Positions 1 through 64,000 of a stretch of DNA of 64,000 bases are shown in pieces. The stretch spans positions 128,001-192,000 of IMG/VR virus record IMGVR_UViG_3300021431_004524. The stretch is one strand, 5' to 3'. How positions within the stretch are numbered: the first letter of the stretch is position 1; every line of letters begins with the position of its first letter. The position numbers were made by a program, and so were the translations under genes. The stretch comes from a virus. Taxonomy: Duplodnaviria; Caudoviricetes. Under the pieces are notes generated by a model, which was not told where the DNA came from, searched no databases, and worked only from the letters and a program-made list of their open reading frames with translations.

Positions 1-161
1 ATTCATCCAAGGATATGGTCGAATATCAAGGCGGTTGGTGCAATATATACTCATCCGGTCATTATTCAGTACCGAAGTTAGATGGGGTTGTTGTCCCTGA
101 CGGTACTTTTAAGAAATTAGGGATTGACTATCAAGGTGAACCTGTTGAAATTGTATAAACT

Positions 162-431
162 ATGACAAAGGATTATTATAAAGAGGTTGAACGTACAAGA
201 ATATTCTTTGATAATTATAAAGGATTTGTTAGAAAAATAGAACATTACCCGGTCTACTTCTATATTGGTGATTGTGGTATATGGTTTAGGTTTCAATATA
301 ATTTAGGTTATTATTATGCGGGTAATTTAGTTTTAAAAGATATTGAAAATAGACTTATAAACGATTTTCCTTATATTAAAAGTGTTCAGTTTTATGATGA
401 AATTGGCTACAATGCAGGAATAATAGTATAA
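162..431 (+). CDS. hypothetical protein
   Basis: 89-aa ORF co-oriented with neighbours; no recognisable motif. Confidence 0.6.
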   Translation: MTKDYYKEVERTRIFFDNYKGFVRKIEHYPVYFYIGDCGIWFRFQYNLGYYYAGNLVLKDIENRLINDFPYIKSVQFYDEIGYNAGIIV

Positions 432-562
432 CAAATACGATGAACAGACTAGAAGAAATATGGCTCCTGCTAATAATAAATCTGCTTTTTATTCAGATGA
501 AGAAAGAGAAATCGCTTTAAATTCAATTAATAATAAATAATATAAAAATATTTGTAATACAA

Positions 563-1384
563 ATGAAAGAGATAAAAACGCCATTACGCTATCCCGGTGG
601 AAAAAGTAGAGTAGCCGATATGTTAGTAAATATGGCACCTAAATTCGATGAGTATAGAGAACCGTTACTTGGTGGTGGTTCTGTTTTTATTAAAATGAAG
701 CAGAAATTTCAGAATGCTAATTATTGGATTAATGACCTTTTTTATGATTTATATTGTTTTTGGAATGAAATTAAAAATAACAAAAACGAGGTAATTAACA
801 TTGTAAAAAAGTGGAAAGAAAACTACAAAGACGGGAGGGCATTATATAAATATCTTTGTGATAATTTGTTTACGTTTTCACCGACAGAAAGAGCGGCTGC
901 GTTTTTTATTTTGAACAGAATTACGTTTTCTGGCACTAGTTGCAGCGGAGGGTATAGCCAAGAATCTTTTGACAAGAGATTCACTGATACGAGCATAGAA
1001 AGGGCAGAAAATATTTCTGAATTATTACGTGGAGTTAAAATTACTAATCTTGATTATGAAAGCCTACTAAATGAAGATGGGGATAATGTGTTCATATTTA
1101 TGGACCCGCCATATTATACTGCCACAAAATCGGCATTGTATGGAAAAAATGGTGATTTACATAAAGGATTTGACCACGAGAAATTTGCAAACGACGTTAA
1201 GAAATGTAAACATAAATGGCTAATTACATATGATGACTGCCAATATATACGTGATTTATATAAAGATTACACTATAATTCCATTTGAATTAATGTATGGT
1301 ATGAAAAATGTCACCAAAAATGCTGAAATGAAAGGAAAAGAAATCATGATAATAAATTATGAATTTGACACAAGAAGCGAGTAG
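563..1384 (+). CDS. Dam-like (D12 class) DNA adenine methyltransferase
   Basis: PLRYPGGKS, EPLLGGGSV (SAM-binding) and DPPY catalytic motifs. Confidence 0.93.
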   Translation: MKEIKTPLRYPGGKSRVADMLVNMAPKFDEYREPLLGGGSVFIKMKQKFQNANYWINDLFYDLYCFWNEIKNNKNEVINIVKKWKENYKDGRALYKYLCDNLFTFSPTERAAAFFILNRITFSGTSCSGGYSQESFDKRFTDTSIERAENISELLRGVKITNLDYESLLNEDGDNVFIFMDPPYYTATKSALYGKNGDLHKGFDHEKFANDVKKCKHKWLITYDDCQYIRDLYKDYTIIPFELMYGMKNVTKNAEMKGKEIMIINYEFDTRSE

Positions 1385-1471
1385 AAAACCAAATTATTCT
1401 ACGGTATACAGACCACGAAAAGTCTTATATATGTCCTTATTTAGTCTACGATAAAAGAAAAAATTAATCGA

Positions 1472-1528
1472 TTAACAAAAATTAACAGAAAATATTTGGT
1501 ACTTTCAAAAATTTGTAGTACTTTTGCA
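1472..1528 (+). promoter_or_regulatory. Bacteroidota-type sigma70 promoter driving Y RNA and TROVE gene
   Basis: TTTG (1495) - 20 nt - TACTTTTG (1519); upstream TTAAC-N5-TTAAC. Confidence 0.8.
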
Positions 1529-1543
1529 ACTGAAAAACTAAAA

Positions 1544-1686
1544 TAGTAGTGATTTGAGAGATACTTCGATTGGAATTGTGGGTCTGTGGTTCGAGTCCAC
1601 ATCTGCCGACAAACAGTAATAACAAACGGCAGATAGCTCAGTTGGTAGAGCAACAGTTAAGAATACACTGTCAATGATTTCCTCTA
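1544..1686 (+). ncRNA. YrlA-like Y RNA (permuted tRNA-like domain)
   Basis: Order T-arm (TGTGG TTCGAGT CCACA), acceptor TCTGCCG/loop/CGGCAGA, D-arm (GCTC AGTTGGTA GAGC), inside a terminal stem; directly upstream of Ro60/TROVE gene. Confidence 0.85.
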
Positions 1687-1747
1687 TTTTTTAATATAAT
1701 AAGTAAAAAATTTCTTTTAATAATAACAAATTAAATAGTGATAGAAT

Positions 1748-3412
1748 ATGGCAAAGTTTAATTCAAAGAAAGAGGCTGTAAAGCCAACAGTGATTAACGA
1801 GATGGGTGAGAAGGCTTTTGAACTTACAGCAAAGGAAAATCTCGTACAGAGTGTGTTAACCACATTCCTTCAGGGACAGTACTATGAAAGTGAGTCAGAG
1901 GAAATGAAGAAAATCCTCGATTGTGTTGAGAAGGTTGACCCATTGTTCGTGGCAAAACTTGCATTATATGCACGTAATGAGGGTAATATGAGGTCATCAA
2001 GCCATCTGCTTGGTGCAGCATTGGCAAAGCATATTGCCGGTCAGGAATATGCCGCACGTTTCTATAACAAACTCATTGTACGTCCGGATGATATGTCTGA
2101 GGTGCTTTCATGCTATGGTTCATTGAACGGTATGAATCTTACCGATAAGTCACTTCGTAAGATTCCAAACTCTATCAAGAAGGGATTCAAGGCTGCACTT
2201 GAGCGTCTCGATGCTTATCAGATTGACAAATATAAGATGAATAGCCGTCAGGTGAAACTCATTGACCTTGTTAACCTGTTGCACCCAACACCAACACAGA
2301 AGAATAAGGAGGCATATAAGCGTCTTATCAACGGTGAGTCTCTTGCTGACCTTTATGAGAGCAAGGTGTTGGAGAAGGAAATGTCAAAGGGTGGCCAGAC
2401 AGCCAAGACTGAGGAAGAGAAGACTGCCGCCAAGGAGGAAGCAATCTCTTCTGTTCTTGACAATGTTAAGGGTATGCCAATTTTCAACTTGCTTCGCAAC
2501 TTGCGTAACATTATCCTCTATGCGCCAAACCGTATCGACGATGCTATTACACAGTTGACTACAAGGGAGAAGATTGTCAATTCAAGACTGCTTCCATTCC
2601 GTTTTGCAACTGCATACAATGAAATTGAGAATATGAGTTATGAGGCAAAGAAGCCTTCATCTTCAATCGCTTTGGAAAGCGAAATCAGTAAGATGAAACT
2701 CACTCAGAACGAGTTCGCTACTATTAAGGCAAAGGTTCTTAAGGCTCTTGAAGATGCACTTGAGTATGCTTGTGAGAATATTCCTGAGTTGGAAGGAGGA
2801 ACCTACATCCTTTGCGATGACAGTGGTTCAATGAGAGGTGATATGGGTGGTCATTCACGTGTATCTGCATTCTCAAAGACGACATCATCTACAATTGGTC
2901 ACTTGTTTGCCGCAATGGTCGGTTGGAAACAGAAGGATATTTATATCGGTCTGTTCGGTGATAGGCTCATTCCAGTGGAAGTTGACCGTTCTAAGAGGAT
3001 GCTCGATTTCTGTAACTACATGGACAGTAAGGGTGGCTCATGTGGCGGTGGTACAGAGGCCGGTATTTATGACTTCCTTCGTCAGTGCATTAAGGAGAAG
3101 AAGAAGGTGGATAACGTAATCGTCTTCTCTGACTGTCAGATTGGTTCCGGTGCAGAGACCGCATGGTATGGCGTGGATAGTAGTGACCGTAGTGGACGCT
3201 TCCAGGACTTGTTCAAGGAGTTCAAGAAGATTAACCCAATGTGTAACTTCATTGTGTGCAATCTTCGTTCGGCTAAGGGCAACTCAGTATTCCACAAGTC
3301 ACAGAGAATACTTAACATCGCTGGTTGGAGTGAGAAGATTTTCGACGTGATTAAGTCCAATACCGTTGGTATGGAGGCAATCATCAAGAAGATTGAAGCC
3401 ATCGAGATATAA
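1748..3412 (+). CDS. TROVE/vWA domain protein (Ro60/Rsr ortholog)
   Basis: KLALYARNEGNMRS, RPDDMSE, LVNLLHP, LLRNLRNI, RLLPFRF; vWA MIDAS DDSGSM. Confidence 0.92.
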   Translation: MAKFNSKKEAVKPTVINEMGEKAFELTAKENLVQSVLTTFLQGQYYESESEEMKKILDCVEKVDPLFVAKLALYARNEGNMRSSSHLLGAALAKHIAGQEYAARFYNKLIVRPDDMSEVLSCYGSLNGMNLTDKSLRKIPNSIKKGFKAALERLDAYQIDKYKMNSRQVKLIDLVNLLHPTPTQKNKEAYKRLINGESLADLYESKVLEKEMSKGGQTAKTEEEKTAAKEEAISSVLDNVKGMPIFNLLRNLRNIILYAPNRIDDAITQLTTREKIVNSRLLPFRFATAYNEIENMSYEAKKPSSSIALESEISKMKLTQNEFATIKAKVLKALEDALEYACENIPELEGGTYILCDDSGSMRGDMGGHSRVSAFSKTTSSTIGHLFAAMVGWKQKDIYIGLFGDRLIPVEVDRSKRMLDFCNYMDSKGGSCGGGTEAGIYDFLRQCIKEKKKVDNVIVFSDCQIGSGAETAWYGVDSSDRSGRFQDLFKEFKKINPMCNFIVCNLRSAKGNSVFHKSQRILNIAGWSEKIFDVIKSNTVGMEAIIKKIEAIEI

Positions 3413-3616
3413 TCTGAATATTCAGAAGAACGGTTGACTGAGGGTATTTGAAAGAGAATATCTGCCACAGGGCGTTGAAAGCATGAATATAATAAACATG
3501 GATAAAGATTCAAGGCGTACAACTGTTAAGAGGAAATAAAAGTTAGAACTAGCCTGTTCCTAGCAACCGTTCTTTTAAAAAGAAAACCTAATTTATTAAT
3601 AAATAAAGTTAAGCAT

Positions 3617-3847
3617 ATGAGTAAGAAGTTATTTAAGCGGCTGATGGCCACTAAGACCGCTGAATTGAGAAAGTGGGCAAGCAGGCATAATCTTACATTC
3701 AAGACAACATCAGAGATTGAGCGTGAAAACACTGAACGCGAGAAGGAACGGAAACGTCTTGAACGTGAGCGTAGTAGGACAGAAGGTAATGGCCGTTATG
3801 GTGGTGCCCGAGGCAAACGTAATTTTAAATCACAACGTGATGCATAA
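3617..3847 (+). CDS. small basic hypothetical protein
   Basis: 76-aa Arg/Lys-rich ORF whose stop overlaps the next ATG. Confidence 0.5.
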   Translation: MSKKLFKRLMATKTAELRKWASRHNLTFKTTSEIERENTEREKERKRLERERSRTEGNGRYGGARGKRNFKSQRDA

Positions 3848-5303
3848 CGAAAAGGTTTTCACACCAATTTGGATGGTTAAAATTATGCTTAATAAGTTGC
3901 AGTATTTCGGTAACGGGATACTGCAAAAGCATATTATTGATAATAGTTGCGGTAAGGGTGCGTTTCTTGCTGAGATAGTAGATAGGTACTGTAAAGCATT
4001 TCTTGAGACCTACGGAACTAAAGGTAACCTTAGCCTTAAACATGAACTTGAAACATATATACACGGTATAGAAATCGATGAAACTTGTTGGGGATTGACA
4101 ATTGTTAATCTTAACCGTGTCGGGCTTAAATATGACTTGGAAAATGTAGATTGGGATATTAAGCGTGGCGATGCTCTTGAAATAGATGAATACAATGGTA
4201 AAATGGATTATGTCGTTGGCAATCCACCGTATTGTAATGTTCATGACTTCGGTGACAAATATGATGCAATAAAGAAGTTCTCTTTTTCACAAGGCGGCAT
4301 GGCAGATTTGTATCTTGTATTCTTTGAAATTGGTATAAACATGCTCAACGATACAGGAAAGTTAATTTATATTACACCAAGTTCATGGACAACAAGCATC
4401 GCCGGAAAACCATTCAGAAAATATCTTATAGAAAACGATAAACTTAGTGAAGTAATTACATTAGGACATGAGAAAGTGTTTCCGGATGCAACTACATTCA
4501 CAATTGTTACAGTTATCGAGAAAATAAAGGATATCGATGATGAACATGAAATAACATTATATAACTACGATTCAGAAAATAATTGTATCGATTATATTGC
4601 AACAAGACCGTTACATTTATTCACAGTAGGTGATTCATTCTATTTCAATGGTGATGTTGAATCAATCAGGCTTATCAAGGAAATAGAAAAGCATGACTAT
4701 GAGGATTTAGTTAAAGTGAAAAACGGTTTCGCAACACTCAATGACAAATTGTTCGTCATCGATGAAGATATACAAGAAAATGACCCAAGGTTCGGAGTTA
4801 AAGATATAATTCCGGCAATTAAGGCATCAACCGGTGAAGAAAAGTGGATGGTGTTCCCATACGATATGAAAAACGGTAATAAACCGTTTAAGTTTGAAGA
4901 ACTGTCAGATGTAACACAAAAGTATCTTCTGAAACGTGCAAGACAACTCAACATGGAAGAAAAAGGTAAGATGACCGGAGAATGGTGGCTCTATGGAAGA
5001 ACACAGGCAATTAATGACTATGGAAAGGGTAACAGATATGCTATTAATAACCTTATAAGAAATAAAGAGGATATTAAGATAAATGGCTTATTCCATACAA
5101 CCGGTGTTTATAGCGGGTATTATATCATTGCAGAAGGAAAAAAATTAACCATAGTCGATTGTATGAAATACCTATACAATGATACATTCGTAAATTATGT
5201 AAAAACACTAGGAAAATATAAGAATGGCGGCTATTATACCTTTTCTTCAAAGGATTTACAAAATTTTCTTAACTATCAAATAAAAAAATTTGATAAAAAT
5301 TGA
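3840..5303 (+). CDS. N6-adenine DNA methyltransferase (Eco57I/TaqI-like, with C-terminal TRD)
   Basis: VFTP, DNSCGKGAFL, GNPPY, DLYLVFFE; likely start ATG 3840 rather than 3717. Confidence 0.88.
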   Translation: MHNEKVFTPIWMVKIMLNKLQYFGNGILQKHIIDNSCGKGAFLAEIVDRYCKAFLETYGTKGNLSLKHELETYIHGIEIDETCWGLTIVNLNRVGLKYDLENVDWDIKRGDALEIDEYNGKMDYVVGNPPYCNVHDFGDKYDAIKKFSFSQGGMADLYLVFFEIGINMLNDTGKLIYITPSSWTTSIAGKPFRKYLIENDKLSEVITLGHEKVFPDATTFTIVTVIEKIKDIDDEHEITLYNYDSENNCIDYIATRPLHLFTVGDSFYFNGDVESIRLIKEIEKHDYEDLVKVKNGFATLNDKLFVIDEDIQENDPRFGVKDIIPAIKASTGEEKWMVFPYDMKNGNKPFKFEELSDVTQKYLLKRARQLNMEEKGKMTGEWWLYGRTQAINDYGKGNRYAINNLIRNKEDIKINGLFHTTGVYSGYYIIAEGKKLTIVDCMKYLYNDTFVNYVKTLGKYKNGGYYTFSSKDLQNFLNYQIKKFDKN

Positions 5304-5354
5304 TACTTTTCAAAAACTACCCTATATTTATTTTTAAAAATTAACCAAATAAAA

Positions 5355-5543
5355 ATGCAGAAATCTTACATCAGCGCATCAGCAAGCAGACAATGGCTTC
5401 AGGGAACCACAACAAGTTGTTCTCCGATTAATAGTGCGTTGTATGGCAATTTTGTACCAGCATTTGAACATGGTTTAGATTATGATAAAATTGAAAAGGG
5501 TATAAAGCAGCGAAAAAAGAAAATATTAAATGTAGCCGCATAG
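5355..5543 (+). CDS. small hypothetical protein
   Basis: 62-aa ORF with A-rich upstream and downstream terminator; ends VAA. Confidence 0.45.
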   Translation: MQKSYISASASRQWLQGTTTSCSPINSALYGNFVPAFEHGLDYDKIEKGIKQRKKKILNVAA

Positions 5544-5576
5544 GAACATTCCGATAAAACTCAATATATTTTCCCC

Positions 5577-5622
5577 AAAGCTGTGATGAAGACCCTAAAA
5601 AGTGAAAATCACGGCTTTTTTA
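5577..5622 (+). terminator. intrinsic terminator
   Basis: AAAGCTGTGAT...ATCACGGCTTTTTT hairpin plus T-run. Confidence 0.65.
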
Positions 5623-5682
5623 TATTATAATAAGGTGTATTCCTTAAAAAATATTAACAAGGATAAAAAAGTTGAGAAAATA

Positions 5683-5716
5683 TTTGGATATTTCAAAAAA
5701 AGATAGTACCTTTGCA
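5683..5716 (+). promoter_or_regulatory. Bacteroidota-type promoter for tRNA operon
   Basis: TTTG-N20-TACCTTTG. Confidence 0.8.
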
Positions 5717-5764
5717 TCGCAATTCAGAATTAATACTTCTGATAAAGCAAAAACGGAACAATGA

Positions 5765-5812
5765 GGTAGAAATACCAAATGTAAGTTTCCAAACAGAGTT
5801 CTTTGACATATT
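5765..5812 (+). promoter_or_regulatory. putative boxB/boxA antitermination leader
   Basis: GGTA-GAAA-TACC hairpin followed by GAGTTCTTTGACAT (rrn boxA-like). Confidence 0.55.
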
Positions 5813-6016
5813 GGGACAACAAAATAAAGCAAAAAAAATCAATTCGGAGAGGATTGGTGAAAAACCACATTCATTTTTGCCTATAAGGTGACGAATTGGG
5901 GTCAGGTAGTCAGTAATTACAAGCCCACCTTACGGGATGAGCCTATAAGCAAACAAAATGAATTAGTTCAGTAAATATAAGGTAGAAATACCTAACAGAA
6001 TTCCAAGTTGAGACAT

Positions 6017-6172
6017 TCAGGTGTAGCTCAGAGGCAGAGCAACGGACTGTATACAGAGTAAACTGTAAAATCAAACTCAGCAATTAAAAATGGAAACATT
6101 AATGATTTCCCGGTTCGACTCCGGGTTGTTGGGCTAATCCGTAGGTCGAGATTTCGAAATTCTCCACCTGAG
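6017..6172 (+). tRNA. tRNA-Asn(GTT) with 84-nt intron (6051-6134)
   Basis: TCAGGTG/CACCTGA, G73, short variable loop; CTGT|...|TAA joins to CT GTT AA. Confidence 0.8.
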
Positions 6173-6180
6173 CATATATA

Positions 6181-6467
6181 GAACAAGTACAGACCACTGA
6201 GTAGGAACTGGGGGAAGTGATAGGTAAATGCTAGATTCATATTTATCACGCAGACGGACTCAAAGTAGTACCGACAGACCAGTGAAAGGTGTTGGTTAGG
6301 TTAATTCCTAAAACGTGAAGAGCAGCGGATTCTGTGAAGAGCCATATGACACGGAACACAACAAACGTCGTAAAACAGCGCAAGTGCCTAATAGCGGGTT
6401 ACCTGATTAAATCTGAATAAGATGATAAAAGGTTGCAAAAGTCTGTACCTCGTCAATTTACTTGTTC
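6181..6467 (+). ncRNA. candidate structured ncRNA (~290 nt)
   Basis: GAACAAGTA/TACTTGTTC and GTACAGAC/GTCTGTAC long-range pairings; GC higher than spacers; no good ORF. Confidence 0.45.
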
Positions 6468-6638
6468 TTTTAATTTTAAAAATAGTTAAATTTCTTAACT
6501 ATCATTTTTTGTTTTAAAAACTCCGAGGGAAGGAAATGGTTGGACTTACGGCAAATGCTAGGAACCTGATGAACCGTAAGACAAAGGTATGTTGTAGGAG
6601 TTGCAGGTGAAACGGACAACAGTGTAGGAGTTTTTTCT

Positions 6639-6711
6639 GGGGGAGAAGCTAACTTAGTAGAAGCGCTGGACTGAAAATCCAGAGGAGGTGGAGCGTAACC
6701 ACCCTCCCCCA
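6639..6711 (+). tRNA. tRNA-Phe(GAA)
   Basis: Cloverleaf, CTGGA CTGAAAA TCCAG; atypical T-loop AGCGTAA. Confidence 0.8.
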
Positions 6712-6720
6712 CTTTTTATT

Positions 6721-6888
6721 GGGAGGTTATTCCGTAAGTGGTAGCGGGGCTGACTGTATACAGAGTAAACTGAAAATCAAACTTCGTATTGGTCGAGTGG
6801 CTAAAACTTGCATACGTTGGTTCGAATCCAACATACGAAGCAAATCAGCTGCTTAACGGCTCGGGTGGTTCGACTCCATCACCTCCCA
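6721..6888 (+). tRNA. tRNA-Tyr(GTA) with 84-nt intron (6758-6841)
   Basis: GGGAGGT/ACCTCCC-A, long variable arm; CTGT|...|AAA joins to CT GTA AA. Confidence 0.87.
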
Positions 6889-7160
6889 CATCTAAATTCA
6901 GAACCTATGTTTTGCTGTGTCAGAGTAAATAAACAGTAGGTGGGATATGGTATGTCACCTTGAGAGAGGAAACAGAGAGAAAACGGCGAAATAGACGGTA
7001 GGCAAGTTCGTTCTTCGTTAATATCAGAATAAACCATTAATACTAGTTAAGGGTAATGAGGTTTTGTAGGTAAGGAAACCGCCACACTAAGTTTGGAAAC
7101 AATAAATAAGAACTAAGTGAAATGGTAAGTTGGTTTATGGATTTCCAACGTAAATTTTAT

Positions 7161-7235
7161 GGGCTGCTCATATAATGGTTATTATGCCGGCTTTGCAAGC
7201 CGGTCATCTGGTTTCGACTACCAGGCGGTCCACCA
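7161..7235 (+). tRNA. tRNA-Ala(TGC)
   Basis: Cloverleaf, G3-U70, encoded CCA. Confidence 0.9.
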
Positions 7236-7240
7236 TCAAT

Positions 7241-7314
7241 AGATGCTTAGTTCAGTTGATTAGAATATCGGTCTCCAAAACCGAGGGTCGGAGGTTTGAG
7301 TCCTTCAGCATCTG
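7241..7314 (+). tRNA. tRNA-Trp(CCA)
   Basis: TCGGT CTCCAAA ACCGA. Confidence 0.9.
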
Positions 7315-7324
7315 CATTTTATAT

Positions 7325-7396
7325 GGCGCATTCGTCTATCGGCCAGGACACAAGATTTTCATTCTTGGAAGAGCAGTTCGATTCTGCTATGCGCTA
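7325..7396 (+). tRNA. tRNA-Glu(TTC)
   Basis: CAAGA TTTTCAT TCTTG. Confidence 0.9.
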
Positions 7397-7412
7397 CTAT
7401 TAGTTTATCAAA

Positions 7413-7485
7413 CGGGATATGGTGTTTAATGGTAGCATCCTTGGTTTGGGACCAAGTGGAGTGGTTTCGAGTACCGCTATCCCGA
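7413..7485 (+). tRNA. tRNA-Pro(TGG)
   Basis: CGGGATA/TATCCCG; CTTGG TTTGGGA CCAAG. Confidence 0.9.
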
Positions 7486-7493
7486 CAAATGAT

Positions 7494-7565
7494 GGCCGGT
7501 TCGTCTATCGGTTAGGACACAAGATTTTCATTCTTGGAAGAGGGGTTCGATTCCCCTACCGGCTA
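7494..7565 (+). tRNA. tRNA-Glu(TTC), second copy
   Basis: Cloverleaf with same anticodon arm as 7325. Confidence 0.9.
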
Positions 7566-7576
7566 CTTTTATTTTC

Positions 7577-7648
7577 GCCTCCTTGGGTGAGTGGTTGAGC
7601 CACCGGTCTGCAAAACCGGGCACCCCTGTTCGAATCAGGGAGGAGGCT
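7577..7648 (+). tRNA. tRNA-Cys(GCA)
   Basis: CCGGT CTGCAAA ACCGG; U73. Confidence 0.92.
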
Positions 7649-7663
7649 CATATATAATTAATT

Positions 7664-7815
7664 GCCCTGTTAGCTCAATTGGTAGAGCAGCGCACTTGTA
7701 TAATGGAGTAAACCATTAATAAAAATCAAGACTATATAGATAGGTATTATAATAAGGTTCGAATCCTTTATATAGTCCAATGCGCAGGTTGTTGGTTCGA
7801 TTCCGACACAGGGCT
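7664..7815 (+). tRNA. tRNA-Thr(TGT) with 79-nt intron (7700-7778)
   Basis: GCCCTGT/ACAGGGC; GCGCA CTTGT|...|AA TGCGC. Confidence 0.87.
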
Positions 7816-7888
7816 CAAAAATAAAAAAGTTCAAATACTTGAAATATTTGAAAAATCCTTTATATTTATAATAAAGTGTAGTTCGAAT

Positions 7889-8482
7889 ATGAAGGTAAAT
7901 TGGATTAACGAAAAAGAAACTATTGAGAAACTTATAAAAGAAGGAGTATCATATGAACGTATTGGTAGGCAGTATGATGTTACAGGTGCCGCAGTTAAAA
8001 AGGCAGCAAAAAAATTAGGTATCGAACTTAAATATAGAAGGGAAATAAATCCCAACGAACATTTCAATAAAGGAGTTAAACAAATACATATTTGTTTAAA
8101 TTGTGGTAAAGAATTTGAACATAGTAGAAACACAAAAAATAAATTTTGTTCACACACTTGTCAACAGACATATCGACGTAAACAATATATAGAACGATGG
8201 AAAAATGGCGAAGAAAATGGATTAAGTGGTGAATATAATTTATCAAAAGTAATTAAACGTTATCTAATGGAAAAACATAATTACGAATGTGAGAAATGTG
8301 GATGGGGTGAAAAAAATATTTACACAAATACAATACCATTGGAAATACATCATATAGACGGTGATTATACTAACAATAAAGAAGAGAATCTACAGGTTTT
8401 ATGCCCTAACTGTCATTCTCTTACTGAAACACATAAATCACACAATAAAAAGGGCAGAAAGGGAAGAAAAAAATATAATTAA
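7889..8482 (+). CDS. HNH homing endonuclease with N-terminal HTH and Zn ribbons
   Basis: CLNC...FCSHTC, CEKC, LEIHHIDGD.TNN..ENLQVLCPNCH; free-standing within tRNA array. Confidence 0.9.
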   Translation: MKVNWINEKETIEKLIKEGVSYERIGRQYDVTGAAVKKAAKKLGIELKYRREINPNEHFNKGVKQIHICLNCGKEFEHSRNTKNKFCSHTCQQTYRRKQYIERWKNGEENGLSGEYNLSKVIKRYLMEKHNYECEKCGWGEKNIYTNTIPLEIHHIDGDYTNNKEENLQVLCPNCHSLTETHKSHNKKGRKGRKKYN

Positions 8483-8491
8483 TAGATAGTC

Positions 8492-8576
8492 GGCTTCATG
8501 GTGGAATTGGTAGACACGTCAGGTTTAAGCCCTGATGGGCATTGTGCCTGTTCGGGTTCGAGTCCCGATGAAGCCA
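8492..8576 (+). tRNA. tRNA-Leu(TAA)
   Basis: GGCTTCA/TGAAGCC-A, long variable arm. Confidence 0.9.
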
Positions 8577-8608
8577 CTGAATAATGGGTGTTTAACTCAG
8601 TGATAACT

Positions 8609-8682
8609 GTTGGCATAATTCAGTAGGTTAGAATGTCACGCTGATACCGTGAATGTGGGTGGTTCGAGTCCATCTGCCAACA
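8609..8682 (+). tRNA. tRNA-Ile(GAT)
   Basis: TCACG CTGATAC CGTGA. Confidence 0.88.
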
Positions 8683-8690
8683 CTTTTTAT

Positions 8691-8765
8691 AGTGCGTTAG
8701 TTCAGTAGGTTTAGAATGCCACACTGTCACTGTGGAGGTCGCCGGTTCGAATCCGGTACGCACTG
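8691..8765 (+). tRNA. tRNA-Asp(GTC)
   Basis: CCACA CTGTCAC TGTGG; G73. Confidence 0.92.
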
Positions 8766-8797
8766 CTTAACTATCTGATTATCAGTCAGTTATGTTT

Positions 8798-8951
8798 GAC
8801 TCCGTAGCTCAGTGGTAGAGCACCTGACTTTTTTAACGGAGAGAACCGTCTTAAACACATTTCCATGTTTAAAAGTGGTGAAACAGATGAAAGTCCGACT
8901 CTTTCACATGGAACAATCAGGGAGTCATGGGTTCAAGTCCCATCGGAGTCA
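8798..8951 (+). tRNA. tRNA-Lys(TTT) with 82-nt intron (8833-8914)
   Basis: GACTCCG/CGGAGTC; CCTGA CTTTT|...|AA TCAGG. Confidence 0.87.
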
Positions 8952-8963
8952 CAAAGTTAATAT

Positions 8964-9039
8964 GGGACAGTTGGCCGAGAGGTTAGGCGCAGGATTGTGG
9001 TTCCTGTTTACGTTGGTTCGAACCCAACACTGCCCCCCA
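8964..9039 (+). tRNA. tRNA-His(GTG)
   Basis: G-1/C73, CAGGA TTGTGGT TCCTG, encoded CCA. Confidence 0.88.
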
Positions 9040-9044
9040 TAATT

Positions 9045-9117
9045 GCACCATTGGTGTTAGCGATTAGCATATCAGACTTCCAATCTGAAGGGGACAGTTT
9101 GAATCTGTTATGGTGCT
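9045..9117 (+). tRNA. tRNA-Gly(TCC)
   Basis: TCAGA CTTCCAA TCTGA; U73. Confidence 0.88.
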
Positions 9118-9124
9118 CTAATTT

Positions 9125-9196
9125 GCAGTATTCGTATAGTGGTTATTACACCTGCTTGCCATGCAGGAGACGAAGTTTCGATTACTTTATACTGCT
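9125..9196 (+). tRNA. tRNA-Gly(GCC)
   Basis: CCTGC TTGCCAT GCAGG; U73. Confidence 0.88.
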
Positions 9197-9220
9197 CTAA
9201 TTAATAGAAATTGACGATAT

Positions 9221-9533
9221 AAGTTGAAATTAATTCAGCAATGTTGATGCAATGAAGATTATCATTGAAATCTGAGTTTATGCAGCGGTGGCCAGGTAAT
9301 TGCATCAGTAGTGGGTCAAACGACACTATGGTCAAATTGTTGGATTTACTTGCAGGGATTTCGACTTTTTTATGGAGAGTAAGGTGGCGCACTCCGCCGG
9401 AATAAAACGTCACGCTTATAAGTTGGAATTTTTAAATGCCTATTAGGACACCGAAAGGGTCGGGAGTAGATTTCATCCAAAAATTCGTATGAGGATTTCG
9501 AAAGGGTATTTAATCTTCGAAGGATTTCAACTT
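9221..9533 (+). ncRNA. candidate large structured ncRNA
   Basis: AAGTTGAAAT/ATTTCAACTT closing stem, internal GATGCAAT/ATTGCATC, GNRA hairpins; ORF-free gap in tRNA array. Confidence 0.4.
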
Positions 9534-9700
9534 TTTTGATATGGTTTTATTCTGACTTCGAGTAATGGCAATTCGGCAGAAAGCATTTGTAGGTTGTTAG
9601 ATGCTATAGAGTGATAATGGTTGGAGTCCATAATGTCGTTTTGTGTTATCTACTGCTTGGAGAACTCTAATTAAAACTATTTTTGCTTTATTATATAAAT

Positions 9701-10226
9701 GGAGACATAAGCCTAATTGGTAAGGCAGTGGTCTTGAATTTAATTCGAGTGCTATGGCGAGAAATCCCATAGTAGAATCTCCCTAAAACGGTGGAATTCC
9801 TTAAATAATAAGATACACTTATCTTACTACTTGTCAAATATTTAAGTGTATAATACTCGAAATTGAAATTAGAGGTGACTCCGAACCACAACGTTTAGTA
9901 ATTCCATAAAAATTAGACAAGGGAATTAATGTGGATTAACGTACTTATTATTTCAGAGACAGTTTATGCTTTAACTATAGTTCAAATACTGCATGAACAT
10001 TAAGAGAACACTACACTAACCAATAATGTGTAAGGATAATACCGTTCGAAAATAACTTATATCGGGTGGGTAAACTCTCTACAGAAGTGATGGTAATAAG
10101 GGGAGAGGATAAGTTATGAACGTGTAGAGACTGAACGGGAGATACCTAAGTTGAAATTAAAGGCATCACAATAGTGCGTGTCAGGCTTGCAAGCATTTCA
10201 ATATGGTAATAATAAACTGTCTTCCA
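9701..10226 (+). pseudogene. tRNA 5' half (Ser-like) interrupted by a decayed group I intron
   Basis: 5' exon GGAGACA...GTGGT CTT; P1 CTTGAAT/ATTCGAG with U.G; P3 ATCTCCC/GGGAGAT; R-motif GTAGAGACTGAACGG; P7 3' strand and 3' exon T-arm not found. Confidence 0.65.
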
Positions 10227-10230
10227 TTAA

Positions 10231-10320
10231 GGAGGGGTAACCGGTGTGGTATACCGGCGCGGTCTTGAAAACCGTTGGTTCGTGTAACAAGCGAATGGGA
10301 ATCGTGCTCTCACCCCTCCG
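10231..10320 (+). tRNA. tRNA-Ser(TGA)
   Basis: GGAGGGG/CCCCTCC-G, long variable arm, atypical T-loop. Confidence 0.8.
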
Positions 10321-10382
10321 CGTTTTTTTTTTTGTAAAACATCAACAAGAAGAGAAAAATTCTTAATAATGGTTGGACTAAA

Positions 10383-10469
10383 GGAGAGTGAACCTGTCGG
10401 GGATAGGGGCTGTCTGCTAAACAGTTCGTCCGGAGTATTTTGGATGTGGGTCGGGACCACCGCTCTCCG
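10383..10469 (+). tRNA. tRNA-Ser(GCT)
   Basis: GGAGAGT/GCTCTCC-G, CTGCTAA loop, long variable arm. Confidence 0.8.
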
Positions 10470-10480
10470 CAGAGTTATAT

Positions 10481-10602
10481 GGGCATATGGTGTAATGGAC
10501 TAACACGGCGCAAGCAAGGCGACTCTCACGCTCAGTGGCTTGAGCAACCACAAAAAAGAGAGTGTTGAAGTACAGATTTCGGTTTGAATCCGGATGTGTC
10601 CT
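10481..10602 (+). ncRNA. tRNA-like RNA with anticodon arm replaced by structured ~65-nt insert
   Basis: Acceptor GGGCATA/TGTGTCC, D-arm GTGT/ACAC, T-arm TTCGG TTTGAAT CCGGA intact; insert ACTCTC/GAGAGT, GCTCA/TGAGC, GTGG/CCAC. Confidence 0.6.
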
Positions 10603-10636
10603 CTAAGTTTAACATTAAAGAAGAAAGGATAGAATT

Positions 10637-11308
10637 ATGGATTCAAGTTGGAAATACCCAAGAACGTTTCACGTCCCGTTCTCAGAAGGGTTACAGAATG
10701 ATGACAGACGTGTTGATGACGATTGGTTTTCCTATTTGAAGGGAAAGGAACTTATTCTTAGCGAAAAATGCGACGGTGAGAATAATTCTATATCTCGTTA
10801 TGGTGTTTATGCTCGTTCTCATGCAGCACCTACAAGGAATCCTTGGTCAATAAACCTATGGGGAAATGACGGACTTTATTGGAGAGTTAAGGATTTGATT
10901 GGTGAAGATGAAATGATTTACGGTGAGAACTTATATGGTGTTCATTCAATTGAATATAACAGGTTGAAGGAATATTTCCATATGTTTGCCGTAAGGGATG
11001 AAGAGAAATGGTATTCTTGGGATGATGTTTCAGAAATGGCACAGATTCTTGATTTGCCGACTGTTCCTGTATTGGAAAGACGTTCATTTGACACTGAGGA
11101 TGAATTAAAGGAACGTGTATTATATTGGATGACGCAAGGCAGTAGGTATGGTGATACTATTGAGGGTGTTGTTATCCGTAATGCAGATAGTTATCCGATT
11201 GATGAGTTTTGCCATAATGTTGTGAAGTATGTACGTAAGAATCATGTTCAGACTGACCAATTTTGGGCAAAGAATTGGAGAAAAGCAAAAATAACGGAAT
11301 ATTATTAA
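10637..11308 (+). CDS. ATP-dependent RNA ligase (Rnl2-like family)
   Basis: KYPRT.H, motif I EKCDGEN, YGENL, EGVVIR, KYVR. Confidence 0.88.
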   Translation: MDSSWKYPRTFHVPFSEGLQNDDRRVDDDWFSYLKGKELILSEKCDGENNSISRYGVYARSHAAPTRNPWSINLWGNDGLYWRVKDLIGEDEMIYGENLYGVHSIEYNRLKEYFHMFAVRDEEKWYSWDDVSEMAQILDLPTVPVLERRSFDTEDELKERVLYWMTQGSRYGDTIEGVVIRNADSYPIDEFCHNVVKYVRKNHVQTDQFWAKNWRKAKITEYY

Positions 11309-11361
11309 CAACTTTTAATGAAAAATATTTGTGTATTTCAATGATTATTTGTACTTTTGCA
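11305..11361 (+). promoter_or_regulatory. Bacteroidota-type promoter for tnpB
   Basis: TTTG-N20-TACTTTTG. Confidence 0.7.
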
Positions 11362-11383
11362 CTCAGTTAATGAAAAAAAAATT

Positions 11384-12589
11384 ATGAAAAGAGGTTATAA
11401 GTATCGTATTTATCCAACAGAAGAGCAGAAGAATTATTTTAAGGTATGTTTTGCAGCAAACAGATGGTTTTGGAATTATGCTTTAGATAAAATCAATGCA
11501 CAATATGAAAAAGATAAAACACATTTGTCAGCACAATATAAGATTGCACGTGATTTACCATCCTTAAAAAAAGAGGAAAGTACATGTTGGATTGGGCACT
11601 GTGATGCAATGTCTTTTATTTACACGGCGCAAGCACTTGATGCATCTTTTAAGAAGTTTTTCAAGAAAGAAGGTGGGTTTCCAAAATATAAGTCGGCTAA
11701 ATATGATAATTCTTATACAATACAAATACAAGAAAAAGGTAAAACAATCATTGATTGGGATAAATCAATGATAAGAATAGGTAAAGCCGGCGATGTAAGT
11801 ATTGTTTTGCATAGGAAATTTAATGGGGTTATTAAATCGGTAACAGTTTCCAAGAAGAGTTTTGACTATTACGAAGTTTCACTTCTTGTTGATGATAATT
11901 TCGTCAAGCCGTCCGAAAAACGTATAACTACGTATGATGGTACTGTTGGAATCGACCTTGGGGTAAAATCCGATTCAAATGTAATTTTAACTGATGGCAC
12001 TAAATTTCCTGCAATTGAAGTAGGACGTGAAACTAAACGTATTGCAAGACTTAGACGTAGACTTTCCAAGAAGGAATGGAAAAAAACCGGTGAGAAAAGA
12101 TTTTCCAAAAAATATGGTAAGGAAGTTGATGTAAAAGTTCCCTCCAAGAATTACATAAAGTTAAAGAATCGTATTGCGAAACTTGAAGATGAAATTGTCA
12201 GAAAACGTACTTATAATACGCATATGATTACATCTTATGTCGCTAAGAATCCAAACGTCAATACGGTCTGCATTGAAGATTTGAATGTTAAGGGAATGGC
12301 TAAGAACCATCATATTGCAAAGTCCGTAAGTAATGCGAATATGGGTGAGGTTAAAAGGCAACTTGAATATAAATGTGATTGGAATGGAAAGAATCTGGTT
12401 ACTGTTGACAGATTTTATGCAAGTTCACAAATCTGTTCGTGTTGTGGGTTTAAAAACGAAAAGGTGAAGAATTTGTCGGTAAGACAATGGGTCTGTCCGA
12501 ATTGCGGGGTACATCATGATAGGGATGTGAATGCCGCACTTAATATTAAAAATGAAGGATATAGAATTATAACTGAAGGAAAACAGTGA
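11384..12589 (+). CDS. tnpB: TnpB / Cas12f-like RNA-guided RuvC nuclease, catalytically intact
   Basis: YKYRIYPT HTH start; RuvC D (GIDLG), E (IEDL), D (DRDVNAA); CSCC/CPNC Zn finger; likely start ATG 11384; no tnpA nearby. Confidence 0.92.
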   Translation: MKRGYKYRIYPTEEQKNYFKVCFAANRWFWNYALDKINAQYEKDKTHLSAQYKIARDLPSLKKEESTCWIGHCDAMSFIYTAQALDASFKKFFKKEGGFPKYKSAKYDNSYTIQIQEKGKTIIDWDKSMIRIGKAGDVSIVLHRKFNGVIKSVTVSKKSFDYYEVSLLVDDNFVKPSEKRITTYDGTVGIDLGVKSDSNVILTDGTKFPAIEVGRETKRIARLRRRLSKKEWKKTGEKRFSKKYGKEVDVKVPSKNYIKLKNRIAKLEDEIVRKRTYNTHMITSYVAKNPNVNTVCIEDLNVKGMAKNHHIAKSVSNANMGEVKRQLEYKCDWNGKNLVTVDRFYASSQICSCCGFKNEKVKNLSVRQWVCPNCGVHHDRDVNAALNIKNEGYRIITEGKQ

Positions 12590-12595
12590 ATAAAA

Positions 12596-12760
12596 AACCC
12601 TACCCAGGTGTATCGGGGATGTTAAGTCTGTGGATTACCCTCTAATGGATGAACGTGATTTATCACCTAAAAAGTTATGGTAAGTTGAATCAGAAAAACG
12701 GTTTACAACAAGTAAACGACCACCTAAGAAGCGATTTTTAGGTAACATTTTTAAAAGTAA
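12596..12760 (+). ncRNA. omegaRNA/tracrRNA-like segment
   Basis: Typical TnpB 3' flank pattern (GGGGATGTTAAGTCTGTGGA...TGAATCAGAAA) with hairpins; CACCTAA and TAACATTTT complementary to the CRISPR repeat. Confidence 0.6.
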
Positions 12761-12791
12761 TGTGGCGTAATCAATGCTTTATTGGAAATAT

Positions 12792-13197
12792 GGTGTATGC
12801 TGTATTAAAATGTTAGGTAAATACAACTGGAGTTGGTTGCATCCATTAGCGACAAAGCGGTGTATGTCATATTAAAATGTTAGGCGAATACAACAGGACT
12901 TCAAACCTACCCTCGAAAAGAACGGGTGTATGCCTCATTAAAATGTTAGGTGAATACAACCAGTAGTTAAGAGCCTCTTAAAGCAATGGGGTGTATACCA
13001 CATAAAATGCTAGGTAAATACAACTCAGACAGTCGAATGTTTCTTTGTCCTTTGGTGTATACTACATTAAAATGCTAGGTAAATACAACTTATTTCCTCT
13101 TGTTTCTTCGCTATTGAGGATGTATGTCACATTAAAATGCTAGGTGAATACAACGACCCGCTATCAAGGTCTTCCAATTGTTTGGTGTATGTTACAT
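12792..13197 (+). CRISPR. CRISPR array: 6 full 35-36-nt repeats plus a truncated 7th, 6 spacers of 29-31 nt
   Basis: Repeat GGTGTATnnnnnATTAAAATGYTAGGYRAATACAAC at 12792, 12859, 12925, 12990, 13054, 13119, (13184). Confidence 0.93.
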
Positions 13198-13211
13198 GAG
13201 ATTTGTATTAC

Positions 13212-13282
13212 TGGACCATGGTGTAATGGTAGCACCACAGATTTTGGTTCTGTCAGTTTCGGTTCGAATCCGGATGGTCCAA
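13212..13282 (+). tRNA. tRNA-Gln(TTG)
   Basis: TGGACCA/TGGTCCA; ACAGA TTTTGGT TCTGT. Confidence 0.9.
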
Positions 13283-13288
13283 CTATTT

Positions 13289-13360
13289 TGGAGATTGGTG
13301 TAATTGGCAACACGTGACACTCTGGATGTCAAATTATCAGTCCGAGTCTGGTATCTCCAA
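13289..13360 (+). tRNA. tRNA-Gln(CTG)
   Basis: TGACA CTCTGGA TGTCA. Confidence 0.87.
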
Positions 13361-13367
13361 CTAATTT

Positions 13368-13412
13368 GGCTTCATGCCGATACTCGTCCGGGTTCGAGTC
13401 CCGGTGAAGCCA
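13368..13412 (+). ncRNA. tRNA minihelix (acceptor plus T-arm only; Leu-like acceptor)
   Basis: GGCTTCA-13nt-CCGGG TTCGAGT CCCGG-TGAAGCC-A. Confidence 0.7.
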
Positions 13413-13484
13413 CTAAACAAATAGTCATTTAGTATTGAAAAACTGTTAAACTATATTTATATTAATATTAAATTTAATTAAAAG

Positions 13485-13784
13485 ATGGATGATATACTTG
13501 ACAGATATTTAGATGAAACACTTCTTACTGAGGAAGAGAGACAGAAAGTACAGCAACTTGCCGGTGATTATAATAGATTAGATATGGATTTATTTATAAG
13601 CAGAATTGGGGGTGCTGAAAAGATTGAAGAAATGAGGCGTATCAATGACAAGGCTGATAGAATGTATGTTGTCGATGGCGTAGTACATCATAAATCTGAC
13701 AAAACAAATGAAGATATTGAGGAATGGAAGAAAGGTTTTATGGAAGGATTTGAAGAAGCATACAAAAGATTAAACATGAAATAA
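13485..13784 (+). CDS. hypothetical protein
   Basis: 99-aa acidic ORF after a TATTTAT motif. Confidence 0.65.
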   Translation: MDDILDRYLDETLLTEEERQKVQQLAGDYNRLDMDLFISRIGGAEKIEEMRRINDKADRMYVVDGVVHHKSDKTNEDIEEWKKGFMEGFEEAYKRLNMK

Positions 13785-13806
13785 AAGATATATTTATCTA
13801 TAATAT

Positions 13807-14204
13807 GGGGATAACAGGAATTTGACAGCAAGTATGAAATGGTCTGTAAGCATGCAGTGTGAAGACTATTACACCTAAATCAATTGGTCGAACAATTAAT
13901 TGGCGAAACAACTTACGCTCTCGCTGCCTAATCGAAGTACAGTAGGTTACTGGCTTAATTCCCTTACAAGGTGAGGGAACGAGACATCACTTAATGAGTT
14001 ATTTTCTGAGACTTGTTAGTATAGTGGTGCAGGGAAATCAGAAATAGTCGGTCTATGCCTTGATGGATTGATGAAATTTAAAAGGATAAGAATGCAATTT
14101 GGTAGTCCAAGTCGTGTTGCATTATGAAAATCAAAATTGAACTAAGCATGTAGAAAGCATATTGTTTCCTTGTTTGGACGAGGTTTCGATTACCTCTATC
14201 TCCA
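13807..14204 (+). ncRNA. ssrA: tmRNA
   Basis: GGGGAT...GAATTTGAC 5' end; tag GETTYALAA* (13902-13931); 3' GACGAGGTTTCGATTACCTC-TATCTCCA. Confidence 0.93.
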
Positions 14205-14215
14205 CAAATTAGGAT

Positions 14216-14301
14216 GCCGTTGTACCCGAACTGGTATAGGGGACAGTCTAAGGAACTGTTGCGACGGAAGTTGCGTGAGGGTTCGACTCCCTCCAACGGC
14301 A
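14216..14301 (+). tRNA. tRNA-Leu(AAG)
   Basis: ACAGT CTAAGGA ACTGT, long variable arm, A73. Confidence 0.85.
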
Positions 14302-14311
14302 CAAACATGAT

Positions 14312-14463
14312 GGTTCCGTAGCTCAGTTGGATAGAGCAACTGCCTCTACAGAGTAGTTCACTGTGACGAACTTCATTACATGGTATTTAGAATACTTAAC
14401 GGAGCGAAACCGTGTGTAATGGCTCTAAGCAGTAGGTCATGCGTTCGAGCCGCATCGGAATCA
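14312..14463 (+). tRNA. tRNA-Arg(TCT) with 78-nt intron (14346-14423)
   Basis: GGTTCCG/CGGAATC; A20; ACTGC CT|...|TCTAA GCAGT. Confidence 0.82.
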
Positions 14464-14497
14464 CAAAATAATTATATTTATAATAAAATAGAGTGAA

Positions 14498-15154
14498 ATG
14501 ACAAATTTTGGTATTCCTGAACGAGTTGGTGAATATGATATAAAAATAGGTGAGTACTCTGTTCATGTAAGTATTCATCAAATGAATGCCCGTATGTCTA
14601 AAATGGATTTGTTGGGTACAAGAGGAACAATTGGTGGAACTAAGAGTATATTAGGACATGATATAACCGTTACTGATAAAGAAGGAAATATAGTTAAAAG
14701 TATAAAGGATATCGATGAAAGATATTTTACTGAATATATGGAATCTATATATAAAGAATATATGGATATAAATCCAGAAAAATTGAGTAATAAACTATAT
14801 AGTTTTATATGTTATGGAAATGGGCGTAGATTATCGATTCCAACAGGAGGGGTTAAAATATCAAGTATAGGCGATAATTTCGTTAAGGTAATATATGCCA
14901 TTGATAAATGGGGTGTTGATATAGATGGACTTATAACTGACCTTACTAACATAGGATGTACAGTAAAGAGACTTAAAGACAAAAATATAAGGTCATTCAG
15001 TTGTTTTGTATTGTCGGTATTAATACCGAAGCAGTTAAGTATAACTGAAGGAATAGTTGGTAAGAGATTGATAAGATTAACGGAATCTAATTTGCGTATG
15101 ATAATAGAAAATTCAGTGAATAGTGTACTGAAAGAAATGAAAATAGGAAAATAA
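14498..15154 (+). CDS. hypothetical phage protein with C-terminal RLTESNLRMIIENSV motif
   Basis: 218-aa ORF; motif of a type recurrent in large-phage proteins. Confidence 0.7.
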   Translation: MTNFGIPERVGEYDIKIGEYSVHVSIHQMNARMSKMDLLGTRGTIGGTKSILGHDITVTDKEGNIVKSIKDIDERYFTEYMESIYKEYMDINPEKLSNKLYSFICYGNGRRLSIPTGGVKISSIGDNFVKVIYAIDKWGVDIDGLITDLTNIGCTVKRLKDKNIRSFSCFVLSVLIPKQLSITEGIVGKRLIRLTESNLRMIIENSVNSVLKEMKIGK

Positions 15155-15176
15155 TTTTTCTTGAAATTTACAATTT

Positions 15177-15256
15177 TTAACGAAAAAAGTTTGGTAGTTT
15201 CAGAAATATGTAGTATCTTTGCACTGTCAAACGATGACAAAGAGTTCTTTAATATA
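15177..15256 (+). promoter_or_regulatory. Bacteroidota-type promoter plus boxA-like motif for the Y-RNA cluster
   Basis: TTTG(15190)-N20-TATCTTTG(15214); GAGTTCTTTAATAT at 15242. Confidence 0.7.
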
Positions 15257-15284
15257 TTTATAATGTAGAAAACAAAAAAATTAC

Positions 15285-15362
15285 GAATAGTGATGTGAGA
15301 GTTACTTCGATAAAATAGTGTGGATATTTTCAATCAAAACTCACTCTCGCTGTTTTTCTTTC
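15285..15362 (+). ncRNA. minimal Y-RNA-like stem (no tRNA domain)
   Basis: TAGTGA-GTGAGAG-TTACTTCGA ... CTCTCGC-TTTTCT. Confidence 0.7.
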
Positions 15363-15385
15363 GTTTTTTTTTTTTAAGATATAAG

Positions 15386-15528
15386 TTGGTAGTGAAGTTA
15401 AGGGTTACTTCGATTAATTATTGGTTCGAATCCAATAGATTCCGTTTGGGAATTTTGGCGAAAAGGTTAAACGCGAAACACTTGAAATGTTTTTTAGACA
15501 GAAACTCACCCTTGCTGTGATTCTCCAA
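15386..15528 (+). ncRNA. Y-RNA-like RNA with tRNA domain opened at the variable loop (T-acceptor-D-anticodon TGA)
   Basis: ATTGG TTCGAAT CCAAT; ATTCC/GGAAT; GCG..CGC; AAACA CTTGAAA TGTTT; stem AAGGG/CCCTT. Confidence 0.75.
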
Positions 15529-15538
15529 TTTTTTTATA

Positions 15539-15678
15539 CGGGCGTAAAGTTTAGAAAAAGAAATTTACTGAAGGTATTTTCTTTGATTTTTCAATAGTGA
15601 ACTTTACAGTTACTTCGAATGGTTAAAACGTTATCCTGTCAAGATAAAGATTCTGGGTTCGACTCCCAGTACGCCCGC
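15539..15678 (+). ncRNA. tRNA-Asp(GTC) body with a circularly permuted Y stem inserted in the D-loop
   Basis: CGGGCGT/ACGCCCG, TTATC CTGTCAA GATAA, T-arm; Y 3' strand precedes 5' strand, closed by TTGA-TTTT-TCAA. Confidence 0.75.
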
Positions 15679-15683
15679 AAACA

Positions 15684-15814
15684 ACAAGTAGTGACAGAAG
15701 AGTTACTTCGATTTTTTAGCTAAGTTGGTTATAGCACAAAACAGTTAATTTTGGTGACCGGGGTTCGAGTCCCCGAAGAATCTATTTTGTAATACTCTTC
15801 TAATTTTCTCTTGT
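15684..15814 (+). ncRNA. Y-RNA-like RNA enclosing a whole tRNA-Asn(GTT)-like cloverleaf (15710-15783)
   Basis: Stem AGAAGAGT/ACTCTTCT; CAAAA CAGTTAA TTTTG; CGGGG TTCGAGT CCCCG. Confidence 0.78.
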
Positions 15815-15849
15815 TTTTCTTTTGAAAGTAGTATGTATTTATAAGAAAT

Positions 15850-15986
15850 ATGCAGTAGTGACGTGACTGTTACTTCGATAACATTTAGACAAGTGGTTAA
15901 GTCGCAATTTTTGGGTAATTGAGAACGCCGGTCCAATTCCGGCAATGTTGTAAACAATAGCAAACAGTCACAAATTTTCTCTGTAT
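15850..15986 (+). ncRNA. Y-RNA-like RNA enclosing a whole tRNA-Pro(TGG)-like cloverleaf (15879-15951)
   Basis: Stem GTGACTG/CAGTCAC; CAATT TTTGGGT AATTG; GCCGG TCCAATT CCGGC. Confidence 0.78.
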
Positions 15987-15995
15987 TTTTATGAT

Positions 15996-16081
15996 TGGGG
16001 ATTAGTTTAATGGTAAAACGACGGCCTCATAAGCCGGGGACATTTGTGTGCATTGTGTTGGTCCGAATCCAACATCCCCAA
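15996..16081 (+). tRNA. tRNA(CAT) (Met or Ile2) with long variable region
   Basis: TGGGGAT/ATCCCCA; CGGC CTCATAA GCCG; ~19-nt variable region. Confidence 0.7.
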
Positions 16082-16182
16082 CATTTTTAGAAAGTTGTCC
16101 CAATATATCGTAGGGAGCATGCAATTGTCTTGAAATACAGACTTTTGCATATTTTATTTTATATATAAAGACTTATTATTAA

Positions 16183-16554
16183 TTGAAAATGAGCGTAAAC
16201 AGATATGATGAATTATTAAGACAGTTATATGAGAAAGACTTTGTTAATTTGAGGTTCACTGTATTCAATTTTATTGACAGTGACGGTTATGTAAATGAAA
16301 TTTCGGCATTGAATAAGGCACATTACGGTATTGATGATTTTGAATTTATGGTATTTGACATTTCTGATGAGGATAAAAAGGCGATTAAGAATGGAAATGC
16401 GTTTATAATTCAGAAATACCGTGCATTTAAGCATTATATTGAAAAAGAGTGTCAGGAAGTTCCGAATTGTGCTATTTTCATCATGAAAGATTTAGGGATT
16501 GTCATTGCGGTTAAGTTAAAATATTATAATCTTGGAAAAATGAAGGAAGTTTAG
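16183..16554 (+). CDS. hypothetical protein
   Basis: ORF; probable start ATG 16189. Confidence 0.6.
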   Translation: MKMSVNRYDELLRQLYEKDFVNLRFTVFNFIDSDGYVNEISALNKAHYGIDDFEFMVFDISDEDKKAIKNGNAFIIQKYRAFKHYIEKECQEVPNCAIFIMKDLGIVIAVKLKYYNLGKMKEV

Positions 16555-16622
16555 TATTTTTTAACGGTATTTCTTTTGGGATATCGTTTTTTTGTAGTAT
16601 TTTTGCATTAAATTTATAGATT

Positions 16623-16844
16623 ATGGCTTATTATTCAGAGAAAACTTGTAAATGCATTAAGGAATTTGTTGCACTTCCTGATAATGTTTTTTCCAATGAG
16701 GATGAATTATATTTCCATGTTGGAAGGGAGTATCAGGTTGACATATATGCGTTATATTTCAGGGTTTATCAAAATGGTGGTTATAATGACTATGTTAATT
16801 TGGATGATAGTGAATTTTCGGAATATTTTAGATTAATTGATTAA
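16623..16844 (+). CDS. hypothetical protein
   Basis: 73-aa ORF after a Bacteroidota-type promoter. Confidence 0.6.
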   Translation: MAYYSEKTCKCIKEFVALPDNVFSNEDELYFHVGREYQVDIYALYFRVYQNGGYNDYVNLDDSEFSEYFRLID

Positions 16845-16858
16845 AAAATGTAAGTTAT

Positions 16859-17785
16859 ATGAAAGATTACAAAGATGTTTTTGAGAAATTGGTGAATGGT
16901 ACTGAGGATTATGTGAAGAATAATGGCTTGAAGAGCCTTGTACTAGGAATCTCTGGCGGTATTGACAGTACTGTAGTCGCAGCCATTGCAAATGAGGTAA
17001 GTAACCGCCTTGGTATTCCTTTTATTGGGCGTAGTTTGCCTTGTAAGACAAATGGAAATGATGAAATCAGTGCCGCCACGATGGTTGGTAGTGCTTTCTG
17101 TACTGATTTTAAGGAAGTTTCAATCCAGAAGTTGTTTGAGGCATTTAAACCGGTTATTACTGAGAGTGAGGGTGATAAGTGTTGGTCTGATATTTCACAA
17201 GGTAATATCAAGGCACGTTTGCGTATGATTTATCTATATCATTTGGCAAGTAACAATTGTGGCATCGTTTTAGACACCGACAACCTCTCAGAGCACTATT
17301 TGGGGTTCTTCACCATTCATGGAGACGTAGCGGATTTCAATCCAATCGGTGATTTATGGAAGACTGAGGTATATGGTCTTGCTAAGTGGCTTGTTGGTTA
17401 TTATGCGAACAAATGTATCGAAGGCCGTGAGAATAACCAGAAATATTGTGACATGTCGACTGCATTGCAAGAATCAATTAAACTAACCCCTACTGACGGT
17501 AATGGTGTCGCTGTTGGTGGTGATATGGCACAGATTGCTCCCGGTTACACATATACTGAAGTCGATGAAATTCTTCGTCTTGTGATTAAGCATGAGATTG
17601 ATGATTGTTATGGATGGCATACATTTGAGAATATAGTTGATTATAAGAATCTGTGCAATAAGTATGGCAAGGAAACCGTTGATAGGGTAATTTCAAGATA
17701 CCGTAAATCAGAGTTCAAACGTAAGCACATGCCCATTGTAATTAGAATTAAGGAAAATCCAAGTGATAAGTTACTTGAATCATAA
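16859..17785 (+). CDS. nadE: NH3-dependent NAD+ synthetase
   Basis: LGISGGIDSTV, GNIKARLRM, GFFTIHGD, PIGDLWKTEVY. Confidence 0.92.
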   Translation: MKDYKDVFEKLVNGTEDYVKNNGLKSLVLGISGGIDSTVVAAIANEVSNRLGIPFIGRSLPCKTNGNDEISAATMVGSAFCTDFKEVSIQKLFEAFKPVITESEGDKCWSDISQGNIKARLRMIYLYHLASNNCGIVLDTDNLSEHYLGFFTIHGDVADFNPIGDLWKTEVYGLAKWLVGYYANKCIEGRENNQKYCDMSTALQESIKLTPTDGNGVAVGGDMAQIAPGYTYTEVDEILRLVIKHEIDDCYGWHTFENIVDYKNLCNKYGKETVDRVISRYRKSEFKRKHMPIVIRIKENPSDKLLES

Positions 17786-17838
17786 TTTCGCAATAGATTG
17801 GTATTTTTGTAGAAAATAGGTTAAAAAATTGGTTTAAA

Positions 17839-18573
17839 ATGGATAAATCGCAATATATTGGGATTGTTGAGAATACTGACCCTTGTTTCCACTTGGAAAT
17901 ATTTGATAATTTGTATGATGGCAACATCATTATAACAAAAAGATTGACAGATAAACTAAATGAGAAACTTATTCAATATAAAGAAAAATGTATATTACAT
18001 CTTACTGTTACTGGTATGGGTGGTTCAAAGGTTGAGCCTTTTGTACCGTCGGTTGAACAGTCTTTTAAGAAATTCAAGAAACTAATTGAAGATGGTTTTC
18101 CGATTGAACATGTTGTGTTAAGAATTGACCCGATTGTACCGACTGATAAGGGAATAAACACGGCTTTACATGTTATTGATGTATTTAAGGACTGTGGAAT
18201 AAAGAGGGTTCGTTTTTCTGTGTTGGATATGTATAAGCACGTAAAAGAACGATTTGAAAAGGCTGGTATTACTATACCTTATCACACATTTCATGCACCA
18301 TTGGAAAAACGTTTGGAAATACGTGACAGATTAGTGGAATTAGGCAATCAATATGGTTTTGAAGTAGAGGCGTGTGGTGAGCCTGGTATTGAGAGCATTT
18401 CATGTTTATCACAGAAAGATATTGACATTTTAGGCTTAACTGACAGGATTAAATTAGAGGGTAATAAATGGCAGAGGAACAGTTGTAGTTGTCCTGCCAA
18501 TAAGACACAGTTATATAAGAATAAAATGGAGCATTGTCAGCATGGTTGCCTTTATTGTTATATCAAAGACTGA
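17839..18573 (+). CDS. DUF1848-like / radical-SAM-like protein
   Basis: EPFVP, LRIDPI, C-terminal CSC...CQHGCLYCY. Confidence 0.7.
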   Translation: MDKSQYIGIVENTDPCFHLEIFDNLYDGNIIITKRLTDKLNEKLIQYKEKCILHLTVTGMGGSKVEPFVPSVEQSFKKFKKLIEDGFPIEHVVLRIDPIVPTDKGINTALHVIDVFKDCGIKRVRFSVLDMYKHVKERFEKAGITIPYHTFHAPLEKRLEIRDRLVELGNQYGFEVEACGEPGIESISCLSQKDIDILGLTDRIKLEGNKWQRNSCSCPANKTQLYKNKMEHCQHGCLYCYIKD

Positions 18574-18662
18574 CAAAATGGCAGAAAATTAGAATTGGCA
18601 CAATGTTTGAATATATAAGTAGTGAAATTAGAAAAATAAAATTTTAAAAATATAAAAGAATT

Positions 18663-19256
18663 ATGAAAAAGTATGATTTAAGTACAGTATTCGGTAATGT
18701 TACCGATTTGTTTAATGATTTCATGGATGATTTTGATTTTACTCCAACGACATTTTTCAATGATTATTCATGGATGAAGCCAAGTTATAAAATGGAAGAC
18801 AAGGGCGATAAGTATGCCGTTTCAGTTGAGTATGATGAAAATCATGACGAAGTTAGCGTTGATGTAAATACCGACAAACGTGAAATTACAATTACAGTTT
18901 CATCTAAGCCAAGCCTTTTCCAATCTTGCACATATTATGGAAAGTACACAATGACAGTTCCAAAGGATTGCAATCTTGAAGCCGGTTGGTCTAAGGACAT
19001 TGATAAGGAAAACGAGAAGATGGTAATTTCTTTTGATAAGGTTAAACAGACTGCACCTGAGAAATTGGAGAAGATTTGTAAAAATGAAGGTGCTGAATCG
19101 GATACCGATTATAAGAAACTTTATGACAAACTTTTGGTCCTTACTGAAAAATATGATGAGAAAATCAAGAGTCTTGAGGAAAAGAACGATAGACTTCGTA
19201 AGGATAATGAAGACCTTGCAAAGAAACTGAGTAGTATTAAGAACTTATTCAATTAA
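18663..19256 (+). CDS. Hsp20-like small heat-shock protein with C-terminal coiled coil
   Basis: F/D-rich N-terminus, beta-rich core, directly upstream of dnaK. Confidence 0.55.
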   Translation: MKKYDLSTVFGNVTDLFNDFMDDFDFTPTTFFNDYSWMKPSYKMEDKGDKYAVSVEYDENHDEVSVDVNTDKREITITVSSKPSLFQSCTYYGKYTMTVPKDCNLEAGWSKDIDKENEKMVISFDKVKQTAPEKLEKICKNEGAESDTDYKKLYDKLLVLTEKYDEKIKSLEEKNDRLRKDNEDLAKKLSSIKNLFN

Positions 19257-19287
19257 TAAAAATACGAATTTTAAATAAAAAAGAATT

Positions 19288-21264
19288 ATGGGAAAAGTTA
19301 TTGGTATCGATTTAGGAACTAGCACAAGTGCAGTTTCTGTTATTGAGAGTGGTAAGCCTGTGATTGTTGCTAACTCTGAGGGTGGTCGTACAACACCTTC
19401 AGTTGTTAGTCTGAAAGATGGTGATATTAAGGTTGGTGCTGCTGCCAATCGTCAGCGTGTTGTTAATCCTGATACAACGATTTCGCTTATTAAGCGTTTC
19501 ATGGGTGTAAATTATGACCAATGTGAGAATATTGTTAAGCATGTATCATATAAAGTCGTTGATGTTGCCGGAAAACCGCGTGTTAGGATTGATGGCCGTG
19601 ATTATTCACCAGAGGAAATTTCTTCATACATTGTCAATAAGATGAAGAAGACTGCTGAGGATTACCTTGGTGAAGAAGTTAAGGATGCCGTTATTACAGT
19701 TCCAGCGTGGTTTGATAATAATGCCCGTGAAGCGACGAAGGTTGCCGGCGAAATGTGTGGCTTAAATGTACTTCGTATTATTAACGAGCCAACAGCGGCT
19801 ATTCTTGCAAGTAATATTGATGTTAAGAGCGGTGATAAGATAGTTCTAGTAGCAGACCTTGGTGGTGGTACTACAGACTTTAGTGTATGTGAACTTTCAG
19901 ACGGAATGGTGGAGGTACTTGCTTCTCATGGTGACGTATTCCTTGGCGGTAGTGATTTCGATAATGCGATTGCCGAGTGGGTCATTGAAACATTTAATAA
20001 GGAGAATAATGTTGATTTGAGAAAGTCACAGGATTCAGCACAGGCATTGCAGCGTATCGTCGAGGCTGCTGAAAAGGCAAAGATTGAGTTGACAACTTCA
20101 CCTTCTACCGAGATTAATCTTCCTTATATTACTGTTAAGGACGGTACTCCGTTGCATTGTGTAATGACACTTACAAAGGCTAAGTTTGCACAACTTACAA
20201 AGCATCTTATTGATAAGGCGATTGATTGTGGTGTTGAAGCAATGAAAAAAGCCAAGGTTGCCTATAATGAACTTGATTGTATTCTTCTTGTAGGTGGTCA
20301 GTCACGTTCAACGGAATTCCAAGATGCACTTACTAATACATTTGGCGTACCTCTTAATAAGAGTGTAAATCCGGATGAGGCTGTAAGTATGGGTGCTGCT
20401 GTTCAGGCCAATATCATTGTTGGTGGCGAAGGTGCAGGAGACTTGCTTTTGCTCGATGTAACACCATTGACACTTGGTATTGAGACTATGGGCGGTGTGA
20501 TGACAACAATTGTTGAGGCTAACACTACCATTCCTTGTAAGAGGTCGCAGACTTTCACAACGGCTTCTGATAATCAGCCTGCTGTTACCATTAATGTACT
20601 TCAAGGTGCGAGACCAATGGCAAAGGATAATAAATCAATTGGTCTATTCAATCTTGATGGTATTGCTCCGGCACGTCGTGGTGTTCCAAAGATTGAGGTC
20701 ACGTTCGACATTTCGGCTGATGGCCTTGTAACTGTAACGGCTGTTGATAAGGCTACCGGTAAAGAACAGCATATTACAATTGAAAATAAGTCTTCACTTT
20801 CACAGGAAGAGATTGAGAGAATCAAGAGAGAGGCTGAGGAACATGCTGCCGAGGATGCCAAGACCAAGGAGAAACTTGAAAAGGCTAACAAATGTGAAAG
20901 TCTGATTTACTCAACAGAGCAGACACTTGATAGCCTTAAAGATAAGGTTACTGATGATGAGAAGGCTTTCTTCAACGGAAAGATTGAAGAGTTGAAGAAG
21001 ATGAAAGAGTCTGATGATTACACCAATTTCGAGACTATTGAAAAGGAAGTGCAAGAGAAGTGGTATGGAATTTCGGCAAAGGCTTATGGTGCTCAGAACG
21101 GTGGTTCTAACCAATTTGGAGGTGCTGGTAATCCGTTCGGTGGATTTGATGCATCACAGTTCGGAGACATTTTCGGTGCGGCTGCCGGTGGCGCAAAGAC
21201 CGAGACTCAGACAGCACAGCCTACATCAGAATCAGATGCTGAAGAGATTCAAGACGCAAAGTAA
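19288..21264 (+). CDS. dnaK: Hsp70 chaperone DnaK
   Basis: [36 protein letters not shown]. Confidence 0.97.
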
Positions 21265-21402
21265 GTTGAAACGATGAATGTATTAGAAATAGTAGGTGGT
21301 TTTTAGTAATTACCTACTATTTTAATTATTTTTAACATAAAAATGTTGGTAAATTAAGAATAAAGTATTACCTTTGCAGAGTTAATAGTATATATTAATG
21401 TT

Positions 21403-22497
21403 ATGGCACAGAAAGACTATTACGAAATATTAGGGGTAGATAGGAATGCATCCCAAGATGAAATCAAAAAGGCATATAAGAAAATCTGTCTTCAAAATCA
21501 TCCGGACCGTAATCCTGGTAATAAAGAGGCTGAGGATAAATTTAAAGCGGCTGTTGAAGCCTATGACGTACTATCAGACCCACAGAAGAAACAGCAGTAT
21601 GACACATTCGGTACTGTAGATGGACAGTTTGGTATGGGCGGTGCTGATTCCACAATGGATGAAATACTGAGACGTTTCATGAAACATGGCGGTTTTAACA
21701 TATTTGGTGATGATGACGAATTTATGGGTGGTTTCAGACAGCAAACGGTGATGCGTGGTACGGATGCAAAGGTTAGGGTTACGTTGACTCTTGAAGAAGC
21801 ATATAAGAGGGGTAGTAAAACTATTAAATACAATAGGCTTAAACCTTGTAAGTCATGCAATGGAAAAGGCTCAAAGGACGGAAGTACCATAGGTATGTGT
21901 CCTCACTGTCATGGAACTGGTTACATAACTCAGGTACAGCAATTTGCATTTGGTTTTTCACGTCAGACTGTTCAATGTCCATATTGTAATGGAAGTGGAA
22001 AGAAAATTACCAATCCGTGTCCTAAATGTAATGGAAGTGGTCTTGAAATGATGGAGGAATCATTCACGTTTGATATACCGGCCGGTGTAACTGACGATGT
22101 TACAATGAGAATACCAAGAAAGGGTAATTATTGTGAACGTATGGAAGGACAGGAGGGTGATTTGGTGATTTATTTCAGAATCGCTGAAAATGCCCGCTTC
22201 AAGATTATACCTAATAGCCCTTATGATTTGGCTTATATCGATGAAACACCGGTTTTGGACTGTATAACGGGTTGCGAGAAAACTATTAAGCATATTGATG
22301 GCAAGACATACAAATACACGTTGAGACAAGGTATTGAAGATGGAAGTATTATCAATTTAACCGGTAAGGGACTTGCGAAGAGTAATGGCTTATATGGAGA
22401 TTTGAAGATTGTTGTTAAATACAGGATGCCAAAGGCTATTACAAGTGAGGAAAGAAAGTTAATCGAAAAATTAAGAAAAACAAATAATTTTAGTTAA
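21403..22497 (+). CDS. dnaJ: co-chaperone DnaJ
   Basis: [11 protein letters not shown], four CxxCxGxG repeats. Confidence 0.96.
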
Positions 22498-22498
22498 T

Positions 22499-23005
22499 AT
22501 GAGTTTAAATGCAAGAAACGGTAAGCGTAAGGCTACACCAAGGGCATCATTCAGTTATACGGATGCTGATTTTGAGCGTGTGATGGGTATTATGTTGGGT
22601 CTGACTAATAATGCAAGATGTTGTAAGGCGTTGGGTGAGGTCGTAAAGGAGATTGGTGATGAGCAGCTTACCAAATTGTTCATCCATGACATTGGCGAAT
22701 ATTGGACATCATATTGCCGTTATTTTAAGGGTCTGAAGGACGTTGATACTAAGTGGCACTATGCGATATTCGATGGTTTTGCCAATCGTGGCGGTAAGGT
22801 TGATTTCATGAACAAAGAATGTGGCGCAAGCAACTTCAAGTATTTCAAGTGTTGTTCGAAGTATGCCAATGCACATTTAACTCCGTTGACTTCTAATAGG
22901 AAATATGAGGTATTCCTTCGTTTCTTATCCCAGACCGTTACGGCAAGTATTAGGGAGAAACGTAGGGAATTTCAAGTCGATGGCATTAATGCTAAGAAAT
23001 CATGA
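22499..23005 (+). CDS. hypothetical protein
   Basis: 168-aa ORF in operon. Confidence 0.7.
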   Translation: MSLNARNGKRKATPRASFSYTDADFERVMGIMLGLTNNARCCKALGEVVKEIGDEQLTKLFIHDIGEYWTSYCRYFKGLKDVDTKWHYAIFDGFANRGGKVDFMNKECGASNFKYFKCCSKYANAHLTPLTSNRKYEVFLRFLSQTVTASIREKRREFQVDGINAKKS

Positions 23006-23445
23006 AGTATTCAGCAGGCATTATTCCTTTTAGAGTTAATTCAAATAATGAATTAGAGTTCTTCGTCGGTCATCCGGGTGGTATTGGATGGAGAAACAGA
23101 GAATATTGGGCATACCTTAAAGGTGGTGTGGAAGCGGGTGAGAATTATGTAACCGCCGCTATACGTGAGTTTAAGGAGGAATCAGGTCTTTCAATGGAAG
23201 ATTGTGAAAGCCAGATGTTGATACCGCTTGGTACGAGTTTGCAGAACCCAAAAAAGACTGTTATTGCATATGGCTTGCATTATCCAAATATCAATCCGAA
23301 TGACTGCCATTCAAATATGGCCGATAACGGGCTGAATCCTGAGATTGATGCTTATAGGTGGCTCACATATGAGGAATTGAAAAAGTATACCCATCCGGCA
23401 CATCTTATTTTTTATGAAACACTAATTAAGATGAACAAGAGGTGA
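23002..23445 (+). CDS. Nudix hydrolase
   Basis: KGGVEAGENYVTAAIREFKEESG Nudix box. Confidence 0.9.
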   Translation: MKYSAGIIPFRVNSNNELEFFVGHPGGIGWRNREYWAYLKGGVEAGENYVTAAIREFKEESGLSMEDCESQMLIPLGTSLQNPKKTVIAYGLHYPNINPNDCHSNMADNGLNPEIDAYRWLTYEELKKYTHPAHLIFYETLIKMNKR

Positions 23446-23448
23446 ATA

Positions 23449-24024
23449 ATGATTAATATTATCAAAGATAAGGAGCCGATTTGGGAAACCGATAAATATG
23501 ATGTCATATTGGTAGGTACAAGCATATATAATATGTTATCAAACGGTTTCCAGTCTAAATTACGGTTAAAATACCCGTATATCGAGGAAATTAACGATTC
23601 TACGAACTATGGTGACTTGCGTAAATTGGGAAAAAGGATGACAATACAGGGAAAACCGATAATTTCCTTGATGTATATTGCCAAATATCCTAATAGCCGT
23701 AGGGAATTTATTGATTACGATGCACTTGAGCATGCTTTATCTACCGCAAATGCCGAATTTAGGGGTAAAAAGGTCTTAACCACCATGTTGGGATGCTCAA
23801 AGTTTGACGGAAACGGTGACAAAGATAAAGTTTTGGAAATAATCAATAGGACCGCCAATAATTTGGAACTGGATGTATATGACTATCTTCAATTGGAGAA
23901 AAGAAAGGAGATTGCATTGCATTTCAAGAAAATAAGGGAGTTCGAGACAACAGAACCGGAAAAATTCAACCAATTATGGCCTATTAGGAAAGAACTTATA
24001 AAGGATTTATACTTAGAATTTTAA
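23449..24024 (+). CDS. putative macrodomain-like protein
   Basis: Loose macro pattern (IIKD..I, N..S.GFQ..L..KYP, DYDALE.AL, LGC...G.G). Confidence 0.5.
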   Translation: MINIIKDKEPIWETDKYDVILVGTSIYNMLSNGFQSKLRLKYPYIEEINDSTNYGDLRKLGKRMTIQGKPIISLMYIAKYPNSRREFIDYDALEHALSTANAEFRGKKVLTTMLGCSKFDGNGDKDKVLEIINRTANNLELDVYDYLQLEKRKEIALHFKKIREFETTEPEKFNQLWPIRKELIKDLYLEF

Positions 24025-24031
24025 ATAATAC

Positions 24032-24565
24032 ATGATTAGAGGAAAAAATTCAATTGATGAACCACGTATTAATGACGAAATCGTCGGTTATGATGAAGTG
24101 AGACTTATTTACAAGGGTGATGATGGTGAAAACCATTCGGAAGTAATGTCTCTTGATGAAGCACGTGAAAAGGCTGCAAGTGAAGAGAAGGATTTAATTG
24201 AAATCAACCAGAATACAACGCCACCGATTGTGAAAATTGAGGATTATTCGAAATATCTGTATGAGTTGAAGAAACAGATGAAGAATAACAAGAAACCTTC
24301 TGTTACTTTAAAGGAAATCCAACTTAGCACGAACATTGCAAGTAATGACTTGTCGGTAAAGGCGAATAAGGCAAGAAAATTCATTTCTGACGGTGATAAA
24401 GTCAAGGTGGTATTAACTATGAGGGGAAGGGAGTTATCACGCCGTGATGACTCTAAAAAGTGTCTCTATGAGTTCATAGACATGCTTTCTGATATATCTG
24501 TGCCCGAAGCATTGCCACGTGACGAGAGAAATAAGTGTTTCGTAATCCTTAAAAAGAAAAAATAA
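24032..24565 (+). CDS. infC: translation initiation factor IF-3
   Basis: RINDEI...EVRLI, DLIEI...PPIVKI.DY.KY.YE, KEIQL..NI...D, GDKVKV...RGRE. Confidence 0.9.
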   Translation: MIRGKNSIDEPRINDEIVGYDEVRLIYKGDDGENHSEVMSLDEAREKAASEEKDLIEINQNTTPPIVKIEDYSKYLYELKKQMKNNKKPSVTLKEIQLSTNIASNDLSVKANKARKFISDGDKVKVVLTMRGRELSRRDDSKKCLYEFIDMLSDISVPEALPRDERNKCFVILKKKK

Positions 24566-24967
24566 ATGATTAAAATAAACCGGCATTTTGATGAAAACAG
24601 TCCTTTGATAAGAAAGATTAATTTAGTCGAACGATTATGTGAATTGAAATACAGGGCAACTGGTCGTACAACAAGATTAGTTGATGAATATGTACAGAAT
24701 TTGTATTCAAAACCGAACGAGTGGATTGGGATAACCGACCATTTTTGGAATTATAAAACCGGTAAGACTGATACGGGGGCAAACTATTCAATTTTTAATA
24801 AATTGATGCACCGTCTAAGTGACGAACACCCTGGCGATAAATTCGACTATCGTAAGAATGGTAATCATATGGAAGTAAGACTTGTATCTTCTGTAAGTGG
24901 GGAATACATAAACGAAGAGATTAAGAGATTAGAAAAAGAACTTATGGAATTAAATACAAAAGAATAA
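24566..24967 (+). CDS. hypothetical protein
   Basis: 133-aa ORF with RATGRTT motif. Confidence 0.65.
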   Translation: MIKINRHFDENSPLIRKINLVERLCELKYRATGRTTRLVDEYVQNLYSKPNEWIGITDHFWNYKTGKTDTGANYSIFNKLMHRLSDEHPGDKFDYRKNGNHMEVRLVSSVSGEYINEEIKRLEKELMELNTKE

Positions 24968-24970
24968 AAA

Positions 24971-25852
24971 ATGGGTTTTTTGATAGATTGTAAATCACAA
25001 GATTGTGGATATTGGAACAGAACTGATTTAACTACCGCTTATTTTGATGATATAAAGGATTATCCTTTACTTTCGAGTAATGAGGAACGTAAGTTGCTTG
25101 AAAGGGCAAGGTCTAAAAATCCGTTTATTGCATCGGAAGCACGTAAGAAACTTGTTGAGAGCAATCAACGTTTCGTCGTATCGGTTGCAAGACGATGGCA
25201 AAAGGGTGATAACCTCATGGATATTGTGAATGAGGCAAATATAGGGCTGATGCATGCAATTGACAACTATGACCTTAATAAGAAGCAGCGTTTTATAACA
25301 TATGCCGTATGGTGGATTAGGAAATACATCAATGACTATATCATTTTCAAGGAAAGACCGATTGTACCTGCAAATGCCGTTAAACTGTACACTTATGTGC
25401 CAAAGGTAAGGAATGCGTTCTTTACGGAGAATCACCGTTATCCCACTTTCGATGAGTTAAAGGAGATACTCAAGAAAAAGCATAATGTAAGTGTTAAGCA
25501 TGACGAGGATTTGGAAATATTCTCAATGACTTCAATCGATGATACGTATTTCGAGCCTAACGAACATGTTATGAGTGAGGACACCATCGAATATGAGAAT
25601 GTCACCTCATCCAATAATATTGAGGATGATAACGATAAATCTGATGTTAAGACGATTGTAAGCACATTACTTCAATATCTTAATGAAAAGGAACAGAAAG
25701 TCGTTAAATTGTACTATGGCATTGACTGCCATGAGAAAGGACTTGATACGATTAGTGATGAAATGGACGTTTCAAAGGAAAGAGTCAGACAAATTCTTAT
25801 TTCTTCCTTGAAAAAACTGAAGAAAAAGACTAACTTGATTAATAAGATATAA
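24971..25852 (+). CDS. RNA polymerase sigma-70 family factor (RpoD/SigA-like)
   Basis: LVESNQRFVVSVAR, DIVNEANIGL, RFITYAVWWIR, region 4 SKERVRQI. Confidence 0.92.
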   Translation: MGFLIDCKSQDCGYWNRTDLTTAYFDDIKDYPLLSSNEERKLLERARSKNPFIASEARKKLVESNQRFVVSVARRWQKGDNLMDIVNEANIGLMHAIDNYDLNKKQRFITYAVWWIRKYINDYIIFKERPIVPANAVKLYTYVPKVRNAFFTENHRYPTFDELKEILKKKHNVSVKHDEDLEIFSMTSIDDTYFEPNEHVMSEDTIEYENVTSSNNIEDDNDKSDVKTIVSTLLQYLNEKEQKVVKLYYGIDCHEKGLDTISDEMDVSKERVRQILISSLKKLKKKTNLINKI

Positions 25853-25861
25853 AGATAAATT

Positions 25862-26428
25862 ATGGCAAAGGTTACTATTACATTTACAGAGGAACATATC
25901 AAGTTGATAAGGTGTCTTAGGTTTAAACAGATTGAAATAAGACATGAGAAGTCAGAACTTGGGAAGTATACCAATTACATACGCAAGAAACTTGATGCGA
26001 TTAACGGAACAATTGAAATAGGTGAGGAAATCCATGACATCTCAACTAAGTTGGATGCAATAGACAGGATTTCGGCAATTTCAAAGGCTTATGCGGCAGA
26101 GGATGTTGACAAGTATTATGGAATTGATACGTATGACCTGTTCAATTGCGACTATTGGTATGACCAAATGGCACATATTGTCGGATTGTCAGACAAGGTG
26201 ATACCGGGGACTGAAGAGGATACAAACGGTCCGAAATACCCCGAAGAGGTTATTAAACATCTTATGGAATTGGATGATTTCCTTGTAACTAACATCGTGA
26301 GTATCGAGGATATTATCCACCAATTCTGTAACAGGGGCGGTATAGAAGCCGGTGTTACATATGTATCATATGACTATGAAGGCATATGGTATAAGGAAGA
26401 GGATTGGAAGAAAATAGGTAGAAGATAG
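25862..26428 (+). CDS. hypothetical protein
   Basis: 188-aa ORF. Confidence 0.7.
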   Translation: MAKVTITFTEEHIKLIRCLRFKQIEIRHEKSELGKYTNYIRKKLDAINGTIEIGEEIHDISTKLDAIDRISAISKAYAAEDVDKYYGIDTYDLFNCDYWYDQMAHIVGLSDKVIPGTEEDTNGPKYPEEVIKHLMELDDFLVTNIVSIEDIIHQFCNRGGIEAGVTYVSYDYEGIWYKEEDWKKIGRR

Positions 26429-26587
26429 TTTATTTTTAATTTTTATATTTATAATAATAAGGAGTGACGCTATTCACATAGAATCACTCCTTTTTTTGAC
26501 TATATATACTAAACTTTAATTAAAATTACGAGTACTCGTTAAATAATTTTGCCTAAGTTTATAAAATTGAAGAATCAAGTAAATTCT

Positions 26588-27634
26588 TTACGTATGCACA
26601 CCACGCACAAGAAGACCAAGGCGGCGGAGTGGGTCGTACATAAATGCCCCCTCCTCATAGGTGACAGTCAAGCCGTAGGCTTTGGTACTATTGTAAGGCG
26701 TAGAACTCCAATAGTTGCATTCAATACCTTTTTTGGAACCACCGCTGTAGTTGCCACCAGCAGGTAAAAACAACATATTTCCGCTCGAATTGAAAACGCT
26801 TCCGTTCACTCCATTGTAAGACACCAAATAATCGTAGCTTAGAGCGGAAAGTTCACTTTTTGTTGGCATTCTCCATCCTTCGCCCATTACTTGTGTTGCA
26901 GTATCATAACTTGATGGTAGTGGGTTTTCAGTACCTGTATAGTATTGGTCTTCATTCTTATAGGTTGTAGAACCAGCTCCCCATTGATAATAGTTTCCAT
27001 AGTCTTGAACTGAGTTTGCTCCAACGTTCTTGATTGCCCAATTAACTCCTTCTATAGATACATAGCTTCTGCTATGATAGTCACTTGGGAGTTGGATAAT
27101 CACTAATGTAGTACTTTGACTTCCACCATTAACAGTTATATTGGCAGTTCTAGCCGTGCTACCACTATTATTACTTGATGCAGTTACGTTTATCTTACCG
27201 CTTGAATAAGTAACAGTAGCCCAAGATGGTACATTACTGAAGGTTACATTACCGCAATCAATACTACCACGACTTCCGCTAGTTCCGTCAAGCAAAATAC
27301 CTCCATAACCTAGTTGTAATGGTTTTGCATATTGTCTAATATTGAGAGTTATTGTTTTATTGCTATCATTTTGTTTTAGTACTACGTTTCCACTTCTTTC
27401 GTAGTATGTTGAATTGGCACTGTATCTAATAGTAACTCTAGTTGCCGCAGTTGTTACACCTGTTACCACTGTTCCATCATAAGAAACTACTGAATATCCT
27501 ATGTTAGTGCCGTTTGCAGTTGATGTTATATATACGTTAGTGGAACTGCTACTATAACTTACACTGACAGATGTTGATTGTGCGCTGAACACATACTCAA
27601 TACTGTCTCCACCTAATAAATTTCTTCTTCTCAT
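26588..27634 (-). CDS. BACON/Ig-like plus C-terminal C-lectin-fold (Fib_succ_major/Mtd-like) protein, probable DGR target
   Basis: MRRRNLL start; RSGNVVL/RTANITV BACON-like; WAIKNVGA, GNYYQWG, WRMPT, YWSST...GLLVRGV. Confidence 0.78.
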   Translation of the reverse strand: MRRRNLLGGDSIEYVFSAQSTSVSVSYSSSSTNVYITSTANGTNIGYSVVSYDGTVVTGVTTAATRVTIRYSANSTYYERSGNVVLKQNDSNKTITLNIRQYAKPLQLGYGGILLDGTSGSRGSIDCGNVTFSNVPSWATVTYSSGKINVTASSNNSGSTARTANITVNGGSQSTTLVIIQLPSDYHSRSYVSIEGVNWAIKNVGANSVQDYGNYYQWGAGSTTYKNEDQYYTGTENPLPSSYDTATQVMGEGWRMPTKSELSALSYDYLVSYNGVNGSVFNSSGNMLFLPAGGNYSGGSKKGIECNYWSSTPYNSTKAYGLTVTYEEGAFMYDPLRRLGLLVRGVHT

Positions 27635-27641
27635 TTTGTTT

Positions 27642-27670
27642 AGTTATTTGCTAATTATTAGCAAATAACT
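27642..27670. repeat. perfect 14-bp inverted repeat with core CTAATTATTAG
   Basis: AGTTATTTGCTAAT-T-ATTAGCAAATAACT. Confidence 0.85.
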
Positions 27671-27761
27671 CTTAAAAAGAAGAGAAAATTTCATAAAAAT
27701 ATTTTGTTAATCTGGTTAAAAGTAGTATATTTGCATCGAATTTTATAGTAATTAACAGAAT

Positions 27762-28541
27762 TTGATGAAATATTTGTTTAGTAAGGAAGAATGTATTAAT
27801 GCGAAATCTATATTAGGTAAGAGTGGTGCAATAAGTACGATTTGGCGTGATTATTTTGCGCCGAGTAATAGAATAGGGAACTGTACTAATTTATATAGGC
27901 TATTAAAACCTGACAGTTGTGAGGATTTTTTTGATAAGTACATAAAATATGCAAGTTCGCATAAGGATTTGCCTATTTCCAAGCGAGGATTAGATGAAAC
28001 TGAACTACTTCTTTTGGCCGAAAAGTACAGAAATTTGGTTCAAAAGAAAACGGGAATAACAAATGATTTATTAACATATTATTATGATGCATTATGTCAT
28101 ATCATCGTAGAAACATGGGATGGACAACAGAATGAGAGGGATTTCATTAAGTTTTTGACTAATTTAGGGTACAGTTGTTCAAAGTTTGATGGTAAGATAG
28201 ATGCTGAATATGGTGTTGACATTAAGGTGACACGTGATGATGGCAGGGTATCTGCAATTCAGATTAAACCCATTTCATTTTTCAAGTCAAACAGGAGTGA
28301 TGTACAGTCTGATAGGATAAACCTTTGTAAGAAATACGAAGAGGCTTATAAGAATTTAGGCTTTAAGACATATTATGCGATATATGTAAGGGATAAGGCT
28401 ACTGGTGAAATAACTTGGGTCAAGAACGGTAATGGCTATAGGTTTAGGATAAACGAGTTATTCAATTATGACCCAAGTGACATAAGAGGTACGTTTACGA
28501 GGCTTGCATTACCTGAAGTATATGAAAAATTACCTATTTAA
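27762..28541 (+). CDS. PD-(D/E)XK nuclease, MjaI-like restriction endonuclease
   Basis: ETWDG...E, DAEYGVDI, IQIKP. Confidence 0.65.
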   Translation: MMKYLFSKEECINAKSILGKSGAISTIWRDYFAPSNRIGNCTNLYRLLKPDSCEDFFDKYIKYASSHKDLPISKRGLDETELLLLAEKYRNLVQKKTGITNDLLTYYYDALCHIIVETWDGQQNERDFIKFLTNLGYSCSKFDGKIDAEYGVDIKVTRDDGRVSAIQIKPISFFKSNRSDVQSDRINLCKKYEEAYKNLGFKTYYAIYVRDKATGEITWVKNGNGYRFRINELFNYDPSDIRGTFTRLALPEVYEKLPI

Positions 28542-28610
28542 CTTTTTTTAACTGATAATATTTTGTATTATCAATTTTTTGTTATATCTTTGCAAAGAAA
28601 ATTAAAATAT

Positions 28611-28820
28611 ATGATTTATACCTTAAATGAATATAAAGAAGCTGCAATAGTGGCTGAACGATGGGAATTTGCTAAGAGATATGCGATAGCTGATGAGGAT
28701 ACGGCCAAAAGAATTCTTGAAATACATCGGAAATTTGAAGAGAATATTGAGAATAATGATTTTCTTGAACTATTATATGAGGATTATTTAAGAATGGAAG
28801 GTTTAAGATATGACCGTTAA
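28611..28820 (+). CDS. hypothetical protein
   Basis: Start moved to ATG 28611, downstream of promoter. Confidence 0.55.
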   Translation: MIYTLNEYKEAAIVAERWEFAKRYAIADEDTAKRILEIHRKFEENIENNDFLELLYEDYLRMEGLRYDR

Positions 28821-29388
28821 GATTGATGTAGATGGCGTGATAAGGGATATTATCACAGCAATGTGTCAGATTTATAATGATAAGTTTGGCGGTAAACTAT
28901 GCCCTGATGATATAGATGACTATGACATTAATACGAATTTCGTAGAGATACCTAAGAGAACCGGTATGACTCCCGTTGATTATTTTTTTAGGGAACATGC
29001 AGATTTGATATTCGAATATGTCAGTCAGCCGTTTGAAGGTGTCAAGGAGAGTATTGATGAATTAAGGAACAACGGGCATAAGGTCGTTATTGTTACATGG
29101 CAGTTCAATTTGGATAATATTATGCACACGCTTAGGTTTCTTGATATGCATTGTATAAAATACGATGATATTTGTTTCACAAAGGATAAGTGGATGATAA
29201 AGGGTGATTATCTAATTGATGACAATCCTGAGTTCATTATGGATAAGAGGGATAAATCAAAGAAAATAATCGTTGATACCCCGTATAATCGGAATGTCTC
29301 AAAGAAGTATAAGAGGGTTAATTCCTTGAAAGATGCTATAGTATACATTATTAATAATAATAGGGAAGAAAATAAGGAAGCCGCATGA
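28810..29388 (+). CDS. 5'(3')-deoxyribonucleotidase (HAD, NT5C-like)
   Basis: DVDGV, K...GDYLIDDNP, PYNR. Confidence 0.85.
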   Translation: MTVKIDVDGVIRDIITAMCQIYNDKFGGKLCPDDIDDYDINTNFVEIPKRTGMTPVDYFFREHADLIFEYVSQPFEGVKESIDELRNNGHKVVIVTWQFNLDNIMHTLRFLDMHCIKYDDICFTKDKWMIKGDYLIDDNPEFIMDKRDKSKKIIVDTPYNRNVSKKYKRVNSLKDAIVYIINNNREENKEAA

Positions 29389-29627
29389 AGAAGTTTATTT
29401 TATTTATTTTCAGTTTATTTTTGCTGTTATCTTGTGGTAATGAGATAGGGACGGTAAAAATATCGCCGGGTGATAAAAGAGCGACTTATACCAAAGATTA
29501 TATTGTAATTGAGGAATGTACCGGTTTAAACGGTTTTAATATGCCGTTTTGGGAACAGAGGGAAATTTTGAATAGAAATCAGAATGATACAATCATAGTA
29601 ATTTTGAATAACAATGGAAAAAAGTAA
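29385..29627 (+). CDS. putative lipoprotein
   Basis: MKK-hydrophobic-LLLSC lipobox. Confidence 0.65.
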   Translation: MKKFILFIFSLFLLLSCGNEIGTVKISPGDKRATYTKDYIVIEECTGLNGFNMPFWEQREILNRNQNDTIIVILNNNGKK

Positions 29628-30111
29628 GATTTACATTGTAATGGAGTCCACCGGACAGTATGAGGACAGTTTTGAGAGTCCGTATAAGGCTTTTACAAGC
29701 AAAGAGAAGGCTGATGCTTGTGTTGATAAACTGAAAGCATATTATGACGATTTGATGGACAGATACAGTCAGATTGATTTTGATGTTCAAGAGAAACTGA
29801 ATGATTTGTTTGACCGGTATTTACAGGACACCAATAATGAACTGTTTGTGGCATATAAGAAGGCTATGACAGAAACAGTGGACAGTATTCCTGAGGTTGA
29901 GTTCGATTGGGATTTGTATCATGACATCGAGGATGACTTCAAGGAGAATGAGGAATTAGTAAACAAGTATGCTGATATATGTGGATTGTCTGATAAGGAA
30001 CGTAAGGCAATAAGTGCATATCAGGAATATTCGGAACAGATGGATTGTGACGGTTCTTTACCGTATTTCTATGTAAGTAATCACGTATTGGATTTAGATG
30101 ATGAAGATTAA
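29614..30111 (+). CDS. hypothetical protein
   Basis: 165-aa acidic ORF. Confidence 0.7.
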   Translation: MEKSKIYIVMESTGQYEDSFESPYKAFTSKEKADACVDKLKAYYDDLMDRYSQIDFDVQEKLNDLFDRYLQDTNNELFVAYKKAMTETVDSIPEVEFDWDLYHDIEDDFKENEELVNKYADICGLSDKERKAISAYQEYSEQMDCDGSLPYFYVSNHVLDLDDED

Positions 30112-30301
30112 GTTTGATATATTAGGTAAGATTGCTGAAAAAACTATTGGATTTGATTTAGGTGAAGGTGTTAAAGCAATGACACCGGAAGAATCTGAAG
30201 AATGGCACAAGAAACATTCTTATAGAAAAAAGAATGGTGATTTGGTAATTACTCCTTATGAAATTTCTGAAGAACAAAAGAAAATATTAGAAAACACGTA
30301 A
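30098..30301 (+). CDS. hypothetical protein
   Basis: 67-aa ORF in tight operon. Confidence 0.6.
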   Translation: MMKIKFDILGKIAEKTIGFDLGEGVKAMTPEESEEWHKKHSYRKKNGDLVITPYEISEEQKKILENT

Positions 30302-30302
30302 T

Positions 30303-30659
30303 ATGCCAAGGTATAAGTTGTCAAATGCCCTCAGAAGCAGCCGAATAAAGGAGTTTAAGACAGATAAGTCCGCATGGAACACTTTGCGTAAGGACATGCT
30401 GTTTAAAGAAGAAGATGGAACTGTTTCCGGATGTTATATTTGGCTGTGGAAAGAGATTGAGGTGGAATACCCAATTAATAATGAGGAAGTTTATGTAGAA
30501 ATGCATAACAAGAAATACGGTCCTCGCCCTTATGGATATGGTCCTGATAATGCTAAATTATTAAAGGTGGGTGAACTTAGTAAATCAACTGTTTGGATTC
30601 CTGTTCTTGAAGGAATTACGACACATCCTTATAAAGTAAATAAAAAGGTAAGAAAATGA
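30303..30659 (+). CDS. hypothetical protein
   Basis: 118-aa ORF. Confidence 0.65.
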   Translation: MPRYKLSNALRSSRIKEFKTDKSAWNTLRKDMLFKEEDGTVSGCYIWLWKEIEVEYPINNEEVYVEMHNKKYGPRPYGYGPDNAKLLKVGELSKSTVWIPVLEGITTHPYKVNKKVRK

Positions 30660-30850
30660 CAGGATATAAGATACATTATGGTGAATATGGCCATGATTGT
30701 TGGGGAGCCAGTGAATGGTTTGGGTGGTATGATTATGATAATGTAGTATACCTTAAGCATGAAAAGGCTGAAAAGGTAATGGAAGATGCAAAAAGGCAAT
30801 TTCCTGATAGAAGTTTTGAAATTTATGAAATCAAAATTGATGAAGAGTAA
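30656..30850 (+). CDS. hypothetical protein
   Basis: 64-aa ORF with ATGA overlap. Confidence 0.6.
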   Translation: MTGYKIHYGEYGHDCWGASEWFGWYDYDNVVYLKHEKAEKVMEDAKRQFPDRSFEIYEIKIDEE

Positions 30851-30905
30851 AAAATGAGGATTGCCTGTGTTCGTTTTATGCAAATGTAAATTATTAATGT
30901 AAAAT

Positions 30906-31667
30906 ATGAGATATTGCGGAAGTAAAAGGCGTTTCATGAAAGAGTTGAAACCAATTCTTGAAGAACATTTAAAGAACAAGAAACAGTTGTTTATAGATGC
31001 TTTTGGTGGTGGAATGAACGTTGTTTGTGAGATTGATTGGTCACATAAATGGGCAATTGAATTAAACAAGTATGTTTGTGCTTTATGGAGGTATCTTCAA
31101 ATATACGGTGCTAATGGTATTCTTGAGAAGTATGCTTCAATGACAGAAGATGAATATTATAGTATTAAACAGGACTATATCAATAAAGGCGGTGTATATC
31201 CTGATTGGTTGATTGGCTTTGCCGGTACATGTGCGTCTTATGGTGGTGCTTGGTTTGGCGGCTATGCACATTTTAATCCGAAGAAGAATGAAGACCATAT
31301 AAAGGAGGCTTTCAATGGACTTAGAAAACAAGTTAATTCATTTAAACATTTTGAAGAGACACAGTTTTTCAATTGGTCATATGAACTGATTTCCACTGTT
31401 GTAATTCCTTCCAAATCGGTTATCTACTGTGACCCGCCATATGAGTCTACAAAGAAATATGAGAGCGATTTCGACCATGCGAAGTTTTGGGATTGGGTAA
31501 GAAAGATGTCCAAAGCGGGATATTATGTATATGTATCTGAATACACAGCACCGGATGATTTCAAGTGTATTTGGGAGAAAAAGAAGAAAGATGGTATGGC
31601 AACTACCAAGAAAGGTAAGAAGCAGAATACCAAGACTGAGAAATTATTCGTATATAACGGAAAATAA
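30906..31667 (+). CDS. Dam-like DNA adenine methyltransferase
   Basis: MRYCGSK, DAFGGG, YCDPPY, VSEY. Confidence 0.9.
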   Translation: MRYCGSKRRFMKELKPILEEHLKNKKQLFIDAFGGGMNVVCEIDWSHKWAIELNKYVCALWRYLQIYGANGILEKYASMTEDEYYSIKQDYINKGGVYPDWLIGFAGTCASYGGAWFGGYAHFNPKKNEDHIKEAFNGLRKQVNSFKHFEETQFFNWSYELISTVVIPSKSVIYCDPPYESTKKYESDFDHAKFWDWVRKMSKAGYYVYVSEYTAPDDFKCIWEKKKKDGMATTKKGKKQNTKTEKLFVYNGK

Positions 31668-31668
31668 T

Positions 31669-31881
31669 ATGTATAAGAGATTTAGATTTGTAAAGCCTTA
31701 CCGTAGTTTTGACGGTACTATTGGAACGGGTAATGAATTGACAGTTATGAACGGAACCATTTATTATAATGGTGGTATGTTACAGCCGGGTTTCTATGAT
31801 GAGTTCAAGGAATTGATTCAGAAGGAAATGAAGAAGCCACATTATTTGAAACAAGTTCCAATTCCATATAATAAAGTATAA
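31669..31881 (+). CDS. hypothetical protein
   Basis: Likely start ATG 31669 (MYKRFRF). Confidence 0.6.
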   Translation: MYKRFRFVKPYRSFDGTIGTGNELTVMNGTIYYNGGMLQPGFYDEFKELIQKEMKKPHYLKQVPIPYNKV

Positions 31882-31886
31882 TTGCT

Positions 31887-32420
31887 ATGTATGAGTGGTT
31901 TAACGATTGGGTAACTAATCGGAATAATAGTGAAAAGAAAAGTATTATTGTAGTTAATAGGCGTGCATTTCCTATTATAGTGGATTTGACAAAGGATTGC
32001 GATGATGTTGCATATATCAGTATATCGGCTTCTGAGGAATGTGCGTTGGAACATTTCTATGATGTTACTGAGGCACACCATTATCTTCCGGATGCTGATA
32101 ACGTTCTTAATCTTAATTTCGATGACATTACTGAGGATTTCACTTTTGAGAATATATGCGGTGAAGATGTAACCTATCATGCAATATCAGAGGAACAAGC
32201 AAAACAAGTTATTGATTTTGTCGATAAGAATTTGGGAAAGCATTTAATCATCCATTGTCGTGCCGGTCAGTCAAGAAGTGCTGCTTGTGGTGTCGCTATT
32301 GAGTGCTGCTATGGTGACATCTATAAAATAGAGGAACATAATCCATGTGACACTCCTAATCCCGATGTTTTGGCAAAGGTTAAACGTGCATTTTACGTGA
32401 AAAACAACATTTTTCAATAA
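31887..32420 (+). CDS. dual-specificity / tyrosine phosphatase family protein
   Basis: FDDI, HCRAGQSRS (CX5R), PN..V. Confidence 0.88.
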   Translation: MYEWFNDWVTNRNNSEKKSIIVVNRRAFPIIVDLTKDCDDVAYISISASEECALEHFYDVTEAHHYLPDADNVLNLNFDDITEDFTFENICGEDVTYHAISEEQAKQVIDFVDKNLGKHLIIHCRAGQSRSAACGVAIECCYGDIYKIEEHNPCDTPNPDVLAKVKRAFYVKNNIFQ

Positions 32421-32504
32421 TTTTAACGTTTTTTATTTGGATATTTCAGAAAAAGATAGTACCTTTGCAGACAGGAAGAATAAAGCAATAGGATTTAAAT
32501 TAAA

Positions 32505-33356
32505 ATGGTAAAAGATAAAGACCCACTGATAGAGATACAGTCACTTGAGCATAGGATGAACTATCTGATGTTACTTGATGAGGCGGAGAAGTTCGACGCT
32601 GAACTTTTTAAACAGTCTTTTGGTGGTAAAAAGTCTGAAAATGAGGAAAATTATGTATTCGATGATGATGAATACATGGAATATGTATTGCTTAGAAAAG
32701 AAGATACATTTTTACCGGTTGATTGTATGGCAGATGATGGCGGCTCATACAAAATGCGTAACCATCCCTTGTGGTTCCTGATGGCTAATGGCTATAATCG
32801 TGATTATACAGAGTTTATTCCTATAACAGTGGATAAATTCACAAAAATTATTGGAAGGCATGACATTAAGGTAAGCCAATCTGATATTGAGAAGGTACGT
32901 GAGTTCATCTATAACAACATGCGACTATTGGTTCAACTTGGTAACGATGAGATTGACAATGCTGACTTCATCGAGAATATGAACACTTATCAGCATAGAA
33001 TGGCTGAAAATGTGGAAAGAGAGTCATTAAACGAAATGACCAAATTAAGGGCAGAAAGAACTAATCTTCCAACTGATTTATGGGTCGATTATGAATGGCC
33101 ATCACGGACAGTTCAACATGGACCAAGAGTTAAATTTAAGGCCGAACAAGGAGTAAACGATAGCCGTGCCTTTCCACGCATTACACTTAATGGAAAGTTT
33201 GAAGTGTTGAATTTACCACAAAATACGTTTTTAAGTGCTAAAGATATACGACGTATAATTGAATTTATTAAACTTAATTATGATTTGTTTATTAAACTAA
33301 CAAATGGTGAAATCAATGTCAGTGTATTTAAAGACAGTATAATCCCACTGCCTTAG
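32505..33356 (+). CDS. hypothetical protein
   Basis: 283 aa; two similar 'S..DI..(V/I).EFI..N..L...L.N.EI' segments. Confidence 0.7.
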   Translation: MVKDKDPLIEIQSLEHRMNYLMLLDEAEKFDAELFKQSFGGKKSENEENYVFDDDEYMEYVLLRKEDTFLPVDCMADDGGSYKMRNHPLWFLMANGYNRDYTEFIPITVDKFTKIIGRHDIKVSQSDIEKVREFIYNNMRLLVQLGNDEIDNADFIENMNTYQHRMAENVERESLNEMTKLRAERTNLPTDLWVDYEWPSRTVQHGPRVKFKAEQGVNDSRAFPRITLNGKFEVLNLPQNTFLSAKDIRRIIEFIKLNYDLFIKLTNGEINVSVFKDSIIPLP

Positions 33357-33386
33357 TTAAAATAAAACAATAAGATTTAAATTAAA

Positions 33387-33860
33387 ATGAGTTCATATTT
33401 AAGTTTTTATTTGGTTCCGAAGAAAACTAAGAAGAAATACAGTTTCTCGACTGAAGGTGGTGAGAAAGAAGAGGAAATCGAGATTACAAAAGGTGTTCCG
33501 TTGCTTCTTATGTGTTATTCAAGGAATAATGAGGTATATCAAGCATATAATGATACTTTGAATCCTGCATATTGTGGCATGGAAGAGAAGTATAGTGAAT
33601 TGACATACGAAGATGCAAAACGTGTTGTTTCAGAGTATGAAAGTGACGTTAAGAGTACTGAGAAACGTCTTGAAGTAGCGTATAAGATGTTGAAAGAAAG
33701 CGGTTATCATGAAGATTTATATAGTGAAATTCAATCAAGTGAGAGGTATCTTGAAGAACAGAAAGGAATCCTTGAGGAATTGAAATTCATCGCAAATCTT
33801 GTATATGAGGCTACTCAGTCTTGGACAAATTTTGAAAAAGTGTTAATTAATATTGATTAA
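33387..33860 (+). CDS. hypothetical protein
   Basis: 157-aa ORF. Confidence 0.7.
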   Translation: MSSYLSFYLVPKKTKKKYSFSTEGGEKEEEIEITKGVPLLLMCYSRNNEVYQAYNDTLNPAYCGMEEKYSELTYEDAKRVVSEYESDVKSTEKRLEVAYKMLKESGYHEDLYSEIQSSERYLEEQKGILEELKFIANLVYEATQSWTNFEKVLINID

Positions 33861-33867
33861 GTAAAAA

Positions 33868-34098
33868 ATGGATAATAATGTAGTTTATATTGATTTTGGG
33901 GTTGCACCTTACGCATTACCTGATGTATGTGAAGCATTATTCAATAACGGTATAACCAATGCCTTCCTAACAGAAGAAGATGATGAAATACATGTAAGGT
34001 GGAAATATGATATTAATAGGGGAGCAAAACCATTAGTAGTAGGAAAAGGCCAATTGAGTGTGTCGGACAAAGGTTTAACTTTAACAGGTAATAAGTAA
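33868..34098 (+). CDS. hypothetical protein
   Basis: 76-aa ORF. Confidence 0.6.
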   Translation: MDNNVVYIDFGVAPYALPDVCEALFNNGITNAFLTEEDDEIHVRWKYDINRGAKPLVVGKGQLSVSDKGLTLTGNK

Positions 34099-34113
34099 AA
34101 ATATGCAACAAGT

Positions 34114-34500
34114 ATGGATTCGTTTACAGAGAATAAAATCAGATTAGTATTTGTAAAGGTTGGTCATTATATCTGTGAGAATGAAAACCATGAGGTATTG
34201 GCAAAGTTGATATTTGATAATCCGGAAAGAGTATTGGTTAAAAGTGCAATGTATAGTGATGGTTTTATTAAGATACAATATGAAGATATTGCCTCACTAT
34301 TAACTAATAGATATGAAGAATGTATTAAACTTGATAAAGAAAATCCGCAAACGTATCATATAAACTTCGGAACAGTTGTTACTATTGATGGTGTAAAGGA
34401 TTCTTTAAGACATGAAATAATGGTCAACAAAAATTCAATTAGTAATTCCGAAATGGTAACTATACTTAGGGAATTGGCAGATGAATTATCAGAAAAATAA
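34114..34500 (+). CDS. hypothetical protein
   Basis: 128-aa ORF. Confidence 0.65.
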   Translation: MDSFTENKIRLVFVKVGHYICENENHEVLAKLIFDNPERVLVKSAMYSDGFIKIQYEDIASLLTNRYEECIKLDKENPQTYHINFGTVVTIDGVKDSLRHEIMVNKNSISNSEMVTILRELADELSEK

Positions 34501-34512
34501 ATTTGAAATGAC

Positions 34513-35181
34513 ATGAAAAATGAAACAGATAAGAAGACCCAGCTGATGAACCACCTTCCGCAAGTATGGTTTACGGCTGACCTGCATTTTCATCATAAAA
34601 ACATCTTGAAGCATTGTCCTGAACGTGGAAAGGTAGGTGGATTTGAACCTGATGATGTTGAGTCACATGACAAGTGGCTATTGGAGAAATGGAATGAAAC
34701 TATTGGAAAGAAAGACATAGTATATGTATTAGGTGATTTTGCATTTGGCTCACCTGAGAATGTCAAGAAGTTACTTGGCAAGTTAAATGGTCAAAAATTT
34801 CTTATTTTAGGAAACCACGATAAATCATCAGAGCATCTTGAAGGTTATTTCAAGCAGATAACACAAATGAAATGTGTTACCTTTAAAAAGTCCAACTATG
34901 ATTTTCTTGATGAAGACTTTATGGTGTATATGTGTCACTATCCGATGATAACATGGCCAAGTAAACATTATGGGTGTGTGGAATGTCACGGGCATTCTCA
35001 CAATAGATTAACCGAGTATAATGAGGAATCACCTGACCTTAGAATAGATGTTGGAATTGATAATGGTTTTAAATTTTGGAGTTTGAAAGATGTTTATTCC
35101 TATTTCAAGGAAAAGACAAATGGTGAAAAATTCTTGCATTATGCAATGGAGAAAAAAGAACAAAGAGAAATGATTATTTAA
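34513..35181 (+). CDS. calcineurin-like metallophosphoesterase
   Basis: DLH, LGDF, GNHD, CHYP, HGHSH. Confidence 0.9.
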   Translation: MKNETDKKTQLMNHLPQVWFTADLHFHHKNILKHCPERGKVGGFEPDDVESHDKWLLEKWNETIGKKDIVYVLGDFAFGSPENVKKLLGKLNGQKFLILGNHDKSSEHLEGYFKQITQMKCVTFKKSNYDFLDEDFMVYMCHYPMITWPSKHYGCVECHGHSHNRLTEYNEESPDLRIDVGIDNGFKFWSLKDVYSYFKEKTNGEKFLHYAMEKKEQREMII

Positions 35182-35210
35182 ATTTTAATAACTTAAAAAG
35201 TAAAAGAATT

Positions 35211-35798
35211 ATGTGTAAGATTAAAATTGGAGACCAGGTGTTCGTCAAGGAAAACGGAGTGGTCGGTACAGTAGTAGGACGAGAGACAATTGCGCTGGAA
35301 GACAAGAAGGTGCGAGTAGAGTACGTAGTTAAGACCGGTGCTGGTTTTGAGAACTACAAGTCATTCACACGCAAGGAAATTGCAAAGACCCCAAAAGCAC
35401 TAACTGATGTGCCTGAGAAGACAGTCTATCCTCGTATTTACAACTATGAGCATAAGTGTGCTGATGGCCGTATTTTGGTTCTTACAGGTGTCGTGGATAC
35501 GTATTATGACGATATTACATCGTTTGAGACCTATGGTTCTTCACGTCTTGTTGAGGTTAATAAGGTGAAGCGTAAGGTGCTGTTTATCGGTTATTCGATT
35601 TGTCATCCTGATGACAGTAACAACAAGGAGATTGGGGCATCTATTGCTTTGCGCCGTGCATACGATAAGCCGCTTGCTATCTTCGAGTCACCATTTACCG
35701 GTGAGTTCCGTGAGGATTTCGTAACCGTTATTCTTAAGGCTAAGGCGCAGTTCGTTGAAGAGAACATTGATAGGTTTATCGAGAGGGATAAGAAATAA
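35211..35798 (+). CDS. hypothetical phage protein
   Basis: GYSICHPDD...GASIALRRA motif. Confidence 0.7.
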   Translation: MCKIKIGDQVFVKENGVVGTVVGRETIALEDKKVRVEYVVKTGAGFENYKSFTRKEIAKTPKALTDVPEKTVYPRIYNYEHKCADGRILVLTGVVDTYYDDITSFETYGSSRLVEVNKVKRKVLFIGYSICHPDDSNNKEIGASIALRRAYDKPLAIFESPFTGEFREDFVTVILKAKAQFVEENIDRFIERDKK

Positions 35799-35932
35799 TT
35801 TACAATCAAGCCAATTAGATAAATTAAGTAGTTAAACATTTATTTTGGCATAGACCGTTCGTGAGAATAGTCTATGTTTTTTATTGATAATTCCATATAC
35901 CTTATTATATATTATATATAAAGAGAATTTTT

Positions 35933-36730
35933 ATGGCAAAGAGTGTATTTAGGACAGTGTTAGTGATTGGTGATAACCATGAGGAATTAATTAAGAAGTA
36001 TTCAGCCGATACAAAGGTGGAAGAACATGTAAAATGTAGATTGGATGATGCTGAACATCTTCATAAGTCGTTTCTTAAATTAATTGAGACTATTTTGGAA
36101 AGTAAAGACCTTAATATAAGTGAGAACCAAAGGGATAACTATAAGAAGTTATATCTCAACATTAAGGAAATGAGTGATTTTGAGTATTATCAGTATTACA
36201 CAAAGGGCTGTAAGTATGATGAAGAAACCGGTGATGCATTGACTGATGAAAACCCAAACGCCCATTATCGTGCTGAAAGGTGTTATGAGAATCGTTTAAG
36301 AAATCATAATGAAGAAGGTCCTTTCAGTAATCCGTTTTGGCTTAATGATGCCACGAAGTCATATTCAGCAAGGTTCAATGACATTTGTTGGAAGAGAATA
36401 CACATGTATGACAAGGAAACTGAGATATACAAGAGGGCATGGGAACTTGTTGTAGATGATGATGAGCCGAAAGATGAAAAGGAGGTAAGAATAAAGACGA
36501 ACATGATTGGTAAACTTGGATATTTCCTTAATTTCAAAGATAAGGACGAATACATCAGGCATTCTTGTTCATTCTGGTGCTATGGTGTAGTTACCGAAGA
36601 TGGTTATGATGAAGTCACCTATCAAGTTTCAGATAAGGATTGGGTTGCTAATTTCTATGATAAATACATTAAGAATATCAAGGGAAATCCACTATTAACA
36701 ATATATGAGGTAAGAAGCCTTAATGATTAA
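35933..36730 (+). CDS. hypothetical protein
   Basis: 265-aa ORF. Confidence 0.72.
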   Translation: MAKSVFRTVLVIGDNHEELIKKYSADTKVEEHVKCRLDDAEHLHKSFLKLIETILESKDLNISENQRDNYKKLYLNIKEMSDFEYYQYYTKGCKYDEETGDALTDENPNAHYRAERCYENRLRNHNEEGPFSNPFWLNDATKSYSARFNDICWKRIHMYDKETEIYKRAWELVVDDDEPKDEKEVRIKTNMIGKLGYFLNFKDKDEYIRHSCSFWCYGVVTEDGYDEVTYQVSDKDWVANFYDKYIKNIKGNPLLTIYEVRSLND

Positions 36731-36802
36731 CAAAAATTAACTGAGATTATTTTGTAATCTCTGTTTTTTGTAGTATCTTTGCATAAAATTTATAATTAGT
36801 GT

Positions 36803-37033
36803 ATGAAATACGGCTATTTAATTGCTTATAGTGATAAAGATGGAAAGACATTCAACGGGCAACCTTGGATACATCCATCAAATCCTTTGAGGAAAAAAGA
36901 TATTATAAGGGAATATATTTTTATAAACAATGTAGTTAAGGCCGCTGTATCAATACCTTTCAGAGTTGAGTTGAATAATATTCCTGAAGAGATTTCTTGG
37001 AATTTTGCACGTGAAAATGAAATAACAATTTAA
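36803..37033 (+). CDS. hypothetical protein
   Basis: 76-aa ORF after promoter. Confidence 0.6.
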   Translation: MKYGYLIAYSDKDGKTFNGQPWIHPSNPLRKKDIIREYIFINNVVKAAVSIPFRVELNNIPEEISWNFARENEITI

Positions 37034-37039
37034 TTTAAC

Positions 37040-37354
37040 ATGGATAGGGAAAATATTTTAAATGAGATTTACTCTCTTATTTTGGAGAATGGCGTTTTTA
37101 CTGAGAAAATTGATGTGCTTGAAGAGGACAACAGAGTCTACACTAAAAAGATTCCTGTTGATATTATGCTTGATGGCAATAAAATCAAGTTTGTTTCTGT
37201 AAGTGGATATAACGAGGATTTGTCTGATACCTCTTATAATGATTTAAGAATTAATATTCTGAATTACAGTGGCGGATTTCTTAATTTATTCTGTGCATCC
37301 GTCAGTGATGAAGTATTGTATAACATTTTGACTTCTTTAAAAAATAATGCATAA
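37040..37354 (+). CDS. hypothetical protein
   Basis: 104-aa ORF. Confidence 0.6.
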   Translation: MDRENILNEIYSLILENGVFTEKIDVLEEDNRVYTKKIPVDIMLDGNKIKFVSVSGYNEDLSDTSYNDLRINILNYSGGFLNLFCASVSDEVLYNILTSLKNNA

Positions 37355-37898
37355 TAAGAAAGAATTGATAACCAAAGGTAAACACCTTGCGTTTTTGCTT
37401 AGGCATGATTTGGATGCCTTTAAAGCCGGACTTATAGATAAGAATGGTTGGAGAAGCGTTTCGGAACTTATCAGGGAACAAGGCTATACAAAACAGTTAT
37501 TGGAAGAAATAACTGATACTAACGAGAAAAAAAGGTATGAATTCAATCTTGATAAAAGTAAAATACGTGCGAGACAAGGACATTCAATACCCGTTGATGT
37601 AGAGTTAAGGGAAAGTGTTCCACCGGATGTACTATATCACGGAACAGCATCAAGATTTGTTGATTCAATACTTAAAAACGGTATTTTGAGCGGTAGTAGG
37701 CTGTATGTACACCTTTCAAGTGATAAGGAAACTGCAATTAAAGTTGGCAGCAGACATGGTACACCAGAAGTATTGAAAGTAGATGCAAAAGCAATGTATA
37801 ACGATGGATATCGATTCTTTATATCAAATAATGACGTATGGTTAACAAAAGAAGTACCCACAAAATATATCTTACTACTGTCTATTAAAAATGTTTGA
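37347..37898 (+). CDS. kptA: RNA 2'-phosphotransferase (Tpt1/KptA)
   Basis: LLRH, KKRYE, IRARQGHS, LYHGT, VHLS, WL...VP. Confidence 0.93.
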   Translation: MHNKKELITKGKHLAFLLRHDLDAFKAGLIDKNGWRSVSELIREQGYTKQLLEEITDTNEKKRYEFNLDKSKIRARQGHSIPVDVELRESVPPDVLYHGTASRFVDSILKNGILSGSRLYVHLSSDKETAIKVGSRHGTPEVLKVDAKAMYNDGYRFFISNNDVWLTKEVPTKYILLLSIKNV

Positions 37899-37930
37899 AC
37901 ATATTTATAATCATAAAAAAAAGATTAGTT

Positions 37931-39091
37931 ATGAGGAAAGTTTTTTATTTAATTTTGTTTGGAATTTCTATGGTTTTCGCATCATGTACTCGTGATGTGG
38001 ATTACGACTATGGAAAGTATGAGACGGATAAGTACAATTCCGCTTTCGTAAAAACATTTGGTGAGCCTGCAAGTAATCAGACTTGGGGTTTTGGCAATAG
38101 TACTACTGCAACAACACGTGGTGCTTACACTAATTCGAATATGTGGGAATCTGACGGCTATACAATTCCTCAGAGTATAACACAGGATGAGATTAACAGA
38201 GTACTTGAAGTATTCAATGTTAAGGGTAATGAAAAATATACGGCATTAGTTGATTGGGATTGCTTCTTTGTTCAGCAAGTTTGGAAAGGAACAGCATCTT
38301 ATACAGCCGGAAATGGTGGAACCGTTGTTGGTGGAAATCAGATGAATTGGTTGTGTGCATATGACCCGGCGGGTCATGATGACCATGTGAATAACTTTAA
38401 CAATGCAAATGGAAGTATCATGTTAATGGTTAATAGCTCAACAAGCCGTTTCGGTTACAAGTCATCAACTGACAATGGTCATGTATTCTACTATTTCAGA
38501 ATGGAGAAGATTAATGGTGCTTACTATGTAGGCTTTGACTTCTCTGCTGAAGGACAGAATACAAATGAGCAAGTTCAGCGTGATTTGATTTATAATGACT
38601 GGATTGTAAAGATTGTACCTGGTTATGGTTCTAATCCTCCTTCCAACAAACTCCGTATCATGGCAGAAGACCTTAGTGCATCAGAGGGCACTGACTTTGA
38701 CTTCAATGATGTCGTGATTGACGTTAATATCGAAAACGGAAATGCATATTGTTCACTTCTTGCTGCCGGTGGAACATTGCCACTTCGTATTGCAGGTTCG
38801 GATGATTTAGAGGTTCATAAACTGTTTGGTGTTCCGGTAAAAGAAATGGTTAATACAAAGGCCGGTCATCATCATGACTATGCTGCCGTTCCATTTGTTC
38901 TTAATGGTGTTACAGATGCGCAGAACATTAAACTTGAGGTAAAAAAGAATGGTCAGTGGCTTGAAATGACTGCAAGACAAGGACAACCAGCCGCTAAGAT
39001 TGCAGTACCACAGAGCGTAGATTGGTGCAATGAACGGCAAGGTATCAATTTCGGTGGATGGGTACAAGATGTAAATTACATTTGGTGGTAA
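37931..39091 (+). CDS. lipoprotein with DUF4842/LruC-like C-terminal domain
   Basis: Signal plus FASC lipobox from ATG 37931; AEDL...DFDFNDVV, LAAGGT. Confidence 0.7.
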   Translation: MRKVFYLILFGISMVFASCTRDVDYDYGKYETDKYNSAFVKTFGEPASNQTWGFGNSTTATTRGAYTNSNMWESDGYTIPQSITQDEINRVLEVFNVKGNEKYTALVDWDCFFVQQVWKGTASYTAGNGGTVVGGNQMNWLCAYDPAGHDDHVNNFNNANGSIMLMVNSSTSRFGYKSSTDNGHVFYYFRMEKINGAYYVGFDFSAEGQNTNEQVQRDLIYNDWIVKIVPGYGSNPPSNKLRIMAEDLSASEGTDFDFNDVVIDVNIENGNAYCSLLAAGGTLPLRIAGSDDLEVHKLFGVPVKEMVNTKAGHHHDYAAVPFVLNGVTDAQNIKLEVKKNGQWLEMTARQGQPAAKIAVPQSVDWCNERQGINFGGWVQDVNYIWW

Positions 39092-39102
39092 TAAAAAAAA
39101 AC

Positions 39103-39134
39103 AAAAGGTGGACTCTTAATTGAATCCACCTTTT
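39103..39134. terminator. bidirectional terminator
   Basis: AAAAGGTGGA...TCCACCTTTT between convergent genes. Confidence 0.75.
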
Positions 39135-39336
39135 AAATTTCCTTATAAACGATATCGTTTATTGTCGGTTTGTAAATCACATTTCCGTCATCATCTATTA
39201 GAGTATATTTTCTGACATCATCCTCATTTATCAAATACACTACATAATCATATATTTGATATCCGTCTAGAAAAGACCATCGACCTTTATCTGATACAAG
39301 TTTGAGTAGTTTCATTTTTTCTTTTATCCAATCCAT
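39133..39336 (-). CDS. hypothetical protein
   Basis: 67-aa ORF downstream of endolysin. Confidence 0.55.
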   Translation of the reverse strand: MDWIKEKMKLLKLVSDKGRWSFLDGYQIYDYVVYLINEDDVRKYTLIDDDGNVIYKPTINDIVYKEI

Positions 39337-39836
39337 TTGAAATCATTCAAGCGATTTAACCAACCTTGAAGGAATACTTTGCTAGCCGGACGGTTTTTAA
39401 CAATGTCTTCAAAATGTTTCTTACGTCTATTCCATAGTTTTTGGAATAATTCTTTCTGATTTGGATAATTATTAAGTGCAGTAAGTGTTTTAGTACCTAC
39501 TTTACCGTCAGCAGTTACTCCTAACACCGCTTGTGGGTATTTGATACCATACACACCACTTGTCCATAACCAGTCGACCACAATGTTGGCAATTGATTGG
39601 CATTCGATTTTATCTGCTTGCCATCTATCCCAAAAATGAACTTTGAAAATATAGTTCCATTGTTCTTCAGTCATATTTTTGAGGTCATTAACGGTTTTTG
39701 ACTTACCATAGATTGAGCGGAATGTTGATAATGTAACACCCCATTTAGTAGCACCTCCGGGGTCAGCAGGGTGATTTGCGAAGGTGTTTCCCTCCCATTT
39801 TCTTACAATTGGTTTCAGTTTCTTGTAGTCTGACAT
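39324..39836 (-). CDS. GH108 lysozyme (endolysin) with PG-binding C-terminus
   Basis: WEG...NHPADPGGATKWGVT, DG.VG.KT, F..GW.NR. Confidence 0.9.
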   Translation of the reverse strand: MSDYKKLKPIVRKWEGNTFANHPADPGGATKWGVTLSTFRSIYGKSKTVNDLKNMTEEQWNYIFKVHFWDRWQADKIECQSIANIVVDWLWTSGVYGIKYPQAVLGVTADGKVGTKTLTALNNYPNQKELFQKLWNRRKKHFEDIVKNRPASKVFLQGWLNRLNDFKWIG

Positions 39837-39964
39837 CTTGTTACTATTTATGTGTTTTATTTTATATAAATAAATATATTATTTAACAATCTTTAAGACA
39901 AATTATTTGGTCATTTCAGATAATAATAGTACCTTTGCATCGTTTTTATTAATGTACATCAATT

Positions 39965-40207
39965 ATGAAATTAATTAATTTAATTGGCGGATTTTTACAT
40001 CAACATTTTGAGGATTTTACCAAGCCTCTTGTTCTAACTCTTGCGTTTTTTGGAATTCTATTTGCAGTTGTCGGACATTATGGTACTATTGGTTTTAATC
40101 TGAAATGGTTTTTATTTTTTGAATTACCTTTATATCTGTTCTGTATATGGGCTTTATATGTGACATATAAATTATATAAGAAAGCGAAGAAATTTAACAA
40201 AAATTAA
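39965..40207 (+). CDS. small membrane protein
   Basis: Two hydrophobic segments and basic tail. Confidence 0.6.
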   Translation: MKLINLIGGFLHQHFEDFTKPLVLTLAFFGILFAVVGHYGTIGFNLKWFLFFELPLYLFCIWALYVTYKLYKKAKKFNKN

Positions 40208-40278
40208 CAGAAAATATTTGGTACTTTTAAAAATTCATAGTATCTTTGCACACAAATTAAGTAAAAAATATAAAAACT

Positions 40279-40977
40279 ATGGCAAAAGGAAATTTTTTGA
40301 AGGCAATTGCAAGTGCATTTGTTGAAGTACAAGACGAAGAGGGACAAGTAAATGAAGGCCAGAGTACGCCTCCGACTTCAATTGTTTCACCTGTTATGGC
40401 AACGCCTGTTCAATCTGCACCGACAGTCGGACAACCCGTCGTAAATTCAGACGGTACAATTCAGGGACAACTTGATAATAAACTGTTTGAACAACTTTGT
40501 GAGGTTGTAGAGGAAAGCAATATTCCCGGACCTGACTATGTTGAACTTACCAAGGCTGCACAGAATGATGCGATTAAGGCTGTTATTCCTGATGAGAACG
40601 CCCGTTTCATGACAGCATACATCAGTATCAAGGCTACTGCCCCACAGTTAACTAAAAAGGTCGTACTTGACAGTATTGACAGTTATGTTAAGATTCTTGA
40701 GAATGAGCGAAAGAACGGTTTGGAGGAACTCCATACAAAGTGGGTTGAGAACGTTGAGAATCCGGAGAATGAGGTTACGGCTGCACAGGAGGAAATCGTA
40801 ACACTGCAAAAGAAACTCCAAGACAAGATTCAATTTGTTGCTGAACAGAAGACGAAGATTGCGAACGCTAAGAATGAGCATAACATCAAGAAGGCTAATT
40901 TCAACTTCACGTTTGATGTATTTGTCAAGAAACTTTTGGATGATAAGGCACGACTTGATTCAATTCTTCAAGATTAA
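40279..40977 (+). CDS. coiled-coil protein associated with ABC module
   Basis: PGPDY.E motif, C-terminal coiled coil. Confidence 0.72.
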   Translation: MAKGNFLKAIASAFVEVQDEEGQVNEGQSTPPTSIVSPVMATPVQSAPTVGQPVVNSDGTIQGQLDNKLFEQLCEVVEESNIPGPDYVELTKAAQNDAIKAVIPDENARFMTAYISIKATAPQLTKKVVLDSIDSYVKILENERKNGLEELHTKWVENVENPENEVTAAQEEIVTLQKKLQDKIQFVAEQKTKIANAKNEHNIKKANFNFTFDVFVKKLLDDKARLDSILQD

Positions 40978-41004
40978 TTAACTAATAAAAAAGAATAGAA
41001 AGAT

Positions 41005-42075
41005 ATGAATGATTTAATGGTGACAAACAATTCACAGACTAAAATTTCACCTTGGGAGAAGCCGGGTGGTACACTTGGCTTGGTAGTAGCTGGCGGTGCT
41101 GTGGCCGGTGGTGCTATACTGTTGTATAAGATTCTGCCGTTTCTTATCACACTGACAACCAATATCCTTACACTTGGTATGCTTGTGGCTGTATTGTCCG
41201 GTATTGCATTCCTTATTTCGGATAAGAGGTTTAGGAAAACAGTATCAATGGTGTATTTCCTTATTATGCGTAAGATTACAGGTCTTATCATCGAAATTGA
41301 CCCAATTGCCATTGTAGAGGCTAAGGTTAAGGAAATGAAGGAGAAAATCTTGGTAATCGAGAAACAGATGGGTAATATCAAGGGTCTTATTACGCAGAAT
41401 CAACGTAGAGTCGATGATAAAAAGGCTGAATTGGAGAAGCAACTTGGTATGCTTAAGCAGTATGAGCAGCGCAATATGCTTGACCGTGCAAAAGTTACAC
41501 AGCGTCAGGTAGTACGTCTGCAAGGTGCTGTTGAGAGACAGTCAAAGCGTCTTGAGGACTCGAAGAAATGGATGGAAATCCTTAAAAAGTTGAAAGAGCG
41601 TGCTGATTTGGTTGTCGTTGACACTGAAAATGAGGTTAATGACCGTAAGGAGGAATATGAGTCAATCAAGGCACAACATAAGGCCTTCTCTTCAATTATG
41701 TCTATCATTAAGGGTAATCCTGATGATTTGGAGGACTTCACTCATGCAATGGACTACATGGCTTACGATATTTCCATGCGACTTGGCGAAATGTCTAATG
41801 TCATTGACGAGACCGGTGGCTTGCTCTCACAGATTAGTGTTGAGGACGGTGTAACATCGGAAAAGGCTGCACAGTTGCTTCAGAAGTATGAGAATGAGGG
41901 TATTGAGGGTTTGTTCAGTACAAATAATACGGAAACATATAAGACAAAGGCTGTCGAGAATCAAAAGGCCGTGTTTGACCTTAATTCACTTAATAGTGCA
42001 AGGTATGAGGAACAAGTACCAATTGAGGTTAATACATCTGAGAAAGCCCCTGCCAAGAGAAGTTATTTCAATTGA
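41005..42075 (+). CDS. membrane-anchored PspA/IM30-like coiled-coil protein
   Basis: Two N-terminal TM segments, DP then long heptad region. Confidence 0.6.
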   Translation: MNDLMVTNNSQTKISPWEKPGGTLGLVVAGGAVAGGAILLYKILPFLITLTTNILTLGMLVAVLSGIAFLISDKRFRKTVSMVYFLIMRKITGLIIEIDPIAIVEAKVKEMKEKILVIEKQMGNIKGLITQNQRRVDDKKAELEKQLGMLKQYEQRNMLDRAKVTQRQVVRLQGAVERQSKRLEDSKKWMEILKKLKERADLVVVDTENEVNDRKEEYESIKAQHKAFSSIMSIIKGNPDDLEDFTHAMDYMAYDISMRLGEMSNVIDETGGLLSQISVEDGVTSEKAAQLLQKYENEGIEGLFSTNNTETYKTKAVENQKAVFDLNSLNSARYEEQVPIEVNTSEKAPAKRSYFN

Positions 42076-42094
42076 TATAAAATAGGTTAATAAT

Positions 42095-42574
42095 ATGGCT
42101 ACAAGAGGAACAATTGTAATTAAGATTAAGGATGAAGACCTTGGTAAAAAGGTAAAGGTTAATCCTACTTATCTTACTAAGGATGAAGAGAGAATTAATA
42201 AGTATGAAACCAAGTGTTTCGAAGTAGAGTTAAGCAAGAAGTATGCTGAAATCTACCAACATTGGGATAGTTACCCAGAGGGACTTGGCACTTCACTTGT
42301 GAAGTATTGGGACACTTACGATAAGGTGTTAAATCTCATTCTTGGTGGCGATGCAAGTAGTGTAGATTCTGATGTAACAGGTTATGTTGCAATGGAAGAC
42401 CGTGATGAACAATATAAAGACTTGCAACCTAACTTTACCGATGAGTGCCCGCGTGTTAGTGAAGAATGGCAATATCTCTTCGATGAAGATGGTAAATGGT
42501 ATGTCCGTGATGGTTATAGGGTTAAGAAATGGATGTTGGTAAGCGAGTATCTCACAAAACATTCTGATGATTAA
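42095..42574 (+). CDS. hypothetical phage protein
   Basis: MATRG...IY.HWD.YP.G.G..L motif. Confidence 0.72.
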   Translation: MATRGTIVIKIKDEDLGKKVKVNPTYLTKDEERINKYETKCFEVELSKKYAEIYQHWDSYPEGLGTSLVKYWDTYDKVLNLILGGDASSVDSDVTGYVAMEDRDEQYKDLQPNFTDECPRVSEEWQYLFDEDGKWYVRDGYRVKKWMLVSEYLTKHSDD

Positions 42575-42698
42575 CACTTTTTAACGAAAATTATTTGGTA
42601 GTGTGGAAAATTTGTATTACCTTTGCACTACCAAATTTGGAAAGAGAGAATTAAAAACAAAAGTTTAACAAAAAAAAAGTAAATTAATAAAAAGAATT

Positions 42699-44270
42699 AT
42701 GGCAAAAGTTATTGTAAAAAGCTGGGTTCGCTACACAGGGATTATTCTCGCAGTCGCAGCAATTGTGTTTGGTCTTTGGTGGATGGGACAGTCATCTGAT
42801 GGAAGTAAGGACACTAAGGGTGTATTCACCAGTGTATTCGGTGGTGGTGACAAGAATGTAATCACCGTTGGAACTAACACCTATGCGGGTTTCCTTCCAT
42901 TTATGTATCTCAACAACGGTCTTGACCCGAATGAGGAAAGCATCATCTATAAGGATTATGGTATTAAGTTGAAGATTGTAATTCAGGATGATTTCCAAGC
43001 AGGACGTTCAGCATTCCGTAATGGTGATATTGATATCATCTATTGTACGGCAGATGCTCTACCTGTTGAAATGTCAGAGGGTTCGGAAATGGCAGATTCA
43101 CGTTTCTTCAATATTTCCAACTGGTCACGTGGTGCTGATGCTATTGTAGTGAATAAGAACGTTCAGACGGTTGGTAATCTTATCGGTAAGGTCGTTGCTT
43201 GCTCTGAGGGCACTGCAAGTCATACACTTCTTCTGAATACCCTTGAAACCAACGGTATCGGCTATGATAAAGTGAATACGGGTTCGAATATTGACCCGAA
43301 TAAGGTGAATATTAAGGTTGTGGCAAGCGGTCTTGATGCGGCGGCAATTTTCAAGGCAGGACAGTGTGATGCCGCAGTAGTGTTCTCACCTGATGACCAA
43401 GACATTGTAGCAACGGTTAATGGTGCAAAGGTTCTTGTATCGACCAAGCAGGCAAGTAGCATTATTTGTGACGGACTTATTGCGAAGCAGTCTTATCTTG
43501 ATGCAAACCGTGAGAATGTTAAGAAGTTGATTTCAGCACTTCTTATGGCTAATGTGAAGATGAATACCGAGCCAAAGGCTGTTGAGCAGGCAGCAAAGGC
43601 ATTCGCTAAGGGTTATGGTACTGACGAGCAGTTTGCAATTGACGGTTCAAAGAACATCCATTATGTAACACTTGGTGATGAAGCTAATTTCTTCGGTTTG
43701 AACGCATCTTACACAGGCGTACAGGGTTCGGAACTCTATTCTAAGATGGCACGTACATATTCAGGACTTAAACTCTGTAAGTCGCCACTTTCATGGAATA
43801 AGGTATCAGACAGTTCAATTATCGAGGAACTTGTGGCAGACCCGTCCGGTGTAAAGGGTGAGCAGTCAGCAGAAAAGGCTAAGACATTCACAGCACCTAC
43901 AAAGGAGATTGAGACAGCCGCAGCAATGTCAACCAAAAAGGTAACTATCGATTATCCAAGTGGTAGTGATGTTCTTGATAATGATGCTAAAGCAGTAATT
44001 GACCGTGAGTTCGTAGGTATTGCAAAGCAGTTCAATGGTTCACGTATCCGAATTGAGGGTAATACCGATGCAACCGGTTCTGATGCAGTCAATGTACCAC
44101 TTTCTAAGGCACGCGCTCAGTCAGTAGCCAATTATCTCATCAAAGAGTATGGATTTGACAAGAACCGCTTCATCATTGTCGGTAATGGTTCAAAGAAGGC
44201 TATTGCTGATGGTGTTACGGGGGCAAATCAGAATTACCGTACAACTGATTTCGAGTTGATTAACGAGTGA
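42699..44270 (+). CDS. ABC substrate-binding protein (NMT1/SsuA-like) fused to OmpA-like peptidoglycan-binding domain
   Basis: N-terminal TM; WSRGADAIV; C-terminal IEGNTD..G....N..LS..RA..V. Confidence 0.85.
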   Translation: MAKVIVKSWVRYTGIILAVAAIVFGLWWMGQSSDGSKDTKGVFTSVFGGGDKNVITVGTNTYAGFLPFMYLNNGLDPNEESIIYKDYGIKLKIVIQDDFQAGRSAFRNGDIDIIYCTADALPVEMSEGSEMADSRFFNISNWSRGADAIVVNKNVQTVGNLIGKVVACSEGTASHTLLLNTLETNGIGYDKVNTGSNIDPNKVNIKVVASGLDAAAIFKAGQCDAAVVFSPDDQDIVATVNGAKVLVSTKQASSIICDGLIAKQSYLDANRENVKKLISALLMANVKMNTEPKAVEQAAKAFAKGYGTDEQFAIDGSKNIHYVTLGDEANFFGLNASYTGVQGSELYSKMARTYSGLKLCKSPLSWNKVSDSSIIEELVADPSGVKGEQSAEKAKTFTAPTKEIETAAAMSTKKVTIDYPSGSDVLDNDAKAVIDREFVGIAKQFNGSRIRIEGNTDATGSDAVNVPLSKARAQSVANYLIKEYGFDKNRFIIVGNGSKKAIADGVTGANQNYRTTDFELINE

Positions 44271-44361
44271 TTTCAATTTCTTTCAAAATATAATATAAGT
44301 TCGATGGAGTGGTTGACTAAAAAGTTGGTCACTCCATTTTTAAACTAAAAAAATTCTTTCA

Positions 44362-45183
44362 ATGTTTAAAAAGTTATTCAAATTTGGTGGAGAAAGCGAC
44401 TTTGGTACTGTACAGAATATCATAATAAGTGTCGTTGGATTCATCATTATCATTTTAGGTTGGCATTTCATATCAGTAAATGAAATTATACCGACTAACA
44501 TTCTTCCTGACCCATTTAAGGTGGCCGGAAGTTATGGGACACTGATAAGTGAGTATCATATGTTCGGTAATGCATGGTTCAGCCTTAAAATGAATTTACT
44601 TTGTTATGTATATGCTATCGGTTTGTCATTGCCAATAGGTTTTATTATCACTTTATGCCCATTACTTAATTTGTTAATCAGTAAATACATAACGAGTATT
44701 AGATTTCTTCCATTTGTGGCAATAAGTTCGATATTCGTTTCAATTTTCGGCCTTACATTTAACATGAAGGTATGGTTTTTGACCGCTGCATTGATGGTGT
44801 ATATCATTCCTGCAATTGTCAATAAGATTAATGATTTGCAGAATCCTAAGAATGATAAGGATAATGTATATCTTCAGACAATTCAGACAATGGGTGCGTC
44901 CAATTGGGAAAAGTTCAGATATGTATATTGGCCGTATGTAACGAGTGGTGTTGCTGATACATGCCGTGATTTGCTTGCTGTCAGTTGGACATATGTAACT
45001 GTAGCAGAGTTGATTTATAAGGATGGAGAGATTACAGGTCTTGGTGCATCAATTAATACCATGATTAGGCAGTCGCACATACCAGAGGCATATGCTCTTA
45101 TTGTACTGATTATTGCAATTGGCTTTGCGCAGGATTTTGTTTTTGCTAAATTAATTAAGAAGTTGTTTCCATATAAAAATTAA
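44362..45183 (+). CDS. ABC transporter permease (SsuC/TauC-like)
   Basis: LPDP..V, multiple TMs, TMGAS.W, W.YV.VAE. Confidence 0.85.
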   Translation: MFKKLFKFGGESDFGTVQNIIISVVGFIIIILGWHFISVNEIIPTNILPDPFKVAGSYGTLISEYHMFGNAWFSLKMNLLCYVYAIGLSLPIGFIITLCPLLNLLISKYITSIRFLPFVAISSIFVSIFGLTFNMKVWFLTAALMVYIIPAIVNKINDLQNPKNDKDNVYLQTIQTMGASNWEKFRYVYWPYVTSGVADTCRDLLAVSWTYVTVAELIYKDGEITGLGASINTMIRQSHIPEAYALIVLIIAIGFAQDFVFAKLIKKLFPYKN

Positions 45184-45188
45184 TTGAA

Positions 45189-46193
45189 ATGGGTAATTTA
45201 TTTTCAAATATATTGAAGGAAGATGTTGCTGGAAAGACAGTAAACGAAACTACGGATAAAGGTCCTGGTGAAACCGTTGCATGTTCACCATCTGAGATTG
45301 TTTCTGTGTTAAAAGACCATGTTGCACCTGATATTACGACCAAGGAGGTGGAAATGGTTAGAGAGCAATGTAAGGAAAGTGCAATTGTTCCTACTAAGAA
45401 ACATGACGGTGAATATGAAGCGGAAAACACTCCTAATGTTATTGACTTTGAAAATGTAACAGTAAAATTTGGTGATTTTACATTGTTTGATAAATTGAAT
45501 TTCTCAATACCCGATTTTAAGGGTGAAGGGCAGTTTATCGCAATTATGGGTAGTAGTGGAAGCGGTAAAAGCCAAATGGCACGTCTGATTTCTGGACTTA
45601 AAAGGCCAAATGAGGGCGTTGTTAAGATGTATGGTAAGCCTTATGATGAGAAAACACATGTTCCGATGGTATTCCAACAGTATTCTTCATTTCCTTGGAT
45701 GACAGTTCTTGAAAATGTCGCTTTGCCATTGAAAATGAAAGGAGTTGGCAAAGAGGAACGTGAAGCAAAGGCTATGGAAATCCTTAAACTTGTCGGACTT
45801 GAAGGACATGAGCAGAAATGGGCGCAATATCCGGCATTATCTGGCGGACAGTTGCAGCGAGTCTCTTTGGCTCGTAATCTTGCAGGTGATTCTCAGATTA
45901 TGATACTTGATGAATACAGTTCCGGTCTTGATACAGCATCAAAGGCATCAATGCAGGACATCTTGCTTAAATTGTTCTATGATGATAGTGTTGACCGTAC
46001 ATTTATCATGATTACGCATGATATTAATGAGGCAATATATCTGTCACAGAGAGTTTATCTGCTTGATGCTAAGACACACACATTCGGTGATGTCGTGGAT
46101 GTTAAGTTTGATGGAAAACGTGATAGGAATATCATTAATACACCAAAGTATCAGGAATACTACAATAGAATTGAAAGATTCTTTAACAAGTAA
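45189..46193 (+). CDS. ABC transporter ATP-binding protein (SsuB/TauB-like)
   Basis: GSSGSGKS, VFQ, LSGGQ.QR, ILDE, ITHD. Confidence 0.92.
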   Translation: MGNLFSNILKEDVAGKTVNETTDKGPGETVACSPSEIVSVLKDHVAPDITTKEVEMVREQCKESAIVPTKKHDGEYEAENTPNVIDFENVTVKFGDFTLFDKLNFSIPDFKGEGQFIAIMGSSGSGKSQMARLISGLKRPNEGVVKMYGKPYDEKTHVPMVFQQYSSFPWMTVLENVALPLKMKGVGKEEREAKAMEILKLVGLEGHEQKWAQYPALSGGQLQRVSLARNLAGDSQIMILDEYSSGLDTASKASMQDILLKLFYDDSVDRTFIMITHDINEAIYLSQRVYLLDAKTHTFGDVVDVKFDGKRDRNIINTPKYQEYYNRIERFFNK

Positions 46194-46479
46194 TTCTCTC
46201 TACAATATATAATAAGGTATACAGAAAATGGCCAAGGTGAAATATCCTTGACCATTTTTTTTTTATATATTATTGACATTTTCCACGATAATGGTATATT
46301 TATATCTGAAGTCAGGTAGAAAAAGATGGCACTCTTGCTAATTTGTTAGGGAATCTATATTCCGAGAGTATACGATGAACTTCAAATAGACATATTTTTA
46401 GGGAAAAATTGAAAGCTGTTGCCATTTTAATATTTAGGACATTATAAAAATAAATTAAGATAAAAGTTTTACATAATAA

Positions 46480-47622
46480 ATGGCAAATAAACACATACAA
46501 CACGTAAAGAGTAACGTTGTCAATACAGATGCCCAGGGTAATAAATCACCTAAGCTTCCTGAAGTTGGAAATATTCTTGAAGGTGAGCTTGCTGTGAACT
46601 ATGCTGATGGTTATGAACGTATTTCTTTGAAGAATACAAATAATGAGATTGTTCAGTTTGTACCAAAGGATTATGTCGATGCTGCTGATAACACAAAGGC
46701 CGCTAGTAACCACGTTCATGGTAATATTGGAAATGGTGGTGCATTGACTGACACTGCTGCTGCTTCTGCTACTGATGACTGTATCGTCATTAGGGACGCA
46801 AGTAACAATAAGATTCAGACCTCTACAACTAAGGGTACTGATGTTGCTGATGCTATTAATAAAAAGCATACACATAACAACATTACTTTGAGTACTACGG
46901 CTCAGGCTTATGACGATAAGGAACATACGATTCAACTCCCTGCAAGTGACCCATATGTCAGTGCCCGTACCCCAGTTTCACATACACATGGTAATATATC
47001 CAATTCAGGTACGTTAAATGATACGGCTGCTGATGCTGCCGGTAATGACTATGTTGTTATTAGAGATGCTGACAACGGCAAGATTCAGACTTCTACAATC
47101 AAAGGTGTTGATGTGGCTGATGCCATTTCTAAGAAACACAGCCATAGTAATAAAGCGGAATTAGATAAGATTAATAGTGGTGATGTCGCTAAATGGAATG
47201 GTGCTGTAACAGGTAGTGTAACCTCCGTTTCATATGATACCACTAATAAAAAGATAACTAAAACAATTAACAATACGACATCTGATGTCGTGACGGCTTC
47301 AACTATTGTTACTGATGGTGGTGGTATCAAAGCACATGCTACACATAAATTAAACGCAACCAATGGAACTGCTTCAGCCGTAAGCCAAGGAACTGAGATT
47401 ACTTATGTTGAATCTTTGAGTGGTACTACAACAGCTACTTCCGGCGATTTGTCAGTGTCTTCAACAAGAAAGAAGATTACAGTACCTGCAATTCCGGCTT
47501 CACTTCCTGCAAATGGAGGTAATGCTGATACTGTTGATAATTTCCATTTTGTGAAGATATCACAGCAAGATTATGATAATTTAACAACAAAAGATTCTAA
47601 TACATTTTATATTATAAATTAA
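46480..47622 (+). CDS. tail-fibre-like protein with HxH repeats
   Basis: GELAVNY N-terminus; duplicated H.HGNI...IRDA.N.KIQTST.KG.DVADAI.KKH.H; PANGGNAD. Confidence 0.7.
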   Translation: MANKHIQHVKSNVVNTDAQGNKSPKLPEVGNILEGELAVNYADGYERISLKNTNNEIVQFVPKDYVDAADNTKAASNHVHGNIGNGGALTDTAAASATDDCIVIRDASNNKIQTSTTKGTDVADAINKKHTHNNITLSTTAQAYDDKEHTIQLPASDPYVSARTPVSHTHGNISNSGTLNDTAADAAGNDYVVIRDADNGKIQTSTIKGVDVADAISKKHSHSNKAELDKINSGDVAKWNGAVTGSVTSVSYDTTNKKITKTINNTTSDVVTASTIVTDGGGIKAHATHKLNATNGTASAVSQGTEITYVESLSGTTTATSGDLSVSSTRKKITVPAIPASLPANGGNADTVDNFHFVKISQQDYDNLTTKDSNTFYIIN

Positions 47623-47626
47623 AATT

Positions 47627-50600
47627 ATGGCTAGAAACAGTGAAATATTTTTAGGCGGTGATAATAGCACGCTTATATACTTAGGAGAAGAAGAGCATAA
47701 GATTTATCTTGGCTCTGACCTTGTTTATCAACCTAAGATTAGTATCGCAAGTGCAACTGTTTCCGTCGGTTCAAAAACATATAATGGAAGTAAACAGACT
47801 GCTTCATCAATCACTGTCACCATTTCTGGCAAAACACTTACAGTAGGTGAAGATTATCAGATAACATCTAATAGTGGTGGAACCAATGTTGGTAATTATA
47901 CTGTTACAGTAACAGGTATTGGGCTTTATAAGGATGCCGCTTCTGGAACATTCACGATTAATAAGGTAACTCCTACTGTAACAGCCCCAACAGCAAAAGT
48001 TCTGACTTATAACGGTTCAGCACAGGTTCTTGCAACCGCCGGAAGTACTAATTTTGGTACTTTAAAATACAGTCTTGATAATAGTACTTGGCAGACAGCG
48101 GTTCCTGCCGCCACAAACCAAGGCAGTTATACCTTATACTATAAGGTGGATGGTGACAGTAACATCAATAGCGTGGCTGCTAAGAGTATTACTTGTTCGA
48201 TTAATGCAAAACAAGTGACAGCGACTGTCGAACTTAGTCAGACAAAATACACATATAATGGTTCTGCTTTTAAGCCCACTGTTACGGTAAAGGATGGTAG
48301 TACGGTTATTCCGGCTTCTGAATACACGGTTACTTATAGTAATAATGTAAATGCAGGTACGGCAACAGTAACAATTAATGATAATACAGGCGGTAACTAT
48401 GAGGTTATAGGTTCAGCCGACTTTACAATTAATAAAGCTGCTGGAAGTATCAGTTATGAAACTACAACCGTAAATAAAACCTATGGCAATAGTGCCTTTA
48501 CTAATGCATTGACAAAAACCGGTGATGGTAGCGTAACATATTCTTCAAGTAATACAAATGTCGCAACAGTAAATTCTTCCGGTCAAGTGACAATTAAGGC
48601 TGCCGGTTCAGTAACTATTACGGCTACTGTTACTGACGGTACTAATTACGCATACGCAACAAAAACTGCAAGTTATACACTAAGTGTAGCTAAAGCGACA
48701 CCTACGGTTACTGCACCTACGGCTAAAAACCTTACATATAATGGTGGTGCTCAGACGCTTATTAATGCCGGTTCTACTACTGGTGGAACTATTCAATATA
48801 AACTCGGTACAGGTAGTTATAGTACTTCTTTACCTTCTGCAACGAATAAGGGAAGTTATACAGTATACTATAAAGTTGTTGGTAATTCAAATTACAATGA
48901 TGTGGCTGAAGCAAGCGTTACGGTTGAAATTAAGGCTAAGGCACTTACTATTACAGCGAAAGACCAAACAGTTTCTTATGGTACTGCAATCACACAAGGT
49001 ACCGGACAAGTTACGGTTAGTGGTTTGGTAAGTGGTGATACTTTAACTGCAATTACGCTTACTCAGAGTACTGTTAATGTAACGACAACCGGTACAATCA
49101 CACCATCTGCTGCCGCAACGACTAATGGTATCGGTAACTATAGTGTTACCTATACAAATGGTAAATTGACAATTACAGCCGTTGAACCAATTAAGACAGA
49201 CCCTGTTAAGATAGGTAATCTTACATATAATGGCAGTGCTCAGAACCTTGTTACGGCAGGCACAAGTAGTCATGGTACTTTTAGTTATAAATTGTCTACT
49301 GCAAGTACATATGGAAGCAGTATTCCGACCGGTACGAATGCAGGAACATATAGTGTTGATTGGAAATTCGTTGCTGATGCCAATCACGGCGGCGGAACAG
49401 TTACAGGTACTATAACAAATATTTCAATTGCACAGAAATCGCTTACTATTGCTGCTAAAAAGCAAAGCGTTGTATATGGTACTGCAATCACACAGGGTAC
49501 AAACCAAGTTACCGTTACTGGTTTAGTATCAGGCGATTCATTAACTGCAATTACGCTTACACAAAGCACGGTTAATGTGACAACAACCGGTACAATCACG
49601 CCATCTGCTGCCGCAACGACAAAGGGTATCAGTAACTATAGTGTTACTTATGACACTGCAAATCTGACAATTACACAGAAAGCACTTACGATTACAGCAA
49701 AGGCACAGACAGTAAATTATGGTACTGCAATTACACAAGGTACAGGCCAAGTTACTGTTACAGGTTTGGTAACCGGTGATTCATTAACTGCAATTACGCT
49801 TACACAAAGCACGGTTAATGTGACAACAACCGGTACAATCACGCCATCTGCTGCCGCAACCACAAACGGCATTAGTAACTACTCAGTAACATATAATACT
49901 GGTGTACTTACAATTAATAAGGTTTCGGCAAGTGTTACAAAAAAGCCTACTGCTAAGTCACTGACTTATAATACAGAGGCACAAGCCCTTGTAAATGCTG
50001 GTACTGCTAACGGTGGTACAATGTATTATCAGATGACCACATCTAATAGCAAACCAACTAACACAAGCGGATTCAGTGCAACAATACCAACCGGTACGAA
50101 TGCAGGAACATATTATGTATGGTATTACGTAAAAGGTGATTCTAACCATACTGATACTGCAATAAGTGAAACTGCTGTTACTGTGACGATTAATAGTAAG
50201 GCTATTGTTATTCCTACTCCTACGGGTGTAGAGAAAACATATGATGGCACTGCTGCAAGTGCAACATTCAGTGCGGCAACAGGTGCAACAATTACTAAGT
50301 ACAGATATTCAACTGATAATAGTTCATGGACTGAATCAAGTTCTAACCCAATTCAGACGAATCATGGTACTTTATACACACAAGCTTATTATACGGCTTC
50401 GGCAAACTATACTGGTAGCGGATGGTCTTCAAGTGCTACTATCTCGATTGCCAAGGCAGCTCCAACATATACCGCCCCAACTGCTAAGACAGGACTTGTT
50501 TATAGCGGTTCAGCGCAAGCATTGCTTAATGCTGGCTCGACAAGTCATGGTACGATTCAATATTCATCTGATAATACCAATTGGGGTACAACTATACCAA

Positions 50601-53600
50601 CCGGAACAAATGTCAACACATACACAAGTTATTGGCGTTTAGTTGGTGATAATAACCATACTGATGTGTCATCTAAGAGTCTGAGCACATCAATCGGTAA
50701 GGTAACTCCTACTGTAACGGCCCCAACTGCCAAGTCACTTACTTACACGGGTTCTGCTCAGACATTGGCAAATGCCGCATCTACTAACTTCGGTACATTG
50801 CAATACTCCTTGGATGATACCAATTGGAGTACAACTATACCAACAGGAACGAATGCCGCATCTTATACAGTATACTATCGTGTAGTCGGTAATAGTAACA
50901 TCAATGACGTTGCTTCTGATAGTATTACGTGTAGTATTGGCAAGGCTGCCGGAAGTATCAGTTATGCGACTACAACCGTAGATAAAACCTATGGCAATAG
51001 TGCCTTTACTAATGCATTGACCAAGACCGGTGATGGTTCAGTTACCTATTCTTCAAGCAATACAAGTATTGCAACTGTGAATACTTCCGGTCAAGTTACA
51101 ATTAAGGCCGCAGGTTCAGCAACTATTACGGCTACAGTTACTGACGGTTCTAACTACACATACGCGACAAAGACTGCAAGCTACACATTGAATGTGGCCA
51201 AGGCTAATCTAAGTGCGTCGGTATCTATGGACGGATGGACTTATGGCGGCACTGCTAGTAGCCCATCAGTAAGTGGTAATAGTGGCGGTGGCTCAGTAAC
51301 CTATTCTTATAAGGTTAGTGGGGCTGCTGACTCTACTTATACAACTACAAAGCCAAGCAATGCGGGTAATTATGTGGTACGTGCTGTTATTGCTGAAACC
51401 GCAAACTATAATGGCGCAACAGTTACCAATACATTCACTATTGCAAAGGCTAATCCGGCATATACAGCACCAACCGCTAAGACATTAACATATAACGGTT
51501 CGGCACAAGCATTGCTTAACGCCGGTTCTACAAGTCATGGTACGATTCAGTACTCTTCAGACAACAGTACTTGGGGTACGTCTATTCCAACTGGTACAAA
51601 TGCCACATCTTACACAAGTTATTGGAGACTTGTAGGTGATAGCAACCATAAAGATGTGTCATCTAAGAGTCTGAGCACATCAATCGGTAAGGTAACTCCT
51701 ACTGTAACGGCCCCAACCGCCAAGGTTCTGACTTATAACGGTTCTGCTCAGACATTGGCAAATGCCGCATCTACTAACTTCGGTACATTGAAGTATAGCC
51801 TTGATAATAGTACTTGGCAGACAGCGGTTCCTTCCGCTACAAACCAAGGCAGTTATACCTTATACTATAAGGTGGACGGTGACAGTAATATCAATAGCGT
51901 GGCTGCTAAGAGTATTGCATGTTCTATCAACGAGAAAGAAGTAACGGCAACAGTTACATTAAGTCAGTCGACATATACATATAGTGGTAGTGCTTGCACG
52001 CCAACAGTTACTGTGAAAGACGGTAGTACGGTTATTCCGGCTTCTGAATACACGGTTACTTATAGTAACAATGTAAATGCGGGTACGGCAACAGTAACAA
52101 TTACCGATAATACAGGCGGTAACTACAATGTCACAGGTTCGGCAACGTTTACTATTAACAAGGCCAATGGTAGTGTGACTATCAATGCAACTGCACCTAC
52201 TTATACAGGTAATGCTCAGAGTCTTGTTACTGTAAGTGGTAATACGGGTACAGTACATTATAGAGTTGGCACAAGTGGAAGTTGGACAACTACAATTCCT
52301 ACTGGAACCGGTGCCGGCAATTATACCGTATATTGGTACATGGATGCATCATCAAATTATAAGGCACTTAACAGTTCTTCAAGTCCGGCCAGTGTTGCTG
52401 TAACAATCGCCAAGGCTAATCCATCATATGAAGCCCCAACTGCTAAGACAGGACTTGTTTATAGCGGTTCGGCACAAGCATTACTTAATGCGGGCTCGAC
52501 AAGTCATGGTACGATTCAGTACTCTTCAGACAACAGTACTTGGGGTACGTCTATTCCAACGGGCACAAATGCCACATCTTACACAAGTTATTGGAGACTT
52601 GTAGGTGATGGCAACCATAAAGATGTGTCATCTAAGAGTCTGAGCACATCAATCGGTAAGGCATCCGGCATTGCGGGTGTTTCAAGTAGAAGTCTTTCAT
52701 ACACTCGCGGTGCTCAGAACCTCGTAACCGTAAGTGGTAATACGGGTACAGTACATTATAGAGTTGGCACAAGTGGAAGTTGGACAACTACAATCCCAAC
52801 TGCTACTAATGCAGCAACATATACTATATACTATTATGTAGATGCTTCTACGAACTACAATGGTGTAGGTTCAAGTAGTAGTCCTAATAATGTAAGCACT
52901 ACAATCGCTAAGGTTACTCCGGTACTTTCTACAAGTCCTTCGTTGAGAACCGGTTTGAACTATACAGGTTCTGCACAAAATCTTCTTAGTGGTGGTGCAA
53001 TGAAACATAGTAGTTCCGATACCACTTCAGTCGCAGGTACATTCACTTATACTCAGAAAACCAATGCCGGAACATATACTGACCCTACTTGGTCGTTTAC
53101 ACCAACAGATACAACTAACTATAATTCAACAAGTGGTAAGATAACAGGCAGTGTGACAATCGCTAAGATTAACCCAACATATAATGCTCCAACCGCCAAG
53201 TCTGGACTTGTATATAACGGCGTATCTCAGACATTGTATAATGCAGGTTCTAACACAACAGCGGGTGAGTTCTCTTATACTAGCGGTACAAGAAAGGATG
53301 CCGGCAGTCAGACTGTAAGTTGGACATTCACGCCTACCGATACCACTAACTATAATACAAAAACCGGTTCATTTGGCGTAACAATCGGACAGAAAGAAGT
53401 AACACTAAGTTGGGGTACACTTTCTTGGACTTATGACAAGAAGGAACACTCAACAACATGTACTGCCGGTAGTCTAATATCGGGTGATACGTGTTATGTA
53501 ACTCTCACAGGTAATTCAATTACCAATGTCGGAACAGCCACTGTTACAGCATCTGAATTGGGTAATAGTAACTATAAGCTACCATCAGCAAATACTAACA

Positions 53601-54904
53601 CACTTACAGTAAGTGCAAGAACGGTTACTCTTACTTGGGGTACGACTTCTTGGACTTATGACAAGACGGCACACTCTACTACGTGTACATTGGGTAATGT
53701 TGTAAGCGGTGATACGTGTACAGTTACTTTAACAGGTAACTCTATCACTGATGTCGGTTCAACAACTGTCACAGCAAGTAGCCTAAGCAATAGCAACTAT
53801 GCATTGCCATCAAGTAAGACCGCAACACTTACAGTGACAGCAAGAACGGTTACACTTACATGGGGTGATGTCACGTGGGTATATGACGGTGCAGCACACA
53901 GCACAACATGTAAAGCAGGAAACCTCGCAAGTGGTGATACATGCACTGTGACACTTAGTGGTAATAGTATAACCAACAAAGGTACGACAACTGTCACAGC
54001 AAGTAGCCTAAGCAATAGCAACTATGCATTGCCATCAAGTAAGACCGCAACACTTACAGTGACAGCAAGACAAATCAATGTTACGGCAGGTTCTACCTCT
54101 AAGACCTATGACGGTACTGCTTTGACATACAATAGTGCAACAGCAGAGTCTACCGGTACTAACAGAGGTCTTGTAAGTGGCCATTCTATGACTTCTTGCA
54201 CAGTCACAGGCACAATTACCACCAAGGGTTCTGCCGATAATACACCAAGTTCTGCTGTTATTAAGAGTGGTAGTACAGACGTTACATCAAACTATAGTAT
54301 TACTTACGTTAAGGGTTCGCTTACCGTTAATGCAAGGGCTGTCACATCTACGGCTACTGATGAGTCATGGACTTATGACGGAAATGCACATAGTGCTTCT
54401 AACACGGGTACTACGACTAACTTGCCAACCGGCCATACAGCAACATACACTTGCTCAGGTAGTATAACCAATGCAGGTACAGCCACTAAGACATTGAGTA
54501 GTGTCGTTATCAAGAACAGTGGTGGAACTGATGTATCGTCAAGTTTCACAATAACAAAGAATAACGGTACGTTAACAGTTACTAAGGCAAATATTACTCC
54601 ATCAGTCTCTATGAATGGATGGGTATGGGGTGAAACAGCACAGAGTCCTTCTGTAAGTGGCAATAGTGGCAGTGGCGTAGTAACCTATACATACAAGTAT
54701 CCTGGTACAAGTACTTATACTTCAACTGCTCCGGTTTCTAAATCAGATATCGGTACATATACAGTTAAAGCCTCTATTGCTGAATCAACAAACTACAACG
54801 CAGGCGAAGCAACCAATACATTCTCGATTATTACGAACTTCAAACCAAGTGGTTCTGATGCTTTAATAACATCTAACGGCCAATACTTCGAAGTTAGTAC
54901 TTAA
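47627..54904 (+). CDS. giant Thr/Ser-rich Ig-like (MBG-like) repeat fibre/adhesin, 2425 aa
   Basis: About 30 beta-sandwich repeats (TY.G..Q.L, P..TNAG.Y.V, NY.V). Confidence 0.85.
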   Translation: MARNSEIFLGGDNSTLIYLGEEEHKIYLGSDLVYQPKISIASATVSVGSKTYNGSKQTASSITVTISGKTLTVGEDYQITSNSGGTNVGNYTVTVTGIGLYKDAASGTFTINKVTPTVTAPTAKVLTYNGSAQVLATAGSTNFGTLKYSLDNSTWQTAVPAATNQGSYTLYYKVDGDSNINSVAAKSITCSINAKQVTATVELSQTKYTYNGSAFKPTVTVKDGSTVIPASEYTVTYSNNVNAGTATVTINDNTGGNYEVIGSADFTINKAAGSISYETTTVNKTYGNSAFTNALTKTGDGSVTYSSSNTNVATVNSSGQVTIKAAGSVTITATVTDGTNYAYATKTASYTLSVAKATPTVTAPTAKNLTYNGGAQTLINAGSTTGGTIQYKLGTGSYSTSLPSATNKGSYTVYYKVVGNSNYNDVAEASVTVEIKAKALTITAKDQTVSYGTAITQGTGQVTVSGLVSGDTLTAITLTQSTVNVTTTGTITPSAAATTNGIGNYSVTYTNGKLTITAVEPIKTDPVKIGNLTYNGSAQNLVTAGTSSHGTFSYKLSTASTYGSSIPTGTNAGTYSVDWKFVADANHGGGTVTGTITNISIAQKSLTIAAKKQSVVYGTAITQGTNQVTVTGLVSGDSLTAITLTQSTVNVTTTGTITPSAAATTKGISNYSVTYDTANLTITQKALTITAKAQTVNYGTAITQGTGQVTVTGLVTGDSLTAITLTQSTVNVTTTGTITPSAAATTNGISNYSVTYNTGVLTINKVSASVTKKPTAKSLTYNTEAQALVNAGTANGGTMYYQMTTSNSKPTNTSGFSATIPTGTNAGTYYVWYYVKGDSNHTDTAISETAVTVTINSKAIVIPTPTGVEKTYDGTAASATFSAATGATITKYRYSTDNSSWTESSSNPIQTNHGTLYTQAYYTASANYTGSGWSSSATISIAKAAPTYTAPTAKTGLVYSGSAQALLNAGSTSHGTIQYSSDNTNWGTTIPTGTNVNTYTSYWRLVGDNNHTDVSSKSLSTSIGKVTPTVTAPTAKSLTYTGSAQTLANAASTNFGTLQYSLDDTNWSTTIPTGTNAASYTVYYRVVGNSNINDVASDSITCSIGKAAGSISYATTTVDKTYGNSAFTNALTKTGDGSVTYSSSNTSIATVNTSGQVTIKAAGSATITATVTDGSNYTYATKTASYTLNVAKANLSASVSMDGWTYGGTASSPSVSGNSGGGSVTYSYKVSGAADSTYTTTKPSNAGNYVVRAVIAETANYNGATVTNTFTIAKANPAYTAPTAKTLTYNGSAQALLNAGSTSHGTIQYSSDNSTWGTSIPTGTNATSYTSYWRLVGDSNHKDVSSKSLSTSIGKVTPTVTAPTAKVLTYNGSAQTLANAASTNFGTLKYSLDNSTWQTAVPSATNQGSYTLYYKVDGDSNINSVAAKSIACSINEKEVTATVTLSQSTYTYSGSACTPTVTVKDGSTVIPASEYTVTYSNNVNAGTATVTITDNTGGNYNVTGSATFTINKANGSVTINATAPTYTGNAQSLVTVSGNTGTVHYRVGTSGSWTTTIPTGTGAGNYTVYWYMDASSNYKALNSSSSPASVAVTIAKANPSYEAPTAKTGLVYSGSAQALLNAGSTSHGTIQYSSDNSTWGTSIPTGTNATSYTSYWRLVGDGNHKDVSSKSLSTSIGKASGIAGVSSRSLSYTRGAQNLVTVSGNTGTVHYRVGTSGSWTTTIPTATNAATYTIYYYVDASTNYNGVGSSSSPNNVSTTIAKVTPVLSTSPSLRTGLNYTGSAQNLLSGGAMKHSSSDTTSVAGTFTYTQKTNAGTYTDPTWSFTPTDTTNYNSTSGKITGSVTIAKINPTYNAPTAKSGLVYNGVSQTLYNAGSNTTAGEFSYTSGTRKDAGSQTVSWTFTPTDTTNYNTKTGSFGVTIGQKEVTLSWGTLSWTYDKKEHSTTCTAGSLISGDTCYVTLTGNSITNVGTATVTASELGNSNYKLPSANTNTLTVSARTVTLTWGTTSWTYDKTAHSTTCTLGNVVSGDTCTVTLTGNSITDVGSTTVTASSLSNSNYALPSSKTATLTVTARTVTLTWGDVTWVYDGAAHSTTCKAGNLASGDTCTVTLSGNSITNKGTTTVTASSLSNSNYALPSSKTATLTVTARQINVTAGSTSKTYDGTALTYNSATAESTGTNRGLVSGHSMTSCTVTGTITTKGSADNTPSSAVIKSGSTDVTSNYSITYVKGSLTVNARAVTSTATDESWTYDGNAHSASNTGTTTNLPTGHTATYTCSGSITNAGTATKTLSSVVIKNSGGTDVSSSFTITKNNGTLTVTKANITPSVSMNGWVWGETAQSPSVSGNSGSGVVTYTYKYPGTSTYTSTAPVSKSDIGTYTVKASIAESTNYNAGEATNTFSIITNFKPSGSDALITSNGQYFEVST

Positions 54905-54951
54905 ATAATTTAAAATAATTCATTAATAAACAATATAAATAAATTTTAAAT

Positions 54952-55341
54952 ATGGCACAATATTCAAGTAGTTATACAGGTGCGCAAATTGACAGTGCTG
55001 CTAGTGAAACTGCATTCAATAATAGTATCGCAACCGGTACTACCGTAGCAAGCATGTCATCTTCAAGTAGGATTAACATCATAACCGTTTCGAGTGGAAC
55101 TTCTCAAACCCTTTCGTTCAGTTCGGCTTTAGCCGCTGGACGAGAGATACAGATTATAATAAAAGCCAACGGTGTAAAAGCACAAATATCCATCCCGCAT
55201 GACGGTTCTACTTGGTTCAATACAGTAGATGGCGAAGGTAAGACAATGACGGTTGCAAGCGGTAAATTAGGTGAAATCAATGTAATTAATGCAGGTACAA
55301 GCACATCACCTGTATATTATGTCCGTTACATCGGCGCATAA
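54952..55341 (+). CDS. fibre-associated protein
   Basis: Paralogous to C-terminus of 56611 (AG.EI.II.KA, GK.GEINVI, RY.GA). Confidence 0.7.
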   Translation: MAQYSSSYTGAQIDSAASETAFNNSIATGTTVASMSSSSRINIITVSSGTSQTLSFSSALAAGREIQIIIKANGVKAQISIPHDGSTWFNTVDGEGKTMTVASGKLGEINVINAGTSTSPVYYVRYIGA

Positions 55342-55378
55342 TAAATTAAAATAAAAACAAAATACTATAAATTAAAAT

Positions 55379-56002
55379 ATGGCAAGATACACGTATATTA
55401 AAAGAGACGTAATTGATTATTATGTCGAATGTAATGAATTGTTATCTCCATCGTTTTTTCCAATCGGTGAGACTTGGGTTGACTTTATAAACAATAAATA
55501 TGTTCTCCTTTCTGATGAACAGGTTGCATTCCGTGAGGCTAATCCAGATGCGACAGTTCAGGAGGTTTGGGATATGCAACTTACCCCTCCTCACGTAAGG
55601 ACACTTGAAGAGGCCAAGGCTGAAATGATTCAGAGAATTGTTGAATACGATTCATCCGACAATGTTAATGCTTTCATAATAAATGATTCCGTGAAGGCTT
55701 GGTTCACTGCCGATGAACGTGCAAATTATCGTAACTCAATTGATTCTGCTGAAACACTCGGTATTGAAGAACTGACATTTTTTGCCGGCAATATGTTGGT
55801 TACAGTACCAACAGCAAACGCTAAGATAATGCTTGCACAGATTCAGTTATATGCCGACCAGTGCTACATTGTAACACAGTTGCACAAGGATACTGTTAAC
55901 AACCTTGAGACAATTGAGGCAGTTGATGCATTCGACTATACAAGCGGTTATCCTGAAATGCCTTCATTCGTAATTGAAGATATTGTAACTAATGAGGAAT
56001 AA
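55379..56002 (+). CDS. DUF4376-like tail-fibre assembly protein
   Basis: TLEEAKAEMI..I.EYD.S, ...FDYTSGYP. Confidence 0.72.
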   Translation: MARYTYIKRDVIDYYVECNELLSPSFFPIGETWVDFINNKYVLLSDEQVAFREANPDATVQEVWDMQLTPPHVRTLEEAKAEMIQRIVEYDSSDNVNAFIINDSVKAWFTADERANYRNSIDSAETLGIEELTFFAGNMLVTVPTANAKIMLAQIQLYADQCYIVTQLHKDTVNNLETIEAVDAFDYTSGYPEMPSFVIEDIVTNEE

Positions 56003-56042
56003 CACCATTTTTATAAAATAAAAGATAACACAATAAATATAA

Positions 56043-56573
56043 ATGGCAAATAAACACTTACAGCACGTAAAGAGTAACGATGTCAATAATGGTAGTCCGA
56101 AACTTCCTACTACTGACCAAATTTTACTTGGCGAGATTGGTATTAACTATGCTCATGGTTATGAACGTATGTCCATTAAGAACGATGCCAATAAAATTGT
56201 TGAGTTCGTTTCAAAGGAATATGTTGATACATCGGCAGGCCAAGCGGCTAATGTGAAAGAAGTTCAGATTGGTGGAACTACTCCTTCAGGGGATAATACC
56301 ATAGACATCTTCGTTGATACGTCAGTTGACCCTATTTCTGTTGATGTATATAGCAAACAGCAGATTGACACAAAGGTTGAAGCATTACAAGGAAAAGATG
56401 ATGACATTCAGGAAAAAATCGACAATATGATTGTTATCGGAGAAAACCCGACAACCGATACAGACACCGAAATAATCATCGATACATCTGAATCACCAGC
56501 AATCGCAGTGTATACCCAGGCACAAGTCGATGCGATTATTCAGAAACTTAAAGACGATAATCACCTTATTTAA
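56043..56573 (+). CDS. fibre-associated protein
   Basis: N-terminus paralogous to 46480 (MANKH.QHVKSN, GE...NYA.GYER.S.KN). Confidence 0.72.
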   Translation: MANKHLQHVKSNDVNNGSPKLPTTDQILLGEIGINYAHGYERMSIKNDANKIVEFVSKEYVDTSAGQAANVKEVQIGGTTPSGDNTIDIFVDTSVDPISVDVYSKQQIDTKVEALQGKDDDIQEKIDNMIVIGENPTTDTDTEIIIDTSESPAIAVYTQAQVDAIIQKLKDDNHLI

Positions 56574-56610
56574 ATAGAAAATAATATTTATTAATATATT
56601 TTAAGAAAAA

Positions 56611-58599
56611 ATGGCAGTATTAAAATACAAAAATGGTTCGGGACAGTATGTTCCCATCTCAAATTATACCGTTCAGCCTATTGACCCCGTTCAAACGACT
56701 GGTAGTTCTACCACAGCAATTATGTCTCAGAACGCAGTTACGGTAGCCCTTAACGCTAAGGCAAACTCTGCTGATGTCTATACACAAACAGAGGCTAATA
56801 ACCTTATCTTTGGACAGAATACCGTTCCAAGCGGAACCGGTGCCGCAACAAACGTACAGCAACTTATCAATAAGACCGTCTATGGTACAACAACACCTTC
56901 TTCTGCTCAGAAAGAAGCAAACGTCGTAACAACTGAGAATCTTGCGACTACTCTTAGCGGATATGCAACAACAAGTGCCATCGCAGACTTCTTCGACGGT
57001 GCGGAATATACAAACGGTACAGGTACACTTGCAGGCAAGAAAGTAATTGCCTTCAAACATGGCTCTACTGTTAAGGTTCAACTCGATGCGACAGACTTCG
57101 TTAAGGACGGCATGCTTACAAATGCAGAAATAAAGGACGTTACCATCTCAGGACAAAGCGTTAAATGCCTTGTGCTTACATTCAATACCGATTCAGGTAA
57201 GAGCGACATCAATATTCCTGTTGAGGATATTTTTGATGCAAGCAACTATGTTGCAAAGGGTGAAGTTGATGAAATCGTCGCTGAGTCAGTGGCAGAAGCA
57301 GTGTCTCCTGAAGGAGGTACTCAAACAGAGGCTCAGAAAGCATTAACAGATGCGATTTCTGATGCCGTCGCAAAGGCTATCAAAGATGCTCTTGCTCCCG
57401 GTTCACAAGATACGACAGTTGTTCAGCAGATTGATAACACTATTACTAAGTATGTATATACACCTCAAGGTGGTAGCCAAATACAACTTACTGATGTAAT
57501 GACTGCAAGCCATACACATAGTAATATGGGTGTATTGGAAGGTATTACAGCAGAAAAGGTTAGTGCATGGGATAACGCATCTGCCGGTGGCGTAACTAAT
57601 GTTTCATATAACACGACTGACAAGGAAATTACTAAGACAGTAGGTGGAAAAACAACTTCAGTCGTAAGTGTTGCTACCTTGAAGACCGACATGAGACTTT
57701 CAAGCACAGATGTCGGCCTCGGTAACGTAGGTAACTTCAAGGCCGTTTCAACACTTGCAAACCAGGGACTTACTTCAGCAGAACAAGCAAATGCACGTGC
57801 AAACATCGGTGCCGGCACTTCTACATTCAGTGGTAATTACAGCGATTTGAATGGTAAACCTGCTCTCGGTGATGCCGCAGCAAAAGCCGTTGACACTTCA
57901 ATTGATGCTTCAAGTTCATCAACAAATATCCCAACTTCATCAGCAGTCGCAAGTTTCGTTGAAGGTAAGGGTTATTCAACCACTAATACAACTTATAAAC
58001 TTACTATCGGTGATACCACAAACGGTGATAGTGCTAACGGTGTAGACCTTGGTACACTTAAAAGCAAGGCAGCAGCCGCTTCAGGCACAGAGCTTTCACT
58101 TGTTACAACCGGTGAGAAGGATGTTTGGAACAACAAACAGGATGCTATTGCGTTCAACACTGCTTATAACGCAAACACCAACAAGGCCGCAACAATGAGT
58201 GATGTGCCAAAAATCGGTACAGCTGCCGGAACCGCATTTGACGGTGCTGACGGTGCTACTGCAAAGGCCGAAACAGATTTCTTGACAGGTTCTAACGGTA
58301 CAGACACGACTCCACTTACAAGCGTTGCAAATATTCCTGTCGACAAACGTCTTGTACGTGTAAATCTTAGTGGCGATGATAATTTCACCCTGGAAAGTTT
58401 ACCTGCTGCCGGACATGAAATACATATCATCGTTAAGGCAACTGACGCAGTTACAATTACCATACCATCTAGCACATCTGAGAATTTCTATGAGTGTCTG
58501 AATGACAGCACATCAATGAATATTGCAAGTGGCAAATACGGTGAAATCAACGTAATCTCAGATGGCGATAAAGCATATATCCGTTATCTTGGCGCATAA
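56611..58599 (+). CDS. tail fibre protein
   Basis: TG.ST...MSQ.AVT, DVGLGNV.N, ARANIGAG.S.FSG.Y.DL..KP fibre motifs. Confidence 0.78.
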   Translation: MAVLKYKNGSGQYVPISNYTVQPIDPVQTTGSSTTAIMSQNAVTVALNAKANSADVYTQTEANNLIFGQNTVPSGTGAATNVQQLINKTVYGTTTPSSAQKEANVVTTENLATTLSGYATTSAIADFFDGAEYTNGTGTLAGKKVIAFKHGSTVKVQLDATDFVKDGMLTNAEIKDVTISGQSVKCLVLTFNTDSGKSDINIPVEDIFDASNYVAKGEVDEIVAESVAEAVSPEGGTQTEAQKALTDAISDAVAKAIKDALAPGSQDTTVVQQIDNTITKYVYTPQGGSQIQLTDVMTASHTHSNMGVLEGITAEKVSAWDNASAGGVTNVSYNTTDKEITKTVGGKTTSVVSVATLKTDMRLSSTDVGLGNVGNFKAVSTLANQGLTSAEQANARANIGAGTSTFSGNYSDLNGKPALGDAAAKAVDTSIDASSSSTNIPTSSAVASFVEGKGYSTTNTTYKLTIGDTTNGDSANGVDLGTLKSKAAAASGTELSLVTTGEKDVWNNKQDAIAFNTAYNANTNKAATMSDVPKIGTAAGTAFDGADGATAKAETDFLTGSNGTDTTPLTSVANIPVDKRLVRVNLSGDDNFTLESLPAAGHEIHIIVKATDAVTITIPSSTSENFYECLNDSTSMNIASGKYGEINVISDGDKAYIRYLGA

Positions 58600-58637
58600 T
58601 ATTACATATAATAAAAATTATAAACTGATAATATAAA

Positions 58638-59285
58638 ATGGCAAAATATACATATATTAAAAGAGATGCAGTAGGCTTTTACGTAGAACTTGATAAACTG
58701 CTTACAAGTGATTTGTACTCAGACCTTGGCACGACATGGGAAGACTTCATCGATTTCAAATGGGTTCTCCTTTCTGATGAACAGGTCGCATTCCATGAGG
58801 CTAATCCGGATGCGACAGTTCAGGAGGTTTGGAATATGCAACTTACCCCTCCTCACGTAAGGACTCTTGAAGAGGCAAAGGCTGAAATGATTCAGAGAAT
58901 CGATGAATATGACCGAAGTTCAAATATTAATGGCTTCACAGTTAATCATGAAATCGAAGGCTGGCTTACGGCAGATGAGAGAAGTAACTACCGTTCTTCA
59001 ATCGAATCGTCTGAATTGTTAGGTGTTGAGACACTTTCATTCTATGTCGGTGACTACCTTATGGAAGTAACGACACAGGATGCTAAGTATATGCTTGCAC
59101 AGATTCAGTTATATGCCGACCAGTGCTATATGGTAACGAAACAGCATAAACTTTCGGTTGAGGCTCTTGATACAATCGAGGCAGTTGATGCATTCGACTA
59201 TACAAGCGGTTATCCGCAGAAACTTAACTTCGAGGTTGAAACTGAGAATGTTGAGGAAGTGCCAAGTGAACCAGCAGGAGAGTAA
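58638..59285 (+). CDS. DUF4376-like tail-fibre assembly protein (paralog of 55379)
   Basis: Long identical stretches with 55379. Confidence 0.72.
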   Translation: MAKYTYIKRDAVGFYVELDKLLTSDLYSDLGTTWEDFIDFKWVLLSDEQVAFHEANPDATVQEVWNMQLTPPHVRTLEEAKAEMIQRIDEYDRSSNINGFTVNHEIEGWLTADERSNYRSSIESSELLGVETLSFYVGDYLMEVTTQDAKYMLAQIQLYADQCYMVTKQHKLSVEALDTIEAVDAFDYTSGYPQKLNFEVETENVEEVPSEPAGE

Positions 59286-59321
59286 TCACAATTCATGACG
59301 TTATTCATACCTATATATAAT

Positions 59322-59356
59322 AAATGCGGCCATTTTTCTTGACCGCATTTATTTTT
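59322..59356. terminator. bidirectional terminator
   Basis: AAATGCGG...CCGCATTT between convergent genes. Confidence 0.7.
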
Positions 59357-59417
59357 GTTAATAACATTTCACTTATCCAAAAACACTTATAAGAAATACT
59401 ATACTATTTTTATAAAA

Positions 59418-60693
59418 TTATGCCGATTGTGGTGCATATATCACAGCACGGACATTATAGTAAGATTTTTTATATAGAGTAGAGGTTATTTGTGCGGTAC
59501 TACCAGACCATTGTCCGCCATAGCATTTAGTGGCATCTGTTTCGCGCCCCCCCTAAAACCGGATAAAAATATTTAGTGGTATTAACACCCCATTTATTAT
59601 GTAGTGAAACAAGTGCTAAATGAGGACCGTCATAACTGGTATCATATCTATTGCAAATAATCCTTGCCATACTACCTGTTGGCAGACACCAGTCACCTTG
59701 ATTTGTCCCTGTTGTATGATATCTCCAACAGCACTGTGCCGCCGGATGTATGTATTGACTATTAGTTGTGTTAGTTATTTTACTTGCTGTTTTCCATGCC
59801 GTACTATTTGAATTATCTACTGCAAGTATTTTTGCTGATAATTGTTCCGGTGTATCACTGCCTGTCATTCCACCAATAGTATAGCCATCGCCACCGTAAC
59901 ATGGAGAGTTACTTGAAGAATTGCCGGCATTACCGGTATCTGGCGTATAATAAGACATCGTATTTAATGAATAATAATAGTCGCCACTACATTTAATTCC
60001 AATCGGTATTACACCAGATGGTATTTCTGTCATACTATATACTTTTTTATCTGAACATAGAATATTATTATACCATCCAGAATCTGCAGGATATTGACCA
60101 ATATACACATAAGCACTTTTATTAAGTGTCTTATGTGTTGCCCGTACAGAAACACTTCTGTATGAACCACTATAAAAATCTTCTGTGGCTTTTATGTATT
60201 GATAACGACCTGACTGGTTTGAAAAAGTAAGCCATGTTATGTTTTTGCCAAACGTCCAATTATAATCAGATGCCGTTCCATAACTAACGCTCACATATTT
60301 GGCATTCTCGTTTGGATTAACAAATGCCGCCAAAGATACAGCACCATAATTATTTACGTCGTGCAAAGTAAGTTTTACACTACCTTCATTTTGCGTAAGT
60401 TCTAATTCTACGGTTTCACCTTGATATGTAATTGTAACAGTGCCACTCCTACTATTGGCAATATCAGTATTTTCTTGATAGGATATTGAAATATATCCGT
60501 TACTTTTATAATATGATGCGGATGATATCCATGTTTCGCTTTTTGATACGGTAACGCCGTCATCTTTTAATAATTCTCCACCATAATATATATTCACAGT
60601 AAAACCACCGCTTGTACCGGATACCGTTTTTTGATTATATTCCAACGTTAAACCGTTTTTAGTTTCATTTATTAACAATTCTCTTCTTCTCAT
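59418..60693 (-). pseudogene. BACON plus C-lectin-fold (DUF1566-like) protein, frameshifted at a G7 tract
   Basis: MRRRELL start; IPIGI, GT..GDW.LP; removing one G at 59547-59553 restores ...LYKKSYYNVRAVI* ending at 59418. Confidence 0.72.
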
Positions 60694-60751
60694 TTAAAGT
60701 ATAGTATATATAGTTTTATTTTTTTTAATATATTTTATTAAAATTTGTATA

Positions 60752-60776
60752 ATAGTCACTAATTATTAGTGACTAT
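60752..60776. repeat. perfect 12-bp inverted repeat with core CTAATTATTAG
   Basis: ATAGTCACTAAT-T-ATTAGTGACTAT between divergent MRRR genes. Confidence 0.85.
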
Positions 60777-60794
60777 ATATACTTTTTTATAAAA

Positions 60795-62246
60795 ATGAGA
60801 AGAAGAAATTTGTTATTTAGTGCCGGCAGTGTGTCACCGGATGGTATAACTTATGAATACGTTGACATGGGATTGTCCGTTAAATGGGCAACATTTGATG
60901 TCGGGGCAACAAAAGTCGGTGAATACGGAAAATACTTCCAATGGGGCGATATTCAAGGTTATGCTTCCTCAGAAGTAGGCTCAGGAGACGGTAAAAAGTA
61001 CTTTGAATGGAATGATTACAAATATTGTAATGGTAGTTATGACACCTTAACTAAGTACAATAATAATTCATCATATGGTACTGTGGATAATAAAACCGTA
61101 CTTGAATCAAGTGACGATGCGGCAACATTCAACATGGGTAAGGGATGGAGGATGCCTACAGAAGCAGAATACACTGAACTTATCAATGCATGTAATCAAA
61201 CTTGGGACAGTACAAATAAATGGCGTATATTCACGCTGAAAACTGATAGTACCAAGAAAGTTGTTTTTCCTGCTTCCGGCCTCGGCATCAGTGGTGGCCT
61301 CGGCGGCCGAGGTTATAGCGGCTATTTTTGGTCTTCGTCCCTTAGCACGTCGGACCCGGTCAACGGGCACTACCTCAGCGTGGACAGGAGCAATGGTGTC
61401 GTGTACAACAGCTACCGTTTCTACGGCTTCTGCGTCCGGGGCGTATATAGAGAACCAGGTAATCCAATGCCGCCAATGAGTGTGTTATTTGTAAACAAAA
61501 ACGATACGACACAGAAACAAATATTTGAAAAAAATAATTGGCCGTCAGCTTCCGATTGGACACCAATCGGTATCGTAGTTGTTCCTGCTTCACATAACCG
61601 CTATGGAGATAAAACGAATGGTATTATGTCACTTGGTTGTCTAAATACTGATGGTACGATGCAGACAACAGGAACGACAAATAATGTGACAATGCAGTGG
61701 GGTGGAATTGGAACAGACACTTCTCTGAGTAATTATACTACTTGTGATGGAAGTAATGAAAGAGGTTATCTTCAGTTCCAAGCCAATAGCAGTTCTACTG
61801 CCTTGTCATACGCTGACACACCTAATATAACATATCCATACACCGACCTAACTGCTACTGAGCACAACGTTATAAGCGTTGGCTCTTTAAGTGATTATGA
61901 CGGTGTTGGAAACACCAATATACTGAATGCTTCAGCATCAACGTACATTGCAGCAGCGGCTTGCAAGAAATTCAAGACAAGTGGCACAAGTGCTGGCGAT
62001 TGGTATCTTCCAGCTGCTGGTGAGTTGGCATATCTTCCAAGCATAAGGTATCAAGTGAATGACACGATAAGTGCATTGAATACTAAGTATGGTAATGTTG
62101 GTGTTCAGTTGGATACATATCAATACTATTGGTCGAGTTCAGAGTACAGTAGCGGCTACGCTTGGCTCGTGGCTATGGACAATGGTAACGTGGACGGCTA
62201 CGCTAAGAACAGCTACTTCTATGTTAGGGCGTTCTTGAGGTTTTAG
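60795..62246 (+). CDS. double C-lectin-fold receptor-binding protein, DGR target with two variable regions
   Basis: Domain 1 YVDMGLSVKWAT...WRMPT...FWSSS...GFCVRGV; domain 2 PIGIVV...DWYLPAAGEL...YWSSSE...VRAFL. Confidence 0.82.
   Translation: MRRRNLLFSAGSVSPDGITYEYVDMGLSVKWATFDVGATKVGEYGKYFQWGDIQGYASSEVGSGDGKKYFEWNDYKYCNGSYDTLTKYNNNSSYGTVDNKTVLESSDDAATFNMGKGWRMPTEAEYTELINACNQTWDSTNKWRIFTLKTDSTKKVVFPASGLGISGGLGGRGYSGYFWSSSLSTSDPVNGHYLSVDRSNGVVYNSYRFYGFCVRGVYREPGNPMPPMSVLFVNKNDTTQKQIFEKNNWPSASDWTPIGIVVVPASHNRYGDKTNGIMSLGCLNTDGTMQTTGTTNNVTMQWGGIGTDTSLSNYTTCDGSNERGYLQFQANSSSTALSYADTPNITYPYTDLTATEHNVISVGSLSDYDGVGNTNILNASASTYIAAAACKKFKTSGTSAGDWYLPAAGELAYLPSIRYQVNDTISALNTKYGNVGVQLDTYQYYWSSSEYSSGYAWLVAMDNGNVDGYAKNSYFYVRAFLRF
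61268..61446 (+). repeat. putative DGR variable region 1 (internal)
   Basis: Abrupt GC-rich, NNC-codon-rich segment at the end of lectin domain 1. Confidence 0.65.
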
Positions 62247-62260
62247 CCTCCTCGCTTTTG
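62120..62260 (+). repeat. putative DGR variable region 2 (3' terminal)
   Basis: NNC/NNT codons (TAC, AGC, GGC, GAC, AAC) at the end of lectin domain 2. Confidence 0.6.
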
Positions 62261-62462
62261 GAATATTAGTATTGAATTCTTCAATTTTATAAACAAAATT
62301 ATACATTAAGTGTATTATAAGACAAGAAATATTATTTATAATAAATCCCCATTAGACGAAATTGTTTGTTTTAATGGGGATTATATTTTTTTAACTAAAA
62401 AAGTTTGCTATTTTGGTTTTTTTGCTGTAATTTTGCAGAAAAATAGAAAAAGTTAAGAAATT

Positions 62463-62705
62463 ATGAAAAAGATTATCCTATTAGCAGCCGCATTGATGAT
62501 GGCGGGGTGCGAAGAAAAACAACCAGATGGAACATACAAACCATATTTCTATAGAACTTATACAGTAGATTCTTGTGAATATATTGGGTATGACTTTCTT
62601 GCTCACAAAGGAAATTGTCGCTTCTGTGAAGAACGTGATTCGATTAAATGGGCAAAGCGTAAACAGGAATTGAAAGAATTGATTGAACAATTAAAGGAGA
62701 AATAA
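62463..62705 (+). CDS. putative lipoprotein
   Basis: MKKIILL...MAGC lipobox; DSCEY...LAHKGNC..C. Confidence 0.7.
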   Translation: MKKIILLAAALMMAGCEEKQPDGTYKPYFYRTYTVDSCEYIGYDFLAHKGNCRFCEERDSIKWAKRKQELKELIEQLKEK

Positions 62706-62707
62706 CT

Positions 62708-63100
62708 ATGGAACAAAAAGATAAACAACTATTACTCAAAGACCTTTGTGCAAGGTTGCCTTATGGAGTAAAGGTATTTATACAAGATACTACTGGAAAA
62801 CATTCAACAATAACAGAAAGGATTTTTGATACCTATGTTCTTCAATTTTTAAGTAATAACAATATCCTTATAAAACCATATCTCCGTCCAATGTCAAGTA
62901 TGACTGAGGAAGAGTACAGTGAATTAAAAAAGATTAGTAGCTATTATGGATTTGCACCCTTTGAGTACATACATGATTGGGCTCCAAATTATGAGATGAC
63001 AGATTGGCTCAATGCTCATCACTTTGACTATAGAGGACTCATAGGGAAAGGTCTTGCACTTGAAGCACCAGAGGGGATGTATAACTTAGAAAAGAAATAA
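62708..63100 (+). CDS. hypothetical phage protein
   Basis: DLCARLPYGVK...KPYLRPMSSMT...HFDYRGLI motif family. Confidence 0.75.
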   Translation: MEQKDKQLLLKDLCARLPYGVKVFIQDTTGKHSTITERIFDTYVLQFLSNNNILIKPYLRPMSSMTEEEYSELKKISSYYGFAPFEYIHDWAPNYEMTDWLNAHHFDYRGLIGKGLALEAPEGMYNLEKK

Positions 63101-63102
63101 CT

Positions 63103-63489
63103 ATGGCAGCAATTAAAGAAGATTATGTTTCTTTTGAGATAGCAAAATTACTGAAAGAAAAAGGATTCAAAGGTGAAGGAGAACATTTTTATGAAAATAA
63201 TGAAATTGTAAGTTTTATTAATTATTGGGATAGAATTACTCCTAAACAAAGATATGAAGCTATAGAAGCTCCAACTCTTCAAATGGCAATGAAGTGGTTG
63301 AGAGAAAAACATCTACTACATATTCCTATAGATATGGTTAATGGGGGCAGATGGAAATATGAAATAGATGATATAAGTGTTCCTGTTGATGGTGGGGTTC
63401 TTCCTAAATATTATTGTGATAAAACTTTCAGTAGCTATGAAGAAGCTGTTGATGACGCAATAAAGTATTGTCTTGAAAATTTAATTTAA
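63103..63489 (+). CDS. hypothetical phage protein
   Basis: EDYVSFEIAKLLKEKGF...APT.QMAMKWLRE motif family. Confidence 0.75.
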   Translation: MAAIKEDYVSFEIAKLLKEKGFKGEGEHFYENNEIVSFINYWDRITPKQRYEAIEAPTLQMAMKWLREKHLLHIPIDMVNGGRWKYEIDDISVPVDGGVLPKYYCDKTFSSYEEAVDDAIKYCLENLI

Positions 63490-63495
63490 ATAACT

Positions 63496-63885
63496 ATGGC
63501 AATAATTAAAAGTTATACAGACCTTCCTCAGTCAAAGGTTCTTGCTAAGATACTTCCGCTTGAAAGTGCGGATATGCATTATGCTACTTGGACTATTTTA
63601 GATGGTGAATTTATAGTATCTCCAAATCAAGGAAGTACAATAAAAAGTATGCAAGAAGATTACGGTAATCAAATTATTCCTTGCTGGTCACTTACGGCAT
63701 TGCTTAGTGTTTTGCCTAAAATTGATGCAGAAGAGCCGATGGTAAGAAAACTATATTATGCAAATGAACCAAAAGAAAGATATATCTGTCAATACAGTTT
63801 AACTAATATGACAAGTGAATATGGCAATCCTGTGGATGCTTGCGTGGCTATGATTATTAAACTTCATGAACGTGAAATCTTATAA
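63496..63885 (+). CDS. hypothetical phage protein
   Basis: T...QSK.L...SADM...PCWSL.ALL..LP motif family. Confidence 0.72.
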   Translation: MAIIKSYTDLPQSKVLAKILPLESADMHYATWTILDGEFIVSPNQGSTIKSMQEDYGNQIIPCWSLTALLSVLPKIDAEEPMVRKLYYANEPKERYICQYSLTNMTSEYGNPVDACVAMIIKLHEREIL

Positions 63886-64000
63886 TTATGAATGGATTAA
63901 TAATATTTGGAGAAATGAGAAAAACAAGACCAGGAAAATGACCTAACCTTGTTTGTTTTGTTAATATCACAATAACGTTAAAATTCCAAATCTTGACGCA

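Follow-up and report, generated by a model that had tools for sequence, protein, structure and literature searches.

Lak-type inserts in five phage tRNA genes combine a hairpin module with a nested tRNA-like unit

We examine a stretch of viral DNA of 64,000 nucleotides (the window) in which five tRNAs (Asn, Tyr, Thr, Lys and Arg) each carry an insert of 78 to 84 nt within the anticodon loop; all features given below lie on the plus strand. Exon 1 of tRNA-Asn(GUU) (6017..6050) ends in CUGU and is followed by the insert at 6051..6134, which starts with A-UA and contains the hairpin TACAG/AGTAAA/CTGTA (6052-6067), a linker (6068-6075), a 13-bp tRNA-like helix (6076-6133) and a terminal C (6134); exon 2 (6135..6173) begins with UAA. 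The two exons of tRNA-Tyr(GUA) (6721..6757 and 6842..6889, the latter with a long variable arm and an N73-C74 end) enclose the insert 6758..6841, with its hairpin CAG/AGTAAA/CTG (6761-6772), linker (6773-6781), tRNA-like unit (6782-6840), which the Rfam tRNA model recognises with 34.5 bits, and terminal C (6841). In tRNA-Thr(UGU) (exons 7664..7699 and 7779..7816) the insert 7700..7778 comprises the hairpin TAATGG/AGTAAA/CCATTA (7701-7718), a linker (7719-7729), a 13-bp unit divided 9+4 (7730-7777) and the C at 7778. That of tRNA-Lys(UUU) (exons 8798..8832 and 8915..8952) spans 8833..8914, with the hairpin ACGG/AGAGAA/CCGT (8836-8849), a linker (8850-8860), a 13-bp unit divided 8+5 (8861-8913) and the C at 8914. 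The most divergent copy, at 14346..14423, lies between the exons of tRNA-Arg(UCU) (14312..14345, ending in CU, and 14424..14464, beginning with UCUAA) and holds the hairpin TACAG/AGTAGTTCA/CTGTG (14347-14365), a linker (14366-14372), a 13-bp unit (9+4, T loop AGCGAAA; 14373-14422) and the C at 14423.

The order from 5' to 3' is thus N-UA, hairpin, A-rich linker, 13-bp tRNA-like helix with a T loop, and a single C. The initial annotation had placed all five inserts exactly, and the hairpins and acceptor-like stems that it quoted are correct on re-inspection. The nested acceptor/T-arm unit that it described is also present, but its "8+5 bp" is too narrow, since the helix has 13 bp in all copies with a split of 8+5, 9+4 or 7+6. 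When both strands of the whole 235-kb record are searched with a descriptor of an acceptor/T-arm helix, a T-loop-like loop and a short internal gap, the matches are the five intronic units, one free-standing mini-tRNA (13367-13412) and four without a T-loop sequence, while a search for the AG-purine-loop hairpin finds it confined to the inserts.

Removal of the inserts gives the loops CUGUUAA, CUGUAAA, CUUGUAA, CUUUUAA and CUUCUAA, all of 7 nt as predicted, and ARAGORN reads the spliced forms as Asn GTT, Tyr GTA, Thr TGT, Lys TTT and Arg TCT. The intron mode of ARAGORN puts the inserts elsewhere and miscalls the anticodons. Compared with intron-less counterparts, the junctions are exact: Enterococcus phage PBEF129 has a tRNA-Tyr without an intron, to which both Tyr exons align and leave a single clean gap of 84 nt (6758-6841), and in a sister phage the genes for Thr(TGT), Lys(TTT) and Arg(TCT), at syntenic places, lack introns and have loops as predicted. 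The Tyr junction has a one-base ambiguity (35/36 or 36/37). The insertion sites vary among 33/34, 35/36 and 36/37, as annotated, and do so also across the 13 members of the family described below; the junctions are 2, 4 or 5 nt away from the anticodon stem. An exon U precedes the insert in all five copies of the window but not throughout their relatives: among the 13 members, the base before the insert is U nine times, A three times and C once. Because the junctions are fixed relative to the intron structures and shift within the anticodon loop, the intron carries its own cut-site information. With the anticodons originally assigned, the five tRNAs supply amino acids covered by no other normal tRNA gene of the cluster. 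If the intron-bearing genes were absent, the cluster would lack a normal gene for Tyr, Thr, Lys and Arg and would have just one odd Asn-like gene.

The next question is whether such inserts exist elsewhere. The initial annotation guessed that megaphage introns of this kind had been noted before, and this is right: the "enigmatic" tRNA introns of Lak megaphages were described by Devoto et al. (2019, Nat Microbiol, PMC6784885; Fig. 4 and Table S6), who report their existence, their conservation and the absence of Rfam hits, add that one "may encode a tRNA", and give neither a shared architecture nor a mechanism. We collect 13 family members from four phage lineages (five from the window, two from the sister phage, two from a 302-kb phage and four from Lak), and all 13 have the architecture defined in this analysis: N-UA with a hairpin, an A-rich linker, a 13-bp tRNA-like helix and a terminal C. 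The covariance model R1 is built from window, sister-phage and Lak copies, with the Thr and Lys copies of the window left out of training. It scores the window Asn and Tyr introns at 75.6 and 90 bits, the untrained Thr and Lys introns at 44.2 and 42.4 bits (E about 1e-5) and the Lak Asn, Phe and Gly introns at 66-84 bits; Lak and window copies are found reciprocally, and the Arg copy, although weak at 14.2 bits, aligns from end to end. A covariance-model search, which had been proposed as a check, therefore reaches the Lak introns, and by this measure the inserts are their homologues. The inserts do belong together as a family, marked by a hairpin module and by the tRNA-like unit nested behind it, and to that extent the claim of a distinct family stands; its newness was overstated, because the members belong to the published Lak family.

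The likeness extends to the details. Lak introns have the same N-UA, hairpin with an A(G/A)UAAA-type loop, AAAUYAA linker, 13-bp tRNA-like helix and terminal C; they also occur in overlapping tRNAs (Phe, Thr, Asn and Gly), and Lak too has a Bacteroidota host (Prevotella), the phylum that we presume for the host of this phage. The nested unit in Lak is a full tRNA. The present phage differs in being far smaller (a 235-kb record), in being read well with the standard code and in having introns also in Tyr, Lys and Arg. When the rule "helix + C" is applied, the Lak gene published as Tyr(GTA) becomes Asn(GTT).

In nine family members, 99.3% of the cells pair, and sliding the 3' partners lowers this to 24-42%; changes on both sides are seen in 14 of the 16 pairs, and the observed values are reached by 0 of 500 shuffles. 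Because the helices covary strongly and include G-U pairs, the RNA structure is under selection. A new feature is that the modules recombine and that the introns are polymorphic in presence and absence. The Tyr exons are identical in two phages that keep the same 5' module with different nested tRNAs, and the nested unit of the window Tyr intron is found inside tRNA-Phe of the sister phage.

A second new feature is that the 3' end of the insert (helix + C) copies the 3' end of the phages' own tRNA genes. Among the ordinary tRNA genes of phages with these introns, nucleotide 74 is C in 74 of 78 and nucleotide 75 is A or T, with a full CCA in only 5 of 78; the base composition of the window is 15.8% C. 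Phages that encode CCA in their tRNA genes (50/51) have introns that end in NCCA. The features of an RNase Z substrate are present, by sequence only: a coaxial acceptor/T-arm helix, a T loop, an unpaired base after the helix and no CCA, with a helix of 13 bp and not of 12. The proposal of an RNase Z-like 3' cut gains support from this copy of N73-C74 of CCA-less tRNA genes. RNase Z classically cuts after N73 and not after C74, however, which counts against a cut at this place.

The 5' hairpin module, in turn, proves on database search to be a free-standing phage signal, which is also new. It matches 70 IMG/VR stretches versus 1 for the reversed control, and gives 19 matches in 596 Gb of prokaryote genomes. 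The free-standing copies are mostly intergenic and in many smaller phages; among 56 distinct copies outside introns, 48 are followed at 27-59 nt by an ORF on the same strand, and 41 follow such an ORF at 0-5 nt. Independent copies between genes, present in many smaller phages, make it probable that the module is a site of general RNA processing by a host or phage endonuclease, although it could be a non-cleavage element, such as a 5'-UTR stability or protein-binding hairpin.

We turn to known systems with similar parts. Large phages also have flush, CCA-ended mini-tRNA introns, which are the subject of a one-line remark in PMC13037316 (2026) and of which we find examples in phages of sample 3300045988. 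These too are tRNA-shaped inserts in the anticodon loop whose 3' ends copy the phage's own tRNA gene ends, and trimming enzymes plus a ligase are likewise the proposed means of removal. They differ in that their first base is the start of the acceptor stem, their helices have 12-13 bp and their end is NCCA. Since flush introns begin at the acceptor stem, RNase P could make their 5' cut; it cannot make the 5' junction of window-type introns. The window inserts have a hairpin-plus-linker module of about 24-31 nt before the mini-tRNA and a tail of one C, and are therefore rejected as members of the flush class. Another parallel is the processing of MALAT1/mascRNA, where a tRNA-like element inside a longer RNA is cut by RNase P and RNase Z. 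There an embedded tRNA mimic also recruits tRNA-end enzymes and a hairpin and an A-rich tract also lie upstream of the mimic, and the free mini-tRNA (at 13368-13411) is a weak match to the Rfam model of mascRNA; that system, however, is eukaryotic, has a U-rich triple-helix hairpin and involves no re-ligation, whereas the flanks of the window inserts must rejoin into a tRNA.

The archaeal and eukaryal introns with a bulge-helix-bulge (cut by EndA/TSEN and then sealed by RtcB or Trl1 plus Tpt1) are similar in being protein-dependent, in lying in or near the anticodon loop and in the presence of a ligase and, in this phage, also Tpt1. In the window inserts, by contrast, the cut sites are set by the intron and not by the tRNA body. 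No bulge-helix-bulge is possible because the bases flanking both junctions are taken by intron-internal helices; the junctions lie in a multi-helix junction beside these, EndA (PF01974) is not found in this record, and this class is rejected. Bacterial group I introns share the anticodon loop, mobility and often a preceding U, but have about 200 nt or more, a P3-P9 core and a terminal G, while the inserts have 78-84 nt, no P3-P9 core and end in C. With Rfam, positions 5800-16300 give no Intron_gpI match even at E<=5, and no match to hammerhead, twister, pistol, hatchet or HDV-like ribozymes at the same threshold; all of these are rejected, and a match to a known group I or ribozyme family, which would have spoken against the original proposal, does not occur. 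The statement that the inserts are neither group I/II introns nor of the bulge-helix-bulge type is thus borne out by size, terminal C, Rfam and junction structure.

As for the enzymes, an ATP-dependent RNA ligase (PF09414, 6.8e-27; 10637..11308), with a 97% identical copy in the sister phage, lies within the tRNA cluster and is a candidate sealing enzyme; a PF09414 ligase is placed in this way in this phage, the sister phage and Lak-A1, and a second ligase has 60% identity between this phage and Lak. The 302-kb phage (82% complete) has two such introns and no PF09414, RtcB or Rnl1 ligase was found in it, so a phage ligase is not demonstrably required. The phage also encodes the RNA 2'-phosphotransferase Tpt1/KptA (37347..37898), a calcineurin-like metallophosphoesterase (34513..35181) that is conjecturally an RNA end-healing enzyme, and the end-healing enzyme HD-Pnk, which with Tpt1 would equally suit cuts leaving a cyclic phosphate. 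A link of Tpt1 to the introns, as first suggested, finds no support in co-occurrence, since the complete Lak-A1 genome has introns and neither Tpt1 nor an HD-Pnk homologue. No RtcB, RNase Z-type, CCA-adding or RNase E/G gene was found in this record; lacking an RNase Z-type or RNase E/G gene, the phage would leave all cutting to host enzymes.

The analysis shows how the inserts are built, to which family they belong and where their junctions lie, and also that they mimic the ends of tRNA genes and that the 5' module occurs on its own. Splicing and every enzymatic step of it we infer from sequence, and we hold it about an even chance that the inserts are true Lak-type intervening sequences removed by a tRNA 3'-end endonuclease, a hairpin-reading nuclease and an RNA ligase. 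The intron would then consist of two portable RNA signals, removed from the pre-tRNA by proteins and not by self-splicing. The 3' signal would be a tRNA mimic, with a 13-bp acceptor/T-arm stack, a T loop and a D-loop-like GG, followed by one C. Because the end of the mimic equals that of an ordinary tRNA gene (N73-C74 and an A/U-rich trailer), a tRNA 3'-trimming enzyme of the RNase Z/BN type would cut after the C and leave exon 2 with a 5'-phosphate. The 5' signal would be the N-UA, the hairpin with its A(G/A)UAAA loop and the AAAUYAA linker, with a hairpin-reading nuclease cutting one base upstream of the U-A at the start of the hairpin; an enzyme of the RNase E/G type is a guess that fits the invariant U at +2. 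The exon ends would be kept together by the tRNA body and sealed by an RNA ligase, most simply the 3'-OH/5'-P ligase of the phage. A benefit from concealed anticodons, as first suggested, is a conjecture.

How else might the inserts be accounted for? It is unlikely that they are selfish DNA never removed from the RNA, in genes that are dead or make tRNA halves or decoys. The presence/absence polymorphism, the same element in different tRNAs and an HNH endonuclease gene that adjoins the Thr copy and is missing in the sister phage would all suit such elements, and splicing is so far inferred; yet all 13 copies are confined to the anticodon loop, the exons are intact (those of Tyr identical despite differing nested units), the cluster would otherwise want for normal genes as described above, stem pairing is kept through G-U pairs and double changes, and the insert ends mimic tRNA processing sites. 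Quite unlikely, too, is a route in which RNase P and RNase Z alone free the mini-tRNA and the hairpin-linker flap on exon 1 is trimmed by an exonuclease before ligation, perhaps with help from Ro60 and Y-RNA. The nested unit has everything that both enzymes need, the ends they leave are directly joinable by a ligase, the A-rich linker offers an exonuclease a single-stranded 3' tail, and the phage does encode Ro60 and Y-RNA-like modules. Trimming, however, cannot account for junctions that are exact to the base although their distance to the anticodon stem differs (2, 4 or 5 nt), the strongly conserved 5' module always starts one base past the junction, which points to a defined cut there, and the 13th pair (N-1:N73) would upset the normal choice of site by RNase P.

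We consider it improbable that the 5' module, by itself or together with the nested helix, constitutes a small self-cleaving ribozyme of a new kind. It would cleave at its own 5' edge, the resulting 2',3'-cyclic phosphate would be healed by HD-Pnk or a phosphoesterase, with Tpt1 clearing a 2'-phosphate, and a ligase would seal. The conservation of the module and its wide distribution between phage genes resemble those of small ribozymes, our searches gave no nuclease candidate, and HD-Pnk, metallophosphoesterases and Tpt1 are at hand in this phage. But the conserved part is only about 25 nt with a simple 3-6-bp hairpin, in which no conserved tertiary pairing was found, no Rfam ribozyme matches, and Lak-A1 manages with neither Tpt1 nor HD-Pnk. 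The least credible alternative, and a very remote one, is that the module works as DNA, as a promoter or as a hairpin site for a DNA enzyme, giving a separate transcript of nested tRNA and exon 2 or excision of the DNA. The distance of free-standing copies from start codons (27-59 nt) would fit a promoter or transcript start, and a TATAAT-like A/T-rich sequence precedes many of them. Against this, hairpin and linker motif are not at a constant distance from each other (the variation is 1-5 nt), covariation has taken the stem to unrelated sequences and its pairs include a U-G, a phage fragment usually has a single copy and not many, and within tRNAs the upstream promoter elements would fall in unrelated exon sequences.

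Protein-dependent removal has a parallel in the anticodon-loop repair of phage T4 by Pnkp and Rnl1 (PMC7824862), where a phage RNA ligase, here accompanied by HD-Pnk, can reseal a broken loop; that system mends damage by host nucleases and removes no intervening sequence. A T4-like repair toolkit could serve splicing. If the proposed route is true, these introns would be spliced by RNA-trimming enzymes and a ligase, a route never shown before.

We begin by considering the large tRNA cluster of the window, which lies in a 235,653-bp IMG/VR virus record and is accompanied by a tmRNA and RNA-repair genes. Five tRNAs in this cluster are overlooked by ARAGORN in its bacterial mode, and two of them are each spanned with a long insertion by the Rfam tRNA model (7664-7815 and 8798-8951). 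The five inserts lie in tRNA-Asn (6051-6134), tRNA-Tyr (6758-6841), tRNA-Thr (7700-7778), tRNA-Lys (8833-8914) and tRNA-Arg (14346-14423), all on the plus strand, and the anatomy described for them in the initial annotation is borne out by sequence inspection and folding. Each starts with N-U-A, followed by a 3-6-bp hairpin with a purine-rich loop (AGTAAA in three inserts, AGAGAA and AGTAGTTCA in the others) and by an A-rich linker. A tRNA-like unit then stacks an acceptor-like stem on a T arm (GGTTCGAATCC-like), with a D-loop-like GG between the two, and a single C ends the insert. The minihelix had been given as 8+5 bp; the stack of acceptor stem and T arm is real, while the split is 8+5 or 9+4, the sum being 13 bp in all five copies. 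A descriptor search over both strands of the whole record places the tRNA-like unit in the five inserts and once free-standing (13367-13412), the other four matches being without the T-loop sequence, and a hairpin search finds this hairpin type confined to the inserts.

Further tRNA-like and possibly structured elements lie in the window and in the sister phage. At 10481-10603, a tRNA-like sequence (acceptor GGGCATA/TGTGTCC, D arm, T arm) has an extra segment of ~50 nt after the anticodon-arm region, with neither the 5' module (N-UA, hairpin and linker) nor the mini-tRNA. The sister phage (IMGVR_UViG_3300028048_000064, L105) has a tRNA with a 93-nt insert that resembles a whole tRNA and lacks the hairpin module (L105:13964-14129); its syntenic counterpart in the window (15996-16082) is tRNA-Met-like and has an extended variable region. 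Long blocks without ORFs inside the tRNA cluster (6174-6474, 6506-6636, 6894-7157, 9218-9801), which match the sister phage at 85-99% identity and nothing in Rfam, may be uncharacterised structured RNAs. A Ro60/TROVE gene is accompanied by repeated TAGTGA...TACTTCGA stems on tRNA-like units, which are Y-RNA-like (1748-3412 and 15285-15990), and Rfam YrlA gives weak matches elsewhere only.

Is this architecture found in other phages? The initial annotation guessed that it had been sighted in megaphages, rightly: the tRNAs of the Lak megaphages were reported to carry 'enigmatic introns', one of which 'may encode a tRNA', with 'no hit in rfam' (Devoto et al. 2019, PMC6784885), and the sequences in Table S6 of that paper have the same architecture as the window inserts. 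Judged by this likeness, the window inserts are new members of a published, unexplained family, and no new family. Papers after Devoto 2019 record the existence of these introns, or say that they 'could encode another tRNA', and nothing further; on the intron mechanism or the module sequence, our literature search finds only Devoto 2019 and one-line remarks. A covariance model was trained on six introns, three from the window and sister phage group and three from Lak, with the Lak-A1 and Lak-A2 sequences taken from GenBank. The covariance-model search across phages, which the initial annotation had proposed, finds Lak, sister-phage and untrained window introns: Thr and Lys are recovered at 44 and 42 bits, a further intron appears in the tRNA-Tyr of the sister phage at 46.5 bits, and the Arg intron is divergent at 14 bits, yet aligns to the model from end to end. 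Over nine members, pairing is found in 99.3% of cells versus 24-42% in slid controls, a margin that is large even though the alignment was fitted to the model structure and so favours pairing, and 14 of the 16 pairs have changes on both sides. Two copies also occur in a 302-kb phage that represents a fourth lineage, one in Phe(GAA) and the other in Arg(CCU). Whole-record model searches find no intron in the three huge phages with the closest ligases (LR756502, LR745206, LR756500), where a 31-bit match is an ordinary tRNA, and the pattern TAAA..AAATYAA..GGTTCGAHTCC gives no new intron among the matches listed. In total, the four lineages yield 13 introns (five in the window, two each in the sister phage and the 302-kb phage, four in Lak), every one with the N-UA-hairpin, the 13-bp helix and the terminal C; the exon base just before the insert is U in nine, A in three and C in one.

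We turn our attention to the junctions. The anticodon identities depend on the cut positions, since ARAGORN in its intron mode places the inserts otherwise and calls Ser, Gly, Val and Lys. Removal of each insert, from its N-UA through its terminal C, leaves sequences that are called as Asn GTT, Tyr GTA, Thr TGT, Lys TTT and Arg TCT. The sister phage has uninterrupted genes for Thr(TGT), Lys(TTT) and Arg(TCT) at the syntenic places, with loops as predicted, and comparison of the window exons with the intron-less tRNA-Tyr of Enterococcus phage PBEF129 leaves one 84-nt gap, exactly 6758-6841. The junctions placed by the initial annotation are thus backed by three independent lines, and the variable insertion sites that it described also hold: 33/34 (Arg), 35/36 (Asn and Tyr, the latter ambiguous by one base) and 36/37 (Thr and Lys). 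Correct junction rules repair the tRNA annotation of such phages, in which ARAGORN and tRNAscan misplace introns and miscall anticodons. Under the 'helix + C' rule, a published intron-bearing tRNA-Tyr(GTA) of Lak-A1 (L224:30022-30114, minus strand) becomes a tRNA-Asn(GTT); the variable loop of this gene is short, in contrast to that of bacterial Tyr tRNAs.

The 3' end of the intron is best read against the ends of ordinary tRNA genes. CCA is encoded by 5 of 78 such genes in the four intron-bearing lineages, and nucleotide 74 is C in 74 of the 78, then A or T (window cluster, L105, Lak-A1 (L224), and the sequences L225, L334 and L335); the C content of the window is 15.8%. The terminal C of the intron lies 14 nt from the T loop, the same as C74 in a normal tRNA, and the 13th pair (N-1:N73) is formed in every copy, far above chance. 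In the phages of sample 3300045988, CCA is encoded in 50 of 51 tRNA genes, and a second intron class starts flush with the acceptor stem and ends in ACAA, ACCG, TCCA, ACCA or CCCA. As read from these sequences, the intron 3' end tracks the gene-encoded tRNA 3' end, and this match is the strongest argument here for a 3' cut by tRNA 3'-end machinery. The presence of N73-C74 without C75-A76 in ordinary genes suggests that their 3' ends are processed after C74, or that the 3' nuclease has a particular requirement. Members of the second class are 50-69-nt mini-tRNAs, flush at the exon end and with NCCA-like tails (L009, L018, L025, L040, L073, L075, L093); the same phages also contain a tRNA-like gene having a 46-nt insert with a GAGTAAAC hairpin (e.g. 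L009:7195-7313).

RNase P is unable to make the 5' junction, because 24-31 nt lie between this junction and the mini-tRNA. The 5' module is the most conserved part of the intron, being near-identical among Asn, Tyr and Phe introns and identical in the Tyr introns of two phages that have different nested tRNAs. The pattern ACAGAGTAAACTG-N0-6-AAATCAA occurs in 70 IMG/VR stretches, of which only three are tRNA introns; the reversed letters occur in one, and 596 Gb of prokaryote genomes contain 19 matches. The module stands alone in ~60 smaller phage contigs (L246-L314, e.g. L250:10993-11014), some of them complete genomes of 65-89 kb with neither such introns nor an RNA ligase. These free-standing copies, usually one per fragment, are intergenic and in sense orientation: in 41 of 56 distinct contexts the module follows the end of a same-strand ORF by 0-5 nt, and in 48 of the 56 it precedes the start of a small ORF (42-158 aa) by 27-59 nt, with a leader in between that is G-poor, A-rich and without a Shine-Dalgarno sequence. 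The Lak Gly introns and the Arg(CCU) intron share a variant with a CAAG/CTTG stem, which also occurs as one free-standing copy. The free-standing module with its downstream gene has no match in GenBank phages or PHROGs, the literature yields nothing on the module, and a search of the genome for a trans-acting RNA complementary to it gives nothing consistent. Because the stems covary and the spacing varies, we take the module for a signal at the RNA level, with a processing site as the simplest reading, and not for a promoter.

The introns also differ between close relatives. Thr, Lys and Arg are interrupted in the window and not in the sister phage, and Phe vice versa; the nested unit of the window Tyr intron (CTTCGTAT...ATACGAAG) is found in the tRNA-Phe of the sister phage, whose own Tyr intron combines the same 5' module with a larger and different tRNA-like unit. 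Between the interrupted tRNA-Thr and tRNA-Leu, the window has a free-standing HNH endonuclease gene (7889-8482) that the sister phage lacks, and the Thr gene together with this gene stands in place of the sister phage's different, intron-less Thr gene, an exchange that fits replacement driven by a homing endonuclease. The free-standing mini-tRNA at 13367-13412, a 13-bp acceptor/T helix with its C right after tRNA-Gln(CTG), is an internally deleted tRNA-Leu that keeps the acceptor stem and T arm and lacks the D, anticodon and variable arms; the full tRNA-Leu(CAA) lies at the same place in the sister phage (L105:11730-11814). It shows how a nested mini-tRNA can arise from a whole tRNA, as one possible origin.

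Which enzymes are available? A PF09414 RNA ligase is encoded inside the tRNA cluster (10637-11308; the sister-phage copy is 97% identical) and has, by sequence, no relative among solved structures; a second (G000:215727-216407, in the whole record) is 60% identical to a Lak-A1 ligase located in the Lak tRNA region. The record further has Tpt1 (37347-37898 in the window), two metallophosphoesterases and, in the region G000:C1:213833-223636, an HD-Pnk fusion (HD and P-loop kinase, 387 aa). That RNA-repair neighbourhood, outside the window, combines the second ligase and HD-Pnk with a 599-aa PHA02142 OB-fold protein, a metallophosphoesterase, a PP2C phosphatase and a radical-SAM protein. No RtcB, EndA, CCA-adding enzyme, metallo-beta-lactamase-fold RNase Z or RNase E/G is found in the record (Bacteroides controls have RNase E/G and RtcB family members), so that cutting would be left to the host. 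The ligase family is present in three of the four intron-bearing lineages; since none is found in the 302-kb phage, which is 82% complete, a link between phage ligase and introns is plausible but not secure. The window ligase is followed by a TnpB/Cas12f-like ORF (PF07282, PF12323) and a CRISPR-like array with ~36-bp repeats (11357-13200), and the ligase-then-TnpB order is also seen in Lak-A1, adjoining a ligase fragment (L228).

With these components, we favour, at about even chances, a protein-dependent excision that uses two signals. A tRNA 3'-end endonuclease would cut after the C, a candidate endonuclease reading the UA-hairpin module would cut one base before U-A, and a ligase would join the exon 3'-OH to the 5'-P. 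As a guess, a 5' cutter of the RNase E/G type would suit the invariant U at +2 and the single-stranded A/U context. Cleavage by RNase P and RNase Z with exonuclease trimming is a rival that we consider quite unlikely. A new small ribozyme with end healing is very unlikely in our judgement: Rfam, at the gathering cut-off and at E<=5, returns tRNA/tmRNA and weak noise only, and HD-Pnk is absent from the complete Lak-A1. Tpt1 fails as a marker of the pathway, being absent from the complete Lak-A1, the sister phage and the CCA-encoding phages of sample 3300045988; given the complete Lak-A1, neither Tpt1 nor HD-Pnk is part of a common pathway. The uneven presence of introns in the window phage and its sister phage would suit selfish DNA that stays unspliced, a reading that seems unlikely to us. 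A signal at the DNA level is hardly credible. IS200/IS605-like DNA transposition, suggested by a left-end hairpin and the nearby TnpB, is set aside, as the T loop, the GG and the G-U pairs point to selection at the RNA level. Exon-intron pairing (CUG/CAG) as a guide is also rejected, being true of G34 tRNAs only.

The observation in the initial annotation is confirmed and its interpretation supported in part, the family itself having already been published. Three things are new and testable here: the structural rule, the agreement with the C74-only ends of tRNA genes, and a 5' signal that is independent. The window offers five members in one cluster, intron-less alleles next door and a precise rule for both junctions; the intron 3' end copies the unusual 'C74-only' ends of tRNA genes, and the 5' half is an independent signal in dozens of smaller phages that can be tested alone. 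We tentatively propose that phages of Bacteroidota may use a portable RNA cleavage signal (UA, AGUAAA-loop hairpin, AAAUCAA) both for intergenic mRNA processing and, joined to a tRNA mimic, in mobile and modular tRNA introns, and that a signal-specific endonuclease, a C74-cutting tRNA 3'-end nuclease and an RNA ligase could together form a third, protein-only tRNA splicing route, unrelated to BHB/EndA and to self-splicing. To our knowledge, self-splicing is the only known way in which tRNA introns are removed in bacteria and their viruses. If true, excision by ordinary RNA-processing enzymes with resealing by a ligase would be a new splicing route, and it would explain the introns of the Lak megaphages, called enigmatic since 2019.

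Follow-up and report, generated by a model that had tools for sequence, protein, structure and literature searches.

The emergence of Cas12 nucleases from TnpB is usually explained by a split of the omegaRNA and duplication of its 3' end into an array, while the alternative, capture of an array that already existed, has been considered possible but is undocumented (PMC10691335). Transposon-CRISPR intermediates on the way from TnpB to Cas12, named TranC, have nucleases of ~300-600 aa (Jin et al., Cell 2025, doi 10.1016/j.cell.2025.09.004, as reported in 10.1101/2025.09.28.678669, PMC13565253 and 10.64898/2026.03.27.714800). According to these reports, TranC systems comprise a compact TnpB-derived RuvC nuclease and a downstream array without cas1 or cas2, and their guide is split into an omegaRNA-derived tracrRNA and a crRNA. 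CauTranC9, a TnpB-sized CRISPR nuclease, comes from a Caudoviricetes genome (10.64898/2026.03.27.714800). The omegaRNA of ISDra2 TnpB (PDB 8H1J, 8EXA; PMC10097598) starts at the 3' end of the gene and contains a pseudoknot, preceded by a stem, between scaffold bases ~11-15 and those immediately 5' of the guide, while the tracrRNA of type V-F Cas12f makes two repeat:anti-repeat contacts, one of which is a pseudoknot (PMC10097598). Type VI-B CRISPR systems of Bacteroidales use Cas13b (Smargon et al., 10.1101/092577).

Here we compare with these systems a locus found in a window (the whole stretch of DNA analysed, 64,000 nucleotides) of a 235,653-bp phage record. The phage is a large one of gut or rumen Bacteroidota, and Bacteroidales are the likely host order, in which another CRISPR type with matching repeats is found. 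Anti-repeat complementarity and a covarying pseudoknot lead us to read the locus, with a probability of about 70% and from sequence comparison, as a domesticated phage-borne split-guide TnpB-CRISPR system of the TranC kind. Its features, all on the plus strand, are as follows.

11352-11359, plus strand: Bacteroidota-type -7 box TAnnTTTG, with TTTG 24 nt upstream (motif match only)
11384-12589, plus strand: tnpB-like gene, 401 aa plus stop, RNA-guided RuvC nuclease by homology, predicted fold closest to ISDra2 TnpB
11954-11956, plus strand: RuvC-I Asp191 codon (GIDLG), aligned with ISDra2 D191
12077-12139, plus strand: insert of ~20 aa (residues ~232-252), a beta hairpin at the tip of the RuvC helical hairpin (alignment and predicted model)
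12275-12277, plus strand: RuvC-II Glu298 codon (CIEDL), from the ISDra2 alignment
12434-12505, plus strand: zinc-finger (TNB) cysteines C351, C354, C371 and C374 (Pfam PF07282, E 2e-25)
12524-12526, plus strand: RuvC-III Asp381 codon (HDRD), from the ISDra2 alignment
12599-12773, plus strand: omegaRNA-derived scaffold, read as tracrRNA, with 5' hairpin, long-range stems, two stem-loops and anti-repeat
12609-12613, plus strand: 5' hairpin loop TGTAT, proposed from covariation as pseudoknot partner of repeat ATACA
12722-12743, plus strand: conserved terminal hairpin ACCTAA...TTAGGT, including CACCTAA
12743-12773, plus strand: anti-repeat, TAACATTTT pairing with AAAATGTTA of each repeat, and a weaker second helix with repeat positions 1-15
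12774-12791, plus strand: remainder of the leader before repeat 1; 12762-12780 appears to resemble a degenerate repeat 3' half
12792-13197, plus strand: CRISPR array with six spacers
Repeats, plus strand: 12792-12827, 12859-12894, 12925-12960, 12990-13024, 13054-13089, 13119-13154 and a cut-off seventh, 13184-13197
Spacers, plus strand: 12828-12858, 12895-12924, 12961-12989, 13025-13053, 13090-13118 and 13155-13183

The protein had been predicted to be a 401-aa TnpB with an intact D-E-D triad, and this is what we found. The ORF matches the NCBIfam model guided_TnpB with 283 bits (cut-off 100), and its best match in PDB is ISDra2 TnpB (E 1e-47 over residues 3-392), with which it shares both triad and zinc finger; among 19 relatives, no change is seen in D191, E298, D381 or the CxxC...CxxC finger. 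An AlphaFold2 model (pLDDT 83.6) was closest in Foldseek to ISDra2 TnpB (8h1j, TM 0.76/0.83), followed by LaTranC (0.71) and Cas12f (~0.57). We conclude that the protein is an intact TnpB with, as modelled, a TnpB-like fold. It is nearer to ISDra2 TnpB than to the solved LaTranC, which is matched over the C-terminal half only (E 9e-32). Type V-F systems resemble the phage system in their miniature effector, downstream array and pair of repeat:anti-repeat contacts, but Cas12f is matched weakly in PDB (E 7e-6, C-terminal half only), none of the NCBIfam Cas12f models is matched by the 401-aa protein, and in Pfam the only match is the shared TNB zinc-finger domain PF07282.

The relatives define a TnpB clade of 19 rows (SH-aLRT 100), with members 44-98% identical and mostly located on phage contigs of 260-390 kb. 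Orthologs were expected to keep the array adjacent and they largely do: of the 17 clade loci whose downstream DNA is long enough, 14 have a full array, two a degenerate one and one none, while two of the 19 rows, whose downstream DNA is too short, were left unscored, one of them (L016) showing the start of an array. The array begins 185-226 nt past the tnpB stop in every array-bearing locus and 202 nt past it in the window, where six spacers had been noted about 200 nt downstream. Among 55 outgroup TnpBs, an array was found only in one small separate clade, an independent lineage. The genes neighbouring the module differ between phages, which argues against hitch-hiking. The pairing of gene and array is not a matter of chance, to judge from its recurrence across the clade; comparison of the loci likewise indicates that tnpB, the 175-nt omegaRNA-derived scaffold and the CRISPR array form one conserved module.

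Transposase, cas1 and cas2 were originally noted as missing from the window, and neither Cas1, Cas2 nor Y1 TnpA was found across the entire 235,653-bp record (estimated 60% complete), in which the tnpB-like gene is single-copy. Neither cas1 nor cas2 was found in a 96%-complete relative either, where the sole tnpA, at a distance of 7.5 kb from the module, neighbours other TnpBs. Canonical IS605 copies are present in a related phage. No conserved transposon left end was found across the clade loci; phage-type promoters, or an ATGA overlap with the upstream phage gene, occupy its expected position. The promoter attributed to tnpB was recovered as a motif match, the -7 box at 11352 being the sole such box within 11000-13500 and preceding the ATG, and in 13/17 clade loci tnpB is preceded by a similar box at a distance of 12-59 nt. 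For this Bacteroidota phage, a sigma-70 and terminator scan was uninformative.

The 3' flank of tnpB had been likened to an omegaRNA. Alignment of 16 loci (RNAalifold) yields 29 pairs, 21 of them with compensatory changes, and the scaffold shares motifs with the canonical omegaRNAs of outgroup TnpBs, while the fold of the single sequence is no stabler than that of shuffles (z -0.25). Comparison thus shows a structured RNA, whose 3' segment is complementary to the first ~25 nt of the repeat of its own locus. Three motifs of the flank had been taken for anti-repeats. All three lie at the positions given, and TAACATTTT (12743) does belong to the anti-repeat, whereas TCACCTAA (12663) and CACCTAA (12721) are 5' strands of internal hairpins. 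In the hairpin with TCACCTAA, the sequence of L009 differs and the pairing is kept, as read from the alignment; in the terminal hairpin, columns 145-152 and 157-164 covary in cis.

When the scaffold was paired with the repeat, as the original prediction had suggested, cognate anti-repeat/repeat duplexes had a mean energy of -15.5 kcal/mol against -9.8 for non-cognate ones (sd 3.0; Mann-Whitney p=1e-7), the cognate partner gave the best duplex in 9/14 rows, and an ungapped test of complementarity gave p=6.6e-5. These p-values are indicative rather than exact because the covariation tests use related sequences; the energies come from a position-restricted RNAduplex run, an earlier 110-nt window being too noisy. 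The loop of the 5' hairpin is paired with ATACA in 91.7% of cells compared with 83.5% in shuffles (0/500) and 12-66% in slid controls, and three of its pairs show compensatory changes. By comparison, therefore, the 5' loop of the scaffold would pair with the last bases of the repeat just before the spacer, at a position that matches the pseudoknot of ISDra2 omegaRNA (PMC10097598). Such pairing amounts to a two-piece rebuild of the guide-pseudoknot-stem layout of TnpB omegaRNA. Adjacency of the array in the clade, covariation of the scaffold, complementarity to the locus's own repeat and the covarying pseudoknot all support the proposal that the omegaRNA has become a tracrRNA for the array.

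Where a single fixed guide would directly follow the scaffold, the locus instead has a leader and an array of six different spacers. The window repeats measure 35-36 nt and the spacers 29-31 nt. The variable middle and conserved 3' half first noticed in these repeats are borne out, positions 8-13 varying in all copies while the 3' 22 nt are kept; the segments facing the anti-repeat core and the pseudoknot loop are retained in 6/6 copies. The window repeats open with GGTG or GATG, one mismatch from the GTTG that opens most repeats of relatives.

Across the clade, repeats are 36 nt long with GTTG...CAAC ends and ~30-nt spacers, features also found in type VI-B arrays (5' GTTG, 3' CAAC, period 65-66), and VI-B loci similarly lack cas1 and cas2. 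The resemblance to Bacteroidota VI-B repeats remarked on at the outset holds: the identity (ungapped) of the phage repeats to the 36-nt repeats of Cas13b arrays from Segatella, Parabacteroides and other Bacteroidales reaches 78%, and both have the AAGGTAAATACAAC end. Phage repeats are as similar to VI-B repeats as to one another (0.69 gapped), and over repeat positions 5-22, which the search pattern does not fix, the similarity to VI-B repeats is 0.42 against 0.30 for shuffled sequence (sd 0.017). Judged by sequence, the repeats are members of the Bacteroidales type VI-B (Cas13b) repeat family. The phage loci differ from VI-B loci in the array being linked to TnpB and a scaffold, in a repeat loop that is A-rich rather than U-rich in several phage loci, and in an inner hairpin that is not maintained across the clade (67.3% paired, 69.0% in shuffles), the near-invariant terminal stem being the only part of the repeat hairpin kept. 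They also differ in context, as no cas13b (with csx27/csx28) was found in the phage records searched: tblastn found none in the phage's own record (G000), nor did the NF038190 profile find Cas13b in G000-G002, in a search run without positive control. A repeat-rich spot elsewhere in the record, at ~26,100-26,700 of G000, was rejected as an array, since it is a coding coiled-coil repeat.

Like TranC systems, as these are described in the citing papers, the phage locus combines a compact nuclease nearer to TnpB than to the Cas12 subtypes, conserved array adjacency and a computationally predicted repeat-complementary tracrRNA. The proposal of a phage-borne intermediate between TnpB and Cas12 is thus supported, although intermediates of this kind, a phage-borne one included, are already described. 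CauTranC9, compared by description, is likewise phage-encoded, lacks expanded REC/WED domains, has a predicted ISDra2-TnpB-like structure and a short array, but its repeats are reported as 38 bp, compared with 36 here, and the C-terminal domain present in ISDra2 TnpB is reportedly absent from it. IS200/IS605 OMEGA systems share with the locus the TnpB triad, the finger and a 3' scaffold, but not the transposon context or the fixed right-end guide. Compared with ISDra2, the phage tnpB is a single copy without tnpA or transposon ends, and array repeats and spacers, instead of a transposon right end, supply the guide together with the pseudoknot strand and the guide-proximal strand of the last stem. 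The locus stands apart in its VI-B-like array repeats beside TnpB; we found no report of VI-B-family repeats for TranC in the literature, where Jin et al. 2025 was covered through citing papers.

Other readings of the locus were weighed against these data. An ordinary mobile IS200/IS605 tnpB that landed by chance beside an unrelated array is contradicted already and hardly credible. The protein does score as an IS200/IS605-type TnpB (NF038281, 307 bits, below the 425-bit cut-off) and the IS605 copies of the related phage show that such elements occur, but a recent chance insertion, for which transposon ends had been named as the sign, does not agree with a single copy, a record without tnpA and loci without a conserved left end. 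Besides, the link to the array holds throughout the clade, and the order RNA ligase, tnpB, array, tRNA-Gln of the window is kept in L174/L175 (82% identity). It is also improbable that the locus holds an orphan VI-B-type mini-array run on host Cas13b, next to a TnpB that keeps a cis omegaRNA guide, which would make their adjacency functionally meaningless. The VI-B hallmarks (GUUG/CAAC ends in a 36-nt repeat, ~30-nt spacers, no cas1/cas2) would suit such an array, several phage repeats take the shape of the Cas13b-repeat hairpin, and TnpB is the only cas effector found in the phage records searched. Yet adjacency at a fixed distance persists over 44-98% protein identity and differing neighbourhoods, the anti-repeat and pseudoknot loop covary with the repeat, the inner hairpin that Cas13b would need is not maintained, the GGTG/GATG starts weaken the terminal stem, and most clade loci lack an intact omegaRNA 3' end in cis that carries a guide of its own.

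We would put at no better odds a decaying relic, in which TnpB may still be made while the heterogeneous array is no longer used. All repeat copies differ at positions 8-13, L174, the closest diverged relative (82% identity, same genomic site), has ~three irregular repeats in a decaying array, and loss is partial in L182 and complete in L178, a clade member with neither scaffold nor array. Against this stand an intact ORF with all catalytic and zinc-binding residues, the repeat parts conserved in 6/6 copies, and a spacer content that differs from that of the 98%-identical L014. Heterogeneity at positions 8-13 would nonetheless weaken the second anti-repeat helix, and together with the L174 array suggests that the window's copy may be losing function. 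A stronger contender, though we doubt it, is a true TranC-type system whose array grew de novo by serial duplication of the omegaRNA 3' end, its VI-B likeness being convergence, for instance through shared host adaptation enzymes. This route has been proposed for TranC and many Cas12 types (PMC10097598; PMC10691335), leaders hold degenerate 'repeat-0' 3' halves, in L184 the scaffold passes directly into a duplicate of the 3'-terminal 25 nt of the repeat, with 18 nt between this and repeat 1, and outgroup omegaRNAs end in ...GGTAGTTCAC, loosely like ...GGTAAATACAAC. However, the likeness of phage repeats to outgroup omegaRNA 3' ends (0.54) is that of shuffled sequence (0.54), whereas their likeness to VI-B repeats equals that within the phages, exceeds shuffled levels at positions 5-22 and extends to repeat length and spacer size. 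Since the repeats belong to the host's VI-B family, the array was probably captured, or is shared with that family, and did not grow from the omegaRNA 3' end; the captured array of the original prediction is to this extent favoured but not proven. A fuller scenario, in which a jumbo-phage TnpB took over a VI-B-family array and re-tuned its omegaRNA pseudoknot loop and last stem strand to it, is offered tentatively, as somewhat likelier than de novo growth.

In the split-guide TnpB-CRISPR system that we prefer, a single transcript from the promoter at 11352 would run through tnpB, scaffold and array. The scaffold would act as tracrRNA, and excision of the repeat-spacer units would yield crRNAs in which the spacer lies 3' of the repeat; spacer 1 may be usable in cis too, because the anti-repeat and repeat 1 sit 55 nt apart. 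With D191/E298/D381 as its RuvC site, the TnpB-tracrRNA-crRNA complex is predicted to cleave DNA that matches a spacer over its first ~16-20 nt and adjoins a short 5' motif. Competing phages and other mobile DNA that share the Bacteroidota host are its likely targets, and new spacers would probably be acquired in trans from host adaptation enzymes or by recombination.

If capture is true, a DNA-cutting type V-like effector runs on the array of an RNA-targeting system. Repeats that stay VI-B-like could then give the phage access to new spacers, either from the host enzymes supplying VI-B arrays or through recombination with arrays of the host, and host Cas13b might even read the array transcripts. 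The capture route becomes testable in this clade, whose ~90 natural sequence clusters combine a protein that has essentially remained a TnpB, a visibly split RNA and repeats that match another CRISPR type. The clade also contributes a family of predicted CRISPR-programmable nucleases of 385-433 aa, for which a tracrRNA of ~175 nt is defined, and prompts one to ask by what means a phage that has neither cas1 nor cas2 replaces its spacers.

The searches for spacer targets brought up no credible protospacer. Local BLAST of ~70 spacers, taken from 13 arrays and run on the phage's 235-kb record and on every locus fetched, returned self matches only; the window array had no significant match in GenBank phages or plasmids and chance-level matches only in five whole viral records; exact 21-22-nt seeds of spacers 1, 2, 3 and 6 had no match in IMG/VR. 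The seed of spacer 5 gave a single match in GTDB genomes, covering 25/29 bases within a CT-rich intergenic region of a Thermoanaerobacterales MAG; we take it for chance, given an expectation of ~0.14 and the wrong phylum. No host array carrying the repeat core of the window was found in IMG/VR or in GTDB genomes, and a stricter clade repeat pattern gave 17 single chance matches, without arrays and without TnpB nearby. Spacer content differs between close relatives: just two of the window's six spacers are shared by L014, which points to recent turnover, and L017 and L018 differ too. The ~20-aa insert of the protein is restricted to the core clade, being missing from outgroups and from a 385-aa sister group in which arrays are present.

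The 235,653-bp parent record (estimated 60% complete) holds a single copy of tnpB, which is followed by a putative omegaRNA-derived scaffold and a CRISPR array:

11384-12589, plus strand: tnpB ORF, 401 aa, with NCBIfam and PDB matches
12599-12773: putative omegaRNA-derived scaffold
12792-13197: CRISPR array of six 35-36-nt repeats, six 29-31-nt spacers and a truncated seventh repeat, starting 202 nt after the tnpB stop

The encoded protein, P0001, scores 283 bits against the NCBIfam RNA-guided endonuclease TnpB family (cut-off 100) and aligns end to end with ISDra2 TnpB (PDB 8BF8/8H1J, E 1e-47). The D-E-D triad was rightly read as intact, RuvC residues D191, E298 and D381 and four zinc-finger cysteines showing no change across 19 relatives. 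The folds nearest to its AlphaFold2 model (pLDDT 83.6) are ISDra2 TnpB (TM 0.76/0.83) and ISFba1 TnpB; LaTranC reaches 0.71 and Cas12f only ~0.57.

The loci compared came from IMG/VR, from JGI metagenomes and from other assemblies. The protein search returned ~90 clusters with identities of 48-96%, many of them on 260-393 kb contigs, followed by a 385-aa group at 41-46%. Arrays of 36-nt repeats lie 185-226 nt past the stop in nearly all loci of at least 44% identity with enough downstream DNA. Four loci depart from this: L174/L175, 82% identical and at the window's own genomic site, show some three irregular repeats, L182 has a pair of abutting units, and L178 lacks both scaffold and array. 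A maximum-likelihood tree built from 74 proteins groups these loci into a single clade (SH-aLRT 100). Orthologs thus keep the array adjacent across this clade, whose 19 rows comprise 14 with full arrays, 2 degenerate, 1 without and 2 unscored for short downstream DNA, one of which (L016) shows an array start. The module has different neighbours in different phages (RNA ligase and tRNAs, T4 gp13/gp25-like genes, PARG/NADAR, NAD synthase, TelA), which excludes simple hitch-hiking with a fixed neighbourhood. L178:3001-4700 (59% identical) encodes a TnpB with an altered C-terminus, ATGA-coupled to the NAD synthase gene; as it lacks downstream scaffold and array, it may have lost its guide RNA.

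The 55 outgroup TnpBs (at most 42% identity) lack arrays, save the small separate clade of L029/L150, whose arrays have a different repeat. This second lineage (L029:3650-3900, L150:1330-1600, L033:1400-1700, also L160; 36-37% identical to P0001) carries tandem ~37-nt units, GTTGCCGAGCAAC...GGTCGTCCAC, after an omegaRNA scaffold; its spacers measure at least ~36 nt, and its array looks to have arisen independently.

An RNA alignment of 16 units, from scaffold start through the end of repeat 1, gave 29 pairs by RNAalifold, 21 of them with compensatory changes. The scaffold folds into a 5' hairpin, a long-range TCTG/CAGA helix, two inner stems and two stem-loops, and its motifs GTTAAGTCTGTGGA and GAAnCAGAAAAA are common to canonical omegaRNAs of outgroup TnpBs, which marks it as omegaRNA-derived. 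Between loci the repeats diverge strongly, and the segment 3' of the last conserved hairpin changes in step:

L021 (clade locus): anti-repeat CGGTTTCACAGTTAAGTT, repeat AAGTTACTGTGAAACG
L177 (clade locus): anti-repeat AGCATTTACAAT, repeat GTTGTAAATGCC
Window: anti-repeat TAACATTTT, repeat AAAATGTTA

Scaffold positions 129-182 were paired with repeat positions 1-28; duplexes with the cognate repeat averaged -15.5 kcal/mol versus -9.8 for non-cognate ones (sd 3.0; Mann-Whitney p=1e-7); the own repeat was the best partner in 9 of 14 rows (ungapped score p=6.6e-5). Three motifs originally proposed as anti-repeats are present at 12663, 12721 and 12743; the last is indeed the anti-repeat, whereas the other two form 5' strands of internal hairpins. 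Moreover, the 5' hairpin loop (TGTAT, 12609-12613) complements the bases that end the repeat, ATACA, and the two covary (TGCAT/ATGCA in L179, TGTCA/TGACA in L182, TGTGC/GTACA in L021). This pseudoknot pairs 91.7% of cells versus 83.5% when shuffled (reached in 0/500), slid controls giving 12-66%, and three of its pairs show compensatory changes (2/500 shuffles).

The solved ISDra2 complex has bases -5 to -3, immediately 5' of the guide, paired to -103 to -105 close to the 5' end, and its authors describe the omegaRNA as a naturally occurring single-guide RNA in which a tetraloop joins crRNA-like and tracrRNA-like parts (PMC10097598). While that RNA is continuous, the guide RNA of the clade would be the same RNA cut in two. 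Scaffold covariation, own-repeat complementarity and pseudoknot covariation all support the original prediction that an omegaRNA has become a tracrRNA for the array, and we conclude that the array is likely used by TnpB.

The suggested resemblance to type VI-B repeats proved well founded. VI-B loci are marked by 36-nt repeats with GUUG/CAAC ends and no cas1/cas2, their spacers probably being obtained in trans (Smargon et al., 10.1101/092577). The repeat-end pattern of the clade matched real arrays in Segatella buccae ATCC 33574 (17 copies), a Parabacteroides MAG (9) and a Dysgonomonas MAG, the first two adjoining cas13b (NF038190, 381 and 426 bits); arrays of this family, with at least two pattern matches, occurred in nine of 401 Bacteroidales genomes sampled. 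Repeats of the arrays matched first (36 nt, period 65-66) share 39-78% identity with those of the phages, which are no closer among themselves (mean 58%). For the sampled Bacteroidales genomes, identity to the phage repeats at positions 5-22, which the pattern does not fix, is 0.42 versus 0.30 shuffled (sd 0.017). Judged by sequence, the clade repeats belong to the type VI-B family. No Cas13b was found in the phage records searched (tblastn on the window's own record, G000; NF038190 on G000-G002, with no positive control) and the inner hairpin of the repeat is not kept across the clade, which points to the TnpB scaffold, not Cas13b, as the source of visible selective constraint.

We consider it somewhat more probable that the array and VI-B arrays have a common ancestor, in which case it would have been captured, than that it grew de novo out of the omegaRNA 3' end. 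Degenerate 'repeat-0' halves in leaders and an L184 scaffold fused to the 3' part of a repeat favour such growth; against it, gapped identity of the phage repeats is 0.69 to the matched repeats, versus 0.54 both for shuffled repeats and for outgroup omegaRNA 3' ends. Altae-Tran et al. described 40 array-linked TnpB branches and left duplication versus insertion near an existing array undecided (PMC10691335). With VI-B-type repeats that are co-adapted to a tracrRNA of omegaRNA origin, the family could serve as a natural test of array capture.

The predicted TnpB-to-Cas12 intermediate fits a kind already described, TranC, reported as intermediates of ~300-600 aa with split guide RNAs in many independent clades (10.1101/2025.09.28.678669, PMC13565253, 10.64898/2026.03.27.714800). 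The last of these, a preprint, reports clades 3, 9, 11 and 20, with CauTranC9 coming from a phage genome and clade 3 differing from TnpB solely by an enlarged helix in RuvC (10.64898/2026.03.27.714800). No description of a VI-B-type repeat was found for TranC in the literature compared. A ~20-aa insert (residues ~232-252, window 12077-12139) is predicted to form a beta hairpin where the RuvC helical hairpin ends in its tip, and is reminiscent of the 'enlarged bridge helix' described for clade 3; the core clade has it, and the 385-aa sister group, which retains arrays, and all outgroups lack it.

As noted at first for the window, no Y1 TnpA, Cas1 or Cas2 was found in the portion present of the record (estimated 60% complete), nor Cas1 or Cas2 in a 96%-complete relative (334,687 bp; G001, the record of L009), whose sole TnpA lies 7.5 kb from the array-linked TnpB, between two other TnpBs. 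No conserved left end exists upstream of tnpB across clade loci. The array-linked tnpB is domesticated, not mobile. In G001, those two TnpBs, 34-35% identical to P0001, flank the Y1 TnpA in a canonical IS605-type unit (314129-318090), and there is a fourth TnpB at another place in the record; a single phage genome thus holds mobile and domesticated TnpBs together.

Array spacers appear to turn over: L014, 98% identical, has just two in common with the window's six, and L017 and L018 differ too. Searches of the phage's own record, of records from related phages, of GenBank phages and of plasmids yielded no significant spacer match, and 21-22-nt seeds of spacers 1, 2, 3 and 6 had no hit in IMG/VR. 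One 22-nt genome match, of the spacer 5 start to CT-rich intergenic DNA of a Thermoanaerobacterales MAG (L337:2678-2699; whole spacer 25/29), is probably due to chance. In L181:4463-4558 an identical 30-nt spacer occurs twice in succession, which points to duplication of a repeat-spacer unit within the array. A 19-nt spacer of L183 (2156-2174; 385-aa group) agrees over 15 nt with GGGAAGTTAAGTCTG, a conserved motif of its own scaffold and of those in related systems; it may be aimed at rival copies of the system or be a recombination scar.

A Bacteroidota-type TAnnTTTG box precedes tnpB in 13 of 17 clade loci (motif match); in L009 and L178 a long ORF lies upstream, and its stop codon overlaps the tnpB ATG. 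The sole box within 11000-13500, at 11352, agrees by motif with the proposed own promoter, and no plus-strand terminator was found in the window before the tRNAs, a scan uninformative for a Bacteroidota phage; from these we infer that gene, scaffold and array would share one transcript. The window holds many tRNA genes and a tmRNA. A tRNA-Gln directly abuts the array and is followed by another (13184-13361), and a tRNA also follows the last repeat in L181 (4724-4800); since neither interval contains a terminator between array and tRNA genes, tRNA-processing enzymes may set the 3' end of the array transcript. Two Rfam tRNA matches of 152-154 nt (7664-7815, 8798-8951), about twice normal length, suggest tRNA genes with long inserts. 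The full-length tmRNA (13807-14207; Rfam 118.8 bits; tag GETTYALAA) lies in this phage tRNA region, 600 nt 3' of the array.

What the first reader, a model, noticed from the sequence alone, without database searches (positions are those of the whole stretch)
15285..15986. Modular Y-RNA/tRNA chimera array: one Ro-binding-like stem grafted onto tRNAs at four different points
Seen: six copies (1544, 15285, 15386, 15539, 15684, 15850) share a scaffold 5'-TAGTGA-[stem]-TACTTCGA...[stem']-TTT(T/C)CT-like pyrimidine run. The stem covaries: TTGAGAG/CTGTCAA, GTGAGAG/CTCTCGC, AAGGG/CCCTT, TTTACAGT/ACTGAAG, AGAAGAG/CTCTTCT, GTGACTG/CAGTCAC. The cargo differs per copy. Copy 1544 replaces the anticodon arm (T-acceptor-D order). 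Copy 15285 has no cargo. Copy 15386 opens at the variable loop and keeps a TGA anticodon arm. Copy 15539 is a linear tRNA-Asp with the stem circularly permuted into the D-loop and capped by TTGA-TTTT-TCAA. Copies 15684 and 15850 enclose whole Asn(GTT)- and Pro(TGG)-like cloverleaves via the acceptor end. The cluster has its own promoter. Established: Ro60/Rsr binds Y RNAs, and YrlA-type Y RNAs mimic tRNA. Inference: a phage Ro60 RNP platform displays several tRNA faces, including intact anticodon loops. These could be decoys or tethers for host anticodon nucleases or tRNA-binding enzymes. I do not know of this multi-permutation arrangement being described.
Basis: partly seen in the sequence, partly recalled or inferred. 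Interest (0 to 1): 0.92.

Follow-up and report, generated by a model that had tools for sequence, protein, structure and literature searches.

The report
Phage Ro60 partner RNAs carrying tRNAs
A giant rumen or gut phage encodes six small RNAs that share one strictly conserved "handle", found elsewhere right beside Ro60 ring-protein genes; the handle is joined to tRNA bodies at four different points, an arrangement I found in no published description.

Summary
Six + strand units share one handle: outer stem P1, a bulged U, a 5-bp AGUGA/UUUCU helix with a U.U mismatch, a covarying stem P2, and UACUUCGA.

The cargo is:
- none (15284);
- a YrlA-type T-acceptor-D module (1540, 58 nt upstream of a Ro60/TROVE gene);
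- a sealed tRNA with a UGA anticodon arm, joined at the variable arm (15386);
- a tRNA-Asp with normal ends and the permuted handle in its D-loop (15540);
- whole Asn- and Pro-type cloverleaves enclosed through the acceptor end (15681, 15850).

A covariance model of the handle finds it in all 12 TROVE-encoding phage records searched as whole records. In three complete 414-434 kb genomes its only two matches flank the TROVE gene.

Among near-identical arrays the handle hardly changes (2 of 246 sites vary, against 39 of 300 in the cargo). The anticodon loops do drift: GUU/GCU, UGG/UUG/AGG, 8-nt loops, A33. So these are probably not ordinary decoding tRNAs.

Best reading: these are Y RNA-like partners of the phage Ro60 that display tRNA modules. 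Binding and function are untested.

This scan has already flagged equivalent arrays on other DNA. I found no published description. Novelty: new variant of a known kind.

The parts
1495..1527 (+). Bacteroidota-type promoter (TTTG ... TAnnTTTGC) in front of unit 1 and the TROVE gene
   Evidence: Pattern search: 13 sites, all on the + strand, 0.58 expected.
1540..1690 (+). Unit 1: handle plus T arm, sealed acceptor and D arm (YrlA-type; handle at the anticodon-stem position)
   Evidence: Model R2 scores 45.1 bits, E 1.7e-7. Rfam YrlA scores 34.5 bits, E 4e-6, below its gathering score.
1748..3412 (+). Ro60 homologue (TROVE ring plus vWA domain), 554 aa
   Evidence: Pfam TROVE 59.5 bits. phmmer to phage phiLo Ro60, 8e-11. 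AlphaFold model pLDDT 78; the 13 best PDB matches are all Ro60, TM 0.53-0.70.
15190..15222 (+). Promoter of the array, same type as at 1495
   Evidence: It is conserved in front of the arrays of relatives.
15284..15363 (+). Unit 2: handle only, with a short interior (YrlB-like)
   Evidence: R2 scores 71.2 bits, E 2.6e-13.
15386..15528 (+). Unit 3: handle at the variable-arm position; T arm, sealed 7-bp acceptor, D arm, anticodon arm (loop CUUGAAA)
   Evidence: R2 scores 35.4 bits, E 2.5e-5. ARAGORN calls the rotated cargo tRNA-Ser(UGA).
15540..15677 (+). Unit 4: tRNA-Asp(GUC) body with normal 5' and 3' ends. The circularly permuted handle (15555-15618) sits in the D-loop and is capped by a TTGA-TTTT-TCAA hairpin.
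   Evidence: ARAGORN calls tRNA-Asp after the insert is removed. Infernal tRNA match at 15619-15670, 31.5 bits. The unit is present in all 6 related arrays that cover it, with zero substitutions in the insert against G001. RNA-library contigs keep the insert.
15681..15817 (+). Unit 5: the handle halves enclose a whole tRNA-Asn(GUU)-type cloverleaf (15710-15783, A33). The motif's last two bases, GA, are tRNA bases 1-2.
   Evidence: R2 scores 54.6 bits. tRNA model scores 56.1 bits. ARAGORN.
15850..15986 (+). Unit 6: the handle halves enclose a whole tRNA-Pro(UGG)-type cloverleaf (15878-15952; T-loop with C55)
   Evidence: R2 scores 57.5 bits. tRNA model scores 48.5 bits. ARAGORN.
15996..16082 (+). 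tRNA-Met(CAU) with an extra arm in the variable region. It follows the array and carries no handle; probably the last gene of the same transcript.
   Evidence: One contig of an RNA library spans unit 6 to this tRNA.

Best explanation
The six units are genes for Y RNA-like partner RNAs of the phage's own Ro60 (TROVE) protein.

How it probably works:
- The array is transcribed from a host-type promoter as one precursor and cut into RNAs of about 80-150 nt.
- Each RNA folds into the same handle: P1, a bulged U, the AGUGA/UUUCU helix, a 2-4 nt bulge on the 3' strand, P2, and UACUUCGA.
- The handle docks on the Ro60 ring. The tRNA module sticks out.
- Because the handle is joined at the anticodon stem, the variable arm, the D-loop or the acceptor end, each particle leaves a different face of the tRNA shape free.
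- The particles then engage tRNA-binding factors of the host or the phage, as tethers, decoys or repair substrates.

Shown here: the anatomy, the covariation, the co-occurrence with TROVE, the near-absence of sequence change in the handle, and the presence of the array in RNA libraries.

Inferred: Ro60 binding, the processing steps and the cellular partner.
For: 1. The handle structure is supported by covariation. 94.9% of cells are paired against 66.6% in shuffles; 16 of 20 pairs show changes on both sides; slid controls give 36-54%. The conserved helix switches A-U to G-C, or becomes ACUAA/UUUGU, in other lineages.

2. Specificity. Model R2 with filters off finds units 1, 2, 3, 5 and 6 at E <= 2.5e-5; the next match has E 0.8.

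3. Link to Ro60.
- All 12 TROVE-encoding phage records searched as whole records (own record G000 plus G001-G011) hold the handle.
- Three complete 414-434 kb genomes have exactly two matches each, directly flanking the TROVE gene.
- Handles lie directly upstream of TROVE in this window, G005, G011, a Prevotella scaffold and Lachnospiraceae contigs.
- Of 100 control phage loci that carry the exact 5' motif by chance (882 kb), only one has full handles, and its genome also encodes TROVE.

4. The protein is a Ro60 homologue. Its closest solved relative, phiLo Ro60, binds two Y-like RNAs encoded upstream of its gene (PMC12135203).

5. Unit 1 is YrlA-like.

6. Selection pattern.
- Between this phage and G001 there are 0 substitutions in 279 handle sites, against 27 in 303 cargo sites.
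- Across 7 close arrays, 2 of 246 handle sites vary, against 39 of 300 cargo sites, p = 9e-9.
- The tRNA stems change by compensatory pairs.

7. The cargo does not behave like decoding tRNAs.
- Anticodon loops change between near-identical units: GUU/GCU on the same class I body; UGG/UUG/AGG; 8-nt loops; U33/A33.
- In another clade a 131-nt unit is identical between two contigs except at anticodon bases 34-35, GAU against UCU; a third contig has UUU there plus a few other changes.

8. Parts of the array are held by 14 RNA runs among 20 listed runs from 11 studies, and contigs from four different studies lie on it.
Against: - No binding, processing or phenotype data exist for this phage.
- The array lies 12 kb from the TROVE gene.
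- The published bacterial Ro60 motif GNCGAAN0-1G is matched only as CGA(A/U), and the G is not invariant in the family.
- Rfam YrlA does not reach its gathering score.
- Units 5 and 6 score as good tRNAs (56 and 48 bits). Asn(GUU) has no other gene in the record. So release of working tRNAs cannot be excluded.
- The contigs from RNA libraries cannot prove transcription or show true RNA ends.
- The covariation alignment was fitted to the model.
Confidence: 0.72

Rival explanations
1. Units 4-6 are ordinary phage tRNA genes. The handle halves are leader and trailer sequences that pair to guide or time processing by RNase P and 3' nucleases. The released tRNAs decode Asp, Asn and Pro codons.
For: - Units 5 and 6 fit the tRNA model well (56.1 and 48.5 bits).
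- Their stems keep pairing through compensatory changes.
- Asn(GUU) is the only Asn tRNA in the record.
- RNA-library contigs from two studies stop at the discriminator base of tRNA-Asp, 15677.
Against: - Anticodons differ between otherwise near-identical orthologous units. One variant is GCU on a class I body; by established knowledge seryl-tRNA synthetase needs the long variable arm, so that RNA could not be charged as Ser.
- 8-nt loops, A33 and C55 occur.
- Asp, Pro and Ser(UGA) already have separate GC-rich tRNA genes in the same phage.
- The handle is far more conserved than the tRNA bodies, which is unexpected for a discarded leader.
- The same handle occurs without any tRNA, and next to TROVE genes.
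- The D-loop insert of unit 4 cannot be removed by end processing, and the contigs keep it.
Confidence: 0.12
2. Dual use. The chimeras are both Ro60 ligands and chargeable tRNAs. For example, unit 4 with its free CCA end would couple Ro60 to aminoacyl-tRNA synthetases, EF-Tu or ribosomes.
For: - Unit 4 keeps a 7-bp acceptor stem, discriminator G, G18 G19 and a normal T arm.
- M. smegmatis YrlA is cut by RNase P and receives CCA (PMC4201824).
- In one contig the neighbouring tRNA-Met carries a non-templated C, as expected after CCA addition.
Against: - There are no data on charging.
- A 64-nt insert in the D-loop sits at the tRNA elbow, which many tRNA-binding factors use.
- U33 varies to A33 in unit 4 of three related arrays.
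Confidence: 0.08
3. The handle serves something other than Ro60: another protein's binding site, a transcription insulator or terminator, a ribozyme, or a mobile insertion. Its nearness to TROVE genes is hitch-hiking.
For: - Each unit ends in a U run after P1, which resembles a terminator.
- The site between units 5 and 6 takes different inserts in relatives, so cassettes do move.
Against: - In three genomes of more than 400 kb the only two handle matches flank the TROVE gene.
- The handle tracks the TROVE clade with 49-95% identity to this protein, across hosts with different promoter types, and is absent next to TROVE genes of 23-26% identity.
- No Rfam ribozyme or other family matches, even at E <= 10.
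- No + strand terminator was predicted.
Confidence: 0.05

Closest known systems
YrlA/YrlB Y RNAs with Rsr (bacterial Ro60) of Salmonella, Mycobacterium smegmatis and mycobacteriophages (Chen et al. 2014, PMC4201824; Rfam RF02553)
   Same: - Small RNAs encoded beside a TROVE gene on the same strand.
- The paired ends carry a conserved motif containing CGA.
- One RNA has a tRNA-like T-acceptor-D domain (unit 1) and another has none (unit 2).
- There are several Y RNAs per genome.
   Different: - The handle has different sequence and architecture: the UACUUC motif and the AGUGA/UUUCU helix.
- RF02553 reaches only 34.5 of the 69 bits it requires.
- Five of the six units lie 12 kb from the gene, in a tRNA cluster.
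- The cargo includes whole cloverleaves with anticodon arms.
- The handle also attaches at the variable arm, the D-loop and the acceptor end.
Deinococcus radiodurans Yrn1/Yrn2 (PMC4201824)
   Same: In Yrn1 the Ro60-binding stem sits at the acceptor position and an anticodon-like arm is present, as in units 5 and 6. These Y RNAs are made from one precursor together with a tRNA.
   Different: The Yrn1 'anticodon' loop has 6 nt, and Yrn1 has no full D arm. Here complete tRNAs are nested inside the handle, and several topologies coexist in one array.
Thermus phage phiLo Ro60 with Yrl1/Yrl2 (PMC12135203; PDB 9KOP, 9L5Y)
   Same: It is the closest solved relative of the window's protein. It is a phage Ro60 shown to bind Y-like RNAs encoded next to its gene.
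   Different: The phiLo RNAs are stem-bulge-stem RNAs without tRNA modules. That work studied effects on the host exonuclease PNPase, which were not examined here.
Bas63 gp130, a Ro60-like protein that counters the ppl defence system (PhageMaP preprint, PMC11482910)
   Same: It is a phage Ro60-like gene directly upstream of a tRNA gene stretch. The authors suggest that some of those 'tRNA genes' may be Y RNAs.
   Different: No RNA was defined or analysed there. The phage group and host differ.

Membership tests
Y RNA (Ro60-associated small RNA) | Encoded with or near a Ro60/TROVE gene, on the same strand | tested here: met
   Unit 1 ends 58 nt upstream of the TROVE start. The same handle flanks or precedes TROVE genes in more than 20 related records.
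Y RNA (Ro60-associated small RNA) | The 5' and 3' ends pair into a stem that carries the conserved Ro60-binding motif (GGUCCGA in animals; GNCGAAN0-1G or CGAA in bacteria and phage) | tested here: inconclusive
   The terminal stems P1 and P2 covary. The motif here is UACUUCGA(U/A), which shares only CGA(A). UACUUC is invariant, while the G is A or U in some relatives.
Y RNA (Ro60-associated small RNA) | Physically bound by Ro60 | not testable with these tools
   This needs immunoprecipitation or a gel-shift assay.
YrlA (Rfam RF02553) | Reaches the family's gathering score | tested here: not met
   Unit 1 scores 34.5 bits (E 4e-6) against 69 required. Units 2-6 give no match.
Ro60 / TROVE protein (ORF 1748-3412) | TROVE HEAT-repeat ring followed by a vWA domain | tested here: met
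   Pfam TROVE scores 59.5 bits against a cut-off of 23. vWA_Ro60 scores 21.4, below its cut-off of 27.7. The full-length model aligns over 543-596 columns to all solved Ro60 proteins.
Canonical decoding tRNA (units 4-6) | Cloverleaf recognised by tRNA models | tested here: met
   Units 5 and 6 score 56.1 and 48.5 bits and are called by ARAGORN. Unit 4 is called only after the insert is removed.
Canonical decoding tRNA (units 4-6) | Universal U33 and U55, a 7-nt anticodon loop, and an anticodon conserved between orthologous genes | tested here: not met
   Unit 5 has A33 and unit 6 has C55. Orthologous units show GUU/GCU, UGG/UUG/AGG, 8-nt loops and A33.
tRNA intron (insert of unit 4) | Removed from the RNA; in bacteria, a group I intron in the anticodon loop | tested here: not met
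   The insert lies in the D-loop. No Rfam intron matches. RNA-library contigs from three studies run through it without a joint.
Circularly permuted tRNA gene (red-alga type; units 1 and 3) | The 3' half lies before the 5' half, and processing through a circular intermediate yields a normal tRNA | not tested
   The order of arms is permuted. But the acceptor is sealed by a 5-nt loop without CCA, and the ends are held in the handle. No processing data exist.

The most novel reading that the evidence does not exclude
The phage Ro60 particle is a display platform for real anticodon stem-loops. The frozen handle loads each RNA onto Ro60. The anticodon loop is the exchangeable 'bait' that meets host factors which read anticodon loops, such as defence nucleases that cut tRNAs, or tRNA-modifying enzymes.

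The observed switches at loop positions 33-36 would then be the trace of an arms race. These switches are G-U-N types in units 4 and 5 and in an extra unit of relatives, G36-G37 types in unit 6, and GAU/UCU/UUU in another clade.
Probability: 0.18. Interest if true: 0.9.

Novelty: new variant of a known kind. Interest (0 to 1): 0.7.

Why it matters
What the tRNA-like domain of bacterial Y RNAs does is still an open question.

This family offers a natural series. One constant Ro60-type handle is joined to tRNA bodies at four positions, with full anticodon arms whose triplets change between close relatives. That turns the question "which face of the tRNA matters, and to whom" into something testable with a handful of RNAs and one protein.

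It also means that some "tRNA genes" annotated in large phages are probably not decoding tRNAs. One phage Ro60-like protein is already reported to counter a defence system (PMC11482910), so these RNAs may be part of a phage counter-defence or tRNA-maintenance device.

Tried and rejected
- An exact-pattern scan of viral contigs for the 5' half gave 115 or more single chance matches and was not informative by itself. I reused those loci as a control.
- Duplex-energy and loose descriptor searches for the 3' half did not separate real units from chance matches.
- RNAalifold on a raw MAFFT alignment of 11 short units found no structure, because the 3' halves were misaligned. I solved this by seeding a model from 6 sequences.
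- Test for excess variation in the anticodon loops: in this array 6 of 28 loop sites vary against 39 of 300 other cargo sites, p = 0.25, not significant. I claim only that the loops are not conserved.
- Parts of the stretch without contig cover (15150-15275, and beyond 16112) and low-share runs are not used as evidence.
- The handle-linked tRNAs are not recent copies of the phage's free Asp, Pro or Ser genes.
- The anticodon-loop inserts of five other tRNAs in the window do not match the handle model.
- A search for more copies of the unit 6 anticodon arm in viral contigs found only G001.
- A search for the L120-type unit found only the four contigs already known, plus unrelated tRNA-Gly genes.
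- The Annual Review on bacterial Ro60 (PMC10870794) is not held in the library.

Full report
**Observation.** The pattern TAGTGA-N(7-10)-TACTTCGA occurs six times in the window, always on the + strand, where shuffles give none. The whole 235-kb phage record has no further copy. ARAGORN and Infernal find tRNA-Asn(GUU) at 15710-15783 and tRNA-Pro(UGG) at 15878-15952, each between the two halves of a unit. They also find a partial tRNA at 15619-15670.

**Anatomy of the handle.** I compared the six units with relatives. From outside to inside the handle is:
- a variable outer stem P1;
- one bulged U;
- a conserved 5-bp helix AGUGA/UUUCU with a central U.U mismatch;
- a 2-4 nt bulge on the 3' strand;
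- a variable 7-9 bp stem P2;
- on the 5' strand, (U/A)UACUUCGA facing an A-rich 3' strand.

I seeded a covariance model from six short relatives and refitted it on 20 sequences.
- 94.9% of cells are paired, against 66.6% after shuffling.
- 16 of 20 pairs show changes on both sides.
- Slid controls give 36-54%.
- That alignment was fitted to the model, so these figures lean towards it.

The first pair of the conserved helix switches between A-U and G-C. In Lachnospiraceae-associated copies the helix is ACUAA/UUUGU, again with the U.U mismatch. With filters off, the model finds units 2, 6, 5, 1 and 3 at 71 to 35 bits (E <= 2.5e-5). The next match in 64 kb has E 0.8.

**Cargo.**

| Unit | Span | Cargo | Handle position |
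|---|---|---|---|
| 1 | 1540-1690 | T arm, sealed acceptor, D arm; weak Rfam YrlA match (34.5 bits, gathering score 69) | anticodon stem |
| 2 | 15284-15363 | none | - |
| 3 | 15386-15528 | T arm, sealed 7-bp acceptor, D arm, anticodon arm; rotated in silico, ARAGORN calls tRNA-Ser(UGA) | variable arm |
| 4 | 15540-15677 | tRNA-Asp(GUC) body with normal ends | 64-nt insert (15555-15618) in the D-loop |
| 5 | 15681-15817 | complete Asn-type cloverleaf | acceptor end |
| 6 | 15850-15986 | complete Pro-type cloverleaf | acceptor end |

- The insert of unit 4 contains, in permuted order, the P2 3' strand, UUUCU, a 4-bp P1 closed by UUUU, the bulged U, AGUGA, the P2 5' strand and the UACUUCGA motif.
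- In unit 5 the last two bases of the motif are tRNA bases 1-2.
- Unit 5 has A33 and unit 6 has C55.

Relatives show the same topologies with other anticodon loops: UUU, GCA, UCC, GAU, UCU and UGG. In some of them the motif's UUCG pairs with CGAA after the T arm and so replaces the acceptor stem.

**Link to Ro60.** ORF 1748-3412 matches Pfam TROVE. Its best match among solved proteins is phage phiLo Ro60. It folds into a model (pLDDT 78) whose 13 best PDB matches are all Ro60 proteins over their full length.

The handle model hits all ten relatives' records that were retrieved through the TROVE gene and searched whole.
- In three complete genomes of 414-434 kb, the only two matches lie within about 40 nt of the start and the stop of the TROVE gene.
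- In others, units lie directly upstream, or in arrays 5-11 kb downstream on the same strand.

Control: 100 phage loci (882 kb) carry the exact 5' motif by chance. Only one of them holds full handles, and there they form an array directly upstream of another TROVE gene.

TROVE genes 50-62% identical to this one, on a Prevotella scaffold and on Lachnospiraceae contigs, have one or two handles just upstream. Paenibacillus TROVE genes at 23-26% identity have none. So the handle tracks one clade of Ro60 proteins.

**Selection pattern.**
- Against the closest relative, G001, the handle parts show 0 substitutions in 279 sites. The tRNA cargo shows 27 in 303 and the promoter-leader 23 in 133.
- Seven rumen and gut metagenome contigs carry the array. 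Across the close set, 2 of 246 handle sites vary against 39 of 300 cargo sites (p = 9e-9).
- Cargo stems change by compensatory pairs, so the tRNA shape is kept.

The anticodon loops are not kept:
- Unit 5 is GUU or GCU on an otherwise identical class I body, and has A33 or U33.
- Unit 4 has U33 or A33.
- Unit 6 reads UGG, UUG or AGG, or has an 8-nt loop.
- An extra unit between units 5 and 6 in three contigs reads GUU, AUC or GUA.
- In a 100-kb phage clade, one 131-nt unit is identical between two contigs except at anticodon bases 34-35 (GAU against UCU). A third contig has UUU plus a few other changes. The flanking DNA aligned at about 74% identity.

The excess of variable sites in the loops over the rest of the cargo is not significant in this array (6 of 28 against 39 of 300, p = 0.25). 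A decoding tRNA would keep its anticodon, so the drift itself is still informative. The phage also has separate, GC-rich genes for Asp(GUC), Pro(UGG) and Ser(UGA). Asn(GUU) is present only in unit 5.

**Expression.** Of the 20 public runs (11 studies) listed as holding parts of the stretch, 14 are RNA runs; all are gut or bovine gut metatranscriptomes. Contigs from four studies lie on the array.
- Contigs from two studies cover units 3 and 4, and both stop at 15677, the discriminator base of tRNA-Asp.
- Contigs from three studies run through the D-loop insert without a joint.
- One contig joins the 3' end of tRNA-Met, plus a non-templated C (as after CCA addition), to position 15848, one to two bases before P1 of unit 6.

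These are contigs, not reads. They are weak hints that the array is transcribed and that RNA ends lie at handle starts and tRNA 3' ends.

**Interpretation.** The simplest account is that these are partner RNAs of the phage Ro60. The frozen handle is the protein-binding module and the tRNA-shaped part is displayed. Attaching the handle at four positions exposes different faces of the tRNA.

The function is not known. The context is a tRNA-maintenance region: about 24 tRNA genes, tmRNA and an RNA ligase, and, according to an earlier scan note that I did not test, a Thg1-like enzyme. A tether, decoy or repair-platform role towards factors that read tRNAs is therefore plausible.

The main rival is that units 4-6 simply release working tRNAs. 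This is weakened by the anticodon drift, the non-canonical bases, the redundancy with free tRNA genes, and the fact that the supposed leader is more conserved than the tRNA. It is not excluded.

**Comparison with what is known.**
- Bacterial and mycobacteriophage YrlA carry a tRNA-like domain at the anticodon-stem position.
- Deinococcus Yrn1 has the binding stem at the acceptor position (PMC4201824).
- A phage Ro60 binds neighbouring Y-like RNAs (PMC12135203).
- A preprint suggests that some tRNA genes next to a phage Ro60-like anti-defence gene may be Y RNAs (PMC11482910).

I found no paper describing whole tRNAs nested in a Y-type handle, attachment at the variable arm or D-loop, or such arrays. 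Earlier notes of this scan report the same design on other phage DNA, including a close relative of this array, so the theme is recurrent within the scan.

**Limits.** All functional statements are inferred from sequence comparison. Most TROVE-linked records were found through the TROVE gene, so the co-occurrence sample is biased. The chance-motif control only partly offsets this.

Noticed in passing
window 15996-16082: This tRNA-Met(CAU) has a 16-nt insertion at the variable region relative to the tRNA model, which ARAGORN draws as an extra arm. That is unusual for a CAU tRNA. The same type follows the handle units in relative G002 (L141). In G001 other tRNAs take this place.
   Followed up: partly
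window 16082 joined to 15848 (RNA run X3): One contig (depth 5.8) joins the 3' end of tRNA-Met, plus a non-templated C, to the base just before P1 of unit 6. It could be a circular or ligated RNA, or template switching between two RNA ends. It is a single contig in one run.
   Followed up: no
L140:2030-2250 (G001, between units 5 and 6) and L116:2815-2945 (upstream of TROVE in G001): In the closest relative, a structured insert of about 190 nt lies where other relatives carry an extra handle unit. A different GC-rich RNA-like stretch of about 130 nt replaces the YrlA-type unit in front of the TROVE gene. Neither matches an Rfam family at gathering score.
   Followed up: partly
window, 13 sites such as 1495, 5683, 11328, 15190, 16575, 32436, 40217: The motif TTTG-N(18-22)-TAnnTTTGC occurs 13 times, all on the + strand, against 0.58 expected. 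This is a promoter class of the Bacteroidota type that drives many genes of this region.
   Followed up: partly
L148 (- strand) about 1334-1480 (G005): This handle unit has a sealed acceptor loop that begins with ACCA, that is a discriminator base plus CCA, directly after the 3' acceptor strand. It recalls M. smegmatis YrlA, which is cut by RNase P and ends in CCA.
   Followed up: no
L186:2212-2473 (Lachnospiraceae bacterium A4 scaffold) and L184, L185, L188, L189, L178: Contigs assigned to Firmicutes carry a TROVE gene about 50% identical to this one. Two handle RNAs lie directly upstream. One displays D arm, anticodon arm (loop UUUGGGA) and T arm, with the motif itself acting as acceptor strand. 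The UUUGGG loop recurs in five lineages on different stems.
   Followed up: partly
window 10637-11308 and 11357-12589: An RNA ligase (PF09414) and a TnpB-type protein lie between the tRNA clusters, upstream of the array.
   Followed up: no
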